Below are positions 1 through 64,000 of a DNA stretch of 64,000 nucleotides, piece by piece. The notes under the pieces are model-generated. The model was given only the letters and a program-made list of their open reading frames with translations, was not told the DNA's origin and did no database searches. How positions within the stretch are numbered: the first letter of the stretch is position 1; every line of letters starts with the position of its first letter. Source of the stretch: Oscillospiraceae bacterium (GTDB lineage: Bacteria > Bacillota > Clostridia > Oscillospirales > CAG-382); the NCBI GenBank assembly GCA_015064895.1, contig SVRI01000012.1:1146-65145 (forward strand), written 5' to 3'. The position numbers and the translations under genes are program-made.

Positions 1-974
1 TCGCAAAGGCTGAAAGCGCACAGGATCTCGAAAATGTAAGAGTATCCTACCTCGGCAAAAAGAGTCCGCTTACAGCGGTTCTCAAAAATATGGGTTCGCT
101 TACCCCCGAAGAAAGACCTGTTATGGGCGCTCTCGGTAACAGCGTAAGAGAGGCAATCACCAATGCTCTCGAAGAAGCAAAAAAAGAGATCGGCAAGAAA
201 GAGCTTGCAAAGAAACTTGAGAAGGAAACTATCGACGTAACACTTCCTGCAAAGAAGTGCTCCTGCGGTAAACTTCATCCTCTCACATCCATTCAGAGAG
301 AAATGGAAGAAATTTTCCTCGGCATGGGCTTCTCCATTGCAGAAGGTCCTGAAGTTGAAACAGATTATTACAACTTCACAGCCCTCAATACTCCCGAATT
401 CCACCCTGCGCGTGACGTTCAGGATACATTCTATATCACAGATAAGGTGCTTCTCAGAAGCCAGACAAGTACAACACAGGTTCATGCTATGGAAGAGAAT
501 AAACCTCCGATAAGAGTTATTTCTCCCGGACGTGTTTACAGAAGTGATGCCGTTGACGCAACACATTCTCCCATGTTCCACCAGTGTGAAGGTCTTGTAA
601 TTGATAAGGGCATTACAATGTCCGACCTTAAGGGAACACTTCTTCTCTTTGCTAAGCAGATGTTCGGTGAAAAGACAGAAATCAGATTCCGTCCTCACCA
701 TTTCCCGTTTACAGAACCCTCCTGCGAGGTTGACGTTTCCTGCTTCGTATGCGGCGGAAGCGGCTGCAGCGTATGTAAAGGCGAAGGCTGGATTGAAATT
801 CTCGGTGCCGGCATGGTACACCCCAACGTTCTCAGAATGAGCGGCATTGACCCTGAAGTATATTCCGGTTTTGCCTTCGGTATGGGTATTGAAAGAATAG
901 TTATGACAAAGTTCGGCATAAGCGATATGCGTCTTCTCTATGAAAACGATGTACGCTTCCTGTCACAGTTTTAA
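1..974 (+). CDS. pheS: phenylalanine--tRNA ligase alpha subunit; the 5' end lies upstream of the window
   Basis: The frame is open from base 3 ([31 protein letters not shown]...), so the ORF-track Met at 90 is internal. Class II aaRS motifs [22 protein letters not shown] and [11 protein letters not shown] are present. pheT starts 20 nt downstream. Confidence 0.95.
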
Positions 975-993
975 GTAAAGGAGGAAGTCTATA

Positions 994-3384
994 ATGAAAT
1001 TATCAATGAACTGGTTAAAGGACTACGTAAAAGAAGACTTTGACCCCAAGGCTTACTCCGATAAGCTCACAATGACAGGCTCAAAGGTAGAAGGCTACGA
1101 ATGCCCTGCCGACGAAATCAAAAATGTAGTAGTAGGTAAGCTTATTACCGTTGAAAAGCACCCCGACTCCGACCATCTTCTTATTTGTATGGTGGATATC
1201 GGTGAAAGCGAACCTGTACAGATCGTTACAGGTGCACAGAATGTAAAGCCCGGCGAACTTGTTCCTGCGGCTCTTCACGATTCCTACCTTCCCGGCGGTG
1301 TTCATATCAAGGCAGGTAAGCTCAGAGGAGTTCCCTCCAACGGTATGCTCTGTTCACTCGGCGAACTCGGTCTCGACAAGCACGACTTCCCCTATGCAGA
1401 GGAAGACGGCATATTCCTGCTTCAGGAAGACTGCAAGCCCGGCGATGACATTTGTAAGGTTCTCGGACTTGACGACGTGACTGTTGAATTTGAAATCACA
1501 TCCAACCGTCCCGACTGTCTTTCCATGATAGGTCTTGCAAGAGAAACTGCGGCATCTTTTGATACAGATGTTACTATTCCCACACCTGTTGTAAAAGAAA
1601 CAGATAACGGCAAGACAATTAATGACTATATCAGCGTTGAAGTTCTCGACTCAAAGCTTTGCCCCAGATACACGGCAAGAGTTGTTGAAAACGTAAAGAT
1701 TGAACCCTCACCCAAATGGTTAAGAAGCAGACTTCGTGCCTGTGGTATCAGACCCATCAATAACATCGTAGATATCACAAACTACGTTTGCCTTGAGTAT
1801 GGTCAGCCTATGCACGCTTTTGATGCATCCTTCCTCGGTGGCTCAAAGATTGTCGTAAGACACGCTGAAAAAGACGAAAAGATTACAACACTTGACAGCA
1901 TCGAAAGACAGCTTTCCGAAGAAATGCTTGTTATCGCAGACGCAGATAAGGCAGTTGCAGTTGCAGGTGTTATGGGCGGCGAAAACAGCGAAATCAATGA
2001 TAATACAAAGACAATTGTATTTGAAAGTGCAAACTTCAACGGTCCTTCTGTAAGACTTACAGCAAAGGCAATCGGTCTTCGTACAGAAGCCTCCGGAAGA
2101 TACGAAAAGGGACTTGATCCCGAAAACACACTTCCTGCAATCGAAAGAGCTTGTGAGCTTATCGAAATGCTCGGTGCAGGTGAGGTTGTAAAGGGTATTA
2201 TCGACGTATATCCCGAAAAGCCTCAGAAGAGAGCAATTCCCTTTGATGCAGACAAGATTAACGCATTCCTCGGTACAGATGTTGCCGAAGAAGAAATGAA
2301 AGCAATTTTCAAGAAGCTTGATATTGAACTCGTAGACGGCGTTCTCTATCCTCCGTCATACAGAGCAGACCTTGAATGTATGCAGGATATCGCGGAAGAA
2401 GTTATCCGTATCCACGGCTACGACCTCATTCCCACAACAAACTTCAAGGCAGAGGCACTTGTTGGAAGACGTAACGCAAAGCAGAACAGCTTAAAGCTTA
2501 TTGATGAGCTTCTCATTGGCGAGGGCTACTATGAAGTGCAGACTTTCTCCTTCATCAGTCCTAAGTATTATGACAATATCTGTATGCCCTCTGATTCACC
2601 TCTCAGAAAGTCTGTTGTTATTTCCAATCCTCTCGGTGAAGATACAAGCATCATGAGAACAACCGCAGTTCCCAGTGTTCTTGAAGTACTCAGTACAAAC
2701 AGAAGATACAGGAACAAGAATGCAAGAATCTATGAAAACGCAAAGGTTTATATCACAAAGGAAGGCGAAGATCAGCCCGATGAACGTATGTCAACGGTAA
2801 TTGCGGCATACGGCGATGTAGACTTCTACGACATGAAGGGTGTTTGCGAAAACATTCTCGACCTTCTCGGCATCAAGGCTTATGATTTTGTACCCAACAC
2901 AGAGGCTCCTGCATTCCATCCCGGAAGATGTGCGTCTGTACTCAGCCGTGATGGCGAAAGACTTATCGTGTTCGGTCAGCTTCATCCCGCAGTTCAGGAA
3001 AACTACGGTCTTGACATAGAAAGCTATGTTATCGTTTGCGATACAGAGCTTATGATGACAATGCAGAATTTTGATAAGCACTATAAGGCTCTTCCCAAGT
3101 TCCCCTCATCCGAACGTGACCTTGCATTTGTTTGCGATAAGGCACTTACATCGGGTGAAATCAAGAAGGCTATCAAGAAGTACGGCGGAAAGCTTCTCGA
3201 ATCCGTTGAAGTGTTCGACATCTTCGAGGACGAAGAAAAGGTAGGCGCAGGCAAGAAGTCCATGGCATATAACCTTGTACTCAGAAGCCCCGAAAAGACA
3301 CTTTCCGTTGAAGAATGCGACAAGGCAGTTGCCAAGATTCTTAAAGGACTTGAATTTGACCTTGGTATTACTTTGAGAGGTTAG
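994..3384 (+). CDS. pheT: phenylalanine--tRNA ligase beta subunit
   Basis: 796 aa. N-terminal tRNA-binding domain (VVGKLITVEKHPDSDHLLICMVDIG), B3/4-B5 core and a C-terminal FDX-ACB-like tail. AAGGAGG at 978-984. Classic pheS-pheT pair. Confidence 0.95.
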   Translation: MKLSMNWLKDYVKEDFDPKAYSDKLTMTGSKVEGYECPADEIKNVVVGKLITVEKHPDSDHLLICMVDIGESEPVQIVTGAQNVKPGELVPAALHDSYLPGGVHIKAGKLRGVPSNGMLCSLGELGLDKHDFPYAEEDGIFLLQEDCKPGDDICKVLGLDDVTVEFEITSNRPDCLSMIGLARETAASFDTDVTIPTPVVKETDNGKTINDYISVEVLDSKLCPRYTARVVENVKIEPSPKWLRSRLRACGIRPINNIVDITNYVCLEYGQPMHAFDASFLGGSKIVVRHAEKDEKITTLDSIERQLSEEMLVIADADKAVAVAGVMGGENSEINDNTKTIVFESANFNGPSVRLTAKAIGLRTEASGRYEKGLDPENTLPAIERACELIEMLGAGEVVKGIIDVYPEKPQKRAIPFDADKINAFLGTDVAEEEMKAIFKKLDIELVDGVLYPPSYRADLECMQDIAEEVIRIHGYDLIPTTNFKAEALVGRRNAKQNSLKLIDELLIGEGYYEVQTFSFISPKYYDNICMPSDSPLRKSVVISNPLGEDTSIMRTTAVPSVLEVLSTNRRYRNKNARIYENAKVYITKEGEDQPDERMSTVIAAYGDVDFYDMKGVCENILDLLGIKAYDFVPNTEAPAFHPGRCASVLSRDGERLIVFGQLHPAVQENYGLDIESYVIVCDTELMMTMQNFDKHYKALPKFPSSERDLAFVCDKALTSGEIKKAIKKYGGKLLESVEVFDIFEDEEKVGAGKKSMAYNLVLRSPEKTLSVEECDKAVAKILKGLEFDLGITLRG

Positions 3385-3495
3385 TTACTTTCTCTTTACT
3401 GAAAAGAGAAAGTAACCAAAGAGAAAAGAACTCGAGACTGCTTTCTTGGTTTAATCTGTATCACAGATGCCCGAAAGAAGCAGAGTTTTGTTTTC
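3384..3495 (+). terminator. hairpin pair downstream of pheT (putative terminator region)
   Basis: A perfect 14-bp stem (gttactttctcttt / aaagagaaagtaac, 3384-3416) overlaps the pheT stop but has no U-tract. A second, bulged stem (ctgctttctt / aagaagcag, about 3438-3485) is followed by TTTTGTTTT. Confidence 0.45.
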
Positions 3496-3895
3496 TTGTA
3501 GGGGACGGCGTCCTCGACGTCCCGCATGGTTTTATTATAACGAATCCCTTGCTACCTGTAAATGGTGCAAGGGATTTTTGCTTATATTTGTACCACCGCC
3601 AAATGAGGGTAGATTAGCCGCCACGGCAAAAGAGGGCAGGTCTGCGGAATGAGGGCGGTAGAGTGATTTGGATAGTTGAGAGCCCAAATTTTGACAGTAG
3701 CGTAGAAGAATAATATTCCAATTATTCGAGTCAAAATTTGCAAATTGGTACTTAGTTGTTCCCGAATGAGCCATCCCCTCTTGTTGAGTGGAGAATTTTT
3801 GGTACTTTTGTTTCGGGACAAAAGTACATAATAAAAACCCTAGAATAAAAATATAAAAAAGAGCATGGCTTTCATCCATACTCTTTTCAATAATA

Positions 3896-4219
3896 CTACA
3901 TTATCCTTAAAAGAATCATGTATAATACCGTCGCAACTCCAATGCTTATAAAACTGTTTCTCCATATCCAGTGAAGAACACCCGCACATAAAACGCCGAT
4001 AAGCTCAGGGATTCCGTGAGTACCTGCCAAAACATCCGTGTTTCTCAGTGCATAAATCACAAGCGTTGCAATAACGGCAGGGGGAAGCACTTTGCCGAGA
4101 TACAGAATAATCTTCGGAACCTTTTCCGCATCCCTGAATACAAGAAAGGGAATGGCACGTGTAAGCATTGTACAAACAGCACATACGGCAATGATAAGTA
4201 TAAGCTTTGTCGTTGTCAT
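3896..4219 (-). CDS. azlD: AzlD-family branched-chain amino acid transport protein
   Basis: 107 aa, almost entirely hydrophobic helices. Its start overlaps the stop of the upstream azlC-like gene by 4 nt (4216-4219), the typical azlCD arrangement. Confidence 0.8.
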   Translation of the reverse strand: MTTTKLILIIAVCAVCTMLTRAIPFLVFRDAEKVPKIILYLGKVLPPAVIATLVIYALRNTDVLAGTHGIPELIGVLCAGVLHWIWRNSFISIGVATVLYMILLRIM

Positions 4220-4947
4220 GCTTTCTGCACCTCCTTTTCCGCTTCGGTGTGCTTGTTATAGATGCTTTTTGTGAAAATCAGCACTACCGATGAAAGAACA
4301 AGAGAGGGGAAGATAAAGTCGTCGGGACCGAGAATGAGTAAAAAGACAACCGAGGAAATAAATCCCGTAATTGCGGGAAGCTTGTAGGAGTTTGACTTCC
4401 ACTGCTCAACGAAAAGCACAACAAACAGTGCCGTCATTGAAAAGTCAACACCCGTAAAGTCAAAGGGAATGGAGCCTATGAGATTTCCGATAACAGAACC
4501 GATAATCCAGTAGGAGTGGTCAAAAAGCGAGATAAAGAGCATTGTCAGAGGATGAGCGTTGTCCTTTTCCGTAAAACAGAGAACCGAGTATGTTTCATCC
4601 GTAAGCTCTAAAATGTTTATCCATTTTTTCTTGCCAAGCACATTGAAACGGGTAAGAAAGCTGAGACCGTAGAATATGTGGCGGGAATTAAGCAGTATTG
4701 TCATAACTCCGCAGGTAATAAGGGGTGCATTGTCCGCGATGAATTCGCACATTAAAAACTGCCCCGAGCCTGCATATATAAATAAACTCGATATAAACGC
4801 CCAGAAAACACCGTTGCCTGTTTCTCTCAGCATAATACCAAAGGTGATACCTAAGAACAGATAGCCGTACATAACAGGCTGTGAACGTTTAAAGGAGTAT
4901 GAAAGTATCTTTTTCAAAATACGACATTCCTTTCTTTTTTCAAACAT
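4216..4947 (-). CDS. azlC: AzlC-family branched-chain amino acid permease component
   Basis: Polytopic membrane protein (YGYLFLGITFGIMLRETG..., GSGQFLM...). I chose the ATG at 4947 (MFEKRKE...) as the start. The ORF-track start at 5115 would run through the divergent promoter and into the next gene. Confidence 0.8.
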   Translation of the reverse strand: MFEKRKECRILKKILSYSFKRSQPVMYGYLFLGITFGIMLRETGNGVFWAFISSLFIYAGSGQFLMCEFIADNAPLITCGVMTILLNSRHIFYGLSFLTRFNVLGKKKWINILELTDETYSVLCFTEKDNAHPLTMLFISLFDHSYWIIGSVIGNLIGSIPFDFTGVDFSMTALFVVLFVEQWKSNSYKLPAITGFISSVVFLLILGPDDFIFPSLVLSSVVLIFTKSIYNKHTEAEKEVQKA

Positions 4948-5028
4948 TATGAGTATAGCACCGGCAATTTCTTTTATCAAGATGAAATTGTAAATAATGG
5001 CAAATCTTTTCATTTTAACAAATACCCC

Positions 5029-5057
5029 TTGAAATCTCCCCATAAATGGTATATAAT
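5029..5057 (+). promoter_or_regulatory. sigma-A type promoter for the DUF1858-trmK unit
   Basis: TTGAAA (5029-5034), 17-nt spacer, TATAAT (5052-5057). It lies 36 nt upstream of the ATG at 5093, which has a GGAGG RBS. Confidence 0.55.
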
Positions 5058-5092
5058 AAACCCATAAAGCAAAAACACGGAGGTAAATTACT

Positions 5093-5293
5093 ATGGCAAA
5101 GATTACAAAAGACACAATTGTCGGCGATATTCTTGATCTTGCACCCGAAGCTGCGCCCCTTTTCCTTGAAATAGGTATGCACTGCCTCGGCTGTCCTTCA
5201 GCTAGAGGTGAAACTGTTGAAATGGCTTGTGCCGTTCACGGCGTTGATGCAGACGAGCTTCTTCAGAAGATCAATGATCTTATCGGAGAATAA
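5093..5293 (+). CDS. DUF1858-type small protein (hybrid-cluster-protein-associated redox disulfide domain)
   Basis: 66 aa. Matches the DUF1858 pattern, with the motif IGMHCLGCPSARGETVEMAC. Confidence 0.75.
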   Translation: MAKITKDTIVGDILDLAPEAAPLFLEIGMHCLGCPSARGETVEMACAVHGVDADELLQKINDLIGE

Positions 5294-5296
5294 TTC

Positions 5297-6058
5297 GTGG
5301 GAAGAGATATAACAACCCCATCGACAAGGCTGGTAGCGGCGGCAAAGATTGCCGCCGCTTCTTTGTATGATGGCGAAGACACAGACAATTTAGTTGCCAT
5401 AGATGTCGGCTGTGACCATGCAAAACTCGCAATTTACCTCGTGCAAAGCGGCATCTGTAGATATGTTACGGCATCCGATGTAAACGAAGGACCCGTAAAA
5501 AAGGCAAGGGAAAATGTGAGTAGACGTACTCTTATGGGTAAACCCCTGTCGGATAGTATAGAAGTTGTCCACACCGACGGTCTTTTTGGACTTTCGGATA
5601 GAAATGCCAACCGCATATTCATACTCGGCATGGGCGGTGAAGTCATTTCGGGAATTTTAGACAGGGCAGACTTCATAAAGAGCGAAGAAAACAAGGGCAA
5701 AATTAAATTTATCCTCCAGCCCATGACAAGCGAAGATAAACTTCGTGAGTATTTGCTTGAAAATGGCTATAATATCCTTGATGAAGAAATGGTGCTTGAT
5801 AAGGACAGGGTGTATGCCGTGATGTCGGTTTGTTTTGACGGTGTAAAAAGAGAATATACCCCTGCCGAAAAGCTGCTCGGAAGATATAATGTACAAAAAG
5901 GCGGTGAACTTTTCTGCCGTCAGCTTGACAGAAGAATCAGAATTACCGAAAAAGCCATTGCCGATAGAAAAAAAGCAGAGCTTGATTGTGCTGAGTTTGA
6001 GGAACTTTTGAGAGAAATGCTCAAGATACGAAAACTGCATGAAGCCTCCCTTGTGTAA
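5297..6058 (+). CDS. trmK: tRNA (adenine(22)-N(1))-methyltransferase TrmK-like class I SAM methyltransferase
   Basis: AIDVGCDHAKLAIYLV (SAM-binding DxGxDH motif), GMGGEVISGIL and a C-terminal coiled-coil region. GTG start. The last 5 codons and the stop (EASLV*) are supplied by the repeat module at 6042. Confidence 0.8.
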   Translation: MGRDITTPSTRLVAAAKIAAASLYDGEDTDNLVAIDVGCDHAKLAIYLVQSGICRYVTASDVNEGPVKKARENVSRRTLMGKPLSDSIEVVHTDGLFGLSDRNANRIFILGMGGEVISGILDRADFIKSEENKGKIKFILQPMTSEDKLREYLLENGYNILDEEMVLDKDRVYAVMSVCFDGVKREYTPAEKLLGRYNVQKGGELFCRQLDRRIRITEKAIADRKKAELDCAEFEELLREMLKIRKLHEASLV

Positions 6059-6100
6059 AGGGAGGTGGGTTTGCACAAGGTGCAAACTCGGAGGGATTGT
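6042..6100 (+). repeat. hairpin repeat module, copy 1 (forward)
   Basis: aagCCTCCCTTgtgtaAAGGGAGG (8-bp stem) + tgg + GTTTGCACaagGTGCAAAC (variable hairpin) + tcGGAGGGATTGT, immediately before the ATG at 6101. Confidence 0.9.
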
Positions 6101-6469
6101 ATGGATAGAAAACATAACAAATCAATAGTTCCTACGGCACGTATGCTCCGAAAGAATATGACAAAGGAAGAAAAGCATTTGTGGTATGATTATCTGCGTA
6201 CATATTCTGTAAAGTTTTCAAGGCAAAAGGTGCTTGGAAAATATATAGCTGATTTTTATTGTGCAGAGGCAAAACTTATCATTGAACTTGACGGTTCTCA
6301 GCATTATGAAGAAAAAGGAATTGAATACGATGCAGAGAGAACCGCATATTTGGAAAAATACGGTTTGAGAGTTATAAGAATTGAAAACATAGAAATAAAC
6401 AAGAATTTTGATGGTATTTGCGAATATATTGACAGACTGGTACAACAATCCCTCAGTCAGCAAAGCTGA
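6101..6469 (+). CDS. DUF559 (Vsr-like endonuclease fold) domain protein
   Basis: 122 aa. ARMLRKNMTKEEKHLWYDYLR..., FSRQKVLGKYIADFYCAEAKLIIELDGSQH..., RTAYLEKYGLRVIRIEN is the typical DUF559 pattern. The ATG at 6101 lies 5 nt after the module GGAGGG. The last 8 codons lie in the inverted module. Confidence 0.85.
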   Translation: MDRKHNKSIVPTARMLRKNMTKEEKHLWYDYLRTYSVKFSRQKVLGKYIADFYCAEAKLIIELDGSQHYEEKGIEYDAERTAYLEKYGLRVIRIENIEINKNFDGICEYIDRLVQQSLSQQS

Positions 6470-6494
6470 CAGCTCCCTTTACACAAGGGAGCCG
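6444..6494 (-). repeat. hairpin repeat module, copy 2 (inverted orientation)
   Basis: See the reverse-complement alignment under the mobile_element entry. The variable hairpin here is GTCAGCaaaGCTGAC. Confidence 0.9.
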
Positions 6495-6519
6495 TAGATA
6501 CGTGCAGCAGGAGAAAGTA

Positions 6520-7023
6520 ATGAAGAAGCTTTTAACGATATTGGGACCCAATGGTGTAGGAAAGAGTACAACAGCGAAAGCTTTTGTTGAACAATATGAA
6601 AATTCTGCATATGTTGATGCTGAATGGTGTCGTTATATGAATCCGTTTTCTTTTACTGAAGAAACAAAACAGGTTGTAATCAAAAATCTTTATTGTTTGT
6701 TATTTAATTATTTTTCGTGTAGTAAGATAAATACAGTGGTGTTTCCGTATGGCTGGCATGGGGAAAGAAAATGCATATACGATAGAGTGATTGAAAAACT
6801 GAAAGAACAAAAAATAGACTTTGAAGAGTATATAATTGTTTTAGACTGTTCTAAAGATGAAATAATGAGACGAGCTATAAAAGACGGCAGGGATGAAGAA
6901 AGAATAAAACGAGGATTGGAAAATACCTTTTTGTTCTATAATGATTTTGACTATCCTAGAATTAACACTACAAATATAACCCCGTTAGATGTAGCAAAAC
7001 AAATAAGATTGCTAATACCGTAA
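6520..7023 (+). CDS. small P-loop NTPase (AAA/nucleoside-kinase-like), function unknown
   Basis: 167 aa. Walker A is LGPNGVGKST. AGGAGA RBS at 6509-6514 before the ATG at 6520. The gene sits between repeat copy 2 and copy 3. Confidence 0.65.
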   Translation: MKKLLTILGPNGVGKSTTAKAFVEQYENSAYVDAEWCRYMNPFSFTEETKQVVIKNLYCLLFNYFSCSKINTVVFPYGWHGERKCIYDRVIEKLKEQKIDFEEYIIVLDCSKDEIMRRAIKDGRDEERIKRGLENTFLFYNDFDYPRINTTNITPLDVAKQIRLLIP

Positions 7024-7075
7024 AAGCCTCCCTTGTGTAAAGGGAGGTGTCACCGCGAGGTGACGGAGGGATTGT
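7024..7075 (+). repeat. hairpin repeat module, copy 3 (forward)
   Basis: aagCCTCCCTTgtgtaAAGGGAGG + t + GTCACCgcgaGGTGAC + GGAGGGATTGT. Confidence 0.9.
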
Positions 7076-7097
7076 AAAAAGAAAGGGAGAAAACAAC

Positions 7098-7865
7098 ATG
7101 ACAACAGTAAGAGACATAGATAATTTTATTTCCGAAATATCCCCAAAGGAGCTTTCTGAAAGCTGGGACAATGACGGGGTTATGATTTGCTCGCGTCCCG
7201 ATAAAAGTGCAAAAAAAATCCTTGTTGCCCTCGATGCAACGTCAGATGTTATCGACTATGCAGGCAAAAAAGGTTTTGACCTCATAGTTACCCACCACCC
7301 CTTTATTTTCAAGAAACTTTCACGTATCACGGGCTTTGAATATAAAAACCTTGAAACACTTATAAAAAATGACGTTTCAGTGCTTTCCTACCATACAAGA
7401 CTTGACTCTGCACAGGGCGGTGTTAATGATGTTCTTGCACAAACTCTCGGACTCGGTGATATAAAAGGCTTTGGCGGTGATAGGGGAGACTTTGGCAGAA
7501 TCGGCAGTCTTTCTGAGGAAATGTCGGGAAGGGAGTTTGCACTCTATCTTAAAGAAAAGCTGGGATGTGACGTGAGATGTGCGTTTAATGACAGCAAAAT
7601 GATAAAGACGGTTGCCGTTCTCGGCGGTTCGGGTAAGGACTTTGTGTATGAAGCCATGATGACAGGTGCAGATGCCTATGTCACATCGGAAATTCCCCAT
7701 AACCTTTTCATTGATGCAAAGGTTCGTGACTTTGCACTCTATGACTGCGGTCACTACTATACTGAAAATCCCGTTTGTGAAAAGATTAAGAGCCTTTTGA
7801 CAGATAAGTTCTCGGATGTTGAGGTTGAAATTTTTGATATAAAGAGTCCGTATGTGTGCTATTAA
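7098..7865 (+). CDS. Nif3-family dinuclear metal centre protein (YqfO-like)
   Basis: WDNDGV, LVALDAT, DLIVTHHPFIF, SYHTRLD and CGHYYTE motifs. The ATG at 7098 follows AGGGAGA. The ORF-track start at 7047 lies inside the repeat module. Confidence 0.9.
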   Translation: MTTVRDIDNFISEISPKELSESWDNDGVMICSRPDKSAKKILVALDATSDVIDYAGKKGFDLIVTHHPFIFKKLSRITGFEYKNLETLIKNDVSVLSYHTRLDSAQGGVNDVLAQTLGLGDIKGFGGDRGDFGRIGSLSEEMSGREFALYLKEKLGCDVRCAFNDSKMIKTVAVLGGSGKDFVYEAMMTGADAYVTSEIPHNLFIDAKVRDFALYDCGHYYTENPVCEKIKSLLTDKFSDVEVEIFDIKSPYVCY

Positions 7866-7879
7866 GAGGAGATAAAGAT

Positions 7880-8374
7880 ATGAAAAGAGGAATCACACGC
7901 AGAGAACGTGAAGTTACAGATTTAAATGAAATAATCGGCATACTCGACAGGGCAAAGATTGTCCATGTGGGCATGGTGGATGAGGGTAAACCCTATATTG
8001 TCCCCATGAACTACGGCTACACAATGATTGACGGTAAGCTGTCCCTTTACCTTCACGGTGCAACGACGGGTAGAAAACTCGATATTCTAAGAGTAAACCC
8101 CGAGGTTTTTGTTGAAATAGATACAGATATTGTACCTTTTGAAGGGGAATCGGCATGCCAGCACGGTATTTGCTATTCGTCTGTAATGGGTGAGGGAAAA
8201 GCTACAATCATTGAGGATGCCTGTGGCAAAATCGACGGTCTGAAGAAATTGATGAAAACACAAACAGGCAAGGACTTCGAGTTCAACGATAAAATGGTTG
8301 CAGGTGTAACAGTTATCAGAATTGACGTCGAAGAATATACGGCAAAGAAAAGACCTATGCCGAACAGAGGTTAA
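7880..8374 (+). CDS. pyridoxamine 5'-phosphate oxidase family (Nim-like) flavoprotein
   Basis: MKRGITRREREVTDLNEIIGILDRAKIVHVGMVDEGKPYIVPMNYGY matches the Nim/PNPOx-like N-terminal pattern. RBS AAGAGGAG. Confidence 0.8.
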   Translation: MKRGITRREREVTDLNEIIGILDRAKIVHVGMVDEGKPYIVPMNYGYTMIDGKLSLYLHGATTGRKLDILRVNPEVFVEIDTDIVPFEGESACQHGICYSSVMGEGKATIIEDACGKIDGLKKLMKTQTGKDFEFNDKMVAGVTVIRIDVEEYTAKKRPMPNRG

Positions 8375-8377
8375 AAT

Positions 8378-8498
8378 GAGTTTGACCGCCCTGCTTATGG
8401 CGGTCAAACGGTAAAACAATCGAGAAATAATAATAAAACTTCAATCCTTTGCAGAAAGGTGACAAATTCGAGTTCTTTTGCCTGCTTTTCTGCGAAAG
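8378..8498 (+). repeat. tandem intergenic repeat, unit 1
   Basis: Hairpin GTTTGACCGCC-N8-GGCGGTCAAAC, then aatcgagaaataa.aataaaacttcaatcctttgcagaaaggtgacaaat.cgagttctt...ttctgcgaaag. It repeats 195 bp downstream at roughly 85% identity by eye. Confidence 0.85.
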
Positions 8499-8572
8499 GC
8501 GGCGAGTCGCCGCTGACAAAACACGGGGCATTTTGGTTTGAACCAAAGCTGAAGTGTCGCACAAAAAGTAAA

Positions 8573-8693
8573 GAGTTTGACCGCTTGCCTTAACGGCGGT
8601 CAAACGGAATACCAATCGAGAAATAAAGATAAAACTTCAATCCTTTGCAGAAAGGTGACAAATGCGAGTTCTTTGCTAAGCTTTCTGCGAAAG
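8573..8693 (+). repeat. tandem intergenic repeat, unit 2
   Basis: Same layout as unit 1, with a different hairpin loop and a conserved stem. It ends 15 nt before the rqcH start. Confidence 0.85.
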
Positions 8694-8707
8694 AAAGCGT
8701 GAAACAT

Positions 8708-10507
8708 ATGCCATTTGATGCAGGCGTAATGGCGGCGGTAGTAAAACAACTGAAAGACACCGTCATCGGCGCAAGAGTAGATAAAATATACCAGCCCGAA
8801 AGGGATGAAATAATACTGTCGGTAAGATGTGCAGGGGAAAGTAAAAAACTCCTGCTTTCTGCCTGTGCGGGAAATTCACGTGTCGGTTTTTGCAAAGCAG
8901 AGCGTGAAAATCCCATGCAGCCGCCCATGTTCTGTATGCTTCTTCGTAAGCATCTGTCGGGTGCACATATACTCGACGTACAGCAAATCGGTTTTGACAG
9001 AGCAGTTGAAATAAAGCTGACAAGTGCCGACGAAATGGGATATTCTTCGGTTAAATATCTCGTCTGCGAAATCATGGGCACATACAGTAATGTTATTTTC
9101 CTCGATGAAAACAGAAGAATACTCGGCGTGCTTCATCCCATTTCCCTTTCGACTACAAATAAACGTCAGGTGCTTGTTGGCTTTGAATATGAAAACCCTC
9201 CAAAGCAGGAGGGCAAAACAGACGCTCTTGATGTAGATAAGGAAACCTTCCTTGCCAAAACTAAAAATGACGTATCAAACGGTTTTACGGGTGCTGCAGA
9301 TAAGTACCTTATTTCCAATTACGCCGGTCTTTCGCCACTTGCCGCAAGAGAAATCGTCTACAGAGCTACAAAGGCTACAAATACGCCCCTTTGCGATTGT
9401 GATGCAGATAAGATGTGGTTCTATTTTGATTCCATCTACGGCGGAGTAAGAAAAGGCGAATTTAACCCCTGCCTTGTTACAGATATAAAGGGTAAGGTCA
9501 TTGACTTTTCCTTCTGCGAGATACGCCAGTACGGCGGGAGCGGTGTTGTGACAGGATTTGATGATATCAGTGAGCTTCTTGATGCTTTCTACTTTGAAAG
9601 GGATAAACAGGAGAGGGTAAAGCACAGAGGTCAGGATATACTGCGGCTTCTCACAAATGCTTCAACACGTATTACCAAGAAAACAGCACTTCAGCGTGAG
9701 AGTCTTGCCGAGAGCGCACAAAAAGAAGAATTTAAACGCTTCGGCGATATAATAACTGCAAATATTTATCTGCTAAAAAAAGGACAGACAAGTGCAGACC
9801 TTGTGGATTACTACGATGAAAATACACCAACCGTCACCGTAAAACTCGATGAAAGAATGACCCCTGCCCAGAATGCACAGTACTATTATAAAAAGTATAA
9901 TAAGGCAAAGTCGGCAGAAGTTATGCTCACAAAGCAGATAGCTGAATCCGAAGCGGAACTCAGATATATTGACACGGTTTTTGATTCCCTCACTAAAGCC
10001 GATACAGAATCAGACCTTGCACAGATTCGTACAGAGCTGTCAGCATCAGGCTACGGCAAAACTCTTGACAATCTGAGACGCAGTATGACAAGGACAAAGA
10101 AGGAGTATAAAAACGCACTTAAGAAGGACTATAAGCCAATGCGTTTTATGACGTCGGGCGGATATGAAGTCCTTTGCGGTAAAAATAACCTTCAGAATGA
10201 CTATATAACATGCGAGGTTGCCTCCAAAGACGACTACTGGTTCCATATAAAGAACGCACCCGGATCTCATGTGATTCTCAGATGCGGTAAAGATGAACCG
10301 CCTGCAGAGGATTTCACAGAGGCAGCGATGATTGCGGCATACTACAGCTCGCAAAAGGAACTTCCGCAGGCACCCGTTGACTATACAAGGGTAAGAAATG
10401 TAAAGAAACCCTCAGGCTCAAAACCGGGATTTGTAATTTATGAAACAAACTATACCTGCTATGTTACGGCGGATGCCGAAAAAGTGGAAAAGATGAAGTT
10501 GCAGTAA
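8708..10507 (+). CDS. rqcH: NFACT-family ribosome quality control protein RqcH (FbpA-like)
   Basis: MPFDAGVMAAVVKQLKDTVIGARVDKIYQPERDEIILSVR N-terminus, central coiled coil and C-terminal DUF814-like WFHIKNAPGSHVIL. The ATG at 8708 is the chosen start. The ORF-track start at 8645 lies in repeat unit 2. Confidence 0.85.
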   Translation: MPFDAGVMAAVVKQLKDTVIGARVDKIYQPERDEIILSVRCAGESKKLLLSACAGNSRVGFCKAERENPMQPPMFCMLLRKHLSGAHILDVQQIGFDRAVEIKLTSADEMGYSSVKYLVCEIMGTYSNVIFLDENRRILGVLHPISLSTTNKRQVLVGFEYENPPKQEGKTDALDVDKETFLAKTKNDVSNGFTGAADKYLISNYAGLSPLAAREIVYRATKATNTPLCDCDADKMWFYFDSIYGGVRKGEFNPCLVTDIKGKVIDFSFCEIRQYGGSGVVTGFDDISELLDAFYFERDKQERVKHRGQDILRLLTNASTRITKKTALQRESLAESAQKEEFKRFGDIITANIYLLKKGQTSADLVDYYDENTPTVTVKLDERMTPAQNAQYYYKKYNKAKSAEVMLTKQIAESEAELRYIDTVFDSLTKADTESDLAQIRTELSASGYGKTLDNLRRSMTRTKKEYKNALKKDYKPMRFMTSGGYEVLCGKNNLQNDYITCEVASKDDYWFHIKNAPGSHVILRCGKDEPPAEDFTEAAMIAAYYSSQKELPQAPVDYTRVRNVKKPSGSKPGFVIYETNYTCYVTADAEKVEKMKLQ

Positions 10508-10517
10508 GGAGAAACAG

Positions 10518-11648
10518 ATGAAAAAAACAATAAACGTCGCAGTTGTCGGCAAAGGTGCAATGGGAAGAACGCACTCTGCTTCCATTGCAATGCTCAAATA
10601 CAGCTTTAAAGATCTGCCTTTCGAGGTAAAACTGCATACACTTGTAACAAGAAATAAGGAAACCGCAAGAGCCGACGCAGATGCTCTCGGCTTTGAAAAC
10701 TATGCCCTCAGTTTTGAGGAAATGCTAAAAAATCCCGAAATTGATGTGGTTGATATCTGTACACCCAACAATCTCCACCTTGATGAAATAAGAAAGGCGG
10801 TTGAAGCGGGCAAGCACATCCTTTGCGAAAAGCCCCTCGGTATCAGTAAAGCTGAGGCAGACGAAATAATGTCGCTCATCGACGGCAAGGATAAGTGCTA
10901 CGGTATGGTTTTCAACAACAGACACCTTTCTTGTATTATGCGTGCAAAACAGATTGTTGAAGAAGGAAAACTCGGAAGAATCCTGTCTTTCAGATGTGCC
11001 TACCGTCATTCTTCCGGTACTGACCCCGAAAAAAATGCCGGTTGGAAGCAGAATAAGGATATATGCGGAGCAGGCGTTCTCTTTGACCTCGGTTCCCATG
11101 TCATCGACCTTCTTTCCTGCGTTCTCGGAGATAAGGAAGAAAACAGAATAAGAGAAGTCAAGGCTGTACCCCAGATAGGCTTTGAAACACGAAAGGGTGC
11201 TGACGGCAAGGAGTGGAAAACCAACGCAGAAGAAGCAATCTATGTAATTGCAACCTTGAATTGCGGTGCTGTCGGAACACTTGAAGCTACAAAAATCTGT
11301 GTCGGTGCAAATGATGACTTTACCCTTGAAATTTTCGGTACGGACGGCTCTTTGAAGTTTGACCTCATGCAGCCAAACTATCTTGAATTTTACGACAACA
11401 AGGCTGTTGGTGCACCCATCGGCGGATACAAGGGTTATACAAGAATCGAATGTGTCAACAGACTCAATGACATAATTCCCGACAGCGTACTTCCGGGTAT
11501 GCGTGCACCTATCGGCTGGCTCCAGGGACATGTCAACAGCATGAGAAATTATTTTATGTGCGTGTATGAGGGTAAAACACCCTCACCCTCTTTTGCAGAC
11601 GGTGCGTATGTGAATGAAGTTATGGAAAAGTGCCTTGAAAGTACATAA
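10518..11648 (+). CDS. Gfo/Idh/MocA family NAD(P)-dependent oxidoreductase
   Basis: Rossmann N-terminus VAVVGKGAMGRTH, and the CEKPLG motif. Confidence 0.85.
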   Translation: MKKTINVAVVGKGAMGRTHSASIAMLKYSFKDLPFEVKLHTLVTRNKETARADADALGFENYALSFEEMLKNPEIDVVDICTPNNLHLDEIRKAVEAGKHILCEKPLGISKAEADEIMSLIDGKDKCYGMVFNNRHLSCIMRAKQIVEEGKLGRILSFRCAYRHSSGTDPEKNAGWKQNKDICGAGVLFDLGSHVIDLLSCVLGDKEENRIREVKAVPQIGFETRKGADGKEWKTNAEEAIYVIATLNCGAVGTLEATKICVGANDDFTLEIFGTDGSLKFDLMQPNYLEFYDNKAVGAPIGGYKGYTRIECVNRLNDIIPDSVLPGMRAPIGWLQGHVNSMRNYFMCVYEGKTPSPSFADGAYVNEVMEKCLEST

Positions 11649-11661
11649 AAGGAGAAATATA

Positions 11662-11832
11662 ATGGAAAGAATATTTTTTGTAAAGAACGGCGAGCTTAAA
11701 GAAGTGAATAATTGGCTTCAAAAGGGCGGCAGGGTAAAACATATTCATGCTGTGCCGGAAAATGTTTCTTGTGGTACCGGCGGTTACAACGAAGGTGACA
11801 TATATGCCTATGTCGTTGTAGAATTTGATTAA
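11662..11832 (+). CDS. small hypothetical protein (56 aa)
   Basis: The ATG at 11662 follows AAAGGAGA and lies 14 nt after the oxidoreductase stop. No recognisable motif. Confidence 0.45.
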   Translation: MERIFFVKNGELKEVNNWLQKGGRVKHIHAVPENVSCGTGGYNEGDIYAYVVVEFD

Positions 11833-11851
11833 ACTCCAAAAGATTGCCCCA

Positions 11852-11937
11852 AAGCCTCCCTTGCCTAAAGGGAGGGGGACCACCGTAGGTGGTGGAGGGA
11901 TTTCGAAAGCTGTCACCGTAAGGTGACTGAGGAGGTT
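11852..11937 (+). repeat. hairpin repeat module, copy 4 (forward, with duplicated variable-hairpin arm)
   Basis: aagCCTCCCTTgcctaAAGGGAGG + CCACCgtaGGTGG + tGGAGGGATTT + GTCACCgtaaGGTGAC + tGAGGAGGTT. Confidence 0.85.
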
Positions 11938-11997
11938 AAAACGGTAAGAGTTAAAAGTGTTTTTTAACCTCATCCGTCAAAATCAAAGATTTTGCCA

Positions 11998-12028
11998 CCT
12001 TCCCCGTTCGTTGGGGAAGGCTTTTTTT
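11998..12028 (+). terminator. intrinsic terminator
   Basis: CCTTCCCCgttcgttGGGGAAGG followed by CTTTTTTT. Confidence 0.7.
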
Positions 12029-12068
12029 ACCGATTACATCTGCAAAACCACCGCTCACACAAAAAACA

Positions 12069-12097
12069 TTGAAACGAGCTTTTTTACATGCTATCAT
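12069..12097 (+). promoter_or_regulatory. sigma-A type promoter for the LytTR/DUF3021 pair
   Basis: TTGAAA, 17-nt spacer ending in TGc (extended -10), then TATCAT. It is 22 nt upstream of the ATG at 12120. Confidence 0.5.
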
Positions 12098-12119
12098 ATC
12101 TGCGAAAGGAGGAAACGCC

Positions 12120-12551
12120 ATGAAGATTAAAATCGTAATTGACAAAGACAGAGACGAAGAAGTTTTAATTATCGCCAAAGAAAGAACAGAGCTTGTGGAC
12201 AAAATAGAAAGACTTGTAAAAGGCGACGAAAGTATTGTGGCAAAACGCGACAGAGTGTCCTATAATATCGAGCTTTCGGAGGTTGTCTGCTTTACTTCGG
12301 ACGATAATAAAGTCTTTGTCCATGCAGGAAAGGATATTTTAGAGGTGGATGAAAAACTCTATGAGCTTGAAGTGTCGCTTCCCGACAATTTTATTAAAAT
12401 CAACAAGTCCTGCATTGCCAATATTGAAAAAATCAAATCCTTTGATGCAACCATTTCGGGAACACTTGCCGTAAGCTTCAAAAACGGCTACCGTGATTAT
12501 GTATCAAGACGCAGATTGAAGTATGTGAAAGAGAGGTTAATGAAAAAATGA
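12120..12551 (+). CDS. LytTR-domain DNA-binding protein
   Basis: The C-terminal half matches the LytTR pattern (ELSEVVCFTSDDNKVFVHAGKD..., FIKINKSCIANIEKIKSF). RBS AAAGGAGG. Confidence 0.8.
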   Translation: MKIKIVIDKDRDEEVLIIAKERTELVDKIERLVKGDESIVAKRDRVSYNIELSEVVCFTSDDNKVFVHAGKDILEVDEKLYELEVSLPDNFIKINKSCIANIEKIKSFDATISGTLAVSFKNGYRDYVSRRRLKYVKERLMKK

Positions 12552-12952
12552 AAAAGTATGTAAAGGAATTCTTCCATATCGGAGCAATGTTTGCAGGCTT
12601 CGGGCCGATAATCTACGCCGTAATTGCACTCACGACACCTGCGGCTATGTCAGACGGAAAAACAGTGTTTATTGCAATAATATCAACTTATCTTCTTGCT
12701 TTTTTACAGGCAGGCTCGTCGGTGTTCAACAGAATAGAAGGATGGTCTTTGCCAAAAGGATTGTTTTTCCATCTTACGACGCTTTATGCTGCATATATTA
12801 CCTGCTATCTTGTAAATTCATGGCTGCCATTTGAGGCTCTGGTTATTGTGAAATTCACAATAGCATTTGTGGTTTTGTATTTGGCTGTATGGGGAATTGT
12901 ATATGCTTTGGTAAAACATGAAAGCAAGAAGTTAAACAAAAACTTGAAGTAA
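12548..12952 (+). CDS. DUF3021-like small membrane protein
   Basis: 134 aa with four hydrophobic helices. Its start overlaps the LytTR gene stop by 4 nt. This is the usual LytTR-DUF3021 pairing. Confidence 0.65.
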   Translation: MKKYVKEFFHIGAMFAGFGPIIYAVIALTTPAAMSDGKTVFIAIISTYLLAFLQAGSSVFNRIEGWSLPKGLFFHLTTLYAAYITCYLVNSWLPFEALVIVKFTIAFVVLYLAVWGIVYALVKHESKKLNKNLK

Positions 12953-12993
12953 ATAATAAACTGTGCTATACTTGTTCCAAAGGGGATGAGCAT

Positions 12994-13740
12994 ATGATAA
13001 AACACAATATGGGACTTGTGTCGGTTTCATTCAGACAGTGTACACCTTTGGAAATACTGCAAGCAATGAAGAAAACAAGCCTTTCCCGTATCGAATGGGG
13101 AAGTGATATACATGCACCCTGCAAAGACATCGGAAGATTACAAGAGCTTTGTGAACTTCAGAATGAATACGGTATAGACTGCTGTTCATACGGCACCTAT
13201 TTCCGATTGGGAACTGACGCTTTAAATGAGCTTGCGGATTATGCCAATGCCGCAAAAATTCTCGGCACAAACCTACTTCGTATATGGTGCGGAGATAGAG
13301 GTGAGCACCTTTTTTCAAATCAAGAAAAAAAGCACTTTTTTGAAGAGTCAAAAAAGGCGGCAAATATTGCACAAGACTTAGGTGTTATCCTGTGCATGGA
13401 ATGTCATAACAATACATATACCGAAACGCTTGAAGGAACACTTGAGCTTATGAACGAGGTTTGTTCACCGTGCTTTCGTATGTATTGGCAGCCCAACCAG
13501 TTTAAGGATTTTAAAACCAATATGGAATATGCAGAGAGCATTTCGCCGTATGTTGAAAATGTCCATGTTTTCAATTGGGAGGGCAATAATAAATACCCGC
13601 TTTGTGAGGCGGTTGGCGTCTGGAAAGAGTATATTTCCTGTTTTGATAAGCCAAAAAATCTTTTGCTTGAATTTATGCCTGACGGCAGAATAGAATCCCT
13701 TGAAAAAGAAGCAGGGGCACTTTATGATATAATAGCTTAA
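12994..13740 (+). CDS. sugar phosphate isomerase/epimerase (xylose isomerase-like TIM barrel)
   Basis: 248 aa. The pattern IEWGSD..., LLRIWCG..., LCMECHNNTY..., YWQPN is typical of AP-endonuclease-2/xylose-isomerase-like TIM barrels. Confidence 0.7.
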   Translation: MIKHNMGLVSVSFRQCTPLEILQAMKKTSLSRIEWGSDIHAPCKDIGRLQELCELQNEYGIDCCSYGTYFRLGTDALNELADYANAAKILGTNLLRIWCGDRGEHLFSNQEKKHFFEESKKAANIAQDLGVILCMECHNNTYTETLEGTLELMNEVCSPCFRMYWQPNQFKDFKTNMEYAESISPYVENVHVFNWEGNNKYPLCEAVGVWKEYISCFDKPKNLLLEFMPDGRIESLEKEAGALYDIIA

Positions 13741-13766
13741 AAGGAGCCGAAAGGCTCCTTTTTTAT
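13741..13766. terminator. bidirectional terminator between convergent genes
   Basis: AAGGAGCCgaaaGGCTCCTT flanked by A- and T-runs. Confidence 0.7.
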
Positions 13767-14902
13767 ATCGAAATATCCTTGACGTTTTTTAAAAATGTGT
13801 CAACATCCTCGCCTGAGTTTAAATGAGATACCGATACCCTGACAGCACCACGGTCGGACGTACCCAAAGCCTTGTGGCACAGAGGTGCACAATGAAGTCC
13901 CGCTCTTGTGCATATTCCTTTCTGAGACAAAAGCATAGCTGTTTCTTCCGAATGAAGACCTTTTACGTTGAAAACTACTGTTGATACCTTGTTCTGCGTT
14001 TTCCCGTACAGCGTGACGTTTTTCATGTCTGATAAAGCATCTGTTATTCTTCTTTCCAGAAAACTGCATTTTTCGGTGACGGTGCTTTGACCGTACAAAA
14101 CTATGTGCCTTATTCCTTGATTAAGGGCAATTATACCGGGTACTCCGACGGTTCCCGACTCAAGCCTTTCGGGAAGCGGCATGTCCTGAAAAGCATTGAG
14201 TGAAGCAGTGCCGTTACCTCCCTGAATAATGGACTTGGGTTCAATGTTTTTGTCAAATATACAGAACCCCGTACCCATTATGCCGTAAAGAGATTTGTGT
14301 CCTGCAAAGCAAACTGCGGAAAAGTAAAGCGATGACAGGTCTATTGGATAAAGACCGGCAAGCTGTGCCGCATCAAATATGAGAGCTATCCTTTTCTGAC
14401 GGCATATTTCGCCTATCTCTTTGTAGGGCATGATTTTTCCCGTAACATTCGAGCACATGGTTATGACACACATTTTTGTTTGGTCGGAAAGTACTTTAGT
14501 AAAGTTTGAAATAACAATATCATCGTTTTCGAGTGCATCAAAGACCTTGACACGGATATTTTTGTTTTGTCTTTCCATTTCCTTTACGGGGCGGATGACC
14601 GAGTTGTGCTCAAGATTTGATATGACTATTTCACCCTCATTTCCCATAATGCCTTTTATGGCAAGATTGAGAGCATAGGTGGTGTTGTAGGTGAATATTA
14701 CATTCTCGGGGTGACTGAAGTTGAAAAATGAGCATATAGCCTCACGGCAGGAATATACGGCGTTCATGGAATATAGTGAAAACTCATGTCCACTTCTGCC
14801 GGGATTCCCGCATCTTAAAAAGCTTTCGTTTACGGCGTTTATGACATTTTTTGGCTTTGGCCAGCTTGTTGCGGCATTGTCAAGATATATAAGACGGCTC
14901 AT
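13763..14902 (-). CDS. class V aminotransferase / cysteine desulfurase family protein
   Basis: 379 aa. PLP-lysine context AGHKSLYGIMGTG and the C-terminal RAGLHCAP motif. Confidence 0.85.
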   Translation of the reverse strand: MSRLIYLDNAATSWPKPKNVINAVNESFLRCGNPGRSGHEFSLYSMNAVYSCREAICSFFNFSHPENVIFTYNTTYALNLAIKGIMGNEGEIVISNLEHNSVIRPVKEMERQNKNIRVKVFDALENDDIVISNFTKVLSDQTKMCVITMCSNVTGKIMPYKEIGEICRQKRIALIFDAAQLAGLYPIDLSSLYFSAVCFAGHKSLYGIMGTGFCIFDKNIEPKSIIQGGNGTASLNAFQDMPLPERLESGTVGVPGIIALNQGIRHIVLYGQSTVTEKCSFLERRITDALSDMKNVTLYGKTQNKVSTVVFNVKGLHSEETAMLLSQKGICTRAGLHCAPLCHKALGTSDRGAVRVSVSHLNSGEDVDTFLKNVKDISI

Positions 14903-15123
14903 CTTGAATCAAGGATGTCAACTATCCTTATCCCTTCTCCTGTGATAATGCTCACGGCAGAATCAAGTATGGAAGCATCTACTGCAAGAGCATAACCGCA
15001 GCCTCCGAGTGCCTGTATGCTTTTTATTTTTTCAAGCCTTGAATGAAGACCGAATCTTTTTAATAGAGTCATGGAACGAAGTGCATAGGTGACGGACGAA
15101 AAAATCAAGTATTTTGTATTCAT
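14899..15123 (-). CDS. DUF3343-like small protein (putative S/Se carrier-like)
   Basis: 74 aa (MNTKYLIFSSVTYALRSMTLLKRFG...GGCGYAL). The ATG at 15123 follows GGAGG. Its stop overlaps the downstream desulfurase-family start by 4 nt. Confidence 0.65.
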   Translation of the reverse strand: MNTKYLIFSSVTYALRSMTLLKRFGLHSRLEKIKSIQALGGCGYALAVDASILDSAVSIITGEGIRIVDILDSR

Positions 15124-15243
15124 AAGAATACCTCCTTGCTCTTGGAGAAAAAAAGTCTCCTGCCATATAGTATGAATAAGACACGGCATATGTCAGCTTC
15201 ATAACCCTGTACGGCAGGAGATTTAATATATATTTTGCTTGAT

Positions 15244-16773
15244 TTATCTTATGAAATAGTCGCTTACAACTTCTCTTTCGTCAAAATGTGTTTTTACTCC
15301 CTTGACGTCAAGATATGTTTCCTGACCCTTTCCGGCAAGAAGAACTATGTCGCCTTCCCGTGAAAGGTCAATTGCTCTGTAAATGGCGTCACGCCTGTCC
15401 TTTACGATTTCGTACTTTCCGTCTGTTTTTCCGATACCTATAAGAATGTCGGCAATTATGTCGTCAAGCTCTTCAAAACGTGAGTTGTCGGCAGTAATTA
15501 TCGAAAGATCGGCGTATTTTCCGCTTATTTCTCCCATTTCGTATCGTCTGAGCTTGGAACGGTTGCCTCCGCATCCGAATACACATATGATTCGTTTTGG
15601 ATTGTATGCTTTTACCGCACTAAACAAGCTTTCCATACTCATTGCATTGTGTGCATAGTCGATGATAACAGGTGCTTTCAAACCGGGATGTTCGACAGGC
15701 TCAATTCTGCCGATTACCTTAACATTATTCAACGCTTTTTTTATGTGGTCAAAGCCTACTCCGAGAGTAAGAGCCACACTTGCGGCACACAGTGCATTGA
15801 ATACCGAGAATTTTCCCGGAACACTTACTTCAACCGATTCCTTTACATCATCCGATATAACGTCAAAATGTGTTTTCATACCGCCGTCAATGTAAAAGCT
15901 TTCATTTTCGGCTCTGTATGTTGCATTCTCCGTTTCGCATCCGTATGTTGTTACGGGAACATCGTATTCCTTGCAGACATCGAGTACATACTGTGCTTTG
16001 TCGCTGTCCGCATTGATTACTGCCTTTTTGCACATTGTAAAGAGCTTTGATTTGCAGTAGAGGTAATCGTCAAAGTCGGAGTGTTCACCTTCACCTATGT
16101 GGTCGGGAGAAATGTTTGTAAAGACTCCCACTTCAAATTCAATGCCGTATACTCTGTACATCATAAGTGCCTGGGAGGATACTTCCATAACAATATGGGT
16201 AGCACCAAGAGACAGCATTTTTGCAAAAAGTGCGTGAAGATCGCGGCTTTCGGGTGTGGAATGACTCATTTCTTCAAAATAATCTTCAAAGTATGCACCT
16301 GTTGTACCTATAATGCCGCAACGCATACCTGCCTCATTGAGAATTTTTGAAATCATAAATGAGGTGCTTGTTTTTCCTTTTGTTCCCGTGATACCGATTA
16401 TGCTCAGTTTTTCGCAGGCACAGTCATAAAAGTGCTTTGAAACAATGGCAAGCGCACGTCTTGCGTTTTTCACAAGGAAGAAGGATACGTTTTTATACTG
16501 TTCCTTATACTGTCTGTACATTTCTGCGTTTTCACATATTACGGCAAGTGCACCGTTTTCGACGGCTTTGGGTATATAAAGATGCCCGTCTGTGACAACG
16601 CCTGTTATTGCAACGAAAATATATCCGTCTTTCACTTCTCTTGAGTCAAAGGCAACGCCTGTTACATCGCCGAATATTCCATCGCATGACATGGTTGTGA
16701 GATTTGCACCGTCACGAAGCTGTTTTTCGGCAAATTCTTCGGTAAGTATTTCGCATAAGTTTTTGAGTTTCAT
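15244..16773 (-). CDS. murE: UDP-N-acetylmuramoyl-L-alanyl-D-glutamate--2,6-diaminopimelate ligase
   Basis: GITGTKGKTSTSF P-loop, DYAHN and GCGGNRS motifs. The ATG at 16773 lies 5 nt after GGAGG. Confidence 0.9.
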   Translation of the reverse strand: MKLKNLCEILTEEFAEKQLRDGANLTTMSCDGIFGDVTGVAFDSREVKDGYIFVAITGVVTDGHLYIPKAVENGALAVICENAEMYRQYKEQYKNVSFFLVKNARRALAIVSKHFYDCACEKLSIIGITGTKGKTSTSFMISKILNEAGMRCGIIGTTGAYFEDYFEEMSHSTPESRDLHALFAKMLSLGATHIVMEVSSQALMMYRVYGIEFEVGVFTNISPDHIGEGEHSDFDDYLYCKSKLFTMCKKAVINADSDKAQYVLDVCKEYDVPVTTYGCETENATYRAENESFYIDGGMKTHFDVISDDVKESVEVSVPGKFSVFNALCAASVALTLGVGFDHIKKALNNVKVIGRIEPVEHPGLKAPVIIDYAHNAMSMESLFSAVKAYNPKRIICVFGCGGNRSKLRRYEMGEISGKYADLSIITADNSRFEELDDIIADILIGIGKTDGKYEIVKDRRDAIYRAIDLSREGDIVLLAGKGQETYLDVKGVKTHFDEREVVSDYFIR

Positions 16774-16788
16774 GTTATCCTCCAAATG

Positions 16789-17937
16789 TCAGACAGTATG
16801 AATAAGTGTATTGTTGCCCTCGTCAATTGCTTTGATAAGGGTATCGATTTCATCTTTTGTGTTGTATTTTGAAAAGCTTATTCTGAGTGTTGAATCGGCT
16901 CTTTTGTTGTCAAGACCGAAGTTTGATAAAACCCTGTTGTCGGCATTTTTCGATGAACATGCAGAGCCTGACGAAACATAAATGCCTTTTTCGGAAAGAA
17001 ATCTTAAAAGTATTTCACTTCTTATTCCCGGAACCGAAATGCTGAGTATGTGAGGGGCAAAGTTTTCTTTTGAATTTATAAGAACATAAGGACAGTTCTT
17101 TTCAAAGCTTTCTCTTGCGTGTGAGCAAAGTTCCTTTAATAATTCGAGCCTTACGGACTTTTCTTTCATGTATTCCTCTGCTGCCATCCCGAAAGCTGCA
17201 ATTCCGGGCAGGTTTTCGGTTCCCGAACGAAGATTGCCTTCCTGACCTCCACCAATTATTCTTGCGGGTACTCGTATGCCCTTTTTTATAAAGAGTCCGC
17301 CGATACCCTTGGGTGCATGGATCTTGTGACCGCTTATTGATATCAAATCCGCACCGAGACATGACAGGGAGTAGGGGAGCTTGCAAAAGCCCTGTACGGC
17401 ATCTGTATGAAGATATGCATCGGGAGCATTTCTTTTTCTTATGGCATCAAGTGCCTTTATGTCATAGATTGCACCCGTTTCGTTATTTACGAGCATACAG
17501 GAGATAAGCATGGTTCTACTGTCAATTGCCTTTTCGGCAAAGTCAAGACCGAGCACTCCGCCTTTGGTGGGTATGCGTCTTATCTCAACACCCTTTTTCT
17601 CAAGCTCTTTTGCACACATTTCAACACTTGGATGTTCGGAATCGGATATTACAATGTTGTTTTTTCTTTTGCCGAACACCTCGTATGTGCCGAAAAAGAC
17701 GGTGTTGTTTGACTCTGTACCGCAGGAAGTGAATAACAAAGTCCCGTCTTTGGGTGTAAATCCCATGGCAGACATGACAGAGCTTCTTGCCTTTTTCAGT
17801 ATATGCTCGCTCTCAAGTCCTTTTGCATGGGCAGATGACGGATTTCCGTAAAAGGATGTCATTACATCAAAAGCCGCCTTTGCCGCAGAGTCGCTTACTC
17901 TTGTTGTTGCCGCATTGTCAAAATATATTTCGCTCAT
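16789..17937 (-). CDS. NifS/IscS-type cysteine desulfurase
   Basis: SGHKIHAPKGIGGLF (PLP lysine) and SSGSACSS (active-site Cys loop). Confidence 0.9.
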   Translation of the reverse strand: MSEIYFDNAATTRVSDSAAKAAFDVMTSFYGNPSSAHAKGLESEHILKKARSSVMSAMGFTPKDGTLLFTSCGTESNNTVFFGTYEVFGKRKNNIVISDSEHPSVEMCAKELEKKGVEIRRIPTKGGVLGLDFAEKAIDSRTMLISCMLVNNETGAIYDIKALDAIRKRNAPDAYLHTDAVQGFCKLPYSLSCLGADLISISGHKIHAPKGIGGLFIKKGIRVPARIIGGGQEGNLRSGTENLPGIAAFGMAAEEYMKEKSVRLELLKELCSHARESFEKNCPYVLINSKENFAPHILSISVPGIRSEILLRFLSEKGIYVSSGSACSSKNADNRVLSNFGLDNKRADSTLRISFSKYNTKDEIDTLIKAIDEGNNTLIHTV

Positions 17938-18064
17938 AAATCACATTTCCTTATGATAGTATCTTTTATCATTTTACAGCAAATCAAGAAAAAAAGCAAT
18001 AGATTAAACAAAACAAAAAAGACGCAAAGGATTTTTACCTTTGCGCCTTTGATTAAGTACTGTA

Positions 18065-18895
18065 TTATTTGTTGGCTTCAATAAATCTCATGATGATTGT
18101 AGCCGCTTCTGCTCTTGTGGCATTGTCCTGAGGACAAACGGTTGTCTTTGTCTTACCGTTGATAAGCTTTGTGTTAACCGCCCACTGCATAGCTTCGGAA
18201 GCCCATGAAGAAATTGATTCATAATCTTCGTATTCTCTTACAGCCATACCGCCCTGAGTTACATCGTAACCCTTAGCGTTTGCATATCTGTACATGATAG
18301 CTGCAATCTGTTCTCTTGTGATGGCATTGTTGGGAGCAAATTCTGTTTCGGAAACACCGTTAACGATGCCGTTTTCTGCCGCCCAGATAATGGGAGCACC
18401 GTACCAGTCGGAAAGACTTACATCCGAGAATGTGCTGTCGGATTCAAGCCTGGGAGAACCTTCAACTCTGTAGAGAATTGTTACGAGCATAGCTCTTGTA
18501 AGTGTCTGGTTGGGAGCGAATTCGTTTTCGCTTACACCGTTCATGATGCCGTTTTCGGAAGCAAACTTAACAGTGCCAAAGAACCAGTCGTTTTCTTTAA
18601 CATCGGAGAAGGGGTTTGTCCATTCCTTGACTTCCTCTTCATTGTCGTCAAATTCTTCTCTTTCATTGTTGGGTCTTGAGGGACCGCCGTTGCCTTTGCC
18701 GTCGTTATTATCGTCTTTGCCGTCGTTATCTTCATCATCACCGTCATCGGGATTCACAACGGGTTCGTCATCGAAAAGACCGCCGAGGTCAATTTCAACT
18801 TCTATTGTTGCCGCATAAGCGAATATGCTGAGACCGGAAATGAGCATTGCAAGACAAACGAGAATTGATAAAAGCTTTTTGTTCATGATAATCAC
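18065..18895 (-). CDS. secreted S-layer-homology (SLH) domain protein
   Basis: Signal peptide MNKKLLSILVCLAMLISGLSIFAYA, an acidic D/E/N/G-rich linker, then three SLH repeats (FSDV..DWF.., FSDVSLSDWYG.., ISSWASEAMQWA..). Confidence 0.85.
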   Translation of the reverse strand: MIIMNKKLLSILVCLAMLISGLSIFAYAATIEVEIDLGGLFDDEPVVNPDDGDDEDNDGKDDNNDGKGNGGPSRPNNEREEFDDNEEEVKEWTNPFSDVKENDWFFGTVKFASENGIMNGVSENEFAPNQTLTRAMLVTILYRVEGSPRLESDSTFSDVSLSDWYGAPIIWAAENGIVNGVSETEFAPNNAITREQIAAIMYRYANAKGYDVTQGGMAVREYEDYESISSWASEAMQWAVNTKLINGKTKTTVCPQDNATRAEAATIIMRFIEANK

Positions 18896-19140
18896 CTCAT
18901 GTGTTTATTTGCAGTATACTGCATAGTTTGATTCAATTATACAACATATTTTTCTGCATTTCAAGTGTGATAAAACAAAAGATTATAAAAATTTTCTGTT
19001 AACAGACGATAATTGCGTGCGTTTTAGTGAATAAGAATCAAAAATATTAATGTATATATGCATAAAATTGTGAATGTTGCACAAAAAAAGAATCTCAACT
19101 ATGTCGAAACGACAAAAATTAAAAATTAGCCCCTGCAAGA

Positions 19141-19169
19141 TTGACAAATATGTCACATTTTGCTATAAT
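19141..19169 (+). promoter_or_regulatory. consensus sigma-A promoter
   Basis: TTGACA, 17 nt, TATAAT (both hexamers are perfect). It is 35 nt upstream of the ATG at 19205, which has an AGGAGG RBS. Confidence 0.65.
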
Positions 19170-19204
19170 ATTAAAGACGGAAAACACGGAAATCAGGAGG
19201 CTTT

Positions 19205-20041
19205 ATGAGCAAAAGTTATATTGTTACTTCGTTCAAAGGCGGAGTGGGAAAGACAACTTTATCTGCAAATCTTGCCATGAGCCTTGCGCGCCGTGGACAT
19301 AAAGTCGTGGCGGTTGACTGTGACCTGGAATCAAGATGCCTTGATATCGTACTTGGTCTGGAAAATGCAACGCTTTTTAATTTGTGTGACTGCATTAAGG
19401 GAACATGTACCGTGGACAGTGCACTTGTACGGGATGAAAGATGCGAAAATCTGTATTTTATTTCCGCACCGGCTTTTTATCCCGAGCGTCATGAAATAGG
19501 TACTGCATCCGATTCTTTTTCTCGGGAGTCCATTGAGAATTTTGTAAAAGAGCTCACCAACCGTTTTGATTATGTCATTTTTGATTTGCCTGCACGTCCA
19601 GATAATTTGTACAGACACCTTGCTTGTCTTGTTGATGCGGCATTTGTTGTGTCGCTTCATACCGCGGCATCCATAAGAGCTGCCGAAAAAACGGCAATAG
19701 CTCTTAATGAGCTGACAGGCTACGGTAAGGATAACCTGACAGCCGGAGGACTTGACATAAGGCTCATTGTCAACGGCTTTAAACCAAAGGATGCAAAAGC
19801 GGGTGCCAATGTCGGTCTCTATGATATAATTTCAAAAACGAAAATGCAGCTTTGGGGTGTTGTGCCGTTCAGTATTGCCATGTCAAAGGGACAGGAAATG
19901 GGCAAGCTTGCGTATGAGCTTTATAAGGGTTCTACACCATTTTGCAGAGCCGTTGAAAATATATCCACAAGATGTGAGGGATATAAGGTTCCGCTGTTTG
20001 AGGGCGTAGATACGGGCGTCAAGAAAAAGCAGGTTTTCTGA
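19205..20041 (+). CDS. MinD/ParA-family deviant Walker A ATPase (orphan; no minC/minE nearby)
   Basis: SFKGGVGKTTLSANLA (deviant Walker A KGGxGK[ST]) and VIFDLPA (Walker B-like). Confidence 0.8.
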   Translation: MSKSYIVTSFKGGVGKTTLSANLAMSLARRGHKVVAVDCDLESRCLDIVLGLENATLFNLCDCIKGTCTVDSALVRDERCENLYFISAPAFYPERHEIGTASDSFSRESIENFVKELTNRFDYVIFDLPARPDNLYRHLACLVDAAFVVSLHTAASIRAAEKTAIALNELTGYGKDNLTAGGLDIRLIVNGFKPKDAKAGANVGLYDIISKTKMQLWGVVPFSIAMSKGQEMGKLAYELYKGSTPFCRAVENISTRCEGYKVPLFEGVDTGVKKKQVF

Positions 20042-20093
20042 TTATTGCGTAACACATTAAAGTAACAAACAGAGAAAGGATTGATTGGTTTAT

Positions 20094-20504
20094 ATGGAAA
20101 TAGCAATCATAGCATCAGACACAAAAAAAGAACTCATCGCGGAATTCTGTATTGCATATCAGGGTATTTTGTGTAAACACGAACTGTGTGCAACAGATGC
20201 CACGGGTAAATATATTTCCGAAGCAACGGGTCTTGACATTGAATGTCTTATGACCGGTATGCAGGGCGGTATCGAGCAGATAGCGTCGAGAATTGCCTTC
20301 AATGAAATAGACCTTCTTCTTTTCTTCAGAAATACGATTGCTGCACCCGAATACAAGGAAGCGGAGCATAATATTTTGAGACTCTGCGATATTTATAACG
20401 TACCTTTTGCCACAAATATTGCTACGGCAGAAGCACTTATCCTTGCCCTTGACCAGGGTACGCTTGATTGGAGAAATCTTGTAAATCCCAAGGCTAAGCG
20501 GTGA
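20094..20504 (+). CDS. mgsA: methylglyoxal synthase-like protein
   Basis: MEIAIIASDTKKELIAEF...LCATDATGKYI...GGIEQIASRI...IDLLLFFRN matches the MGS-like fold pattern. An alternative TTG start at 20085 is possible. Confidence 0.75.
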   Translation: MEIAIIASDTKKELIAEFCIAYQGILCKHELCATDATGKYISEATGLDIECLMTGMQGGIEQIASRIAFNEIDLLLFFRNTIAAPEYKEAEHNILRLCDIYNVPFATNIATAEALILALDQGTLDWRNLVNPKAKR

Positions 20505-20655
20505 AGCACCGCTGCAAATTTCACGGGGCATTACGGTAATTGACAAATTCTCTACTCGCGAAACCGACCTTTTGTTGCCGCATATAAGGCACGCGGCAAC
20601 AAAATACGACACCGACGCAGTATCGGTGCCGTAAAATTTTTTATCACGGATGTCA

Positions 20656-20691
20656 TCCCGACCACCAACAACGGCGGTCGGGACTTTTTTT
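20656..20691 (+). terminator. intrinsic terminator
   Basis: TCCCGACC...GGTCGGGA stem followed by CTTTTTTT. Confidence 0.7.
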
Positions 20692-21205
20692 ATTTGGAAA
20701 CTCTTATTTCCTCAATCTCGCAAACATAAACCGTGTGATAATCCTTGTTCGGATAATTCTTGTCAATCAAAGACTTGTCAATAAAGTCAGCCTCTTTCAT
20801 GTCTGCGGCAAAAAGCTTCTTGCCGATAACCGTTACCTTTGCATCTTTAAACTCAACAATGCCTTTGTCCGAAACGGTCACACTTAAGCCTGCCTCGGAT
20901 AACTTGTCACCGTCACGTCCGGAATTTCTTCCGCAGTAGGTGAGTGCCTTTTTCTTGTCCTCGTCAAAGAAGGACAGGGAAATGAACTCTGAATTGTCAA
21001 TAAACTCTTTGGTATATCTTTGGGGTCTTACAAAACAGAAAAATACATTCTTGTTCCAAAGAACACCCATGCCTCCCCAGCTTGCCGTCATTGCATTGTA
21101 GGGCAGGGGTTTGTGCTTTTCATCGTATGCCGCAATAAGACACCATGAATCGTCAAACATTCGGAATACATTTTCACCAAAATCCTTTGGATTTACCAAT
21201 GTCAT
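20690..21205 (-). CDS. flavin reductase-like FMN-binding domain protein
   Basis: 171 aa. NAMTASWGGMGVLWNKNVFFCFVRPQRYT is the typical family pattern. Confidence 0.8.
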   Translation of the reverse strand: MTLVNPKDFGENVFRMFDDSWCLIAAYDEKHKPLPYNAMTASWGGMGVLWNKNVFFCFVRPQRYTKEFIDNSEFISLSFFDEDKKKALTYCGRNSGRDGDKLSEAGLSVTVSDKGIVEFKDAKVTVIGKKLFAADMKEADFIDKSLIDKNYPNKDYHTVYVCEIEEIRVSK

Positions 21206-21291
21206 AATATCACCTCAAAATAATATATGCAAATAGGCTCCTGTTATGAAAATGCCCTCGGAAAACCGAGGGCAAATTTTGCATAAACTAA

Positions 21292-21382
21292 CTTTCGCTC
21301 GTGCGTAGCACGAATATCGCTCCCCGATAGGGGAATATCACCGCCCGAAGGGCAATATAACTTTTCCTGCCTTGCAGGAAAA
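21292..21382. repeat. array of four short variable hairpins separated by a conserved 7-nt spacer
   Basis: cTTTCGC-TCGTGCgtaGCACGA, ATATCGC-TCCCCgataGGGGA, ATATCAC-cGCCCgaaGGGC, aATATAAC-TTTTCCTGCcttGCAGGAAAA. It lies downstream of the gdhA stop. Confidence 0.6.
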
Positions 21383-21409
21383 AATTCACTGTTTAAAATC
21401 CTGTGGATT

Positions 21410-22753
21410 TTAAACTATACCCTGTGCCATCATAGCATCTGCAACCTTCTGGAAGCCTGCGATGTTAGCACCTGCAACAAGGTTGTAACCGAGACCGTAC
21501 TGCTCGGAAGCTTTTGCTGCATTGTTGTGGATGTTGATCATAATCTGTTCAAGCTGTGCATAAACCTGATCGGGGCTGAATACTGTGTGACCTGCATTCT
21601 GACCCATTTCGATACAAGAACAAGCAACACCGCCTGCGTTTGCAGCCTTGGAAGGACCAAGTACTACGCCGTTAGCCATGAGGTATGCCATAGCTTCGTT
21701 TGTTGTGGGCATGTTGGATGCTTCGCAGAGGAACTTAGCACCGTTTGCAACCATAACTTCTGCTTCCTTCATGCCGATTTCGTTCTGAGTAGCACAAGGA
21801 ATGTAAAGGTCTGCCTTAACGCCCCAGGGCTTTTCGCCGGGGAAGAACTTAGCGTTGGGGAACTTTTCTGCGTAAGGTGCACAAACATTCTTGCCGGATG
21901 CACGAAGTTCAAGCATAAAGTCTTCCTTTTCCTTTGTGGAAACGCCGTCGGGATCGTAGATGTATCCGTCGGGACCGGAAATTGTGAGAACCTTTGCACC
22001 GAGCTGGTTGAGCTTTTGAACAGTACCCCAGGATACGTTACCGAAGCCGGATACAACAACAGTTTTGCCTTCGAGGCTTTCACCGAAGTGCTTAAGCATT
22101 TCTCTTGCAAAGAATACTACGCCGTAGCCTGTAGCTTCTGTTCTGCCGCTAAGACCGCCGTAGGGAATACCCTTACCTGTGAGAACGCCTTCGTATACGT
22201 TCTTGAGTCTCTTGTACTGACCGAACATGTAGCCGATTTCCTTAGCACCAACACCGAGGTCGCCTGCAGGTACGTCTGTTTCAGCACCGATGTGTCTGTA
22301 AAGCTCTGTCATAAAGCTCTGACAGAAACGCATGATTTCTCCATCAGACTTTCCTGTGGGGTCGAAGTCAGCACCGCCCTTGCCGCCGCCGATGGGAAGA
22401 CCTGTAAGGCTGTTCTTGAAGGTCTGTTCAAAACCAAGGAACTTGATGATGCCGAGATATACGTTGGGTGCGAATCTGAGACCGCCCTTGTAAGGACCGA
22501 TTGCAGAGTTGAACTGTACTCTGAAGCCGCGGTTAACCTTAACGTTTCCGTTGTCATCAACCCACGGTACTCTGAAGGAGATAACTCTTTCGGGTTCAAC
22601 GAGTCTTTCGAGAAGAGCTGCCTTTTCATATTCGGGATGCTTTGCGATTACGGGTTCAAGGCTTGTGAGAACTTCTGTTGCAGCCTGGATAAACTCGGGC
22701 TGTTCAGCATTCTTTGCCTTTAAGTCGTCGAGGACTTTCTGTAAGTAGGACAT
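21410..22753 (-). CDS. gdhA: NADP-specific glutamate dehydrogenase
   Basis: GGGKGG catalytic-lysine motif (LPIGGGKGGADFDP) and GFGNVSWG dinucleotide-binding motif. The ATG at 22753 lies 7 nt after GGAGGG. Confidence 0.95.
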   Translation of the reverse strand: MSYLQKVLDDLKAKNAEQPEFIQAATEVLTSLEPVIAKHPEYEKAALLERLVEPERVISFRVPWVDDNGNVKVNRGFRVQFNSAIGPYKGGLRFAPNVYLGIIKFLGFEQTFKNSLTGLPIGGGKGGADFDPTGKSDGEIMRFCQSFMTELYRHIGAETDVPAGDLGVGAKEIGYMFGQYKRLKNVYEGVLTGKGIPYGGLSGRTEATGYGVVFFAREMLKHFGESLEGKTVVVSGFGNVSWGTVQKLNQLGAKVLTISGPDGYIYDPDGVSTKEKEDFMLELRASGKNVCAPYAEKFPNAKFFPGEKPWGVKADLYIPCATQNEIGMKEAEVMVANGAKFLCEASNMPTTNEAMAYLMANGVVLGPSKAANAGGVACSCIEMGQNAGHTVFSPDQVYAQLEQIMINIHNNAAKASEQYGLGYNLVAGANIAGFQKVADAMMAQGIV

Positions 22754-23104
22754 GATAATTCCCTCCAAATAAAATATATGTTATGTATTTATACACTTGA
22801 ATAAATGGGTGCATTCCGTACATTGCACATAGTTTATCACATATTTTTTAGTAATGCAATAGGTAAATTGTAATTTTGAGACATTTTTTTAAAAAAATTC
22901 ATAAAATCATCAAATTTTACGGAAAATGTCGTTTTTTTGGCGGAATTTGAAAGAATGATGTGCAAAAAATTCAAAAACTTTAGTTTGTTTTATGTTTCTT
23001 GATATTTTTTTGTCATTCTTGCGTAATTATTAACAAAATTTCGGTTTTATCGGAATAACCGAATGTGATAAAATGTATGGGCGATTGAAAGGAATGATTT
23101 CAAA

Positions 23105-23887
23105 ATGAGCAAAAAGAAGACTGTAAAAAAAGGTATTGACACAACAAGCCTTGTCATGCTGATTGTGTTCTTTGCAATAATCATCGGAGCACTTGTGGCA
23201 GTTGGAGTGGTTGTCGTTAACAGACGAAACGGCGATAAGCAGCAGGATCAGGGTGCAAATGCTTCCTATGCTAACATTGACGGTACTGCCGATGAATATG
23301 ATGAGATAATGAACAATCTCACCCCGGAACAGATTGCAACGATGTTTCCCGATGCTCAGCCCGGCAGTACATACAGCTATGTGGATGATGACGGAAATCT
23401 CAAGGAAATTACTATCCCCGCTGATTATAAAAATCCCAATTCAAGTGTGTCGATAGAAGATGCGGTTGCTTCATCAAAGTACAAGTTTGAGAATTATACT
23501 GACCTTACCGATAAGTTCATGGAAGTATGCAGCGAAGGAAATGTGGATGAACTGTATCATTTGTATTTCCCCGGATTTCTTGAAGATATGAGACTTAATA
23601 TGGAACAAGTGCCGACCAAGGAAGTGTTTGATGCAAACATGAGCGCAAGTATGAAAAGAGTAACCGGTTTTAATGAATATGAGTACGGTTCCCCCGAACT
23701 TAGTCATGCCGGCTCACCCGGTTCGTATTCGGCTTTTATTTACGGTCAGGTGAACGGCGGAAAACAAATACCCCTTGACCTTACAAAAATCGAAGACTGC
23801 GTGAACCTTGTGACATATGATGATAATATGTATGAGAGTAATCATTTCATGGTTAAGATTGGCGGATATTGGTATTTTATCGTATAA
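23105..23887 (+). CDS. single-pass membrane-anchored hypothetical protein
   Basis: 260 aa. Lys-rich N-terminus, one TM helix (LVMLIVFFAIIIGALVAVGVVVV) and an extracytoplasmic domain with no motif I recognise. It is the first gene of the plus-strand block. Confidence 0.6.
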   Translation: MSKKKTVKKGIDTTSLVMLIVFFAIIIGALVAVGVVVVNRRNGDKQQDQGANASYANIDGTADEYDEIMNNLTPEQIATMFPDAQPGSTYSYVDDDGNLKEITIPADYKNPNSSVSIEDAVASSKYKFENYTDLTDKFMEVCSEGNVDELYHLYFPGFLEDMRLNMEQVPTKEVFDANMSASMKRVTGFNEYEYGSPELSHAGSPGSYSAFIYGQVNGGKQIPLDLTKIEDCVNLVTYDDNMYESNHFMVKIGGYWYFIV

Positions 23888-23915
23888 TAATTTGAGAATA
23901 GTATGAGAATGAGAA

Positions 23916-23950
23916 AAAACGATTTCGTGTGTACGGGATCGTTTTTTTTT
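23916..23950 (+). terminator. intrinsic terminator
   Basis: AAAACGATTTCGTgtgtACGGGATCGTTTT stem running into a T9 tract. Confidence 0.6.
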
Positions 23951-24147
23951 GACTTTGAACAGGTATTGTTGTAATCAAACAAAATTTCAGTCTGATGTGT
24001 GCAATATCACCAAAATAAAGAGATAAAAATCTACATATCGGAGAGAGGATAAGGATAAAAAATTCGTTGTTCTGTAACTTTGTGTTTACATTTCGATGTT
24101 ACCATGAATACGTATATTTGTACACTCGTAGTAAAAGGAGAAAAATT

Positions 24148-27100
24148 ATGAGAAGACTTTTAAGTGTAGTGCTCGCAATCGTGATGGTTATGTCAACTGT
24201 TGCTTTTGCAATACCTTCTGCGGTAACAAATACCGATAACGCAGAAGAACAGACAAATGCACCGGAGGAAAATGCTGTGGCAGAACTTACAGCGGCAAAG
24301 GCACTCAAACGAGGCATTAACATGCTCACAGGAAACAAGAATGCCTTTGACGGCGAAACCGAAACCGATATTTCCTGGGCAACAGCAGGTTCTATCCCAG
24401 CTTCCGACTTGGCAGTTGTGGATGACCCCACAGGTGAACGCGGCGGCAAGGTGTTCCAGGCAACACAGGCAGTAAACGACAAGGGTTACCCCAACTTCAA
24501 CATGCAGTTCGGCGGCGACCTTGATACAGATATCGGTCATACATATCTTTATGTAGCATTCGACTATCAGAAGTATGTACCCGAAACCGAAGGCTATATT
24601 GAAAACACTGCTTTCTGGGTTCTTAACTCTACTGCTGCAGCAGGTACATTTGCTGTTTTCAATCCTGCTCTCGGTGCAAATGAAGGCTGGAAGCATTTTG
24701 GAAAGATAATTGATTACACAATAAATACCACCGGCGACAGTATGTATGATACAACCACAAACGAGTATTATACAGATCAGGATCTCAATAAGTCGATGGT
24801 TTTCCAGTCGGGTAAGAATACAGCCAATACTGTTCCCGCATATCTTCTCTTCGACGATATTATCGTTGCTCCTGCTTACAAGGTTACATATTATAATAAG
24901 GCAGGCACAGATGTTGTAAAAACAGACTATATTGCAGTTGACGAAGAAGGCAACCTTCTTGAAGCATTCGAGCCCGCTGCTATCATTTCCGGTTCTACCG
25001 TTTACAGCGACTGGTCTCTTACACAGGGCGGTTCCGTAAAGAGTTATATTACACTTGATGAGTCTTTCAACGAAGATATTGTTCTTTATGCAACAACCGA
25101 AGGAGATGCTACAGCTACTGCAAAGGTAGTTCTTGATAACAAGCTTACCAAGGCAGGCGATACAGCAGTTGCAACAGCGAAGTTCCTCGGCGACCCCGTA
25201 TTTGACCCCTTCTCAATCACATGGTCTTCAGCTCATCCCGCTGTTGCAGAAGTAAGCTATGATAAGGCTACCGGTATTGCAACGGTTACAGCAAAGTCGG
25301 AAGGTTATGCAGATCTTACATTCTCAAGCGGCTCTCTTACATTTACTGACAGAATCTATGTAACAGACGATCCTATCGTAGCTTCAAGCGTTACAAGCGG
25401 TGCTGAAATTTCCGAATTTGCAGGCGTTGACCTTGAGCTCTATGAATATGTAACCGTAAATGTTACAAACACATCTTCTTCTGCTAAGAAGGTAACTGTT
25501 TCTCTTGACAGTGCCGAACTCGATAACGAAATCGGTTTCAACTTCGCAGAATGGGATATTGAAGTTCCTGCGAATGTTACAAACTACGATGTATACGTTG
25601 ACCTTACAAATGAAGCATTGTGGAAAGATGATTCCGAAAGCATTACAGTAACAGCACAGAGCGGTGTAACAATCAACAATGCAAAGCTCTGGCCTGTTCT
25701 CACACCCGAGATTGAACTTGGACTTACATCTCCTACAGACCTCATTTCCACAGCAAACGGTACAGTTACCGTAACAGGTGCATTTACTTGCGACCTTGAA
25801 GGTGTATATGACGAAACATTCACACTTACTGTTGATACAGATCCTACAATCGCTTCCTATACAATCAGCGGTAATAACGTTACAGTTAAGGCGGGTACAG
25901 CAGGTACATGCGTTGTAACCGTAACAGCTACAAGTAACGAAGATCCTTCAGTTAAAGCAGTAAAGAAGATTCTCGTAGATATCGGTAACACTTCCGGCTA
26001 CGGACTTACACTTGATGCCGATTCCACAAGCATCAACGGCGATGCAATTGCAACAATTACTCCTATTGTTCACTCTGCATCAGGAAGTGTTGATAACTTC
26101 AGCATCGAATATGCAATGTCTGCTGACGGCTATGCGTCTCTTCTCAAGAACGGCGACGGCACAGCAACAGTTACTCCTCTTAAGGACGGCTCCGTAACAA
26201 TTACAGCAACAGCTGTTGTCGGCGGCAATACTCTTACAGATGACATCACACTTACACTTACAAATATTCCCAGAAGAACCGTAGCATACGACTTAAAGCT
26301 TATGCTTATCGGTAACTCCTATCTTGAACACGGCTATCTCGCAACAGCCGATAAGACTCTCTATAACGGTTATATGGATAAGACCGATGTTCCCCGTGGT
26401 ATGGCGGCAACTTCTCCTGAACTCGACTACTATGCACAGCTTTGCAAGAGACTCGAAGCAGGCTTTGAAGGCTCATTCACATCCAAAAAGCAGGGCGGTG
26501 CCGTAATCGAACAGGCTTGGAAGAAGGGTCTTGCTTCAGGTACACCTTCCGATCTTACAGGCTGGGATCCCGATGTTTCCCTTGCAGCAATGCAGAATGC
26601 ATGGGCACCCATTGTAGATTATATGGATAAGGAACAGCCTAACCTTATTACAATTCAGCTTGCTGAAAACGCAGCTCATGCTAAAGAAGAATCCGCAACA
26701 TTCTTCTATGATGAAGTATGCAAGATGATTGATGCTCACAGACCCGAAAACTCCGTAGTAGTTATCATTTCTCCTATGGGTACACAGGTATCCTCCAATG
26801 TACAGCAGGTAATCGCCGCAAAGTACGGATTCTACTGGGCAGATAACACATGGATCGGTGACGAAAACGGCTGGGGTGCAAGCAATCCCTACCTTGCATT
26901 CGGACACTATCCCGATTATACGAACTCCGCTGTGGTTGAATTCCGTACACACCCCGGTAACCTCGGTATGGAAGAAATTGCAAAGAGTGCATACGCAATC
27001 TTCGAAGAAAAGATTCCTACAGCTATTAAGCCTACTCTCGTAACACTTCCCGACAGCTTCACAATCGAAGGTGCTGACACAATTACAGCAAAGGGCGGTA

Positions 27101-28938
27101 CAGCACAGCTTACAGCTGTTCCGAATCCTGCATCTGCAACAGATAAGGTTTACTGGTCTGTAAACAACGAAAACCTTGCAACAGTTGATGAAAACGGTCT
27201 TGTTACAGCACTGCTCAACGGTACGGTAACAGTTACTGCAAAGTCTATCTACGACGAAGAAGTTGTTGCAACAAAGACAATTACAATTTCCGGTCAGATA
27301 CCTCATTACACTCTTACATATGCTTCCGGCGTTGCAGGTGGCGAAACGGTAAATAACATTCCCGCAGCTTTCGCATATGCGGCTGGCGAATATGTATTCC
27401 CCGCACTTGTTGCAGTTCCTGAAAGAAACGGTTATAAGTTCCTCGGCTGGTCTGAAACTGAAGGCGGCGAAGTAGTAAAGAGCGTTAACATGACTTCTGC
27501 TAAGACAGTATATGCAATTTGGGAACTCGCTGACAGCTGGTCGTTCGATAACGACGGTGACCTTGAAGGTATCGGCGTTGCAGGCTTTAACACTAAGGTT
27601 GAAGGCGGCGTAATGTCAACTATTTCCTATGACGGTCAGGCAGTCGGCTTCTCCGATGCAACACTTATACTTGATGCGTCTAAGTACAGTGCATTCAAGA
27701 CAAACATCTCAATGTCTACCGTAAACAGCGGCGACTACTTCACTCTTACAATCACAACAGATGAAGGCAACAAGACATTTACCGCTGAAACACTTGTAGG
27801 TGCAAATGACTACACATTTGACCTTTCTGAAGTAACAGGCACAATCACAGGCTTCAGCCTCTACACAAGCAACAGCGCAGACGGTGTTGGCATGACAGTT
27901 GATTATGCAAAGTTTGTTGAAGCTGCATCAAGAGGCGAAGAAGTATATGATAGCCTTGACGTTAATTCCTACACAACACTCGATGCAAGCAACAATCTTA
28001 TCACTGTAAATAATCTTACAGTAAACAGCACACTCGTTCTCGAACCTGGTTCTTACGTATTTGAAAACGTAAGCGGCACAGGTAAGATTGAGGCATCCGT
28101 TAACGCAAATGTGCTCATAAAGAATGGCACAAAGCCAACAGGCTACGTTGAAATCGAAATCGGTGCTAAGGCTGAAAATGCTATCAGATACGCAGAAGTT
28201 GACGGTGCTCAGTACAGAATTTACGAAGAAGAAGGCAACACCAAGTACGGTATGATTCTCGGTGATGAAAGCAAGCTTCTTGAAATTACATCTGTTGGTT
28301 CTGAAACAGCTTCCAAGTACTATCTTGTAAAGGACGGTGCAGGCTCTGAAATTTCTATGGGCACATATGCTAATAAGGCAGATGAAAAGACCATCAGAAA
28401 TGATGAAGTGACAAGTAACAGGACTGGTGCAAGATTTGCAGCGAGCGTTTCTAAGAACTTTGAAAACGTATCCGGTATCACAATCACAGAACACGGCTTT
28501 ATTGTTGGTCTTGAAGAAACAATCAATGCCAACGGCGGTCAGCTCAACTTTGACCTCAAGAATGAAGCTTTTAACGACGGCAGAGGCGCTTATGTTTCCG
28601 GAAAAGCATTTGTTAGAGATGAGTATAACATGATAGCAAATCATGACTCTTATGCTTCTGACAGTGCATATGTATTTGCAGCTATCCTTGTTGGTGCACC
28701 TGAAGCTCAGTACAACAAGAGACTTGTTATCAAGACATATACAAAGCTTACAATTAACGAAGAAGAATTTGTTGTATACGGTCAGCCCATGGTAGAAAGC
28801 TTCTACTCACTTGCTGCAAAGCTTAAGGGCGATACAACTCTTCCCGAAAACGTTCAGACTATTATCAACGGAATCGTTGAAAATGGCGAAAACTTCGGCA
28901 ATGAAGAGGCACTTCCCGGTGACGACCTCTGGAGCTAA
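24148..28938 (+). CDS. giant secreted mosaic protein A (1596 aa): CBM-like domain, Big_2 repeats, SGNH-like esterase, Flg_new repeats, shared C-terminal module
   Basis: The ATG at 24148 follows AAAGGAG; the ORF-track start at 24067 is an upstream extension. Signal peptide MRRLLSVVLAIVMVMSTVAFA. SGNH-like blocks LIGNSY / QLAENA / FRTHPGNLG. Flg_new signature PERNGYKFLGWSETEGG...VYAIW. Several Big_2-like segments (e.g. LTAVPNPASATDKVYWSVNNENLATVDENGLVTA). Paralogous to 29134-34512. Confidence 0.85.
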   Translation: MRRLLSVVLAIVMVMSTVAFAIPSAVTNTDNAEEQTNAPEENAVAELTAAKALKRGINMLTGNKNAFDGETETDISWATAGSIPASDLAVVDDPTGERGGKVFQATQAVNDKGYPNFNMQFGGDLDTDIGHTYLYVAFDYQKYVPETEGYIENTAFWVLNSTAAAGTFAVFNPALGANEGWKHFGKIIDYTINTTGDSMYDTTTNEYYTDQDLNKSMVFQSGKNTANTVPAYLLFDDIIVAPAYKVTYYNKAGTDVVKTDYIAVDEEGNLLEAFEPAAIISGSTVYSDWSLTQGGSVKSYITLDESFNEDIVLYATTEGDATATAKVVLDNKLTKAGDTAVATAKFLGDPVFDPFSITWSSAHPAVAEVSYDKATGIATVTAKSEGYADLTFSSGSLTFTDRIYVTDDPIVASSVTSGAEISEFAGVDLELYEYVTVNVTNTSSSAKKVTVSLDSAELDNEIGFNFAEWDIEVPANVTNYDVYVDLTNEALWKDDSESITVTAQSGVTINNAKLWPVLTPEIELGLTSPTDLISTANGTVTVTGAFTCDLEGVYDETFTLTVDTDPTIASYTISGNNVTVKAGTAGTCVVTVTATSNEDPSVKAVKKILVDIGNTSGYGLTLDADSTSINGDAIATITPIVHSASGSVDNFSIEYAMSADGYASLLKNGDGTATVTPLKDGSVTITATAVVGGNTLTDDITLTLTNIPRRTVAYDLKLMLIGNSYLEHGYLATADKTLYNGYMDKTDVPRGMAATSPELDYYAQLCKRLEAGFEGSFTSKKQGGAVIEQAWKKGLASGTPSDLTGWDPDVSLAAMQNAWAPIVDYMDKEQPNLITIQLAENAAHAKEESATFFYDEVCKMIDAHRPENSVVVIISPMGTQVSSNVQQVIAAKYGFYWADNTWIGDENGWGASNPYLAFGHYPDYTNSAVVEFRTHPGNLGMEEIAKSAYAIFEEKIPTAIKPTLVTLPDSFTIEGADTITAKGGTAQLTAVPNPASATDKVYWSVNNENLATVDENGLVTALLNGTVTVTAKSIYDEEVVATKTITISGQIPHYTLTYASGVAGGETVNNIPAAFAYAAGEYVFPALVAVPERNGYKFLGWSETEGGEVVKSVNMTSAKTVYAIWELADSWSFDNDGDLEGIGVAGFNTKVEGGVMSTISYDGQAVGFSDATLILDASKYSAFKTNISMSTVNSGDYFTLTITTDEGNKTFTAETLVGANDYTFDLSEVTGTITGFSLYTSNSADGVGMTVDYAKFVEAASRGEEVYDSLDVNSYTTLDASNNLITVNNLTVNSTLVLEPGSYVFENVSGTGKIEASVNANVLIKNGTKPTGYVEIEIGAKAENAIRYAEVDGAQYRIYEEEGNTKYGMILGDESKLLEITSVGSETASKYYLVKDGAGSEISMGTYANKADEKTIRNDEVTSNRTGARFAASVSKNFENVSGITITEHGFIVGLEETINANGGQLNFDLKNEAFNDGRGAYVSGKAFVRDEYNMIANHDSYASDSAYVFAAILVGAPEAQYNKRLVIKTYTKLTINEEEFVVYGQPMVESFYSLAAKLKGDTTLPENVQTIINGIVENGENFGNEEALPGDDLWS

Positions 28939-28965
28939 CCCAAAACAATTAAAACACAAAGTTTT

Positions 28966-28994
28966 GCACACCCGATTTTCGGGTGTGCTTTTTT
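28966..28994 (+). terminator. intrinsic terminator
   Basis: GCACACCCGattttCGGGTGTGC followed by TTTTTT. Confidence 0.8.
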
Positions 28995-29133
28995 GTGCAT
29001 AGTAAATAAAAATGTATACGGAAATTCTAAGGTTTAAAACAGGATAAATGGCGAAAAATACATAAAAAGTTAATAATTTTCGCCTATAATATAAACGTAT
29101 ATTTTTATTTAAATTCAGAAGGAGAAGAATTTT

Positions 29134-32100
29134 ATGAAAAAGCTTTTAAGTGTACTCCTTGCACTTGTCATAGTGTTTTCAACCGTGGCTTTTGCAATTC
29201 CTTCTGTTGTTACCGTTAAGGATACAGCAGAGGAAACAGTTGTAGTACAAGACGAAAATCCTGCCGACCTTATGGGTATAGGCTATAAGGTTCAGCGTGG
29301 TATTAACATGCTTACAGGCACAAAGGATGCCCTCACAGGTGAAAACTATGCCATCTACGGCGGCATTTTCAATACTGCTTACGCTGATACAAAAATAAGT
29401 GCAAGCGTTAACCCTAAGGACAGCACAGATAAGGTTTTTGTATTTAATATTCCGAGTCCTGCGGCACAAGGCAGAGGCGACTATGTAAACTTCAGCGTTC
29501 AGTTCGGACCGTACTCTAACGGTGCATGGGCAAATCTTAGCAACTATATGTCCCACAAATATATGTATGTTTCTTTTGATGTAATGAAGGAAGTTGTTGA
29601 TGCTTCTGCAGGATATACTGCAGGGGATTCCTTCTGGATTATGAACTCTAATGTTACAAGCGGCAACAACTCATTCCTTACTCCCAAGAATGTTACTCCC
29701 ACAGCGGGCTGGCAGCATTTCAGTAAGGTTTGTAACCTCATGCTTACAAATCAGGAAGAAGGTACATCTACAGGCAGAGAAGACCCTAACCAGATTATCT
29801 TCCATATGTATGTAGACAATGCAAATAAAACAGATGTAAACTTCTATTTCGATAATATGATTATCGCTCCTGCTTATAAGGTTACATATTATAATAAGGC
29901 AGGTGATACGGTTGTTAAGGAAGATTATATTGCTCAGGATGCAAGCGGAAATCTTCTTACATCCTTCATGCCTCAGGGTATAGTTGCAGGCAGAGCTTCC
30001 TATAGCGGATGGTCTGCTGCTAAGGGCGGTACACCCATTACTGAAGCGATTGTACTTGATGAAAATAATAATTCCGATATCGTTCTCTATGCTACACAGG
30101 AATTGGACGCATTCGACAATGCAACACTTTCTTCTGATGCAAAGCTCGATAAGCTCGGTGCAACAGCAACTGTTACAGCTAATCTTGTTGGTAATCCCGA
30201 TGTTAATGCAGACTATGTAACATGGTCTTCAAGCAATGAATCGGCTATTACCGTTGTAAATAACAAGGACGGTAAGACAGCAACACTTAAGGCTGTTGGT
30301 GAAGGTAAATCCACAATATCATATACTTATCAGTATGCAACGGGTTCATATGCGACCGTTACACAGGAATTTGAAGTGGCAGTTGGTGCAAAGACAGAAT
30401 TCTCAGGTCTTAACACAGACGTTTACGAATATATCACATTGAATGTGACAAACAGCGGTGCCGAAAGCAATGTAACTGTTTTCTATTCAACAGATAAAGA
30501 TGTAGGCACAAAGGAAATTAAAGTTCCGGCAAACGTTACAGGCTACGATGTATACGCAGATATGACTAAGGAATCTGCATGGAACGGCACAATTTCAAAC
30601 ATTTCCGTTTCCGAAGGCAGCGGCGTAACCGTTAATAACACAAAGCTTTGGGCAACTCTCAACACAGACCTTGCTCTTAAGTTCAATACAGAATCCACAT
30701 TTATCGGTACTCCCAATTCTTCACTCAATATCGCAGCTTTGGTTGACTGCGACCTTGAAGGCGTATACGATAAGACATATACATGGACAACAAATATTAC
30801 AAATAATTGTGCTGTTGTTACAGAACAGGCTGACGGCTCACTTACAATCTCGGCAGGTGAAAATGCAGACGGCTTTGTAACGGTTACGGCTACAAGTAAC
30901 GATACAAGTAAAAACGTTTCAATCACAAGAAGAATATTCGTAAAGACAGGTGTTGATGACGGCTCTAAGGCCATTGCTTATACATGGAACTTCGACGATA
31001 CAGCCGGCACAAAGAACTGGTATAACGGCGGCGGACACCACGCACAGTCCAAGGTTGAAAACGGCACCCTTACTCTTGTAAGAACAGCTGCTAAGCTTTC
31101 GGGTGCTTCTTCAACAAGCCTTGTTACAGTATCAAGTACAACAGGCGGTTATTCTCTTACTGCCAAATCATCGGGTTCCTATGCGGAATCGGGACAGAAT
31201 TCTGTAGAGTTCTCCATGACAGATTATCCCTATTTCTGTTTCAAGGCAAAGACAACAAATCCCGGAACATATAACATTAAGGGTTATTTCACGGCGGACG
31301 GTGTTTCTCATGCAGAGAGCAGAGCAAGGACAGCTGATTTTGAGTTAACAGACGAGTATCAGCTCTTTGTATTTGATCTTACTTCTATAGCAAATTCCTC
31401 GGAGCTTAAGGGTAAGAATTACGGCGGTATTATGCTTGTTAACCAGACAAATTCCGTAATTGATGCTTCCACAATTAATTCTTCAAATGTAGCATCTTCT
31501 CCTCTTACATATTCTTCATATAATCCCGTTATTATTGACGAAGTGTTCTTTGCCAACTATGATGCTTCAAACACTCTTGAAGTAGGTCTTGACCTCACTG
31601 CAGACAAGTATTCTATTAACGGTGAAGGCACATTTACACTTACTTCCGAGTTATTCTCCAATAAGGCAATCACAAACACAAATGTTGTTTACTCTGCTGA
31701 CAGCAATATCGTAACAGTATTCAACAACGGTGACGGAACAGCAACCGTAACACCCGTCGGAAACGGTACAGTTACAATCACGGCAAAGTCTGTACTTGAT
31801 GAATCGGCTACAGATTCTGTTACACTCACAATAAGCGGTGTTCAGACAAAGCTCGTAGCATATGACCTTTCCATGGTGTCTCTCGGTAACTCCTACCTCT
31901 GCCATAACTATGCAGAGTGGTTTGACTTGTCAAAATACAACGGTTGGATTGATGAAACAGACGTTGTCCGCGGTATGGCTGCTTCCGAGCCCGACCTCGA
32001 CTATTATGGCAGAATCCAGTATTATATCAATAATAATTTCAACTGCTCGCTTAAGGCAAACAGATTTGCAAATAACCTTATCGAAATTGCCTGGAAGAAG

Positions 32101-34512
32101 GGTCTTGCAGATCAAAGTGATACTTCAAACCACGAAAACTTTGACTATACAAAGGCAAAGAATGCAATCCTTGATGCAATGACAGCGCAGCTCAAGTACA
32201 TTCAGGATGAACAGACAAACATTATTACAATCCAGCTTGCAGAAAACGCGCAGTTCGGCAACTACGGTGAAATTGCTTCCTTCTTCTATGATACAGTGTT
32301 CTCTGCCATTGATGAGGTAAGACCGGCTGAGTCCGTAGTAGTAGTAATTACGCCCTTTGGTTCCAATGCGGCTACAAATGCAGAAATTTCAAAGGCTCTG
32401 GAATACGGCTTCTGTGTTGCTAACTGTACAGATATGACAGATAGCAAGTGGAAAGCGTTTGATCAGTATCCAAACTTCAATAACCCCAACTCCTCCAGCG
32501 ACTTCCGTTCTCACCCCGGTGACCTCGGTATGGACGAAATAGGTAAGCGTGTATTTGCACAGCTTGAAACAGCAATTCCTGCAACAATTCCTGCAAGCTA
32601 CATCTACGTTCCCGATTCCATTTCCATTACAGGCGGAAATGCTATCACAGAGGATAAGGGCACACTTCAGCTCGGTGTTGAGGTAACTCCTGCTGAAAAC
32701 TCCACAGACAGCGTATTCTGGTCTGTTGATAACCAGAACATTGCAACGATTGATGAAAACGGTGTTCTTACGGCAGTAAATAACGGAACAGTAAATGTAA
32801 CGGCAACGTGTGCATACGATGAAAGAGTCAAGGCAACACTTGCAGTTACAGTTTCAGGTCAGGTTCCCGCGTATACTGTTACATATGCGGCAGGTACAAC
32901 CGATACAGTAACAAATCTTCCCGCAGCAGATGCTTACGCAAAGGGTACATATACTCTCAGCACTTCTGCTCCCGAAAGAAACGGTTATAAATTCCTCGGC
33001 TGGTCACTCACAGAAGGCGGCACACCCGTCAAGACTGTTGAGATGACAGAAAATAAGACGGTTTATGCCACATGGACACTTGCTTACGAATGGAACTTTG
33101 ATACAGAAGGCGACCTTGAAGGCATCAGCCTCGGCGGCTTCCATACATACGTAAGATACGAAGAACTGCCCGCAATGGTAGTAGGTACTGTAACCTCCTA
33201 CGGCGATGGTGTAACAGTATTTGATAATACACTTCTTCTCGATTCTGCTTCGTATAACGAATTTGTTGTCAGACTTCAGCCCACTCAGGCAACCTCCACA
33301 GATACTCTTGACCTTACCGTTACAAGTACAGACGGCACATATAACTATTCAGTACCCATGATAAAGACATCCATGGAAGAATATAAATTTGATCTTTCGG
33401 ATGTTACAGGCACAATTACAGGCTTCCTTTTAAAGCCCAGCGTAATTGAACTTTCGCTTTATATTGACTACATGAAGTTCCAGAAGGGCAAGATAAAAAT
33501 TGTTGAAGATACGGTAGTTGATTCTCTTACAATAACAAAAGATACAACAATTGCAGCAGGTGACTATACATACACAGTATTAGGCTCTGTTTCTGTTCCC
33601 GAAGGTAAGACGCTTTATCTTGAAGCTGGTACCTATAACTTTGCAGGAGACCTTACAGGTAATGTTGTGGCATCTCCCAACGCAAATGTCGTTGTATACG
33701 GCGAAAACAAGCCCAAAGGTTATGTTGAAATCGACCTTGGTCAGAATAACGGCACAAGATATGCAGAGGTTGACGGTATTCAGCTTCCCATCAAGGAAAA
33801 CTCAAGCTACCTTTACGGTGTAATCACAGACAAGAATCTTCTTGTTCAGATTGTCGAAAAGGGCGGTGCAAGCCTTGCATCGGAAGTGGTGACTGAGGAT
33901 GTTTCCACAGAATACTATCATGTGAATGCTGCAGATGAAACCTATGAGCTGCTTCCCATGAGTAATTACATGATGAATGTTGAAGGTCAGGATTTGAGAG
34001 CCCCTGATGAAAAGATTAATCAGATGGGTGTAAGATTCAAGGCACAGGTGTCAGCTGCTTCCAAGAATGAAACAGTATATACAATAACAGAATACGGCTA
34101 TATCATCGGTCTTGAGGAAACAATTAATGCAAACGGCGGTCAGCTTAATTTTGAACTTGAAAACAAAGCTGATTCAAAACTTGCGTATGTTTACGGCAAG
34201 GCGTATGTGAAGGGCGAATTTGATAAGATATATGACAGCTCGAATGACGACTATTATGTATTTGCAGGCGTTCTTCACGGTGCACCCAAAGGTAAGTACG
34301 ATACAAATATTGTTGCAAAGACATACACCAAGGTTACTGTAGGTACAGATAATTATGTAATCTATGGAGAACCCATGGTTGCAAACTTTGTTGAACTTGC
34401 TCTTGCACTTAAGGGTGATGAAACTCTTCCCGAAGACTTGAAGTCGGTTGTGGATGAGGTTATTGATGATACACTCGGCAATGATTCCGGTTTTGACTGG
34501 GGCGAACTTTAA
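29134..34512 (+). CDS. giant secreted mosaic protein B (1792 aa), paralog of A with an extra central insert
   Basis: RBS AAGGAGA. Signal peptide MKKLLSVLLALVIVFSTVAFA. Same domain order as A (LGNSYLCHN / QLAENA / FRSHPGDLG; PERNGYKFLGWSLTEGG...VYATW). It has an additional roughly 200-aa CBM-like segment (AYTWNFDDTAGTKNWYNGGGHH...) that A lacks. Confidence 0.85.
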   Translation: MKKLLSVLLALVIVFSTVAFAIPSVVTVKDTAEETVVVQDENPADLMGIGYKVQRGINMLTGTKDALTGENYAIYGGIFNTAYADTKISASVNPKDSTDKVFVFNIPSPAAQGRGDYVNFSVQFGPYSNGAWANLSNYMSHKYMYVSFDVMKEVVDASAGYTAGDSFWIMNSNVTSGNNSFLTPKNVTPTAGWQHFSKVCNLMLTNQEEGTSTGREDPNQIIFHMYVDNANKTDVNFYFDNMIIAPAYKVTYYNKAGDTVVKEDYIAQDASGNLLTSFMPQGIVAGRASYSGWSAAKGGTPITEAIVLDENNNSDIVLYATQELDAFDNATLSSDAKLDKLGATATVTANLVGNPDVNADYVTWSSSNESAITVVNNKDGKTATLKAVGEGKSTISYTYQYATGSYATVTQEFEVAVGAKTEFSGLNTDVYEYITLNVTNSGAESNVTVFYSTDKDVGTKEIKVPANVTGYDVYADMTKESAWNGTISNISVSEGSGVTVNNTKLWATLNTDLALKFNTESTFIGTPNSSLNIAALVDCDLEGVYDKTYTWTTNITNNCAVVTEQADGSLTISAGENADGFVTVTATSNDTSKNVSITRRIFVKTGVDDGSKAIAYTWNFDDTAGTKNWYNGGGHHAQSKVENGTLTLVRTAAKLSGASSTSLVTVSSTTGGYSLTAKSSGSYAESGQNSVEFSMTDYPYFCFKAKTTNPGTYNIKGYFTADGVSHAESRARTADFELTDEYQLFVFDLTSIANSSELKGKNYGGIMLVNQTNSVIDASTINSSNVASSPLTYSSYNPVIIDEVFFANYDASNTLEVGLDLTADKYSINGEGTFTLTSELFSNKAITNTNVVYSADSNIVTVFNNGDGTATVTPVGNGTVTITAKSVLDESATDSVTLTISGVQTKLVAYDLSMVSLGNSYLCHNYAEWFDLSKYNGWIDETDVVRGMAASEPDLDYYGRIQYYINNNFNCSLKANRFANNLIEIAWKKGLADQSDTSNHENFDYTKAKNAILDAMTAQLKYIQDEQTNIITIQLAENAQFGNYGEIASFFYDTVFSAIDEVRPAESVVVVITPFGSNAATNAEISKALEYGFCVANCTDMTDSKWKAFDQYPNFNNPNSSSDFRSHPGDLGMDEIGKRVFAQLETAIPATIPASYIYVPDSISITGGNAITEDKGTLQLGVEVTPAENSTDSVFWSVDNQNIATIDENGVLTAVNNGTVNVTATCAYDERVKATLAVTVSGQVPAYTVTYAAGTTDTVTNLPAADAYAKGTYTLSTSAPERNGYKFLGWSLTEGGTPVKTVEMTENKTVYATWTLAYEWNFDTEGDLEGISLGGFHTYVRYEELPAMVVGTVTSYGDGVTVFDNTLLLDSASYNEFVVRLQPTQATSTDTLDLTVTSTDGTYNYSVPMIKTSMEEYKFDLSDVTGTITGFLLKPSVIELSLYIDYMKFQKGKIKIVEDTVVDSLTITKDTTIAAGDYTYTVLGSVSVPEGKTLYLEAGTYNFAGDLTGNVVASPNANVVVYGENKPKGYVEIDLGQNNGTRYAEVDGIQLPIKENSSYLYGVITDKNLLVQIVEKGGASLASEVVTEDVSTEYYHVNAADETYELLPMSNYMMNVEGQDLRAPDEKINQMGVRFKAQVSAASKNETVYTITEYGYIIGLEETINANGGQLNFELENKADSKLAYVYGKAYVKGEFDKIYDSSNDDYYVFAGVLHGAPKGKYDTNIVAKTYTKVTVGTDNYVIYGEPMVANFVELALALKGDETLPEDLKSVVDEVIDDTLGNDSGFDWGEL

Positions 34513-34531
34513 TTAAATAACTGAGTTTTTT

Positions 34532-34561
34532 GTCCGCATCGAAAGATGCGGACGTTTTTTT
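34532..34561 (+). terminator. intrinsic terminator
   Basis: GTCCGCATCgaaaGATGCGGAC followed by GTTTTTTT. Confidence 0.8.
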
Positions 34562-34569
34562 GTTTTAGC

Positions 34570-34598
34570 TTTACAAAATGATTACTGAGTGATATAAT
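34570..34598 (+). promoter_or_regulatory. sigma-A promoter with extended -10
   Basis: TTTACA, 17-nt spacer ending in TGa, then TATAAT. It is 21 nt upstream of the ATG at 34620. Confidence 0.55.
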
Positions 34599-34619
34599 GA
34601 AAAAAAGAAAGGGGATATA

Positions 34620-37600
34620 ATGATGAAGAAAATAGTTGCTCTTATGCTTGCTTTGTTGACGGCGTTGACAATGGCTTCATGTAAAAAAGAGGAAAAGAAG
34701 CCTCAGGCACCTGCACCTGTAGCTGATGAGGTTAAGGAAGAACAGGTTGAGCAGAAGGTTGAGATTAAAAACATTATTTTTCTCATACCCGACGGCGCAG
34801 GATACGGCTCGTTCGACTTTGCAAATGATGTAAAAGCTGAAGGAGGCTTCAACTCCCAAAAATATCCCAATAAAACATATACAAGTTTTAGTGCCATGTC
34901 TATGAAAAAATACCTTGCAGGCAGTATTATGACTCTCAACTGCAACGGAGACATCACAGACTCTGCTGCAGCGGGTACGGCACTGTCTTCGGGATATAAA
35001 ACAATAAACCAATATGTCGGTGTTGATAAAACCGGCAAACCCCGTGCTACAATCCTTGAGGCTGCACAGACAAAAGGTATGGCAACAGGTCTTGTAGCTA
35101 CATATGAGTGGATGCATGCAACACCTGCTGCGTTTTCTTCACATGTCATAAATCGAAACGATTATAAGAATATTTATGAGCAGATTGAAAACCAAAATAT
35201 AGATGTTGTGCTCGGATCAGGTTACGGTGCAGTTTCTTCGTATGCAACAATAGATAACGCAGTCGAAAACGGATATACTGTCGTAACAACAAGAGAAGAC
35301 CTTGAAAGTGTTAAGCCCGGCGACAGAATTTGGGGAAACTGTACAAATAACAGTTCTCCCTATGATATTAATCTTACCGCCGAACAGCCCACTCTTGCAC
35401 AGATGACAAAGGCGGCAATAACGGCACTTTCGGACGATGAAGACGGCTTTTTCCTTATGGTTGAAGGCTCAAAGGTGGATACCGGCGGACATGCAAATGA
35501 TGCAGTTGTTGTGGCAAGTGAATATCTTGCATTTGATGCTGCATTCAAGGTGGCGGTTGATTTTGCCAAAAAAAGAAATGATACAGTTGTAATAGCGGCA
35601 CCCGACCACGATACAGGCGGGCTCAAATACTCGGAAATTGAAGACATTATGTCTGTTGTGAATGAAGTACGCTCAGGTACCGATTCGGATGTTATAAAAT
35701 GGGAGTCAGGAAGCCATACTGCTCAGAATGTCGGTGTATGGATTTATGTTCCCGAAGGAACACCCTTTATTGAAGGGCTCAATTCGACTGTGGGCGACAC
35801 ACCCGAAACAAGAGAAAACTATGTTGTGGAAAATTCCACATTATCACCGTATCTTGCATCACTTTTGGGTGTCAATCTTGATGAGGTCTCAAAAGAACTT
35901 TTTGTTGATGTAACTGATATAGGCAGATATTCTTCAGATTCGGGCAAATTCTCGTTTAATAACGGTAATAAGTATGTATACCGTAATTCCGATGAATACT
36001 ATAAAGACGGAGAGAAAATAAGCACGAACGGCAAGGTTGCCGTGGAAGTTGCGGGAAGATTCTATGTTCCTTCCGAAATGATAGATGAAGATGACTGGAA
36101 TTATCTTTCCGAAGAAGGTTCGTCTGAAATGGGCGGTTCGGGTACTGCAGATGACCCGTTTATAATTGATGAGGCATGGGACTTTATTGAATTTACCGAA
36201 CGTGTTGCCGGAGGAGAAACCTATGAAGGAAAGTATTTTCTCCAGGTGAGTGACATTGATTTGACAAAACGAACAGATTTCAAGGGTGCAGGTGCCGAAT
36301 GTCAGTTTGCAGGTATGTATAACGGTAACGGTAAAACAATTTCTGTAGACCTTGTTGCTGAAAACGATGAGTGTGTATTCCCCGAAATTGCAGGTACTTT
36401 AATAAATGTGCATGTCGACGGTAAAATCAAGTCTGAAAATGCGTCAGGGAATGCTGTTACAGGCGGTATTGCAAGAAGCGTTGCGGCTTCGGGTGAAATA
36501 CTTAACTGTTCGTCCGATGTTGAAATTTCAGGTTGCAATGTATACGGTATTGTCGGCACAAATAATGGCTATGTTGGTATGTGCTATTTTGGCGGAACTC
36601 TTGAAGGAACAGGCGATGTTTTTGTAATATCGTCAAATTCTGACGGCGGTGTCATTGAAAAATGCTACTATTCCGATTCTTTGAGTGCTTACGGGCAGGA
36701 TGGAGCAGAAGCGGTAACGACTGAGCTTGCACAGACAACTGTGGAAATACTTAATGGTGGAAGAACTGCACTTGTAGCAGCATCAGGTGAAGATAAAATG
36801 TGTTTGTGGAGAGTCTCGGAAGAAGACGGAATGCCTGAAATGTATATGCCGGCACCCAGGGTTACCGATGTTGTTGTAACACCTTCCTCGGCAACCGTAA
36901 ATAGGGGCGACGGACTTCAGCTTTCGGCTGTTGTACAGGGTGAATACGGACCGTCACAACAGGTAATCTGGTCATTGGAATCCTCGGCAGGCGGTTCTGA
37001 ATCTGTTGTGTATGAAGACGGATATCTTTATGTGGACGTAAATGAATCGGCTCAAAGCCTGACTGTTATGGCAAAATCCGCAACCGACGGAAGTGTAACA
37101 GGTATTTGTACCGTTACTGTAGGAGAAACGGTGCTTTCAGAAGCCGACGGTACAAGAGCAAGACCTTACCTTATAAATAACGAACAGGATTTCCTTGCTT
37201 TTACAAACGAAATAATTTCGGGAGACAGCAAGTCAGGTCTTTATTACAGACAGACAAAGGACCTTGATATGTCGGCTGTTCCCGAGTATAACGGCATTCA
37301 AAGTACCCACTCCTTCAACGGTATTTATGACGGAAAAGGTTATACAATTAAAGTTGCGATTGAATCCGAAAGCGATAACAGTCTGTTCGGCTCGTGCAGA
37401 GGTATGATTATGAATGTAAGAACCGAAGGTACAGTTGTAGGAACGGCAAATCCCGCCGGTATATGCAGAGCAGTCAGGGATAACGGAATTGTTGTCAATT
37501 GCATATCCGACTGTGATATCACGGGCGGAACGGAAGCATCGGGTATTGTACGATCCAATTATCACCTTGTGGCAAATACCTTCTTTACGGGTAAATTGTC

Positions 37601-37850
37601 TTCACCGGCACCGCATCTTACATGCTGTGTTCAGGAAAATGCCGAGGTTTATAATAACTGTGCAATTGAAACAGCCTCATATATAAACGGAACGGAGACT
37701 GTTTATTCAGAGGATGATTATTCGCCGGAAACTGTTGTTGCAAAGATGAATCAGGGCAGGGTAAAGGCGAGTATGATGGCAGGTGTACCTGTTTCGTCAC
37801 TTAATGAGTGGAATGCTGATGGAAACGGAAAGCTTGATTTTGTAAAATAA
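34620..37850 (+). CDS. lipoprotein C (1076 aa): alkaline phosphatase domain fused to two GLUG-type beta-helix modules and a Big_2 domain
   Basis: Lipobox-like LTMASC. PhoA-type catalytic set: LIPDGAGYG, TDSAAAGTA (Ser nucleophile), EGSKVDTGGH (E-x4-D-x3-H), APDHDTGG and GSHT. GLUG-type module openers are DDPFIIDEAWDFIEFT...YFLQVSDIDL...FAGMYNGNGKTI and ARPYLINNEQDFLAFT...YRQTKDLDM...FNGIYDGKGYTI. Big_2 segment is VVVTPSSATVNRGDGLQLSAVV. Confidence 0.85.
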   Translation: MMKKIVALMLALLTALTMASCKKEEKKPQAPAPVADEVKEEQVEQKVEIKNIIFLIPDGAGYGSFDFANDVKAEGGFNSQKYPNKTYTSFSAMSMKKYLAGSIMTLNCNGDITDSAAAGTALSSGYKTINQYVGVDKTGKPRATILEAAQTKGMATGLVATYEWMHATPAAFSSHVINRNDYKNIYEQIENQNIDVVLGSGYGAVSSYATIDNAVENGYTVVTTREDLESVKPGDRIWGNCTNNSSPYDINLTAEQPTLAQMTKAAITALSDDEDGFFLMVEGSKVDTGGHANDAVVVASEYLAFDAAFKVAVDFAKKRNDTVVIAAPDHDTGGLKYSEIEDIMSVVNEVRSGTDSDVIKWESGSHTAQNVGVWIYVPEGTPFIEGLNSTVGDTPETRENYVVENSTLSPYLASLLGVNLDEVSKELFVDVTDIGRYSSDSGKFSFNNGNKYVYRNSDEYYKDGEKISTNGKVAVEVAGRFYVPSEMIDEDDWNYLSEEGSSEMGGSGTADDPFIIDEAWDFIEFTERVAGGETYEGKYFLQVSDIDLTKRTDFKGAGAECQFAGMYNGNGKTISVDLVAENDECVFPEIAGTLINVHVDGKIKSENASGNAVTGGIARSVAASGEILNCSSDVEISGCNVYGIVGTNNGYVGMCYFGGTLEGTGDVFVISSNSDGGVIEKCYYSDSLSAYGQDGAEAVTTELAQTTVEILNGGRTALVAASGEDKMCLWRVSEEDGMPEMYMPAPRVTDVVVTPSSATVNRGDGLQLSAVVQGEYGPSQQVIWSLESSAGGSESVVYEDGYLYVDVNESAQSLTVMAKSATDGSVTGICTVTVGETVLSEADGTRARPYLINNEQDFLAFTNEIISGDSKSGLYYRQTKDLDMSAVPEYNGIQSTHSFNGIYDGKGYTIKVAIESESDNSLFGSCRGMIMNVRTEGTVVGTANPAGICRAVRDNGIVVNCISDCDITGGTEASGIVRSNYHLVANTFFTGKLSSPAPHLTCCVQENAEVYNNCAIETASYINGTETVYSEDDYSPETVVAKMNQGRVKASMMAGVPVSSLNEWNADGNGKLDFVK

Positions 37851-37853
37851 ATA

Positions 37854-37886
37854 AAATCCCGCACGCTGAGGTGCGGGATTTTTTTG
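37854..37886 (+). terminator. intrinsic terminator
   Basis: AAATCCCGCACgctgagGTGCGGGATTT followed by a T-run. Confidence 0.8.
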
Positions 37887-37944
37887 TATAAATTTCAAGA
37901 GCATAAGAACCATAAAAGTGCTAAAAAAATATGAAAAATGGATA

Positions 37945-37973
37945 TTTACATATTGTGCAAATTGTGATACAAT
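37945..37973 (+). promoter_or_regulatory. sigma-A promoter with extended -10
   Basis: TTTACA, 17-nt spacer ending in TGa, then TACAAT. Same architecture as the promoter at 34570. Confidence 0.5.
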
Positions 37974-38029
37974 GATAGTAATTAAAATTGTGACTTTTTA
38001 ACAAAGTTCATAAAAAAGGAGAATGCTTT

Positions 38030-41000
38030 ATGAAAACCAGAGCTCTCAAAATAGTATCATTTCTTCTGGTAATCTGTATGATTTGCATGGGCATGCCCAT
38101 GACGGCTTTTGCGGTACCTTCTGCTGTAACTGTTGTTGAATCAGCACAGGAAGTGACGGCAAACGATTCCGAAGAAATTGCTACCGGAGAAGCTGCGGCA
38201 GAGACGACACCGCAGATCAAAAACATTATTTACCTCATTCCCGACGGTGCCGGATACGGTTCTTTGGATTTTTCCAATGACGTAAAGCAGGCAGGCGGTT
38301 TTGATGATGCGAAATTCCCCTATAAGACACCTGTAGACGATAGTCCCATGACACTTTTTGACTATCACGCAGGCTCTATGGTTACGCTCAATATTTATAA
38401 TGCCATGACAGACTCGGCTGCTGCCGGCACTGCTCTTTCGACGGGTTATAGGACAGTCAATAACTATCTCGGTCTTGACAGAAGAAAGATGCCCCATGCA
38501 AACCTTACTGAAGCTGCTCAGTCGGTAGGTAAGGCGACGGGTCTTGTTTCTACATATGAATGGCCTCATGCAACACCTGCTTCCTTTGCAGCTCATGCAA
38601 TTCAGAGAACAGACTATGCTGATTTCTACCGTCAGATTGAAAACAAGAATCTTCAGGTAGTTCTCGGTAATGGCTACGGCTCTGTTGCGGCCTACGGTGC
38701 TACAATGCAGACGGCTATTGATAACGGTTATACAATCGTTAAGACAAAGGCAGAGATGGCGGCTGTACAGCCCGGTGATAAAATCTGGGGTAATGTATGC
38801 GAAACAAGCTTTGACTTTGATATTTATAACGGTGCGGATACATCCACTCTTGCCGAAATGACACAGGCGGCGATCACCGCACTTTCCGGTGATGAAGACG
38901 GCTTCTTCCTTATGGTAGAAGGTTCAAAAGTTGATACAGGCGGACACTCCAACAACACAGCACAGATGTCCTCCGACTATATTGCATTTGATGAAGCTTT
39001 CAAGGTTGCGGTAGAATTTGCAAAGTCTAGAACTGATACGGTTGTAGTTGCAGTTCCCGACCACGATACAGGCGGTCTTTACTATGATACACTTGTTGCT
39101 TCCAGTAATCTTGCTACAGCAGTCGCCGAAACACAGCAGGGTAACAACTCTACTCTTGTTACTTGGGAATCCGGCTCTCATACAACACAGGAAGTTCCTT
39201 TCTGGTGCTACTATCCCGAAGGAATTACAGGTATTGAAGGTGCGGCAGAACCCGGTCGTGACTACTATGTTGATGAAAACGGCAACAAGAACCCTGTAAG
39301 AACAGAAAACGTAATTGATAACACGGATATTGCTCCCTGGTGTGCTTCTTTAATGGGCGTTGACCTTGATGAGCTTACAAATAACCTTTTCGTAAATGTT
39401 ACCGATATCGGTCTTTACGATGCGGCAACACAGAAGTTCACCTTTAATAACGGCGATAAGTACGCATATAAGGATCAGGCTGTTTACTATGAAAACGGCG
39501 TAAAGAAAGATATGTTCGGTCAGATGATTGTTATTGAGGAAACAGTTTATGTTCCCCGTGAAATCATCGACGAAGAAGACTGGAACTATGTAACGGAAGA
39601 CTTTGACGGCGTTACGGGTGCAGGTACTGAATCCGACCCATATGTTATCGACGATGCTTGGGACTTTATGGAGTTTACCAATAATGTTGTCGCCGGTGAC
39701 AGCTATGAAGGCAAGTATATCATTCAGGGTGCCGATATTGACCTTTCCAATAAGAACACATACACAGGTATGGGTACAGCTACCTTCAAGGGTAACTATG
39801 ACGGTAGAGGTTATACATTGAATGTTGCAATTTCCGCAACAGGAAGTAATGCCGCAACAGTCTTTGGCGTAAATGAAGGAAGAATTATGAATGTCGGTAT
39901 AACCGGTTCTCTCAGCGCTGAAAATGCACACGCTGCATCTTTTGTTTACAGAAACGGCTACGGAACAATACTTAACTGTTATTCCCTTGCCAATGTTACA
40001 ACTTCCGGCGACGGATATTCTAATGGTCTTATTTTCCAGAACTATGCTTCCATAAATAACTGCTATTTCGGCGGTACTGCAAAGACTGCCTCCACAAGCT
40101 GTAACAGTGAGGGCGAGTTCCTTAATGTATACTATGTTGAAACAGCAGGTTCTCAGATAAATAACGGCACAGGCGTTTCGGCAGAGGTTGCAAAGACAAC
40201 ACTTGCAGATACACTTAATTCCAAGCTTGATGAGCTTATTTCCACCTACGGTCTCGGTGAAGATGCTCTTAATAAGTGGACATATATTGGCGGTATTGAC
40301 TATCCTGTTCTCAAGGTAAAGACACCTGAAGTAACGGGTATTACGGTAACTCCAACAGCGGCAACCGTAAAACGCGGCGAATCCACAACACTCAAACCTA
40401 CCGTTCTCGGTATCTACAATCCTCCGCAGGATGTTGTATGGAATGTAAGCCCCGCAGCCACAAGTAAGGAGACAAAGTTCTATGAAGACGGCTTCTTCAA
40501 GATTGGTGCTGATGAAACTGTTTCTCAGTTCACAATTCAGGTTAAGGCTGCATACGGCGGTGCATATACAGCAACTGCTGTTGTAACTGTTGACCTTGCA
40601 TCTGACCCCGTAGTTAAGGAAGACGGTTCAAGAACTCATCCTTACCTTATTGAAACAGAAGAAGACTTTATCGAATTTACAGAAAATGTAAACAGCGGTA
40701 ACCAGTACAGTAATAAATACTTAAAGCAGACAAGAGACCTTGACCTTGACGGCTATGACGAATATAAGGGCAGATACACAGAAACCTACTTTACAGGTAT
40801 TTACGACGGAGACGGTCATACAATCAATGTAAATATTTATGTTGAACGTGATGAAGATAAGCAGTATGATGATATTTGTCTCTTTGGTTATATTTCAAGT
40901 GCAAGAATTTTGAATCTTGGTGTAACAGGTTCAATCAAGGCACCGGGTTACGTTTCAACATTTGCAAGAAATATGTCTTCGGCTTCACTTATTGCAAACT

Positions 41001-42463
41001 GCTGGAGTACAGTTCATGTAGAATCAATAGCCAAGGGCTTCGGCACACATCCCGGTAACGATGCTTCCGGCTTTGTACGTTCACCCTACGGCGGTGCATT
41101 TGTAAACAGCTACTTTGCAGGTGAGCTTATTTCTCCCGGCGGAACATCTCATCCTCTCGGCGGTTCGGGTTCGGATTATAAGGCAGTTTACTATAACTGT
41201 GCATATCTCGGACAGGTTTCTTTTGATGATGAAGAACAGGCGGAAATTACAGAAGAAGAACTCGAAGGTCTTGCATATAAGTTCAATGCAGGCATAGCAG
41301 AGTCGGCAAAGGTTGCAACAAGCTCCAACTCCAAGGGTTATGTTTATGTTCCTGCAATGTTCCGTGAATGGTTCGATGAAATCGGCGGTCCAAGACACGG
41401 TGCAAGAGATGATGCGGCACGTTTCAATAAAGAATTCAGCGGGGATAAATCCTTTGAAGAAGTTGTAATCGGTTCTGATGTTGAAATCAAGGCAAACGGC
41501 AATGTGATTTCAATCGACAGCCTTACTGTTAAGGAAGACTCGGCTCTCCACCTTGGACAGGGTACATATGTACTCGGAGATGTTACAGGTACAGTAACAG
41601 CATCTCCAAATGCAAACGTACTTGTTACAGGCGCAAATAAGCCCGAGGGGTATGTTGAACTTGATATCGGTACAGCTTCAGGTTCAAGATATGCCGAGGT
41701 TAACGGCTATCAGTACGATATCGTTGAAAACAGCGGTAAGTACGGTGTGATTACCGACAAGAATATGCTTATTCAGGTTGTTGAAAAGCCTGAGGCTTCA
41801 CTCTTTGCCGAAGAAGAATATGAAACAACAGGTACAAAGTACTATTATGTTGATGCTGAAAACGGCACATCCACTGAGCTTACATCACTTGATGGCTATA
41901 TGGCAAACTACAACAAGTATTCTATAAGAATGCCCGACCAAAGATTGAGTAATACGGCACTTCGTTTCAGAGCTCAGATTTCAAAGACATCAAAAGATGA
42001 AACTGACGAGTATGTAATTGATGAATACGGTTATATTATTACTCTTGAAGAAAAGCTCAGTAATAACGACTATTCACAGCTCAACTTTGACTTTACAATT
42101 CCCGGTAAGACAGCATACGTATACGGTGCTGCATATGTAAAGGGAAGCGTAGATAAAGTGTATGGACAAGATGATGAAGTAGCTGAGTTTGCAGCTGCAT
42201 TCCATGGTATTCCTACATTGGCATACGGTAAGAGAATTGTCGCAAAGACATATACAAAGGTAACTGTAAACGGCGAACAGTTTGTACTTTACGGTGAACC
42301 TATGGTAACAAGTGCTTATTCTGTTGCCAAGGAACTCGTAGACAGCGGCTCTGTTTCCGAAAGCGATGAAACTTATGGCTGCATCAAAGATATTATTGAT
42401 GCAACTACAGATGAAGGCTTCGGTAATGAAGCGGGCGGCGATACAGGAGACCTTTGGAACTGA
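38030..42463 (+). CDS. giant secreted mosaic protein D (1477 aa): alkaline phosphatase, two GLUG-type modules, Big_2, and the C-terminal modules shared with A and B
   Basis: RBS AAAGGAG. Signal peptide ending MTAFA. Phosphatase motifs LIPDGAGYG, TDSAAAGTA, EGSKVDTGGH, VPDHDTGG and GSHT. GLUG-type openers SDPYVIDDAWDFMEFT... and THPYLIETEEDFIEFT.... The C-terminal roughly 330 aa is collinear with the tails of A and B. Confidence 0.85.
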   Translation: MKTRALKIVSFLLVICMICMGMPMTAFAVPSAVTVVESAQEVTANDSEEIATGEAAAETTPQIKNIIYLIPDGAGYGSLDFSNDVKQAGGFDDAKFPYKTPVDDSPMTLFDYHAGSMVTLNIYNAMTDSAAAGTALSTGYRTVNNYLGLDRRKMPHANLTEAAQSVGKATGLVSTYEWPHATPASFAAHAIQRTDYADFYRQIENKNLQVVLGNGYGSVAAYGATMQTAIDNGYTIVKTKAEMAAVQPGDKIWGNVCETSFDFDIYNGADTSTLAEMTQAAITALSGDEDGFFLMVEGSKVDTGGHSNNTAQMSSDYIAFDEAFKVAVEFAKSRTDTVVVAVPDHDTGGLYYDTLVASSNLATAVAETQQGNNSTLVTWESGSHTTQEVPFWCYYPEGITGIEGAAEPGRDYYVDENGNKNPVRTENVIDNTDIAPWCASLMGVDLDELTNNLFVNVTDIGLYDAATQKFTFNNGDKYAYKDQAVYYENGVKKDMFGQMIVIEETVYVPREIIDEEDWNYVTEDFDGVTGAGTESDPYVIDDAWDFMEFTNNVVAGDSYEGKYIIQGADIDLSNKNTYTGMGTATFKGNYDGRGYTLNVAISATGSNAATVFGVNEGRIMNVGITGSLSAENAHAASFVYRNGYGTILNCYSLANVTTSGDGYSNGLIFQNYASINNCYFGGTAKTASTSCNSEGEFLNVYYVETAGSQINNGTGVSAEVAKTTLADTLNSKLDELISTYGLGEDALNKWTYIGGIDYPVLKVKTPEVTGITVTPTAATVKRGESTTLKPTVLGIYNPPQDVVWNVSPAATSKETKFYEDGFFKIGADETVSQFTIQVKAAYGGAYTATAVVTVDLASDPVVKEDGSRTHPYLIETEEDFIEFTENVNSGNQYSNKYLKQTRDLDLDGYDEYKGRYTETYFTGIYDGDGHTINVNIYVERDEDKQYDDICLFGYISSARILNLGVTGSIKAPGYVSTFARNMSSASLIANCWSTVHVESIAKGFGTHPGNDASGFVRSPYGGAFVNSYFAGELISPGGTSHPLGGSGSDYKAVYYNCAYLGQVSFDDEEQAEITEEELEGLAYKFNAGIAESAKVATSSNSKGYVYVPAMFREWFDEIGGPRHGARDDAARFNKEFSGDKSFEEVVIGSDVEIKANGNVISIDSLTVKEDSALHLGQGTYVLGDVTGTVTASPNANVLVTGANKPEGYVELDIGTASGSRYAEVNGYQYDIVENSGKYGVITDKNMLIQVVEKPEASLFAEEEYETTGTKYYYVDAENGTSTELTSLDGYMANYNKYSIRMPDQRLSNTALRFRAQISKTSKDETDEYVIDEYGYIITLEEKLSNNDYSQLNFDFTIPGKTAYVYGAAYVKGSVDKVYGQDDEVAEFAAAFHGIPTLAYGKRIVAKTYTKVTVNGEQFVLYGEPMVTSAYSVAKELVDSGSVSESDETYGCIKDIIDATTDEGFGNEAGGDTGDLWN

Positions 42464-42483
42464 TATAGTCAGAATTAAAATTT

Positions 42484-42516
42484 TCCGCACTCACACGGTG
42501 GGTGCGGAGTTTTTTT
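42484..42516 (+). terminator. intrinsic terminator
   Basis: TCCGCAC...GTGCGGA stem followed by GTTTTTTT. Confidence 0.75.
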
Positions 42517-42547
42517 GCAGATTATTGTAAATAAATAAGATAAATAC

Positions 42548-42576
42548 TTGCAAAATTCGTAGAAAGATGATATGAT
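42548..42576 (+). promoter_or_regulatory. sigma-A promoter with extended -10
   Basis: TTGCAA, 17-nt spacer ending in TGa, then TATGAT. It is 57 nt upstream of the ATG at 42634, which has an AAGGAG RBS. Confidence 0.5.
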
Positions 42577-42633
42577 AATTTTGTATACTTATGGATAATG
42601 GATAAAAATGCTGATTAAAGGAGAAAACAAGGG

Positions 42634-45600
42634 ATGAATAACGGTTTAAAGCCGTCAAAGGTAACAGTAAACATTGAAACAATGCCGTATTTTTCGGCAT
42701 CAATAGCGGATATGCGCATATCACCCGTAATAAGGTTGGTACTGGGCACGCCGGAGGCTGCAAAAAGCGGCAGACTTGAAATCAGTATAGTTGGTAAATG
42801 CAGGGATGTTGAATTTATACGCCGTGCAGATTTTGTCAAGGAAAATTTTAATACAGAGTCTTATAATTTAAAGAATACTCTTTCCTGTAATATCGATTTT
42901 GACTTTGACAGCTTTGAATATGACAATGCTTTTCTTAACAGCCTTGAAGAAGAAACAATGGCTGAAATCTATGTTCTCGTAAACTATTGCGGAACAGAAT
43001 ATGTTACCAAATCCCATATATCCCTTTTGCCTGCCGATACATGGCTCGGACTTGACGGTGAGCCCTCCGTTATTGCTTCTTTTGTAAAAGAAGATGAAAC
43101 TGTATGCGGCATATGTGACTCCTTGTGTGAAGATGAAAAAATCAGCTATAGCGTAAATTCCAAAAAGACCATAACAGCAGCAATCAAAGAGCTTTATAAA
43201 AGACTCAAAAATTGTAATATTATTTATACGCGTCCTGTCGGCTATGCTGCCAATGTCAAGCAGCAGATAAGAAGTGCAGATGTGATTTTCGGTGGCAGCA
43301 GCGTGCTTGCCACACCCCTTGAAATTGCAACCGTGTTTTCTTCATGCGCAAGAAAAATCGGTTTCGACACCTCACTTTTGTTTGTCAGAGGAAAAAAAGG
43401 TGAAATCTCGGTGCTTTGCGGCATTTACTTGGTAAAGAGCCCTGTAAATGTTCCTGTTTATGAAGATGCAGAAAGAATTAAGGCTATGCTTGACGCAGGT
43501 GACATGCTTGTTGTTGACCCGTCTGTTTTTGCTGCAGCACAGAACACGTCTCTTGTAATGGCGCTTGAACAGGCAGCAGAGTATTTTACAAAGAATCTCA
43601 GCAGCCTTGTATGCATGGTTGATATAGAATGTGCTAAAAGAAGCACCGGCGAAGCCGCTTATGACGAATTGGCATCACTTCCCGTAAAAAACGCCATGGC
43701 AAGAGTATACTCGTCTCTTGTGTCTGCACCCGTGATGCAGGTGCTTTCAGGTAAAAAGCGTGAAGAAATAGAAGAGATTCCGCTTTTGCTGGCTGATTTT
43801 GATTCGGTATTCAGAAACAATAATGACAGATTCAAACTTTTGCCGCTTGATTTTAATGTTGACCTTACCGATTTTGCGGCGATTGATAAAGATTTTTCTT
43901 CCATACTTACAATGTCATCACCCAAGGCGGGACAGCATTTCAGTCAAAATGAACTTGTAAGAATAAGAGAAAGATTTTCAAGACTCAAGGAAAAGATTAC
44001 CCGTGACGGTGAAATTACCACATCCTATTCCGAAGAGACGCTTTACAGATACGCGTCTGCCATGACCTTTGGCAAAAATAAAAGAGAACCTTATTTTGCC
44101 TTCGGATATGTAAAAATAACCGATAAGCTTACTGAAAGTGTAAGCTTTGCTCCTATTTGCCTTGTCAGGGCAAACCTTGAGTATGAAAACGGTAACTTCT
44201 ATGTAAATCAGATTGGTAACCCCATTGTCAATAAGGTGTTTATAAGAAATGCATTAAAGGATTCTGCACTTGGCTATGATTCCTTTATGAAATCTCTAAT
44301 GCCAACCGATAAAACAGAAATATTCGACATGTTTGAAAATATCCGTGTTGCACTTATGGAAACGGACGACAGACATGTTTATGAAATAGTAAGGGAAGCA
44401 CATATCGTAAATTTAGAAATTGATGACTATGTGCTCTGGTCAAATCTTGCACTTCTCAGAAAGAAGATGTCGGGCTCTGAAAATGTGTCCCGTGTGTTTG
44501 AGGATAAATTTGCTCAAGATGAGCAACTTGACCTTTCATATTCACCGTCAATGCCTTTGTATTCTCAGGCAATGAAGGCGGTAGTCAATGAAACAAGCAT
44601 GGTTGTTGAGGGTGCGTTTACTGCCGAAAAAGAAAATGTGCTTGTTGCACAGGCAGCAAAGAATATATTTGCGGGAAAGAGCACACTTGTTGTCACCGAT
44701 GACATGGAAATGTCGGAATATGTTTACGGCTTGCTTTGCGAAAAGAACTTTTCTGATGTTGCATTTGTGCTTGATGAAAGCGGAAAAGCGGAAGGTGCCG
44801 TAAAGAAAATTGCAGATAATATTGAAAAGTATAATAAGGAAGAAGATAACGGCATTGCTTTTGTAAATCCTGAGCTTTTGGAAGCAAATAAGGTTCTTCT
44901 TGATTATACAGACCGTATAAACAGAAAGCATAGCATGGGTATGTCGCTCAAGGAGGCGGAAATAGCATATCTTTCTGCAAGTGCAGGTACTGTTGAAAAC
45001 GATGATATTCCCATTGATAAAAAGATTTTCGAGTATGCCGATGAAAGCAAGCTTGATAACATATTCGAAAGGGTAGGAGAGCTTATAACAATAGCGGGAA
45101 ATCTCTGTAAAAAGAGTGGACTTCCCACACATACACCCCTTAAGAACCATCCTCTTTTCAATACAAATCCCCGTGATGATATTGATGAAGAAGTAAAGGC
45201 TCAAATCAGAACTGCAATAGAAAACACACTTCCCGTGCTTTCCGAATACAGAGATGTATTCCTTGATGTAAATGAAATACTCGGCTTTGATGAAAGAGAC
45301 CTTGATTCCTTCTATAAGCTGGAAAAACTCAATGATTTGTATAAACTGGTTCTCACTGCAAGAGATATTGACATACCCGAAAAGTTTGTTGAAAGCGATA
45401 TTGCAGATTTCTCAAAGAGTAAGCGTTTTGAAACAGAAAATAAAAAGCGTATGGAAGCAATCGAGTTTAAGCTCAATTTCTTCAGCCATGAAATTTTTGA
45501 AGATGTTGAAACACTTCTTCGAGGAGATGTTTATGACGAGGAAGAAGAAAAGGGCTTCCTCAAGAAGTTTATGCTTAAGAAAAACAGTCATGAAACGCTT

Positions 45601-47589
45601 ATGCAGTACGTTATCCCCGAAAGAAAATCGGATTTTCAGCAGCATAAGATTTCTGACATATATAAGCTTTTGTATGAATATAAATCCTGCGTTGTTGCAT
45701 TAAGACAAAGCGGAAACAATGTAAATGACGGTGAAGACAGCCTCAAGCTTGCAAAGGTATCCGAAAAGGCGGCATATATTGTCGGTGAAATAAGCTGTGC
45801 TTCAAGCGACAGAAAAAAACTTCTTTCCAATGTTTTCAGACTTATTTCGGTAATACCTGTAGACGCCGCTCTGGCAAGAAAGATAACGGTAGTAAGAGCA
45901 AGACTTGCTGAGCTTTATTCCGGAGAAAACAGCGTAACAAGCTTCCTGTCTGCTTCTATGGGTATAGATTTCAATAATCTTACCTTTGAAAACGGTATTC
46001 TCAGCTTTGACGGTATTGGAAAGTACCTTGAAGAAATCGAAAAGAAACTTGAACTTACCGAACTTTGGCTCATGTGGCTTAAAAAGGCAAATGAGGCAAG
46101 AGATTTTGTTCCTGGTTTTGTAAAATATCTTGAAGAATACGGTGCAGGCAAGAATGTTGACAGAATATTTGCCAAGAGCCTTCTTTCTCCCGTTGCGGAA
46201 TGTGTCAGAAACGCAAGCTTTGACGGTTTTTCGACAGAAAAACTCGGAAAGGCAAAGGATAAATATATTTCTCTTCTTAAGAAGGCATGTGAAACGTCAT
46301 ATAATAATACCTTTGAGGCTTATAAGAAGTCTGTAAAGCATATGGCTGAAACCAATGTGGTAAAGGCTGAGGATTTTGCCAATGTTTCCTTCAAGGATTT
46401 GATGTCCGGTAATGCAGGACTTGTTCAGAAGGTTCTTCCTGTTGTTATAGTTACAAAGAATGTGCTTTCTGAGGTTATGCCCTTTGAAGCAAAGTTCGAT
46501 ACTGTATGTATAATTGACAATAAGGATAACGGCTTTTCAATGCTCCCATCCCTTGCTTACGGTACAAAGGGTGTTGTCTTTAATATGTCAAGAACCGAAA
46601 GAAGCAGCCTTTGCGAAAGATTTGCAAAGCATGTGCCTTGCTATGATGTTTGTACTATTACCGATAATAAAGATGCCTGCCTTTTTGCATGGCTCAATGA
46701 ACTTGTTTTTGACAGTGACTGCATGGCCCCGGGCTTTAATGAAAAGAGCAATGTAGAGCTTGTTAGGATGAATGGCTCGTATGAACGGACAATCGGAAGG
46801 ACAAATAAGACCGAGGCTGAACTTGCTATAGTCAAGGCAACGGGTCTTTTGCAGGATGAAACAAAGAATGTTGTTATTACTGCATTTACAAAGGAACAGT
46901 GCACATCAATTGAAAAGCTTGTTTATATACTCAGTAAAAAGAACAAAATTCTTGATAAGGCAAGAGGCGAAGGCAGAGTATCGGTATGTACGCCTGACAG
47001 ACTCTATATGAAAAAGTATAATTGCCTTGTTGTATGTACATGCTTTGGTGCCGATAAGGACGGAAGAATCGGCTGGGATTTCGGTTACGGCTCTGTAAAC
47101 GGAAATCAAACAATTCCCGAAGCATATATAAGCATTGCTGACAGACTTACTGAAAAGACATATATTCTTTCAAGCCTTAATGTCAAGGATGCAAGATTCA
47201 TGAGACGTACAGGCAATAATACATCTGTGTTCAACAGCTTTTGTGAAATACTTGCCGACGGAAGGATTCCTCTGTGCATTGACCGTACAGAGCAAGTTAA
47301 AGAAGACAGCATTCTTTGCGATATTATTGCATGTATCGAACCCGGCAAATCCAGAGGCATGCTGTGTGAAGGCAAACACCCGATGAAGTTTGCACTTCGC
47401 GGTATACAGGATAATGATTTGTACATTCTTTGTGATAATGACATGGGTGTTTGTATGCATGACGAATTACTTATCAAGGAATACCTTGAAAGTGAAGGTA
47501 AGACGGTTACAACTCTTACACCAATGTCACTTGTAGGAGAAAAACTCTCTGAAACAATAAAGAGTCTTGTAGCCAAAACCGATAAATAA
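42634..47589 (+). CDS. 1651-aa cytoplasmic DUF4011 / SF1 (Upf1-DNA2-like) helicase-like protein with degenerate ATPase motifs
   Basis: No signal peptide. DUF4011-like core YFAFGYVKITDKL...FAPICLVRANLEYENGNFYVNQIGNPIVNKVF. The helicase layout is conserved but motif I reads PLYSQAMKAV...VVEGAFTAEKE (expected GPPGTGK[ST]). Motif II reads FDTVCIIDNKDN (expected DEASQ). Motif V-like is VVITAFTKEQ...VSVCTPDRLYMKKYNCLVVCT. The tail is nuclease-fold-like (LYILCDND...). Confidence 0.75.
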   Translation: MNNGLKPSKVTVNIETMPYFSASIADMRISPVIRLVLGTPEAAKSGRLEISIVGKCRDVEFIRRADFVKENFNTESYNLKNTLSCNIDFDFDSFEYDNAFLNSLEEETMAEIYVLVNYCGTEYVTKSHISLLPADTWLGLDGEPSVIASFVKEDETVCGICDSLCEDEKISYSVNSKKTITAAIKELYKRLKNCNIIYTRPVGYAANVKQQIRSADVIFGGSSVLATPLEIATVFSSCARKIGFDTSLLFVRGKKGEISVLCGIYLVKSPVNVPVYEDAERIKAMLDAGDMLVVDPSVFAAAQNTSLVMALEQAAEYFTKNLSSLVCMVDIECAKRSTGEAAYDELASLPVKNAMARVYSSLVSAPVMQVLSGKKREEIEEIPLLLADFDSVFRNNNDRFKLLPLDFNVDLTDFAAIDKDFSSILTMSSPKAGQHFSQNELVRIRERFSRLKEKITRDGEITTSYSEETLYRYASAMTFGKNKREPYFAFGYVKITDKLTESVSFAPICLVRANLEYENGNFYVNQIGNPIVNKVFIRNALKDSALGYDSFMKSLMPTDKTEIFDMFENIRVALMETDDRHVYEIVREAHIVNLEIDDYVLWSNLALLRKKMSGSENVSRVFEDKFAQDEQLDLSYSPSMPLYSQAMKAVVNETSMVVEGAFTAEKENVLVAQAAKNIFAGKSTLVVTDDMEMSEYVYGLLCEKNFSDVAFVLDESGKAEGAVKKIADNIEKYNKEEDNGIAFVNPELLEANKVLLDYTDRINRKHSMGMSLKEAEIAYLSASAGTVENDDIPIDKKIFEYADESKLDNIFERVGELITIAGNLCKKSGLPTHTPLKNHPLFNTNPRDDIDEEVKAQIRTAIENTLPVLSEYRDVFLDVNEILGFDERDLDSFYKLEKLNDLYKLVLTARDIDIPEKFVESDIADFSKSKRFETENKKRMEAIEFKLNFFSHEIFEDVETLLRGDVYDEEEEKGFLKKFMLKKNSHETLMQYVIPERKSDFQQHKISDIYKLLYEYKSCVVALRQSGNNVNDGEDSLKLAKVSEKAAYIVGEISCASSDRKKLLSNVFRLISVIPVDAALARKITVVRARLAELYSGENSVTSFLSASMGIDFNNLTFENGILSFDGIGKYLEEIEKKLELTELWLMWLKKANEARDFVPGFVKYLEEYGAGKNVDRIFAKSLLSPVAECVRNASFDGFSTEKLGKAKDKYISLLKKACETSYNNTFEAYKKSVKHMAETNVVKAEDFANVSFKDLMSGNAGLVQKVLPVVIVTKNVLSEVMPFEAKFDTVCIIDNKDNGFSMLPSLAYGTKGVVFNMSRTERSSLCERFAKHVPCYDVCTITDNKDACLFAWLNELVFDSDCMAPGFNEKSNVELVRMNGSYERTIGRTNKTEAELAIVKATGLLQDETKNVVITAFTKEQCTSIEKLVYILSKKNKILDKARGEGRVSVCTPDRLYMKKYNCLVVCTCFGADKDGRIGWDFGYGSVNGNQTIPEAYISIADRLTEKTYILSSLNVKDARFMRRTGNNTSVFNSFCEILADGRIPLCIDRTEQVKEDSILCDIIACIEPGKSRGMLCEGKHPMKFALRGIQDNDLYILCDNDMGVCMHDELLIKEYLESEGKTVTTLTPMSLVGEKLSETIKSLVAKTDK

Positions 47590-47609
47590 CAGTGGGAGGA
47601 AATGGCGTT

Positions 47610-48632
47610 ATGCCGACATTTTCCAAAAATTATATAGGTATAGATTTGGGTACTGCAAACACACTTGTGTGTACACCCGAAAAAGGCATAATTATAAGAG
47701 AACCGTCATATGTGGCATATGATATACGAACCGAGGAAATAATAGCTATTGGCAGCGGGGCAAAAAACCTTGTTGGCAAGACCCCTAATAATATATCGGT
47801 TGTCAGACCTCTTCGTGACGGGGTTATATCCGATTTTGAGCTTACCCTTGCCATGCTCAGCTATTTTGTGCGTCAGGCAATGAATAAGCTTTTGTTTGCA
47901 CGGCCCAAGGTTGTTGTGTGTATTCCTTACGGTGTATCTCAGGTTGAACACAGTGCACTCGAAAATGCACTTTTTGAAGTGGGCGTATCGAGTGTTGCAC
48001 TTGTTGAAGAACCGGTTGCTGCAGCAATCGGAGCAGGCCTTGCTTTTAAAAATCCGGTAGGAAATATGATTGTTGATATTGGCGGGGGTACAACCGAGGT
48101 TGCGGTGGTAACAGCGGGTGGAGTTGCCGTGTCGAAATCTCTGAGAGTTGCAGGGGATGAACTCAATGAAGCAATCGTTGAGTATATCAGAAAGAAATTC
48201 AATGTGGTTGTCGGTGAGATAACTGCTGAGGATATAAAAAAAGAAATAGGCTCTGCACATAAGAGCTCAGATGTGGGAATGCTTGAGGTAAGAGGCAGAA
48301 ATCTTATAACGGGACTTCCGTCGGTATTCAATATATATTCGTCTGAAATCAGAGTTGCAATGAAGCCGGTGCTTAACCAGATTGTAGAGGTTATCAAATC
48401 AACACTTGAGATAACACCTCCCGAACTTTGTGCAGATATACATACAGGTGGCATTACAATCTCGGGCGGAGGAGCACTTCTTTCGGGTATGAGTACCCTC
48501 ATAAGTGAAAACACTAAACTGGAGGTTTATATTGCAAGACGGCCTCTTGACTGTGTTATTGACGGTATTCATAAAATTATGACAAAGGAAGGCTATGAGT
48601 CTGTTTTGTCGGTTGCAAATCATAAAAAGTGA
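47610..48632 (+). CDS. mreB: MreB/Mbl-family actin-like protein
   Basis: IGIDLGTANTLV, RPLRDGVISDF, EEPVAAAIGAGL, IVDIGGGTTEVAV and ISGGGALLSGM are all present. The ATG at 47610 lies 9 nt after GGGAGGA and 20 nt after the stop of the upstream 1651-aa gene. No mreC or mreD in the window. Confidence 0.9.
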   Translation: MPTFSKNYIGIDLGTANTLVCTPEKGIIIREPSYVAYDIRTEEIIAIGSGAKNLVGKTPNNISVVRPLRDGVISDFELTLAMLSYFVRQAMNKLLFARPKVVVCIPYGVSQVEHSALENALFEVGVSSVALVEEPVAAAIGAGLAFKNPVGNMIVDIGGGTTEVAVVTAGGVAVSKSLRVAGDELNEAIVEYIRKKFNVVVGEITAEDIKKEIGSAHKSSDVGMLEVRGRNLITGLPSVFNIYSSEIRVAMKPVLNQIVEVIKSTLEITPPELCADIHTGGITISGGGALLSGMSTLISENTKLEVYIARRPLDCVIDGIHKIMTKEGYESVLSVANHKK

Positions 48633-48669
48633 TTAATAATAATTTATATAAAATGCGAGGTAAAAGGAA

Positions 48670-50331
48670 ATGAAAGAAACACTTACATCACTTACATTCA
48701 AAAACGGTGATAATGAAGCAAAAAAGAGACCCGTTTTCTGTATCGTAATGGACGGTATCGGTCTTGGCAAGGATAATATATCCAATGCAATTAAAAATTC
48801 AAGAACACCTACTCTTGATATGCTTATGTCAAAGTACCCCACACTTAAGCTCAAGGCTCACGGTACAGCGGTAGGTCTTCCTTCCGATGATGACATGGGA
48901 AACAGTGAAGTCGGTCATAACGCAATCGGTGCCGGTCAGGTTTTTGCACAGGGCGCAAAGCTTGTTTCAAACTCTATTGAATCAGGACTTATGTTTAATT
49001 CAAATTCCTGGAAGGAAATCGCTTCCGTTAAAGATACAGGTAAGACACTTCACTTTATCGGTCTTTTCTCTGACGGTAATGTTCACTCTCATATCGATCA
49101 CCTTAAGGCAATGCTCAGTCAGGCTAAGGTTGAAGGTATCAAGAATGTAAGAGTTCATATCCTCATCGACGGCAGAGATGTTGGCGAAACATCAGCTCTT
49201 GAATATATCAATCCCTTTGAAGAATTCCTTGCATCTCTTAACGGCGACGGCTTCGAAGCTAAAATTGCATCCGGCGGCGGCAGAATGAATATTACAATGG
49301 ACAGATACGAAGCTGACTGGTCCATGGTAGAACGCGGCTGGAAGACACACGTACTCGGTGAAGGCAGACAGTTCTCGTCTGCAAAGGAAGCTGTTGAAAC
49401 TTATAGAAGCGAACTCGGCTGTATCGACCAGGATCTTCCTCCTTTTGTTATTGCTGAAAACGGTACACCCGTCGGCACAATTGAAGACGGCGACAGCGTA
49501 GTATTCTATAACTTCAGAGGCGACAGAGCTATTGAAATTTCCAAGGCATTTGACGATAAGGACTTCGACAAGTTCGACAGAGTCAGAGTTCCTGCTGTTA
49601 CCTATGCAGGCATGCTCGAATATGACGGCGACCTTCACATTCCTTCAAGATACCTCGTATCTCCTCCCGAAATCAAGGGTACAATGGGTGAATACCTTGC
49701 AAATACAGGCGTTACACAGTATGCCCTCAGTGAAACACAGAAGTTCGGTCATGTAACATACTTCTGGAACGGTAACAAGAGCGGTAAGTTTGATGAAAAT
49801 ACAGAAACTTACGAAGAAATTAAGTCTGACGTAATTCCCTTCGAACAGAGACCCTGGATGAAGTGTGCTGAAATTACAGACAGACTTATTGAAGTAGCAA
49901 ATGAGGGCAAGTACAGATTTATGCGTGTAAACTTCCCCAACGGCGACATGGTCGGTCATACAGGTAACTACCTTGCAACAGTTGTTTCTGTTGAAGCACT
50001 CGACCTTCAGCTTGCAAGAATTTTGGAGGTTGTAGATAAGCTCGGCGGTGTAGCACTCATTACAGCCGACCACGGTAACGCAGATGAAATGTGCGAAATT
50101 GATAAGAAGACAGGAGAACCCAAGCTTGATAAAGAGGGCAATATGAAGTCCAAGACAAGCCATACATTAAATCCCGTTCCCTGTATTATCTACGATAATA
50201 AGTTTGCCGATAACTATAAGGTTATCGAAAAAGATACCTACGGTCTTTCCAATATCGCAGCAACTCTTGTTAATCTTATGGGTTACAAGGCTCCCGAAAT
50301 TTGGGATGAAAGTATGATTGAAGTCCTCTAA
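48670..50331 (+). CDS. gpmI: 2,3-bisphosphoglycerate-independent phosphoglycerate mutase
   Basis: [22 protein letters not shown] (catalytic Ser), TADHGNAD and other iPGM metal-site motifs. 553 aa. Confidence 0.9.
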
Positions 50332-50352
50332 TTTATATAAAGGATGTGTAGT

Positions 50353-52026
50353 ATGAAAAACATTATTAAGTTTTTTGCAGTTTCAATATTATTGTTTTCT
50401 CTTTCTGTAGTGGCTTTGGCTCTTCCGAGTGCCGTTGTTACTACAGACACGGCAGAAGAAATTGTTGCAAATGAAGGTTTTAACGCAAATCTTTCTGCAG
50501 ACGGAACAGAGCAGTCGCCCTATGTAATTAGTTCGGCAATTGATTTTAACAATTTTGCAGGACTAATTAAAAGCAATAATGCCGTATACGGGACGAAGTA
50601 TTATAAACTGACAAATAATATTGACTTCAAGGGCTACAGCCTTATACCTTTCGGAACAATGAACAGCCCCTTCAAGGGAACTCTTGACGGTAACGGATTT
50701 GCCTTGTTGAATACCCCCATTGCCGACACTGAGTATTCGGGTGTTATAGGTTATATTACTCAGGGTGCTGTTAAAAATCTTCGTGTATCCTATGCTGACA
50801 CACAGAATCTCTCTAAGTTTTCAAAGCTTAAGTATTTTGGCGGTATAGTCGGTTACGGTAAGGTTGCATCTTCAAAGACAGTTGATATTATCGGCTGTGA
50901 AACCGAGGGAAATATATCTGTTAATACTTCGCAGGCTGCTTACTTTGGCGGCATTGTGGGTTATTTGAAATGTGAAAGCGGAAACGGCTATATAAATGAC
51001 TGTGTTTCCAATATGCCTCTGAACATTACGGCAGACGGAAACGGATATGTTGGAGGTTTTGGCGGATATCTGTATTCCGGCTCAAATAAAGACTGCTATG
51101 TGACAAACTGTGTCAGCTTTGGTGATGTGTTTTTTGAGACAACGCTGAACGAAGCGACTGTTGGCGGTTTTGCGGCATATACCAATAAAGACGAGCCTGG
51201 TTGGTCAGGTTGGGCTGGAGAGGATGCTGAGCTTGCGGCATCATACAGCAATTTCCAGAATTGTGTTTCAATAGGCAGCGTCAGCGGTAAAGCCAAAAAC
51301 GAGGCAGATGGCGGCGGATTTATCGGATATGCGGATGGCGATGGAACTCTGAGTGTTGTCGGCTGCTATAATAATAACGATTGTTCTGTCAGTCTTCAGG
51401 CAACGTCTGTCAATAATACAGAGATCGGAGAAGTAAAAACAACCGAAAAAGAAAACCTTCTCAAAAAAGAGTTTTATCAAAATCTTTCTTTTGACTTTGA
51501 TAACAGCTGGTACTTTTCCTCGTCGGGACTTGGACTCAGAGGTGTGGCAAAGTCCCACGGTGCAGGTGAAACCCATAGCGAAAAGGACGTAAGACTTAAT
51601 TCCAACCCTGGTCTTCGTTTCCGTGCAACAATTGAAGTTTTAAAGCGTGACTACTGCTTCGAATACGGTTTTATTATTGCAAAGAAAGACGAGCTTGGTA
51701 CACAGGAACTGACTTTTGATTATACAGGTAGAAAAGTTTCCGGTGTTGCTTTTGACAGTACAACAGATAAGTTTGTTGACAAGGATGACACAACCCTTGT
51801 TATTTCGGGTGTTGTCACTAATATTCCCGAGGAACACTATGACGAAGTGCTTGTTGCACGTACATACGTTAAATTTATAAGCGGCGGCGAAACTGTAATT
51901 GTTTACAGCGATCCGCAGACCTCAAGTATCAATCTTTCGGCACAGACCGTAAGAGACAGCGAAAGCTATGAATATCTTACCGATGAGCAGAAGGAAATAC
52001 TTGAATCAATGCTTCCCGAAGCATAA
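50353..52026 (+). CDS. secreted GLUG-motif protein E (557 aa) with the shared C-terminal module
   Basis: Signal peptide ending VVALA, then the LPSAVVTTDTAEE motif. Module opener QSPYVISSAIDFNNFA...YYKLTNNIDF...FKGTLDGNGFAL. Repeated GG[IF][VGA]GY GLUG motifs. The tail GLRFRATIE...EYGFIIAKK...ARTYVKF...VYSDP is homologous to the tails of A, B and D. It starts 21 nt after the gpmI stop. Confidence 0.85.
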   Translation: MKNIIKFFAVSILLFSLSVVALALPSAVVTTDTAEEIVANEGFNANLSADGTEQSPYVISSAIDFNNFAGLIKSNNAVYGTKYYKLTNNIDFKGYSLIPFGTMNSPFKGTLDGNGFALLNTPIADTEYSGVIGYITQGAVKNLRVSYADTQNLSKFSKLKYFGGIVGYGKVASSKTVDIIGCETEGNISVNTSQAAYFGGIVGYLKCESGNGYINDCVSNMPLNITADGNGYVGGFGGYLYSGSNKDCYVTNCVSFGDVFFETTLNEATVGGFAAYTNKDEPGWSGWAGEDAELAASYSNFQNCVSIGSVSGKAKNEADGGGFIGYADGDGTLSVVGCYNNNDCSVSLQATSVNNTEIGEVKTTEKENLLKKEFYQNLSFDFDNSWYFSSSGLGLRGVAKSHGAGETHSEKDVRLNSNPGLRFRATIEVLKRDYCFEYGFIIAKKDELGTQELTFDYTGRKVSGVAFDSTTDKFVDKDDTTLVISGVVTNIPEEHYDEVLVARTYVKFISGGETVIVYSDPQTSSINLSAQTVRDSESYEYLTDEQKEILESMLPEA

Positions 52027-52037
52027 AGGGCATAATC

Positions 52038-52070
52038 AAAACTCCCGCAGATTTCTGCGGGAGTTTTTTG
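52038..52070 (+). terminator. intrinsic terminator
   Basis: AAACTCCCGCAGatttCTGCGGGAGTTT followed by TTTG. It is the first clear terminator after 42516. Confidence 0.8.
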
Positions 52071-52193
52071 TTGTAAAAGGAAGGGCAGTTTACATGCTTT
52101 TTTTTGCGGTTTACTAAACTCTACACACATTCGGTTTACATTTTTTCCATTGTATGTTATACTAAACATGAAAACAACAAAAGGAGAATGCAT

Positions 52194-52598
52194 ATGGCAG
52201 CTAAACAGACAAATAAAACGATGGGTGAAATGATAAGCTTTCTTCGTAAGGAAAAAGGTATGACGCAAAAAGAAATTGCTGATAAGTTATTTATAACTGA
52301 CAAAGCGGTTTCAAAATGGGAAAGGGATATATCATGCCCAGATACTGCTATAATGCCAAAACTTTGTGAGATACTCGGAGTTTCTGCTGAAGTGCTTTTG
52401 AGTTGCAAGTCTTCTCAGATTGAAAAGTGTTTTCAGAAATATTTTGTATTTAAAACCATACTCAAAGCAATTGCATTTTCCTTTGGAATTGTGACAGCAA
52501 TTTTTGGGTTGCTGGGATTGATTCCTGAAAATGTTGGTTTTGCTTTTTTAGGTATAGGACTTGCCTGTATAGGTTTGCTTCTTTTGTTAATGGATTGA
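52194..52598 (+). CDS. membrane-tethered XRE-family HTH regulator
   Basis: HTH_3 pattern MISFLRKEKGMTQKEIADKLFITDKAVSKWERDISCPD, followed by two hydrophobic helices. The ATG at 52194 lies 7 nt after AAGGAG. Confidence 0.8.
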   Translation: MAAKQTNKTMGEMISFLRKEKGMTQKEIADKLFITDKAVSKWERDISCPDTAIMPKLCEILGVSAEVLLSCKSSQIEKCFQKYFVFKTILKAIAFSFGIVTAIFGLLGLIPENVGFAFLGIGLACIGLLLLLMD

Positions 52599-52621
52599 TG
52601 TTTCAGGAAGGGCGTGCTACT

Positions 52622-54016
52622 ATGAGAAAGCGGTTTTGTTATATTACGTTTGCAGTTGTTCTTGTTTTGTTTCTGTTCAGTGCCTGTAAATCGGATGTTG
52701 AAAATGAAAATTCAGATGATTTGAAAATTGATATAGACAACACAAATGAAGAATCGATTAGTTTGGAAATTGATGTGGATAATAACGATGAAAACGCAGA
52801 AGATGTTTACAAAACCAACACAGTTAATAGCTCGGAATTTGTTTTTTCTAAAGATGAAAATACAAGAATAATAACAATTAATTTTTCGGAAGAAATTTTC
52901 GATGACACATATGATTTTGCTCCCATTGTTTCGCAATCTGAATTTGAATATGGTGAATATGTCCCTTTTGTAAGATATGCAGAAGGGGATGGTTATGCAG
53001 AAGCTGGAAGTGCGGGTTCAATGCCTTTTTATTCATATGCTTTTTTGACTGAGGACACTGAGAGCCTGAATGACGGCAAAGAGATACATAAGAAATTAAA
53101 TTCTGAGTTCCTTGTGCAAAACAACCTTTCAGAAGAAGACTTGCCTTGTGTACACCCATTCTTTTTTTCTGAAAACGACAAGGACAGAGCATTGGAATTT
53201 TACAATAACAGTCGTGTGATATATGTTTCGGAAGATGCAAAGACAGTAGGGAATTTTATGTTGATTCCAAATGAAAACAAAGAAGAATCTGTTCTTATTC
53301 CGTTTTCACATTATAAATATCAAATCTACCGCGATGGAAAAAATGTTGAAACTCTAATTAAAGAGACGGGCGAATATTATGAAAGTTATATGGATGGCGG
53401 GATACTGTCAGGTGATAACTGGGGAACACGGTATTCTTATGTTTCGGAAGATTCTCCCGCATACAAAGTAGAAGTGCCATATGCAGAAAGAATTTTTGTG
53501 AATAACAACAGTAATGCGGTTATGTTTGCGGATAGTGAGCATTTTAATGGTGGAAAACTGTATATTTGTTCTCCCGACGAAAAACGTATGGTTTATGAAA
53601 TCACAATGCCTACGATGGCTGGCAGCGTAGCAGAAGGTCATTATAAGGTTGAGCAATTGATTGATTCACGATTCTTACTAATAAGTTTAATGCGCGAATT
53701 TCCGGTCAATGGGCGTCCGCATAAAGCAAATTATCTTTCGATTTTATACGATCTTGAAAACGGAACGTATGAGATTTTGGAAGACTGTGTTTCAAATCCC
53801 GTAATTTCGCCTGATGGTAAGTATATGGCATTTATAAGAACAATTGCTAACAAAGAGGGCTTTGGATATTCCACTTTGGGATTCTTTATAAAAAACCTTG
53901 AGACCCAAAAATATTTATATTACGATTATGCAAATACCTATGGGGCAGACTATCTGAAATGCGGTATAGTAGGCTGGGTGTCGGAAGAAGGGCTTTTTAA
54001 ATTGATTGGAGAGTAA
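52622..54016 (+). CDS. hypothetical lipoprotein with a PD40/TolB-like repeat near the C-terminus
   Basis: Signal plus lipobox LFLFSAC, an acidic N-terminal linker, and NPVISPDGKYMAFIR (PD40-like). Confidence 0.6.
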   Translation: MRKRFCYITFAVVLVLFLFSACKSDVENENSDDLKIDIDNTNEESISLEIDVDNNDENAEDVYKTNTVNSSEFVFSKDENTRIITINFSEEIFDDTYDFAPIVSQSEFEYGEYVPFVRYAEGDGYAEAGSAGSMPFYSYAFLTEDTESLNDGKEIHKKLNSEFLVQNNLSEEDLPCVHPFFFSENDKDRALEFYNNSRVIYVSEDAKTVGNFMLIPNENKEESVLIPFSHYKYQIYRDGKNVETLIKETGEYYESYMDGGILSGDNWGTRYSYVSEDSPAYKVEVPYAERIFVNNNSNAVMFADSEHFNGGKLYICSPDEKRMVYEITMPTMAGSVAEGHYKVEQLIDSRFLLISLMREFPVNGRPHKANYLSILYDLENGTYEILEDCVSNPVISPDGKYMAFIRTIANKEGFGYSTLGFFIKNLETQKYLYYDYANTYGADYLKCGIVGWVSEEGLFKLIGE

Positions 54017-54027
54017 ATTTATATAAT

Positions 54028-54489
54028 ATGAAAAGATACTGGATACATTTTTTGATTTCAATTTCAATTATATTTTTGTTTTGTTCTTGCGGCGTCACAT
54101 TTGATGGGTATAGAAGCAATTTAGATGAAGAACGAAAAGCTTCCGGGTACTATGATGAATACAATTACTTATTTACTGTGCAAAAGGATGATTATATTGT
54201 TGATTTTGTTGTTTATGATGAGCATTATAGTATAATAACTATTTATACCAGAGGCGAAAATAACAAACAGTATAATGTGAGATCTTGTTCAACCGGTTCC
54301 ATTTCAGCCAGCCTATACTATACAAATGAATTAGATAAATATTATTGGGTTGAACATTGGAATATGCCTTTTAAAAAAAGCATTTTAATAGTCAGTAAAT
54401 CATATAATGATTCACATGAAAAGCTGAATGGTTTTGAATTTGAATATCGCGGCGAACCACATTTATTGTGTTATAAATTCGGTGATTAA
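54028..54489 (+). CDS. small hypothetical lipoprotein
   Basis: 153 aa. Signal peptide with FLFCSCG, Tyr/Asn-rich. No motif recognised. Confidence 0.5.
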   Translation: MKRYWIHFLISISIIFLFCSCGVTFDGYRSNLDEERKASGYYDEYNYLFTVQKDDYIVDFVVYDEHYSIITIYTRGENNKQYNVRSCSTGSISASLYYTNELDKYYWVEHWNMPFKKSILIVSKSYNDSHEKLNGFEFEYRGEPHLLCYKFGD

Positions 54490-54510
54490 GTATTGATAAG
54501 GAGAACAAAA

Positions 54511-54909
54511 ATGACTAAAACTACATTGTTGTTAAAAAGACTTTACAGCAACTTTAAATACATACTGTGTGGAACCTGCATATACTTTTTGCTTTTAATT
54601 GTGTATGATTTACTCGTTTTTGCAAGGAGCAAGGAAGAAATACTTGTTACTTATATTTGCGGTGCTGTCGTTTGCGTTTTAGCGTGGTTTGCAATGAAAT
54701 TTGTTTTATGGATTCAGGTAAAAAATCCCGTGTGTACCGAAAAAGTTTTTAATTTCTTTTCAATGTTTTTCCTAACAGGTTTTGCATTAGCGGCACTGAT
54801 ATTGTTTTTTGAATTTCTGTTGTGCAATTTTGTTATAGGAGCTTTTATATCACCAGTTGTCTGCCTTTCCGTGATTCATACTCAAGGTAAGAGAAAAGAA
54901 TTCAAATAA
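54511..54909 (+). CDS. hypothetical integral membrane protein
   Basis: 132 aa with four hydrophobic helices. The ATG at 54511 lies 7 nt after AAGGAG. Confidence 0.55.
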   Translation: MTKTTLLLKRLYSNFKYILCGTCIYFLLLIVYDLLVFARSKEEILVTYICGAVVCVLAWFAMKFVLWIQVKNPVCTEKVFNFFSMFFLTGFALAALILFFEFLLCNFVIGAFISPVVCLSVIHTQGKRKEFK

Positions 54910-54915
54910 TAATAA

Positions 54916-54958
54916 CACCTCCAATTGCCTTACAGCTTTTGGAGGTGAATTTGTTTTT
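54916..54958. terminator. terminator between convergent genes
   Basis: CACCTCCAA...TTGGAGGTG stem followed by AATTTGTTTTT. Confidence 0.65.
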
Positions 54959-54959
54959 A

Positions 54960-55520
54960 TTATGTCAGTTCTTCAATCTTATCCTTGATAATAAGGAAAT
55001 CTTTCATCATGTCGTCGCGTTTTCTCGGATCTCTTAGCAGTGCCGAGGGATGATAAACTGCAGTTATCAGATAGTCGCCCTTTTTGAACCATTTGCCGTG
55101 TTCCTGTGTGATCTTGAAGTCGGGCTTTATAATTTTGAATGCCGATATTCTGCCGAGACAAACAATAACCGTGGGATTTATTATCTTTAACTGTTCACGA
55201 AGATATCCGATGCACTGTTCCTCTTCTTCGGGTTTGGGGTCTCTGTTGTTGGGCGGACGGCATTTTAGGATGTTTGCTATATACGCGTCTTCTCTTGAAA
55301 GACCGATGGCATCCAAGTATTTGTCAAGCAGTTTTCCCGATGCACCGACAAAGGGAAGACCCTGTTCATCTTCGCTTTTGCCGGGAGCTTCACCGATAAA
55401 GAGAATTTTCGCATTTGCATTGCCCGAGCCAAAAACCACATTTGTCCTTGTTTCGCATAACGGACACTTTTGGCAGGTGTTACACACTGCCTTTAATTCG
55501 TCAAGTTGTTTTTGTTTCAT
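54960..55520 (-). CDS. family 4 uracil-DNA glycosylase
   Basis: Cys cluster CNTCQKCPLC, GEAPGKSEDEQGLPFVGASGKLL and HPSALLR motifs. Confidence 0.9.
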   Translation of the reverse strand: MKQKQLDELKAVCNTCQKCPLCETRTNVVFGSGNANAKILFIGEAPGKSEDEQGLPFVGASGKLLDKYLDAIGLSREDAYIANILKCRPPNNRDPKPEEEEQCIGYLREQLKIINPTVIVCLGRISAFKIIKPDFKITQEHGKWFKKGDYLITAVYHPSALLRDPRKRDDMMKDFLIIKDKIEELT

Positions 55521-55537
55521 TTGTTTTACCTCGTATT

Positions 55538-58261
55538 CTACGGATTGAAGTAGCAGATTGCGCCGTCGCTTTCGATGCCGCGGCTGTCGACAGCAACTAT
55601 TTTAAAGGTTGTTCGGCATGCTTTTTGCTGCTCGTAAACAAAATCAGGCTCATTAGTTTCGCCGATTAGTGTATATTTCCTGTCACTCTCAAAAGCGGCA
55701 TATACTCTGTACTTTGTGCTGTTTCCTTCCCATACAAATGAGAACTTGCCTTCAAAATAAGCATAATTCAAATCGAGAGGTTTTTCCGGCTTTACAAAGG
55801 GAGTGAAGCCGCAAAGGGTGTATTGCTGTCCCTCTTTTGTGTCAAACCATATAAGACAATCGCTGTCTTTCACAAAGGACACTTCATTTCCGTTTGCGTC
55901 AATAACCTTGCACCCTGCGATATTCGGATAGGAAATGCCGCACTTTTTGCCTTTCTTTGACAAAACGGAAATTGATGTAAGACAACCGTCTTTCCAGCTT
56001 GCAGAAACTTCAAATCCGCCTCTTGCACAAAGTCCCGAATATGAGCCGTTTTTCCAATTGTCGGGAAGTGCACAGAGAGGCTCAATGTATCCTGCCTGAC
56101 TCTGCAAGAGCATTTCACATATACCCGCCGCGGCACCAAAGTTGCCGTCAATCTGGAATGGCGGGTGTAAATCCCAAAGATTTGTTGCGGTATTAATTCC
56201 GAGAATTACGTTAAGTAAATCGTGGGCACGGTTGCCTTTCTTAGCTCTTGCCCAAAGACAGATTCTGTGAGCAACTGCCCAGCCTGTGGATTTGTCGCCT
56301 CGACCTTCAAGAACAACATTGGCTCCGTCAAGCCATGCGGGTGTTGTGGAGTTTATAAGATTTCCCGGGTAGAGTCCCACAAGGTGGGATATGTGCCTGT
56401 GCTGTTTTTCGTCACCTACAGAACCGTAGTAATCTTCCTCTCTGAATTCTTTTACCTGACCCGAAAGACCTATAATAATGGGGTCGTAGTTTTCAAGCTG
56501 TTCTGATATGGTTTTGAGTATTTCATACTTCCCTTCGGCTTTGTCGAGTATTCCAAGTTCCTTTGCCGCAAGCAGGGTGTGGTAATTGTTTAAGTACGCA
56601 AAGCTTTGTGCATAGGTTGTACCCTTTGTGTAGTACCAAACCTTGTCAACAAACATTTCGGGGCTGTCACAGTGCTGTACAAGATACTTGCCGTCTTGTT
56701 CCTTGTCAACGCATTTTGTGATGTATCTTGCCGCCTCTAAAAGTACGGGGAATACAATATTTTCGAGAATTTTTCTGTCTCCCGTGTACTGATAATACTC
56801 CCAGAAAAGCTGGGTTGTAAAGCCAAGGTGTCCTGCCGACCTGTCGCCCGTTATGTGATAGGGGTAGCATCCGACACCGATGCACCAGCCGTTGTTTCCT
56901 TCGCCGTCGTATTTGTCGGGAAAATGAGTCCGCATAACCGAGTCTGCATTCATTTTTGCCGCATCCATGTATGCCTTGTTGTAGTCGGCATAGCTTTCAA
57001 ATGTCTCGGCAAGATTTGTGCAGAAGGCAGGCCAGTAGTTCATCTGAACATTTACATTGTGCCAGTAGCCCGATGACCAGGGGGATATTCTGTACCTGTT
57101 CCAGGCACCCTGAAGATGAGAAGGGAGAGTGCCTTTTCGAGAGGAGGCAATAAGCAGATATCTTCCGTACTGAAAATAAAGTGCCTCAAGATATCTTGAA
57201 CAGTCACTTTTATCCTGCTCTTTGTATTTATATAAAAGCTTGTCTGTAGTAAGTTCCAAGTCTTCTCTGTCAAAATCAAGCTCGAGACTTACTCTGCCGA
57301 AAAGCTCTTTGTAGTCGTCAAGATGACGTGAAAGCAGATACTTGTATTTTTCGTCTATCGAAAGGGCAGAGGTGGCACTTTCGATAAGAGCCATTTCGCC
57401 CTCGACCTTTTTTCTTGTATCGTCAAGAGTGGTGATATTTGTAGGCTTGTGACCTTCGGGCTTTGTGAAGGTCTCGGGACAAAGCTCGTAGTCTGTGCCG
57501 AGAGTGATGATTATCAATGCATTCTCTGCATTCTCAACCTTGATTACACCGTTGGTGTCTATGTGTTCAAGTTCTGCCGTATCAACATATGTGTGCTCTA
57601 CTGTGTCGGCAGTCACATTTCCGTCGGAAAACACCTTGTAAATACCTAAAAAGTCAATGTCATAGCATGCCATGTTGCCCGAAAGCTCAACCACACCGAC
57701 GTTGTCCTTAATATATGAAATAACTTCACCTGTCTTTTTAGCACCGTCATCAGGTACTTTTGCAAAGTCCTGCTTGTAGGGAACGGTGGGACGCAGAACA
57801 AATGAAAGCTTGCCTTTTTCCGATGCCGACAGCCGTATTACAATACACTTATCGGGGTAGGATACAAAATAGCTTCTTTCATATGTAACACCGTCATATT
57901 CGTATTTTACACCCGAAACGGCAGTTTCAAGGTCGAGCCATCTTTGGTAGTTTTTGACCTTGTCAAAAGGATGACAGAAATCTATGTATGTTTCGGAAAA
58001 GTTGTTGAGACCGCCCTTTGTGTTGTGCCAGCTTATGTGAGGAAAATGCAGAGTCTTTTCGGAAATCTGTATGCGTTCTGTTTCTGTTCTTCCAAAAACG
58101 TTGATTCCTGTATATCCGTTGCCGAGAGGGAGCGACCAACGTTCCCAGCCGTCGTCAATGTTTTTGAAGATTTGCTCGTAGCTTGTGTCCGGAACTCTGT
58201 CTCTGTTTTCAAAACCGAAAGGGGCTTCTTTGTCATAGAATAATCTTAAAGGTGTTGACAT
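55538..58261 (-). CDS. glycoside hydrolase family 95 (alpha-L-fucosidase-like)
   Basis: 908 aa. WERWSLPLGNGYTGINVFGRTETERIQISEKTLH (GH95 N-terminal signature), HRHISHLVGLYPG and FQIDGNFGAAAGICEML. The ATG at 58261 follows GGAGTG. The ORF-track start at 58492 runs through the tRNA promoter. Confidence 0.85.
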   Translation of the reverse strand: MSTPLRLFYDKEAPFGFENRDRVPDTSYEQIFKNIDDGWERWSLPLGNGYTGINVFGRTETERIQISEKTLHFPHISWHNTKGGLNNFSETYIDFCHPFDKVKNYQRWLDLETAVSGVKYEYDGVTYERSYFVSYPDKCIVIRLSASEKGKLSFVLRPTVPYKQDFAKVPDDGAKKTGEVISYIKDNVGVVELSGNMACYDIDFLGIYKVFSDGNVTADTVEHTYVDTAELEHIDTNGVIKVENAENALIIITLGTDYELCPETFTKPEGHKPTNITTLDDTRKKVEGEMALIESATSALSIDEKYKYLLSRHLDDYKELFGRVSLELDFDREDLELTTDKLLYKYKEQDKSDCSRYLEALYFQYGRYLLIASSRKGTLPSHLQGAWNRYRISPWSSGYWHNVNVQMNYWPAFCTNLAETFESYADYNKAYMDAAKMNADSVMRTHFPDKYDGEGNNGWCIGVGCYPYHITGDRSAGHLGFTTQLFWEYYQYTGDRKILENIVFPVLLEAARYITKCVDKEQDGKYLVQHCDSPEMFVDKVWYYTKGTTYAQSFAYLNNYHTLLAAKELGILDKAEGKYEILKTISEQLENYDPIIIGLSGQVKEFREEDYYGSVGDEKQHRHISHLVGLYPGNLINSTTPAWLDGANVVLEGRGDKSTGWAVAHRICLWARAKKGNRAHDLLNVILGINTATNLWDLHPPFQIDGNFGAAAGICEMLLQSQAGYIEPLCALPDNWKNGSYSGLCARGGFEVSASWKDGCLTSISVLSKKGKKCGISYPNIAGCKVIDANGNEVSFVKDSDCLIWFDTKEGQQYTLCGFTPFVKPEKPLDLNYAYFEGKFSFVWEGNSTKYRVYAAFESDRKYTLIGETNEPDFVYEQQKACRTTFKIVAVDSRGIESDGAICYFNP

Positions 58262-58426
58262 ATTTCCACACTCCTTTTGCAAGAAATCTATGTAATAAGT
58301 ATAGCATGAATATCGTCGAAAGACAAGGAAAATTAAATATTTGAAACAAAAAAACAAATCAAAAAGCTGTGTTTTATGGCAAATTTCGAAAAAAGCTGAA
58401 AATGGTAAAAAAATCAAAAAAAGCAC

Positions 58427-58455
58427 TTGACAAGTCATTTCTTTTATGATAGAAT
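58427..58455 (+). promoter_or_regulatory. strong sigma-A promoter for the tRNA pair
   Basis: TTGACA, 17-nt spacer ending in TGa, then TAGAAT. It is 45 nt upstream of the tRNA-Met. Confidence 0.65.
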
Positions 58456-58500
58456 AATTGAGCGCGGTCAAGGGAAACCTAATCGCAGACAAGAGAATAT

Positions 58501-58577
58501 GGCGGAATAGCTCAGCTGGCTAGAGCATCCGGTTCATACCCGGCAGGTCGTTGGTTCAAATCCGACTTCCGCTACCA
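58501..58577 (+). tRNA. elongator tRNA-Met (CAT), CCA encoded
   Basis: GGCGGAATAGCTCAGCTGGCTAGAGC...TTCATAC anticodon loop...GGTTCAAATCC T-arm...CGCTACCA. The G1-U72 pair resembles the Bacillus elongator tRNA-Met. tRNA-Ile2 (lysidine) cannot be formally excluded by eye. Confidence 0.85.
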
Positions 58578-58652
58578 GGCCCGTTGGTCAAGCGGTTAAG
58601 ACACGGCCCTTTCACGGCTGTAACATGGGTTCGATTCCCGTACGGGTCACCA
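58578..58652 (+). tRNA. tRNA-Glu (TTC), CCA encoded
   Basis: GGCCCGTTGGTCAAGCGGTTAAGACACGGCCCTTTCACGGCTGTAACATGGGTTCGATTCCCGTACGGGTCACCA. It directly abuts the tRNA-Met. Confidence 0.9.
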
Positions 58653-58688
58653 AAAAACAAAGCACTCAAAAGAGTGCTTTGTTTTTTT
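58632..58688 (+). repeat. direct repeat copy 1 (tRNA-Glu 3' end plus terminator)
   Basis: cgattcccgtacgggtcaccaaaaaacaaagcactcaaaagagtgctttgttttttt, identical to 58821-58877. Confidence 0.95.
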
Positions 58689-58689
58689 T
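58658..58689 (+). terminator. intrinsic terminator of the tRNA operon
   Basis: CAAAGCACTCaaaaGAGTGCTTTG followed by T8. Confidence 0.85.
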
Positions 58690-58820
58690 ATTTAGATTAA
58701 TAAGTCGGGAATCGAACCCGAGAGGGCTTTTAGCGTTAAGAAAACAACCCTGTGTGGTTGTTTTTAGCTAAAAGGGCGAGGATGCTTGTCATCTGAGCAG
58801 ATAGTATGCGAAGCAGACGG

Positions 58821-58877
58821 CGATTCCCGTACGGGTCACCAAAAAACAAAGCACTCAAAAGAGTGCTTTGTTTTTTT
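58821..58877 (+). repeat. direct repeat copy 2 (orphan tRNA-Glu 3' end plus terminator)
   Basis: A 57/57 match to copy 1, 189 bp downstream. Similarity continues more weakly (atttagattaataagtcgggaatcgaaccc vs atttaattaatcaaacgggattcgagcc). Confidence 0.95.
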
Positions 58878-58983
58878 ATTTAATTAATCAAACGGGATTC
58901 GAGCCTAATTGTAATAATTATAGTTTACAATCATTCCACGTTATGATATAATAGCATAAACAGTTATTAGACAAGGATGTGAA

Positions 58984-59799
58984 ATGGTGGAAATCGTTCA
59001 GGAAAAGAAACAGTTTGACCTGTTCTGCAAAATCAAAACCTACAGTCATTCAAAGGTGTACCCGTTTCACTGGCATGAAAACTATGAAATATGTCAGGTT
59101 ATAAATAAGCCCTGTGCGTTCAGAATAGACGGTGAGCTGATAGAGGCAAATCCGGGTGATATTGTTGCCATAAATGAACAGACTGTTCATCAGTTTATTA
59201 TACATGAAGAGGATACTGAAATAAGGGTTATCCAGTTCAATTCCAATATTCTTTTTGGCATTACCGACAGAATACTTGATCTTAAAACACATATCAGAAA
59301 TCCTGAAATAGAAATGAAAAAGGAATTGAAGAATAATCTTGAGGCTCTTTTAAACCTTATGGAGCACGAGGAAAATATTGATAATTCCGACGATAATAAT
59401 TACTATAAAGCAATTACCGCCGCCCTTTATTTTTTGCTTCAGCAGAATTTTTCTGCAACCGAAAAAGGTGTTTCGGGCAAAAGCACAAAATCCGACTTTT
59501 ACAGAATAGTCGAATATATCAATGAACACTATACCGAAAGTATAACGGTAAACTCCATTGCAACCCATTTCTATTTCTCAAGGGGTAAGCTTTCTTCCGT
59601 GTTCAAAAAGTATGCGGGTGTCAGCATTAACGAATATATAAACCAACTGCGGATAAAGAATGCAAATAAACTGCTTCTGCAGGGACATTCCAGTACAAGC
59701 GCCGCACTTTCAAGCGGTTTTGAAAGCATAAGAACCTTCAACAACTGCTATAAGAGGATTATGGGTATGACTCCCGGAGAATATGTAAAAAGCCGCTGA
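58984..59799 (+). CDS. AraC-family transcriptional regulator (cupin + HTH)
   Basis: N-terminal cupin-like HWHENYE. C-terminal HTH_18 pattern (ITVNSIATHFYFSRGKLSSVFKK...GFESIRTFNNCYKRIMGMTPGEY). Confidence 0.85.
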   Translation: MVEIVQEKKQFDLFCKIKTYSHSKVYPFHWHENYEICQVINKPCAFRIDGELIEANPGDIVAINEQTVHQFIIHEEDTEIRVIQFNSNILFGITDRILDLKTHIRNPEIEMKKELKNNLEALLNLMEHEENIDNSDDNNYYKAITAALYFLLQQNFSATEKGVSGKSTKSDFYRIVEYINEHYTESITVNSIATHFYFSRGKLSSVFKKYAGVSINEYINQLRIKNANKLLLQGHSSTSAALSSGFESIRTFNNCYKRIMGMTPGEYVKSR

Positions 59800-59801
59800 T
59801 T

Positions 59802-60788
59802 TCAGCGGCTTAAATTTATAATTTTGTTATTCTTCATGCTTTCGGATTCGGCAAAGCTTATTTCCAGAGACCTGCAAACGTCCTCGGGACTGCATCTGTC
59901 GGGGGCTGCTCCGGTTTCAAGGCAATGGCAGAAGTAGTCAATTTCATTTGTTATAAGGTTGCCGTGCTTCATGCAGTCATCAAAAACTTCGGACAGGTGT
60001 GGGTTTTCCGTTATTCCGTCATCTGTATAAAGCAAAAACACCTTATCGGATAGCTTTAGGACACCCTTTTCAAATGATGCCTCAAATCCGGGACTGAATG
60101 GAAATGACGACGCATTTCTCCAGGATGCAGTGGCAGTGACAAGTGTGTCGCAGCCATAGTCAAAGACTGTTGTGCAGCAGAGAGCCGAGCCTTTGGTATA
60201 AATGCTTTTTGGAGTTCCGAAAAGGAAATTCACAATATCCGTGTCGTGTACGTGAACGTCTCTTACAACACCGCCGGATTTTTCAAGGTCTAACAGCCAG
60301 CCTCCCGTACTCCAATTCGGCTTTGGACCGTCACGGTATAATTCCAGGGACAGGAGTTTCCCAAAACGTCCGTCTTGTATACATCTTTTAAGGTATTCGT
60401 ATTTACGGGAAAATCTTACACACTGGGCAACCATAAGTGTGAGATTCTTATCCTTAGCCTTTTGTGTCACCGCATAAGCCTCTTCAATTGTTGAGGTAAA
60501 CGGCTTTTCACAAATGACGTTTACACCGTTTTCAAGTGCAGAAAGTGCAATTGTGCCGTGAAGAGGAGTCGGCACGCAGATGTTTACAAAGTCTAGTTTT
60601 TCTTGCTTGAACATTTCTTCGTAGTCTGCATAAAATCTGCAGCCGTACTTTTCGGCAACAGCCATACCTTTTTCCACGTCGGCGTTGCAGACTATTACCT
60701 CGGAAACAAGCATTTTCAAGGCTTCAAGGTGCTGTGTACCTATGTAACCCGTTCCGATAACGGCGGCGGTAAGATTATATTTTGTCAT
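59802..60788 (-). CDS. Gfo/Idh/MocA family oxidoreductase
   Basis: AAVIGTGYIGTQH Rossmann motif and CEKPF motif. It converges on the AraC gene with a shared hairpin (AGCCGCTGAttTCAGCGGCT) spanning both stops. Confidence 0.85.
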   Translation of the reverse strand: MTKYNLTAAVIGTGYIGTQHLEALKMLVSEVIVCNADVEKGMAVAEKYGCRFYADYEEMFKQEKLDFVNICVPTPLHGTIALSALENGVNVICEKPFTSTIEEAYAVTQKAKDKNLTLMVAQCVRFSRKYEYLKRCIQDGRFGKLLSLELYRDGPKPNWSTGGWLLDLEKSGGVVRDVHVHDTDIVNFLFGTPKSIYTKGSALCCTTVFDYGCDTLVTATASWRNASSFPFSPGFEASFEKGVLKLSDKVFLLYTDDGITENPHLSEVFDDCMKHGNLITNEIDYFCHCLETGAAPDRCSPEDVCRSLEISFAESESMKNNKIINLSR

Positions 60789-60982
60789 TTTTTAATCTCC
60801 CCATACTTTTCAATGTCATTATTTTAGCATATTTTATTGCGAGATACAAGAAAAAATATTCACAGTACTGGCAAAAATGTTCAAATTTGCCATTAACACA
60901 GACATATTTGCTTGAAGCAGGAGCGTGTTTATGCTAGTATGATAGTGGAAAATATGTTTATAATCAGAATGGGGGAAACAGT

Positions 60983-61849
60983 ATGAATTACGTTGATTTT
61001 TTCGGTCATAAGGTGTCAAAGCTGATTGCGGGCGATAATCCCTTTAACGGTCATTCCTATATTACCGAATACGTTTCCAAACAGGAAATGATAGATTATC
61101 ATACTGAGGACAAAATACTCGAAGCAATGCATGAAATGGAAGAAATGGGTATAAACACCATGCTTCCTCTTGCAGACCCATACATCATCAGAATCCTTCA
61201 GCACTACCGCTCGAACGGTGGTAAGATGAACTTTATATTCCAGACCTATTCGCCCATGATGTTAAGTCTTGAAACGGCATCTGTCAGCATGAATATGATG
61301 ATGAGCGTAGAACCCATCGGCGTATATCTTTCGGGTACATATACAGATCTTTGCCTTGAGACAAATACCATGCCAAAGCTCTATGAAATGTTAAAGCACC
61401 TTCGCACTTTTGACATTAAGCTGGGACTTGGAACACATTACCCCGAAATTGTTGAACTTTCCGAAAAGGAAAACTGGGACATTGACTTCTACATGGCATG
61501 TATGTATAATCTCAGACGAGGCAGAGAGGGAGAACAAAGCGGGTTTATTACGGGCAAGAACAAGAGCCTTATCCGAAAAATCATTCCCGAAGACAGGGCT
61601 GTTATGCTGAATACCCTCAAAAAGGTTGAAAAGCCGATTATCGCATTCAAAATTTTTGCCGGCGGACAGATGCTTGTAGAACGTGAAGAAGCTGACCGAC
61701 GAGAGAGAATAAAGGATGCTTATAATACCATTTTCACAACCTTAAAGCCCAATGATTTTGCCGTCGCAGGCGTTTTTCAGAAGTACCATGACCAAATAAG
61801 AGAAAATGTTGAGGTACTTAATGAATGGTACGAAGAGATCGGTAAATAA
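60983..61849 (+). CDS. hypothetical protein (288 aa), possibly a TIM-barrel-type enzyme
   Basis: Good coding periodicity and length. No motif I can name. It sits among sugar-metabolism genes. Confidence 0.55.
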   Translation: MNYVDFFGHKVSKLIAGDNPFNGHSYITEYVSKQEMIDYHTEDKILEAMHEMEEMGINTMLPLADPYIIRILQHYRSNGGKMNFIFQTYSPMMLSLETASVSMNMMMSVEPIGVYLSGTYTDLCLETNTMPKLYEMLKHLRTFDIKLGLGTHYPEIVELSEKENWDIDFYMACMYNLRRGREGEQSGFITGKNKSLIRKIIPEDRAVMLNTLKKVEKPIIAFKIFAGGQMLVEREEADRRERIKDAYNTIFTTLKPNDFAVAGVFQKYHDQIRENVEVLNEWYEEIGK

Positions 61850-61860
61850 ATGTAATGTAA

Positions 61861-61898
61861 AGAAACGAAGTTGCTTTCACTGCTTCGTTTCTTTTTTA
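61861..61898 (+). terminator. intrinsic terminator
   Basis: AGAAACGAAG...CTTCGTTTCT stem followed by TTTTTT. Confidence 0.8.
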
Positions 61899-61953
61899 AT
61901 TGATATTTTTCAATAAGTATGCTATACTGATTAAAAAGAAAAATGGTGATAAC

Positions 61954-62328
61954 ATGACCAGACAACAGCTTGATTTATACATAACAGAAAAATACTCAAG
62001 CCTTGCCGAATACCCGTGGCAGTCGGCACCGTCATTTGCTGTCTACCGCCACGGTAATAATAAAAAGTGGTTTGCCGTCATAATGGATATTCCAAAATCA
62101 AAGCTCGGACTTTGTGAGGATGGCATTATCAGCGTCGTAAACCTCAAAGCCGACCCTATGCTTATAGGCTCGCTAATTCAAAACGATGGTGTTTATCCTG
62201 CCTATCATATGAATAAAAATCATTGGATAACGGTGGAGCTTACCGATAAAACAAGCCCCGAACAAATCTCGTGGCTTTTGGAAATGAGCTATGACCTCAC
62301 GAATGTAAAAGTAATAAACAAAGCGTAG
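61954..62328 (+). CDS. MmcQ/YjbR-family protein
   Basis: EYPWQSAPSFAVYRHGNNKKWFAVIMDIPKSKLG...HWITVEL is the typical YjbR pattern. Confidence 0.75.
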   Translation: MTRQQLDLYITEKYSSLAEYPWQSAPSFAVYRHGNNKKWFAVIMDIPKSKLGLCEDGIISVVNLKADPMLIGSLIQNDGVYPAYHMNKNHWITVELTDKTSPEQISWLLEMSYDLTNVKVINKA

Positions 62329-62350
62329 AAGGCGTAATTGTTAACGTGTT

Positions 62351-63223
62351 TTATACGTGCGCTCTTCGTCTCCACTCGGTAGGTGTCATACCGCATTGGC
62401 GCTTGAATGCCCTTGCGAAATATTGAGGGTTTTCAAATGAGAGAAGCAGTGATATTTGCGTAATATTCATGGTACTGTTTCTGAGTAACTCTTTTGCCTT
62501 GTTGATTTTCATTTTGTTTGCATATGATGCAAGGCTTTCTCCCGTATGCTCTTTAAAGAATCGGCTTAAAAAACTTTTGCTGTAACCAAATGCACGGCAG
62601 ATTTCATCAACTCGTATGTTTTCTTCGCATCGCGATAAAATATATTCTTTTATCGCACCTATAAGGGGTTCATGCTCATCATGCTGTAACACAGGAATGT
62701 CCTGTGTTTTTTTCTTTGTTCTCATCAGAAAAATGAGTAAAAGCTCAAGGTAGCTTTTTATCAACTGTTCACTTCCGAGAGGGGGACTGGTTTGACGGAT
62801 AAGCTTTTTCAGTTCAGTCTCGTTTTTTGGAATGATGTAGCATTTTTCAGCCTCTTTTATGATTTCCGATACAAGGCTTTTGTGTACCTTGTCAAGGGTT
62901 GCCTCGAAACGCTCAAAATTCACCATTGCCATTGAGGATGATACAAATGAAATCACAAAAAAGTTCGGTGATGATTTAAAAGCTCTTATGGCATGAAATT
63001 CATTTGGCTTGTGAAATAACACATTGCCTTGTGTTAGTATAAATTCTTCTTCATTGTCTCTGCGTACTGCAACGCTTCCTTTGTCCACATATACCATTTC
63101 CCAAAAATCGTGGCTTTCACCGTTAAATACAAAGCTTTGACCGAATTCATAGTAATGAATTGTTACGATTCTTGTGATGTCAATGACTGTTTTTGGTCGT
63201 GTTTTAATATAATTCTTTACCAC
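62351..63223 (-). CDS. AraC-family transcriptional regulator
   Basis: C-terminal HTH_18 (IRVDEICRAFGYSKSFLSRFFKEHTGESL...FENPQYFARAFKRQCGMTPTEW). I chose the GTG at 63223, 7 nt after GGAGGG. The ORF-track start at 63289 has no RBS. Confidence 0.8.
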   Translation of the reverse strand: MVKNYIKTRPKTVIDITRIVTIHYYEFGQSFVFNGESHDFWEMVYVDKGSVAVRRDNEEEFILTQGNVLFHKPNEFHAIRAFKSSPNFFVISFVSSSMAMVNFERFEATLDKVHKSLVSEIIKEAEKCYIIPKNETELKKLIRQTSPPLGSEQLIKSYLELLLIFLMRTKKKTQDIPVLQHDEHEPLIGAIKEYILSRCEENIRVDEICRAFGYSKSFLSRFFKEHTGESLASYANKMKINKAKELLRNSTMNITQISLLLSFENPQYFARAFKRQCGMTPTEWRRRAHV

Positions 63224-63341
63224 AAAAATACCCTCCGAGTATACAATTGTATCCGTTTTGTGCACAAAAATGACTGTACGAAAATCCACTTACCAAATAC
63301 AATTATAGCATAGACAATAATAAAATCAAGGGGGTTTTTGT

Positions 63342-64000
63342 ATGAAAAAAGGAATAAGCATCTGGTCGTTTCCCGCAATGTCTTTGAATGATAGCTTTGC
63401 TCTCGCAAAGAAGGCAGGTTTTGAGGGTGTTGAGGTTGCTCTTGACGAGAAGAACGGAGAAATCACTTTAAACTCAACCGAAAAGGAATTGCTTGAAATT
63501 AAAAAACAGGCAAGTAATAACGGAATTGAGCTTTATAGCGTTGCAAGCGGACTTTATTGGTCATATTTTCTCAATGACGATGATGAAAAAGTCAGAATCA
63601 AGGCACGTGATATTGTGAAAAAGCAGCTTGAATGTGCTTCTGTTCTCGGCTGTGAATCTATCCTTGTAATTCCGGGTTGTGTAAATGCGGAATTTGCTGC
63701 ACCCGGCAAGATAGTAGATTATGAAACAAGCTATTACCGCAGTCTTGAATCAGTAAAACTGGTAAAGGAATACGCCGCACAGTACAAGGTTGAAATCGGA
63801 CTTGAAAACGTATGGAACAAGTTCCTTCTTTCTCCTCTTGAAATGAGAAGCTTTATAGATGCTGTTGACAGCGAATGGGTAGGAAGCTATCTTGATATCG
63901 GAAACACGTTGGCATTCGGATATCCTGAACATTGGATATCCACCCTTAATAAACGCATCAAAAAGGTGCATTTCAAGGACTACCGAACAGAAGCAGGCGG
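63342..64000 (+). CDS. sugar phosphate isomerase/epimerase (xylose isomerase-like TIM barrel); the 3' end lies beyond the window
   Basis: Not in the ORF track because the frame runs off the window. My translation from the ATG at 63342 gives MKKGISIWSFPAMSLNDSFALAKKAGFEGVEVALDE...ILVIPG...GLENVWNKFLLSP...YLDIGN...VHFKDY, which is UlaE/SgbU-like. Confidence 0.75.
   Translation, partial: MKKGISIWSFPAMSLNDSFALAKKAGFEGVEVALDEKNGEITLNSTEKELLEIKKQASNNGIELYSVASGLYWSYFLNDDDEKVRIKARDIVKKQLECASVLGCESILVIPGCVNAEFAAPGKIVDYETSYYRSLESVKLVKEYAAQYKVEIGLENVWNKFLLSPLEMRSFIDAVDSEWVGSYLDIGNTLAFGYPEHWISTLNKRIKKVHFKDYRTEAG

What the first reader, a model, noticed from the sequence alone, without database searches (positions are those of the whole stretch)
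42634..47589. Giant DUF4011/SF1-helicase-like protein whose ATPase motifs are all replaced
The 1651-aa cytoplasmic protein keeps the full layout of the DUF4011 + Upf1/DNA2-like SF1 helicase + C-terminal nuclease-fold family.
- It has the DUF4011 core YFAFGYVKI...FAPICLVRANLEYENGNFYVNQIGNPIVNKVF.
- It has the pre-motif-I PLYSQAMKAV.
- There is a long insertion between motif I and motif II.
- The motif V/VI region is present.

The catalytic positions themselves are substituted:
- Walker A reads G-A-F-T-A-E-K-E (nt 44611-44634), where the family has GPPGTGK[ST].
- Walker B/motif II reads IID-N-KDN (D-N at 46516-46521) instead of DEASQ.
- The GDxxQLPP motif is replaced by FNMSRTE.
- The TVDxFQGxExD motif is replaced by CTPDRLYMKKYN.
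- The nuclease-like tail has ILCDND where relatives have IE.DG.

The ORF is intact for almost 5 kb, has its own promoter and RBS, and is not a pseudogene. A likely explanation is that a helicase was repurposed as a non-enzymatic scaffold or sensor. The N-terminal roughly 470 aa has no motif I can name.
Basis: partly seen in the sequence, partly recalled or inferred. Interest (0 to 1): 0.78.

Follow-up and report, generated by a model that had tools for sequence, protein, structure and literature searches.

The report
Dead defence helicase paired with MreB
This 1651-residue protein is a full-length but catalytically dead descendant of the anti-phage helicase-nuclease ProA, kept under strong selection in uncultured gut Clostridia and always encoded immediately upstream of an MreB actin gene, which suggests that an immune enzyme was converted into a non-enzymatic partner of the bacterial cytoskeleton.

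Summary
Pfam and PDB sequence searches see no helicase. An AlphaFold model of residues 600-1651 matches only Upf1-like SF1B helicases (Dna2, UPF1, IGHMBP2, Aquarius; probability 1.0).

A profile-profile alignment shows end-to-end homology (probability 100%, E=2.6e-69) to genuine ProA, an NCBIfam 'anti-phage protein'. ProA's domains are DUF4011, a split AAA_11, AAA_12, an MTES_1575 nuclease and DUF3320.

The degeneracy is shared by a whole clade that separates from ProA with 100/100 bootstrap support. dN/dS is 0.05 in every domain, so the gene is not decaying.

New finding: in all 44 evaluable contigs, across five deep branches, the gene is followed within -6 to +143 nt by an MreB gene. Genuine ProA genes are not. 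The flanks are housekeeping genes.

Best reading: a domesticated, non-enzymatic ProA derivative that works with an MreB paralogue. The biochemical role is inferred, not shown.

The parts
42483..42509 (+). Intrinsic terminator of the upstream gene; marks the 5' boundary of the operon
   Evidence: 12-bp stem with 7 G-C pairs followed by a T-run
42548..42576 (+). Promoter-like site (TTGCAA, 17 nt, TATGAT, with a TG extension). An AGGAG RBS lies about 10 nt before the ATG.
   Evidence: Consensus scan and direct reading of the sequence. This is a consensus match only.
42634..47589 (+). Pseudo-ProA gene, 1651 aa
42634..43653 (+). Residues 1-340: Ig-like beta-sandwich plus transglutaminase-like domain, homologous to ProA's N-terminus. 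ProA's invariant Cys is replaced by Thr227 (nt 43312-43314) and ProA's His is lost.
   Evidence: NCBIfam ProA match at residues 88-337; model with pLDDT 87; Foldseek match to transglutaminase 3, probability 0.87; column table; weak Pfam Transglut_core and DUF553 hits on ProA N-termini
44074..44553 (+). Residues 481-640: DUF4011-like module (YFAFGYVKI...FAPICLV...NKVF)
   Evidence: hhalign places it on ProA's DUF4011 region. Pfam's own DUF4011 model does not detect it.
44554..44793 (+). Residues 641-720: first part of RecA-like domain 1A. The Walker A relic G660-A-F-T-A-E-K666-E is at nt 44611-44634. The motif Ia block GKSTLVVTDD is also here.
44794..46434 (+). Residues 721-1267: all-helical insertion of about 550 aa between motifs Ia and II. 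ProA has it too.
   Evidence: Secondary structure of the model; split AAA_11 in ProA
46435..47223 (+). Residues 1268-1530: remainder of domain 1A plus RecA-like domain 2A. The Walker B relic FDTVCIID-N has D1295-N1296 at nt 46516-46521. Motif III is deleted (FNMSRTE, nt 46579-46599). Motif V is replaced (CTPDRLYMKKYN, nt 46987-47022). Motif VI is degenerate.
47224..47589 (+). Residues 1531-1651: MTES_1575/Vsr-like nuclease-fold tail. The first acidic residue aligns to a gap. The position two residues before D1601 is hydrophobic. D1601, H1609 and D1610 are conserved (ILCDND is nt 47425-47442). There is no DUF3320 tail.
47610..48632 (+). MreB-family actin with intact nucleotide-binding motifs (DLGTANT, DIGGGTTE, GGGALL). 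It is the invariant downstream partner.
   Evidence: Pfam MreB_Mbl 410 bits; NCBIfam MreB 417 bits; sequence; synteny
48670..50331 (+). 2,3-bisphosphoglycerate-independent phosphoglycerate mutase. The catalytic Ser and metal-binding motifs look intact. It is linked to the pair only in the target clade and branch B.
50344..52026 (+). Secreted protein with GGxxGY (GLUG-like) repeats; fourth gene of the operon in some lineages
52038..52067 (+). Intrinsic terminator; marks the 3' boundary of the operon
   Evidence: 13-bp stem with 7 G-C pairs followed by a T-run

Best explanation
The gene encodes a 'pseudo-ProA'. It descends from the single-protein anti-phage helicase-nuclease ProA, whose modules are an Ig-like and transglutaminase-like N-terminus, DUF4011, an Upf1-like SF1B helicase with a long helical insertion, and an MTES_1575 nuclease. 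The target keeps all of these folds but has lost the catalytic residues of all three enzymatic modules, and it lacks the DUF3320 tail.

It is co-transcribed with an MreB-family actin. In some lineages the two genes overlap, which suggests translational coupling. The protein most likely acts as a non-enzymatic adaptor, scaffold or regulator of that MreB paralogue, in a housekeeping (cell-envelope or chromosome-organisation) role, and no longer as an immune enzyme.

Shown here: homology to ProA, fold, family-wide loss of motifs, purifying selection, invariant gene pairing, core-genome context.

Inferred: lack of ATPase or nuclease activity, physical interaction with MreB, and the cellular process served. 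Retained nucleic-acid binding by the helicase or DUF4011 folds, which could tether filaments to DNA or RNA, is speculation.
For: 1. Homology and fold.
- hhalign against ProA gives probability 100%, E=2.6e-69 over 1516 columns.
- Foldseek finds only Upf1-like SF1B helicases.
- The ProA comparators are genuine: 1914-2240 bits against a cut-off of 1500, with the full Pfam architecture.

2. Catalytic loss. Compared with ProA's invariant motifs, the target clade and 23 further representatives all lack the transglutaminase-like Cys and His, the Walker B Glu, and motifs III, V and VI. In the target clade position 1296 is never Glu in 34 sequences.

3. Selection. dN/dS is 0.052 overall and 0.024-0.065 in each domain, against 0.034 for the adjacent MreB.

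4. Single origin. The split between ProA and all degenerate proteins has 100/100 bootstrap support.

5. MreB linkage.
- In one search, 44 loci plus the window have MreB on the same strand, -6 to +143 nt after the stop codon.
- L052 and L053 show the same.
- The loci cover five branches, and their other neighbours differ (iPGM, TsaD or serC downstream; FtsK/BacA, DnaB/FtsH, fab genes or surface proteins upstream).
- Two genuine ProA loci have no MreB.

6. Vertical co-divergence. As identity of the giant protein falls from 61% to 28%, MreB identity falls from 85% to 64% and iPGM identity from 98% to 80%.

7. Operon structure. The unit is bounded by two strong terminators.
Against: - No experiment was possible, so loss of activity is inferred from motifs only.
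- K666, D1289 and D1295 are invariant, and basal members keep GxxGxGK[KEM] loops. Nucleotide binding, or even slow hydrolysis, cannot be excluded.
- D1601, H1609 and D1610 in the nuclease-fold tail are conserved and could form a variant metal site.
- Gene adjacency does not prove physical or functional interaction.
- I could not determine whether the linked MreB is the genome's only MreB or a paralogue. No mreC or mreD follows it.
- The giant protein evolves much faster than MreB or iPGM (35% versus 70% and 84% identity), which would also fit a conflict-driven (defence) role.
- All genomes are MAGs of uncultured organisms.
Confidence: 0.6

Rival explanations
1. It is still an immune module. 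The dead ProA derivative would act as a sensor, decoy or guard that monitors the linked MreB or is activated by phage factors, with MreB polymerisation or its disruption as the output. Some phages are known to inhibit MreB; that point rests on my own knowledge and was not tested here.
For: The parent family is annotated as anti-phage (NF058533) and is related to Hhe (PMC11232893 lists Hhe as a DUF4011 single-gene defence system). The giant protein diverges fast relative to its neighbours.
Against: The locus lies among housekeeping genes, and no other defence genes or mobile-element genes are nearby. PADLOC finds nothing. The pattern is one of vertical co-divergence with MreB and iPGM. All effector-type catalytic sites are lost. 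dN/dS is a uniform 0.05 with no fast-evolving domain.
Confidence: 0.18
2. It is an active NTPase or translocase with a non-canonical site. The invariant K666 and D1295 (and the glycine-rich loops of basal members) would still bind and hydrolyse nucleotide.
For: K666, D1289 and D1295 are invariant and G660 is present in 33 of 34 sequences. Loops such as GPAGTGKK and GPRGSGKM occur in basal branches.
Against: The target clade lacks the second P-loop Gly and the Ser/Thr. The Walker B Glu is absent in every member. Motif III is deleted. Motif V is replaced. The motif VI arginines are not conserved. Neither Pfam nor PDB profiles recognise a P-loop.
Confidence: 0.1
3. The MreB adjacency is a historical accident, meaning an operon inherited vertically, and pseudo-ProA has an unrelated structural role.
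For: All carriers belong to related uncultured gut Clostridia, so shared ancestry could preserve gene order.
Against: Everything around the pair has been reshuffled across five deep branches, yet the pair itself is never split in 44 contigs. Several lineages have overlapping stop and start codons. MreB identity falls to 48%, which indicates long divergence times.
Confidence: 0.12
4. It is a decaying gene or an annotation artefact.
For: One orthologue (L027) carries a frameshifting net 11-nt gap.
Against: dN/dS is 0.052. More than 60 full-length homologue clusters of about 1570-1750 aa exist. The AF2 models are confident. The L027 reading frame continues cleanly after the lesion, and the 98.8%-identical L022 gene is intact.
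Confidence: 0.01

Closest known systems
ProA (NCBIfam NF058533, 'anti-phage protein ProA', about 1900-2250 aa)
   Same: End-to-end homology through the nuclease domain (hhalign probability 100%, E=2.6e-69). The order of modules is the same: Ig-like and transglutaminase-like N-terminus, DUF4011, SF1B helicase with a helical insertion of about 450-550 aa, and an MTES_1575-type nuclease fold. The GK[ST] block at motif Ia and the NG.YDR...RTN..EA block are also shared.
   Different: The target scores 135 bits against a cut-off of 1500. It lacks the transglutaminase-like Cys and His, a functional Walker A, the Walker B Glu, motifs III, V and VI, two of the three nuclease acidic positions, and the whole DUF3320 tail. 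It is core-genomic and always paired with MreB, whereas ProA stands alone in variable contexts. I could not find ProA's published mechanism in the paper library.
Hhe (NF042953; DUF4011 helicase plus Vsr-like nuclease single-gene defence system)
   Same: It belongs to the same DUF4011 / SF1B / MTES_1575 / DUF3320 superfamily. ProA proteins hit the Hhe model at about 740-830 bits.
   Different: The target itself does not hit the Hhe model at E<=0.1. As far as I could see, Hhe lacks the ProA-type N-terminal module, and it is enzymatically intact.
Upf1-like SF1B helicases (Dna2, UPF1, IGHMBP2, Aquarius, Sen1/SETX, ZNFX1, nsp13)
   Same: The two-RecA-domain fold is the same, and these are the best and only significant PDB structural matches.
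   Different: Sequence identity is only 10-16%. The ATPase motifs are absent. The accessory domains differ. The insertion within domain 1A is very large.
Transglutaminase-like cysteine-protease fold (Pfam Transglut_core and DUF553; human transglutaminase 3 beta-sandwich plus core)
   Same: The N-terminal 340 residues resemble a beta-sandwich followed by a transglutaminase core (Foldseek probability 0.8-0.87). ProA N-termini give weak Pfam transglutaminase-like hits and carry the Cys and His.
   Different: The match is weak (E about 3e-3, low TM-score). In the target the nucleophile Cys is Thr227 and the His is absent.

Membership tests
ProA (NF058533 equivalog) | Whole-protein HMM score at or above the curated cut-off of 1500 bits | tested here: not met
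   135.3 bits, E=1.6e-39, best stretch residues 88-337. Genuine ProA proteins score 1914-2240 bits.
ProA (NF058533 equivalog) | Collinear domain architecture: N-terminal module, DUF4011, split AAA_11, AAA_12, MTES_1575, DUF3320 | tested here: inconclusive
   hhalign aligns family columns 32-1636 with ProA columns 2-1672 of 1960, so everything up to the nuclease fold is present. The DUF3320 tail (about 250-300 aa) is absent.
ProA (NF058533 equivalog) | Intact catalytic motifs: transglutaminase-like Cys/His, GPPGTGKS, DEASQ, GDPxQLPP, QGDERD, SRAR, and the nuclease D...xCDG | tested here: not met
   All are replaced or deleted in the target and in the whole degenerate clade.
ProA (NF058533 equivalog) | Confers anti-phage protection | not testable with these tools
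   This needs phage challenge experiments.
Upf1-like SF1B helicase | Tandem RecA-like domains 1A and 2A with Upf1-like topology | tested here: met
   There are 45 PDB matches at E<1e-3, all SF1B helicases, at probability 1.00, obtained with a model of pLDDT 86.
Upf1-like SF1B helicase | Walker A GxxxxGK[ST] and Walker B DE | tested here: not met
   The target has GAFTAEKE and D-N. No conserved Walker A exists elsewhere. Position 1296 is never Glu in 34 sequences.
Upf1-like SF1B helicase | ATP-dependent 5'-3' translocation or unwinding | not testable with these tools
   This needs biochemistry.
DUF4011 (PF13195) | Match to the Pfam model at or above its gathering score | tested here: not met
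   No hit at E<=1.
DUF4011 (PF13195) | Homology of the region to DUF4011 as found in genuine members | tested here: met
   hhalign aligns target residues 470-600 with the ProA segment that Pfam calls DUF4011 (residues 384-555 of P0065).
MTES_1575 / Vsr-like restriction-endonuclease fold | Conserved acidic residues (D in FK[IV]D; the position two residues before CDG; D of CDG) | tested here: not met
   The first Asp aligns to a gap. The position two residues before D1601 is hydrophobic. Only D1601 is kept. H1609 and D1610 are conserved, so a variant site cannot be excluded.
MreB-associated proteins (functional class, not a sequence family) | Physical or functional interaction with MreB | not testable with these tools
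   Only invariant gene adjacency was shown.

The most novel reading that the evidence does not exclude
An anti-phage helicase-nuclease (ProA) was domesticated once, in an ancestor of a large group of uncultured gut Clostridia. It became an obligate, catalytically inert partner of an MreB actin. That would make it a new kind of bacterial cytoskeleton accessory protein, for example one that tethers or regulates MreB filaments on nucleic acid or at the envelope. It would also be a clear case of an immune protein being converted into core cell biology.
Probability: 0.4. Interest if true: 0.82.

Novelty: new variant of a known kind. Interest (0 to 1): 0.68.

Why it matters
Pseudoenzymes derived from defence proteins are rarely documented in bacteria. 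Here all three catalytic centres of a giant immune enzyme are lost, yet about 1650 codons remain under selection as strong as on MreB itself.

The invariant pairing with an MreB gene, across lineages in which MreB identity has fallen to 48%, gives a concrete and testable hypothesis for an unannotated protein family ('hypothetical protein', no Pfam domain). The carriers are abundant but uncultured gut Clostridia.

If the partnership is real, it adds a new accessory factor to the MreB cytoskeleton and shows a route from immunity to housekeeping. If the pair is instead a defence module, it would be a new architecture that uses an actin homologue.

The case also shows that ordinary profile searches miss such relatives. 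Structure prediction and profile-profile comparison were needed to detect the relationship.

Tried and rejected
- Pfam on the target at E<=1 gave only noise: PIN-TPR-GreABC and PhyH, both below cut-off.
- PADLOC found nothing.
- phmmer, and a family profile, against PDB sequences found nothing relevant.
- A profile of ProA's N-terminal domain against PDB found nothing.
- One homologous-protein search with the N-terminal 620 aa was wasted. It returned two close fragments.
- Eight literature searches for ProA, ProB, Hhe, DUF4011 and MreB-linked helicase-like proteins found no description of ProA's mechanism and none of this pairing. 'ProA' collides with the proline-biosynthesis gene name.
- A sporadic Walker-A-like string in the target (ACIEPGKS, residues 1566-1573) was rejected. 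It is not conserved in any homologue and does not lie in a strand-loop-helix context.
- The conserved GK[ST] at residues 681-683 was considered as an alternative P-loop and rejected. It aligns with ProA's motif Ia block GKTVLFVAEK.
- iPGM was considered as part of a functional module and rejected. It is absent from branches C and D and from L053, and it looks like a normal glycolytic enzyme.
- The first NJ tree attempts failed, once on the time limit and once because the Kimura distance gave NaNs. The tree was redone with Poisson distances.
- Rfam found no regulatory RNA in the operon.
Full report
**1. The observation**

The ORF at 42634-47589 (+) is intact and encodes 1651 aa.

- Pfam reports no DUF4011, AAA_11, AAA_12 or DUF3320 even at E<=1.
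- PADLOC reports nothing.
- Neither the protein nor a 34-sequence family profile hits any helicase among PDB sequences.

The only lead was a sub-threshold NCBIfam match to 'anti-phage protein ProA' (NF058533): 135 bits against a cut-off of 1500, covering residues 88-337.

**2. The fold**

I predicted two halves of the protein, using an alignment of 34 homologues.

*Residues 600-1651* (pLDDT 86.4, pTM 0.71). This model gave 45 PDB matches at E<1e-3. Every one is an Upf1-like SF1B helicase: Dna2, UPF1, IGHMBP2, Aquarius, Sen1/SETX, ZNFX1 and coronavirus nsp13, at probability 1.00.
- The 'Walker A relic' lies between strand 656-659 and helix 663-679.
- The 'Walker B relic' lies at the end of strand 1288-1295.
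- An all-helical insertion of about 550 residues (721-1267) separates them.

*Residues 1-620* (pLDDT 86.9, pTM 0.80). This model starts with an Ig-like beta-sandwich followed by a domain whose best PDB match is the sandwich-plus-core of transglutaminase 3. The match is weak (E about 3e-3, probability 0.8-0.87).

**3. The parent family**

An exhaustive profile search with the N-terminal 620 residues found 1055 cluster representatives at E<=1e-3.

The proteins of about 1900-2250 aa among them are genuine ProA. They score 1914-2240 bits on NF058533. Their Pfam architecture is DUF4011, AAA_11 split by an insertion of about 450 aa, AAA_12, MTES_1575 (a restriction-endonuclease fold) and DUF3320.

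hhalign of the target family against 12 ProA proteins gives probability 100%, E=2.6e-69 over 1516 aligned columns. It runs from the N-terminus into the nuclease fold.

ProA also hits the model for Hhe, the DUF4011 single-gene defence system. Hhe is listed as such in PMC11232893. I could not find any paper describing ProA's mechanism. Its 'anti-phage' label therefore rests on the NCBIfam description alone.

**4. The catalytic columns**

In the profile-profile alignment and a 39-sequence MAFFT alignment, ProA's invariant signatures correspond to the target as follows.

| Module or motif | ProA | Target |
|---|---|---|
| Transglutaminase-like Cys | GTCLD | ATPLE (Thr227, invariant) |
| Transglutaminase-like His | GHAF | lost |
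| Motif I | GPPGTGKS | GAFTAEKE |
| Motif II | FDEASQ | IIDNKDN (N1296 in place of Glu) |
| Motif III | VGDPxQLPP | FN-MS (mostly deleted) |
| Motif V | NVQGDERDV | DRLYMKKYN |
| Motif VI | VSRAR | ADRLT (not conserved) |
| Nuclease, first Asp | FK[IV]D | aligned to a gap |
| Nuclease, second site | x-CDG | L-CDN (only D1601 kept) |

The DUF3320 tail is absent.

Within the target clade of 34 sequences:
- K666, D1289, D1295 and D1601 are invariant.
- G660 is present in 33 of 34 sequences.
- Position 1296 is N, D, S, K, R, T or Q, and never E.
- No GxxxxGK[ST] is conserved anywhere else.

The conserved GK[ST] at residues 681-683 is ProA's motif Ia block, not a P-loop.

All three enzymatic modules of ProA are therefore degenerate.

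**5. Not a one-off and not decay**

The same losses occur in 23 further cluster representatives of 1567-1746 aa. A few basal ones keep glycine-rich loops such as GPAGTGKK, GPRGSGKM and GEVGTGKE, while still lacking the Walker B Glu and motifs III, V and VI.

In a neighbour-joining tree (1522 columns, Poisson distances), the split between ProA and all degenerate proteins has 100/100 bootstrap support. So do the target clade and branches B, C and D.

I compared the window gene with its 95%-identical orthologue (L052). dN/dS is 0.052 at dS=0.44, and ranges from 0.024 to 0.065 across the seven segments tested. These include the dead helicase and nuclease parts. The adjacent MreB gives 0.034.

One orthologue (L027) has a frameshifting net 11-nt gap relative to a 98.8%-identical intact gene, and its frame continues cleanly afterwards. 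This is an isolated lesion or an assembly error.

**6. Genomic context: the new finding**

In the window the gene is the first of a unit bounded by strong intrinsic terminators at 42483-42509 and 52038-52067. The unit contains:
- pseudo-ProA;
- MreB (47610-48632; 410 bits to MreB_Mbl, with intact nucleotide-binding motifs);
- a normal-looking iPGM;
- a secreted protein with GLUG-like repeats.

I fetched loci for homologues across the whole degenerate clade and searched them with tblastn using the window's MreB.
- All 44 loci, plus the window, carry MreB on the same strand, starting -6 to +143 nt after the giant gene's stop codon. Four of these loci are second fetches of the same contig.
- L052 and L053 show the same arrangement.
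- The frameshifted L027 also has MreB about 43 nt after the true end of the gene.
- That makes 44 distinct contigs with the pair. No evaluable contig lacks it.

The pair persists while everything around it changes.
- Downstream genes: iPGM in the target clade and branch B, TsaD in branches C and D, and serC/serA in L053.
- Upstream genes: FtsK/BacA, DnaB/L9/FtsH/TilS, fab genes, a penicillin-binding-type peptidase, or giant surface proteins.
- These are housekeeping contexts. No defence or mobile-element genes are present.
- In branch D the genes overlap by a few nucleotides, which suggests translational coupling.

Two genuine ProA genes stand alone in unrelated contexts with no MreB.

Identities fall together. 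As the giant protein goes from 61% to 28% identity, MreB goes from 85% to 64% and iPGM from 98% to 80%. This indicates vertical inheritance, with the giant protein evolving fastest.

All carriers are MAGs labelled as uncultured Eubacteriales, Oscillospiraceae or Clostridia, from human, ruminant and other animal guts.

**7. Interpretation**

The best-supported explanation is a ProA derivative domesticated once. It kept its folds, lost its chemistry, and became functionally tied to an MreB-family actin.

I commit to a non-enzymatic adaptor, scaffold or regulator of that MreB, serving a housekeeping role (confidence about 0.6).
- Shown: homology, fold, motif loss, selection, pairing and context.
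- Inferred: lack of activity, physical interaction with MreB, and the process served.

The rivals, in order of likelihood, are:
- a still-immune sensor or guard module that uses MreB (0.18);
- historical linkage without a functional connection (0.12);
- a non-canonical active NTPase (0.10);
- gene decay (0.01).

The invariant K666 and D1295, and the glycine-rich loops of basal members, leave nucleotide binding without hydrolysis as an open possibility.

**8. Verdict**

The protein fails the membership tests for ProA, for Pfam DUF4011, and for an active SF1B helicase. It is nevertheless unambiguously a homologue of all three. I therefore classify it as a new variant of a known kind: a pseudoenzyme offshoot of the ProA/Hhe superfamily.

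The obligate MreB pairing appears to be undescribed and raises the interest of the finding. The absence of any functional data limits it.

Noticed in passing
window 24067-42463 (+): Four consecutive giant ORFs of 1623, 1792, 1076 and 1477 aa lie directly upstream. Two carry Big_2 plus Listeria-Bacteroides repeat (Flg_new) domains. Two carry an N-terminal alkaline-phosphatase domain followed by about 700-1100 aa with no annotation. The same kinds of genes precede the homologue in L006.
   Followed up: no
window 50344-52026 (+): This gene encodes a secreted protein (N-terminal signal peptide) with repeated GGxxGY, GLUG-like motifs and no Pfam or NCBIfam hit. It is the last gene before the operon terminator. 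Counterparts of about 552-567 aa sit in the same position in L003, L005 and L006.
   Followed up: partly
window 52104-54016 (+): A small HTH_3 protein (RstR- or antitoxin-like, 164 aa) has a stop codon that overlaps the start of an unannotated 473-aa ORF. This could be a two-gene regulatory or toxin-antitoxin-like unit.
   Followed up: no
window 58501-58652 (+): Adjacent tRNA-Met(CAT) and tRNA-Glu(TTC) genes. These are the only Rfam matches in the window.
   Followed up: yes
L027 about 6000-6060 (reindeer gut MAG, CAJOMW010000015.1): This orthologue of branch-B pseudo-ProA carries a net 11-nt gap relative to the 98.8%-identical intact gene in L022. The gap shifts the frame, and the downstream frame has no further stops. 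It is either an assembly error or a very recent lesion.
   Followed up: partly
P0052, P0061, P0062, P0074, P0105, P0175, P0180 (motif I column; loci L023 and L053): Basal or other branches of the degenerate clade keep glycine-rich GxxGxGK[K/E/M] loops although they lack the Walker B Glu and motifs III, V and VI. This suggests stepwise loss, and possibly nucleotide binding without hydrolysis.
   Followed up: partly
ProA proteins P0065, P0089, P0141, P0170 and others, residues about 90-340: Genuine ProA carries an N-terminal Ig-like plus transglutaminase-like domain with an invariant Cys and a nearly invariant His. Pfam does not annotate it above threshold (weak Transglut_core and DUF553 hits only). 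ProA may therefore have a third, protease-like or transglutaminase-like activity.
   Followed up: partly
window 47592-48632 and the partner MreB genes in all loci: The linked MreB is never followed by mreC or mreD, and its identity falls to 48-51% in branch C. It may be a dedicated paralogue and not the elongasome MreB. I could not check the rest of the genomes.
   Followed up: no
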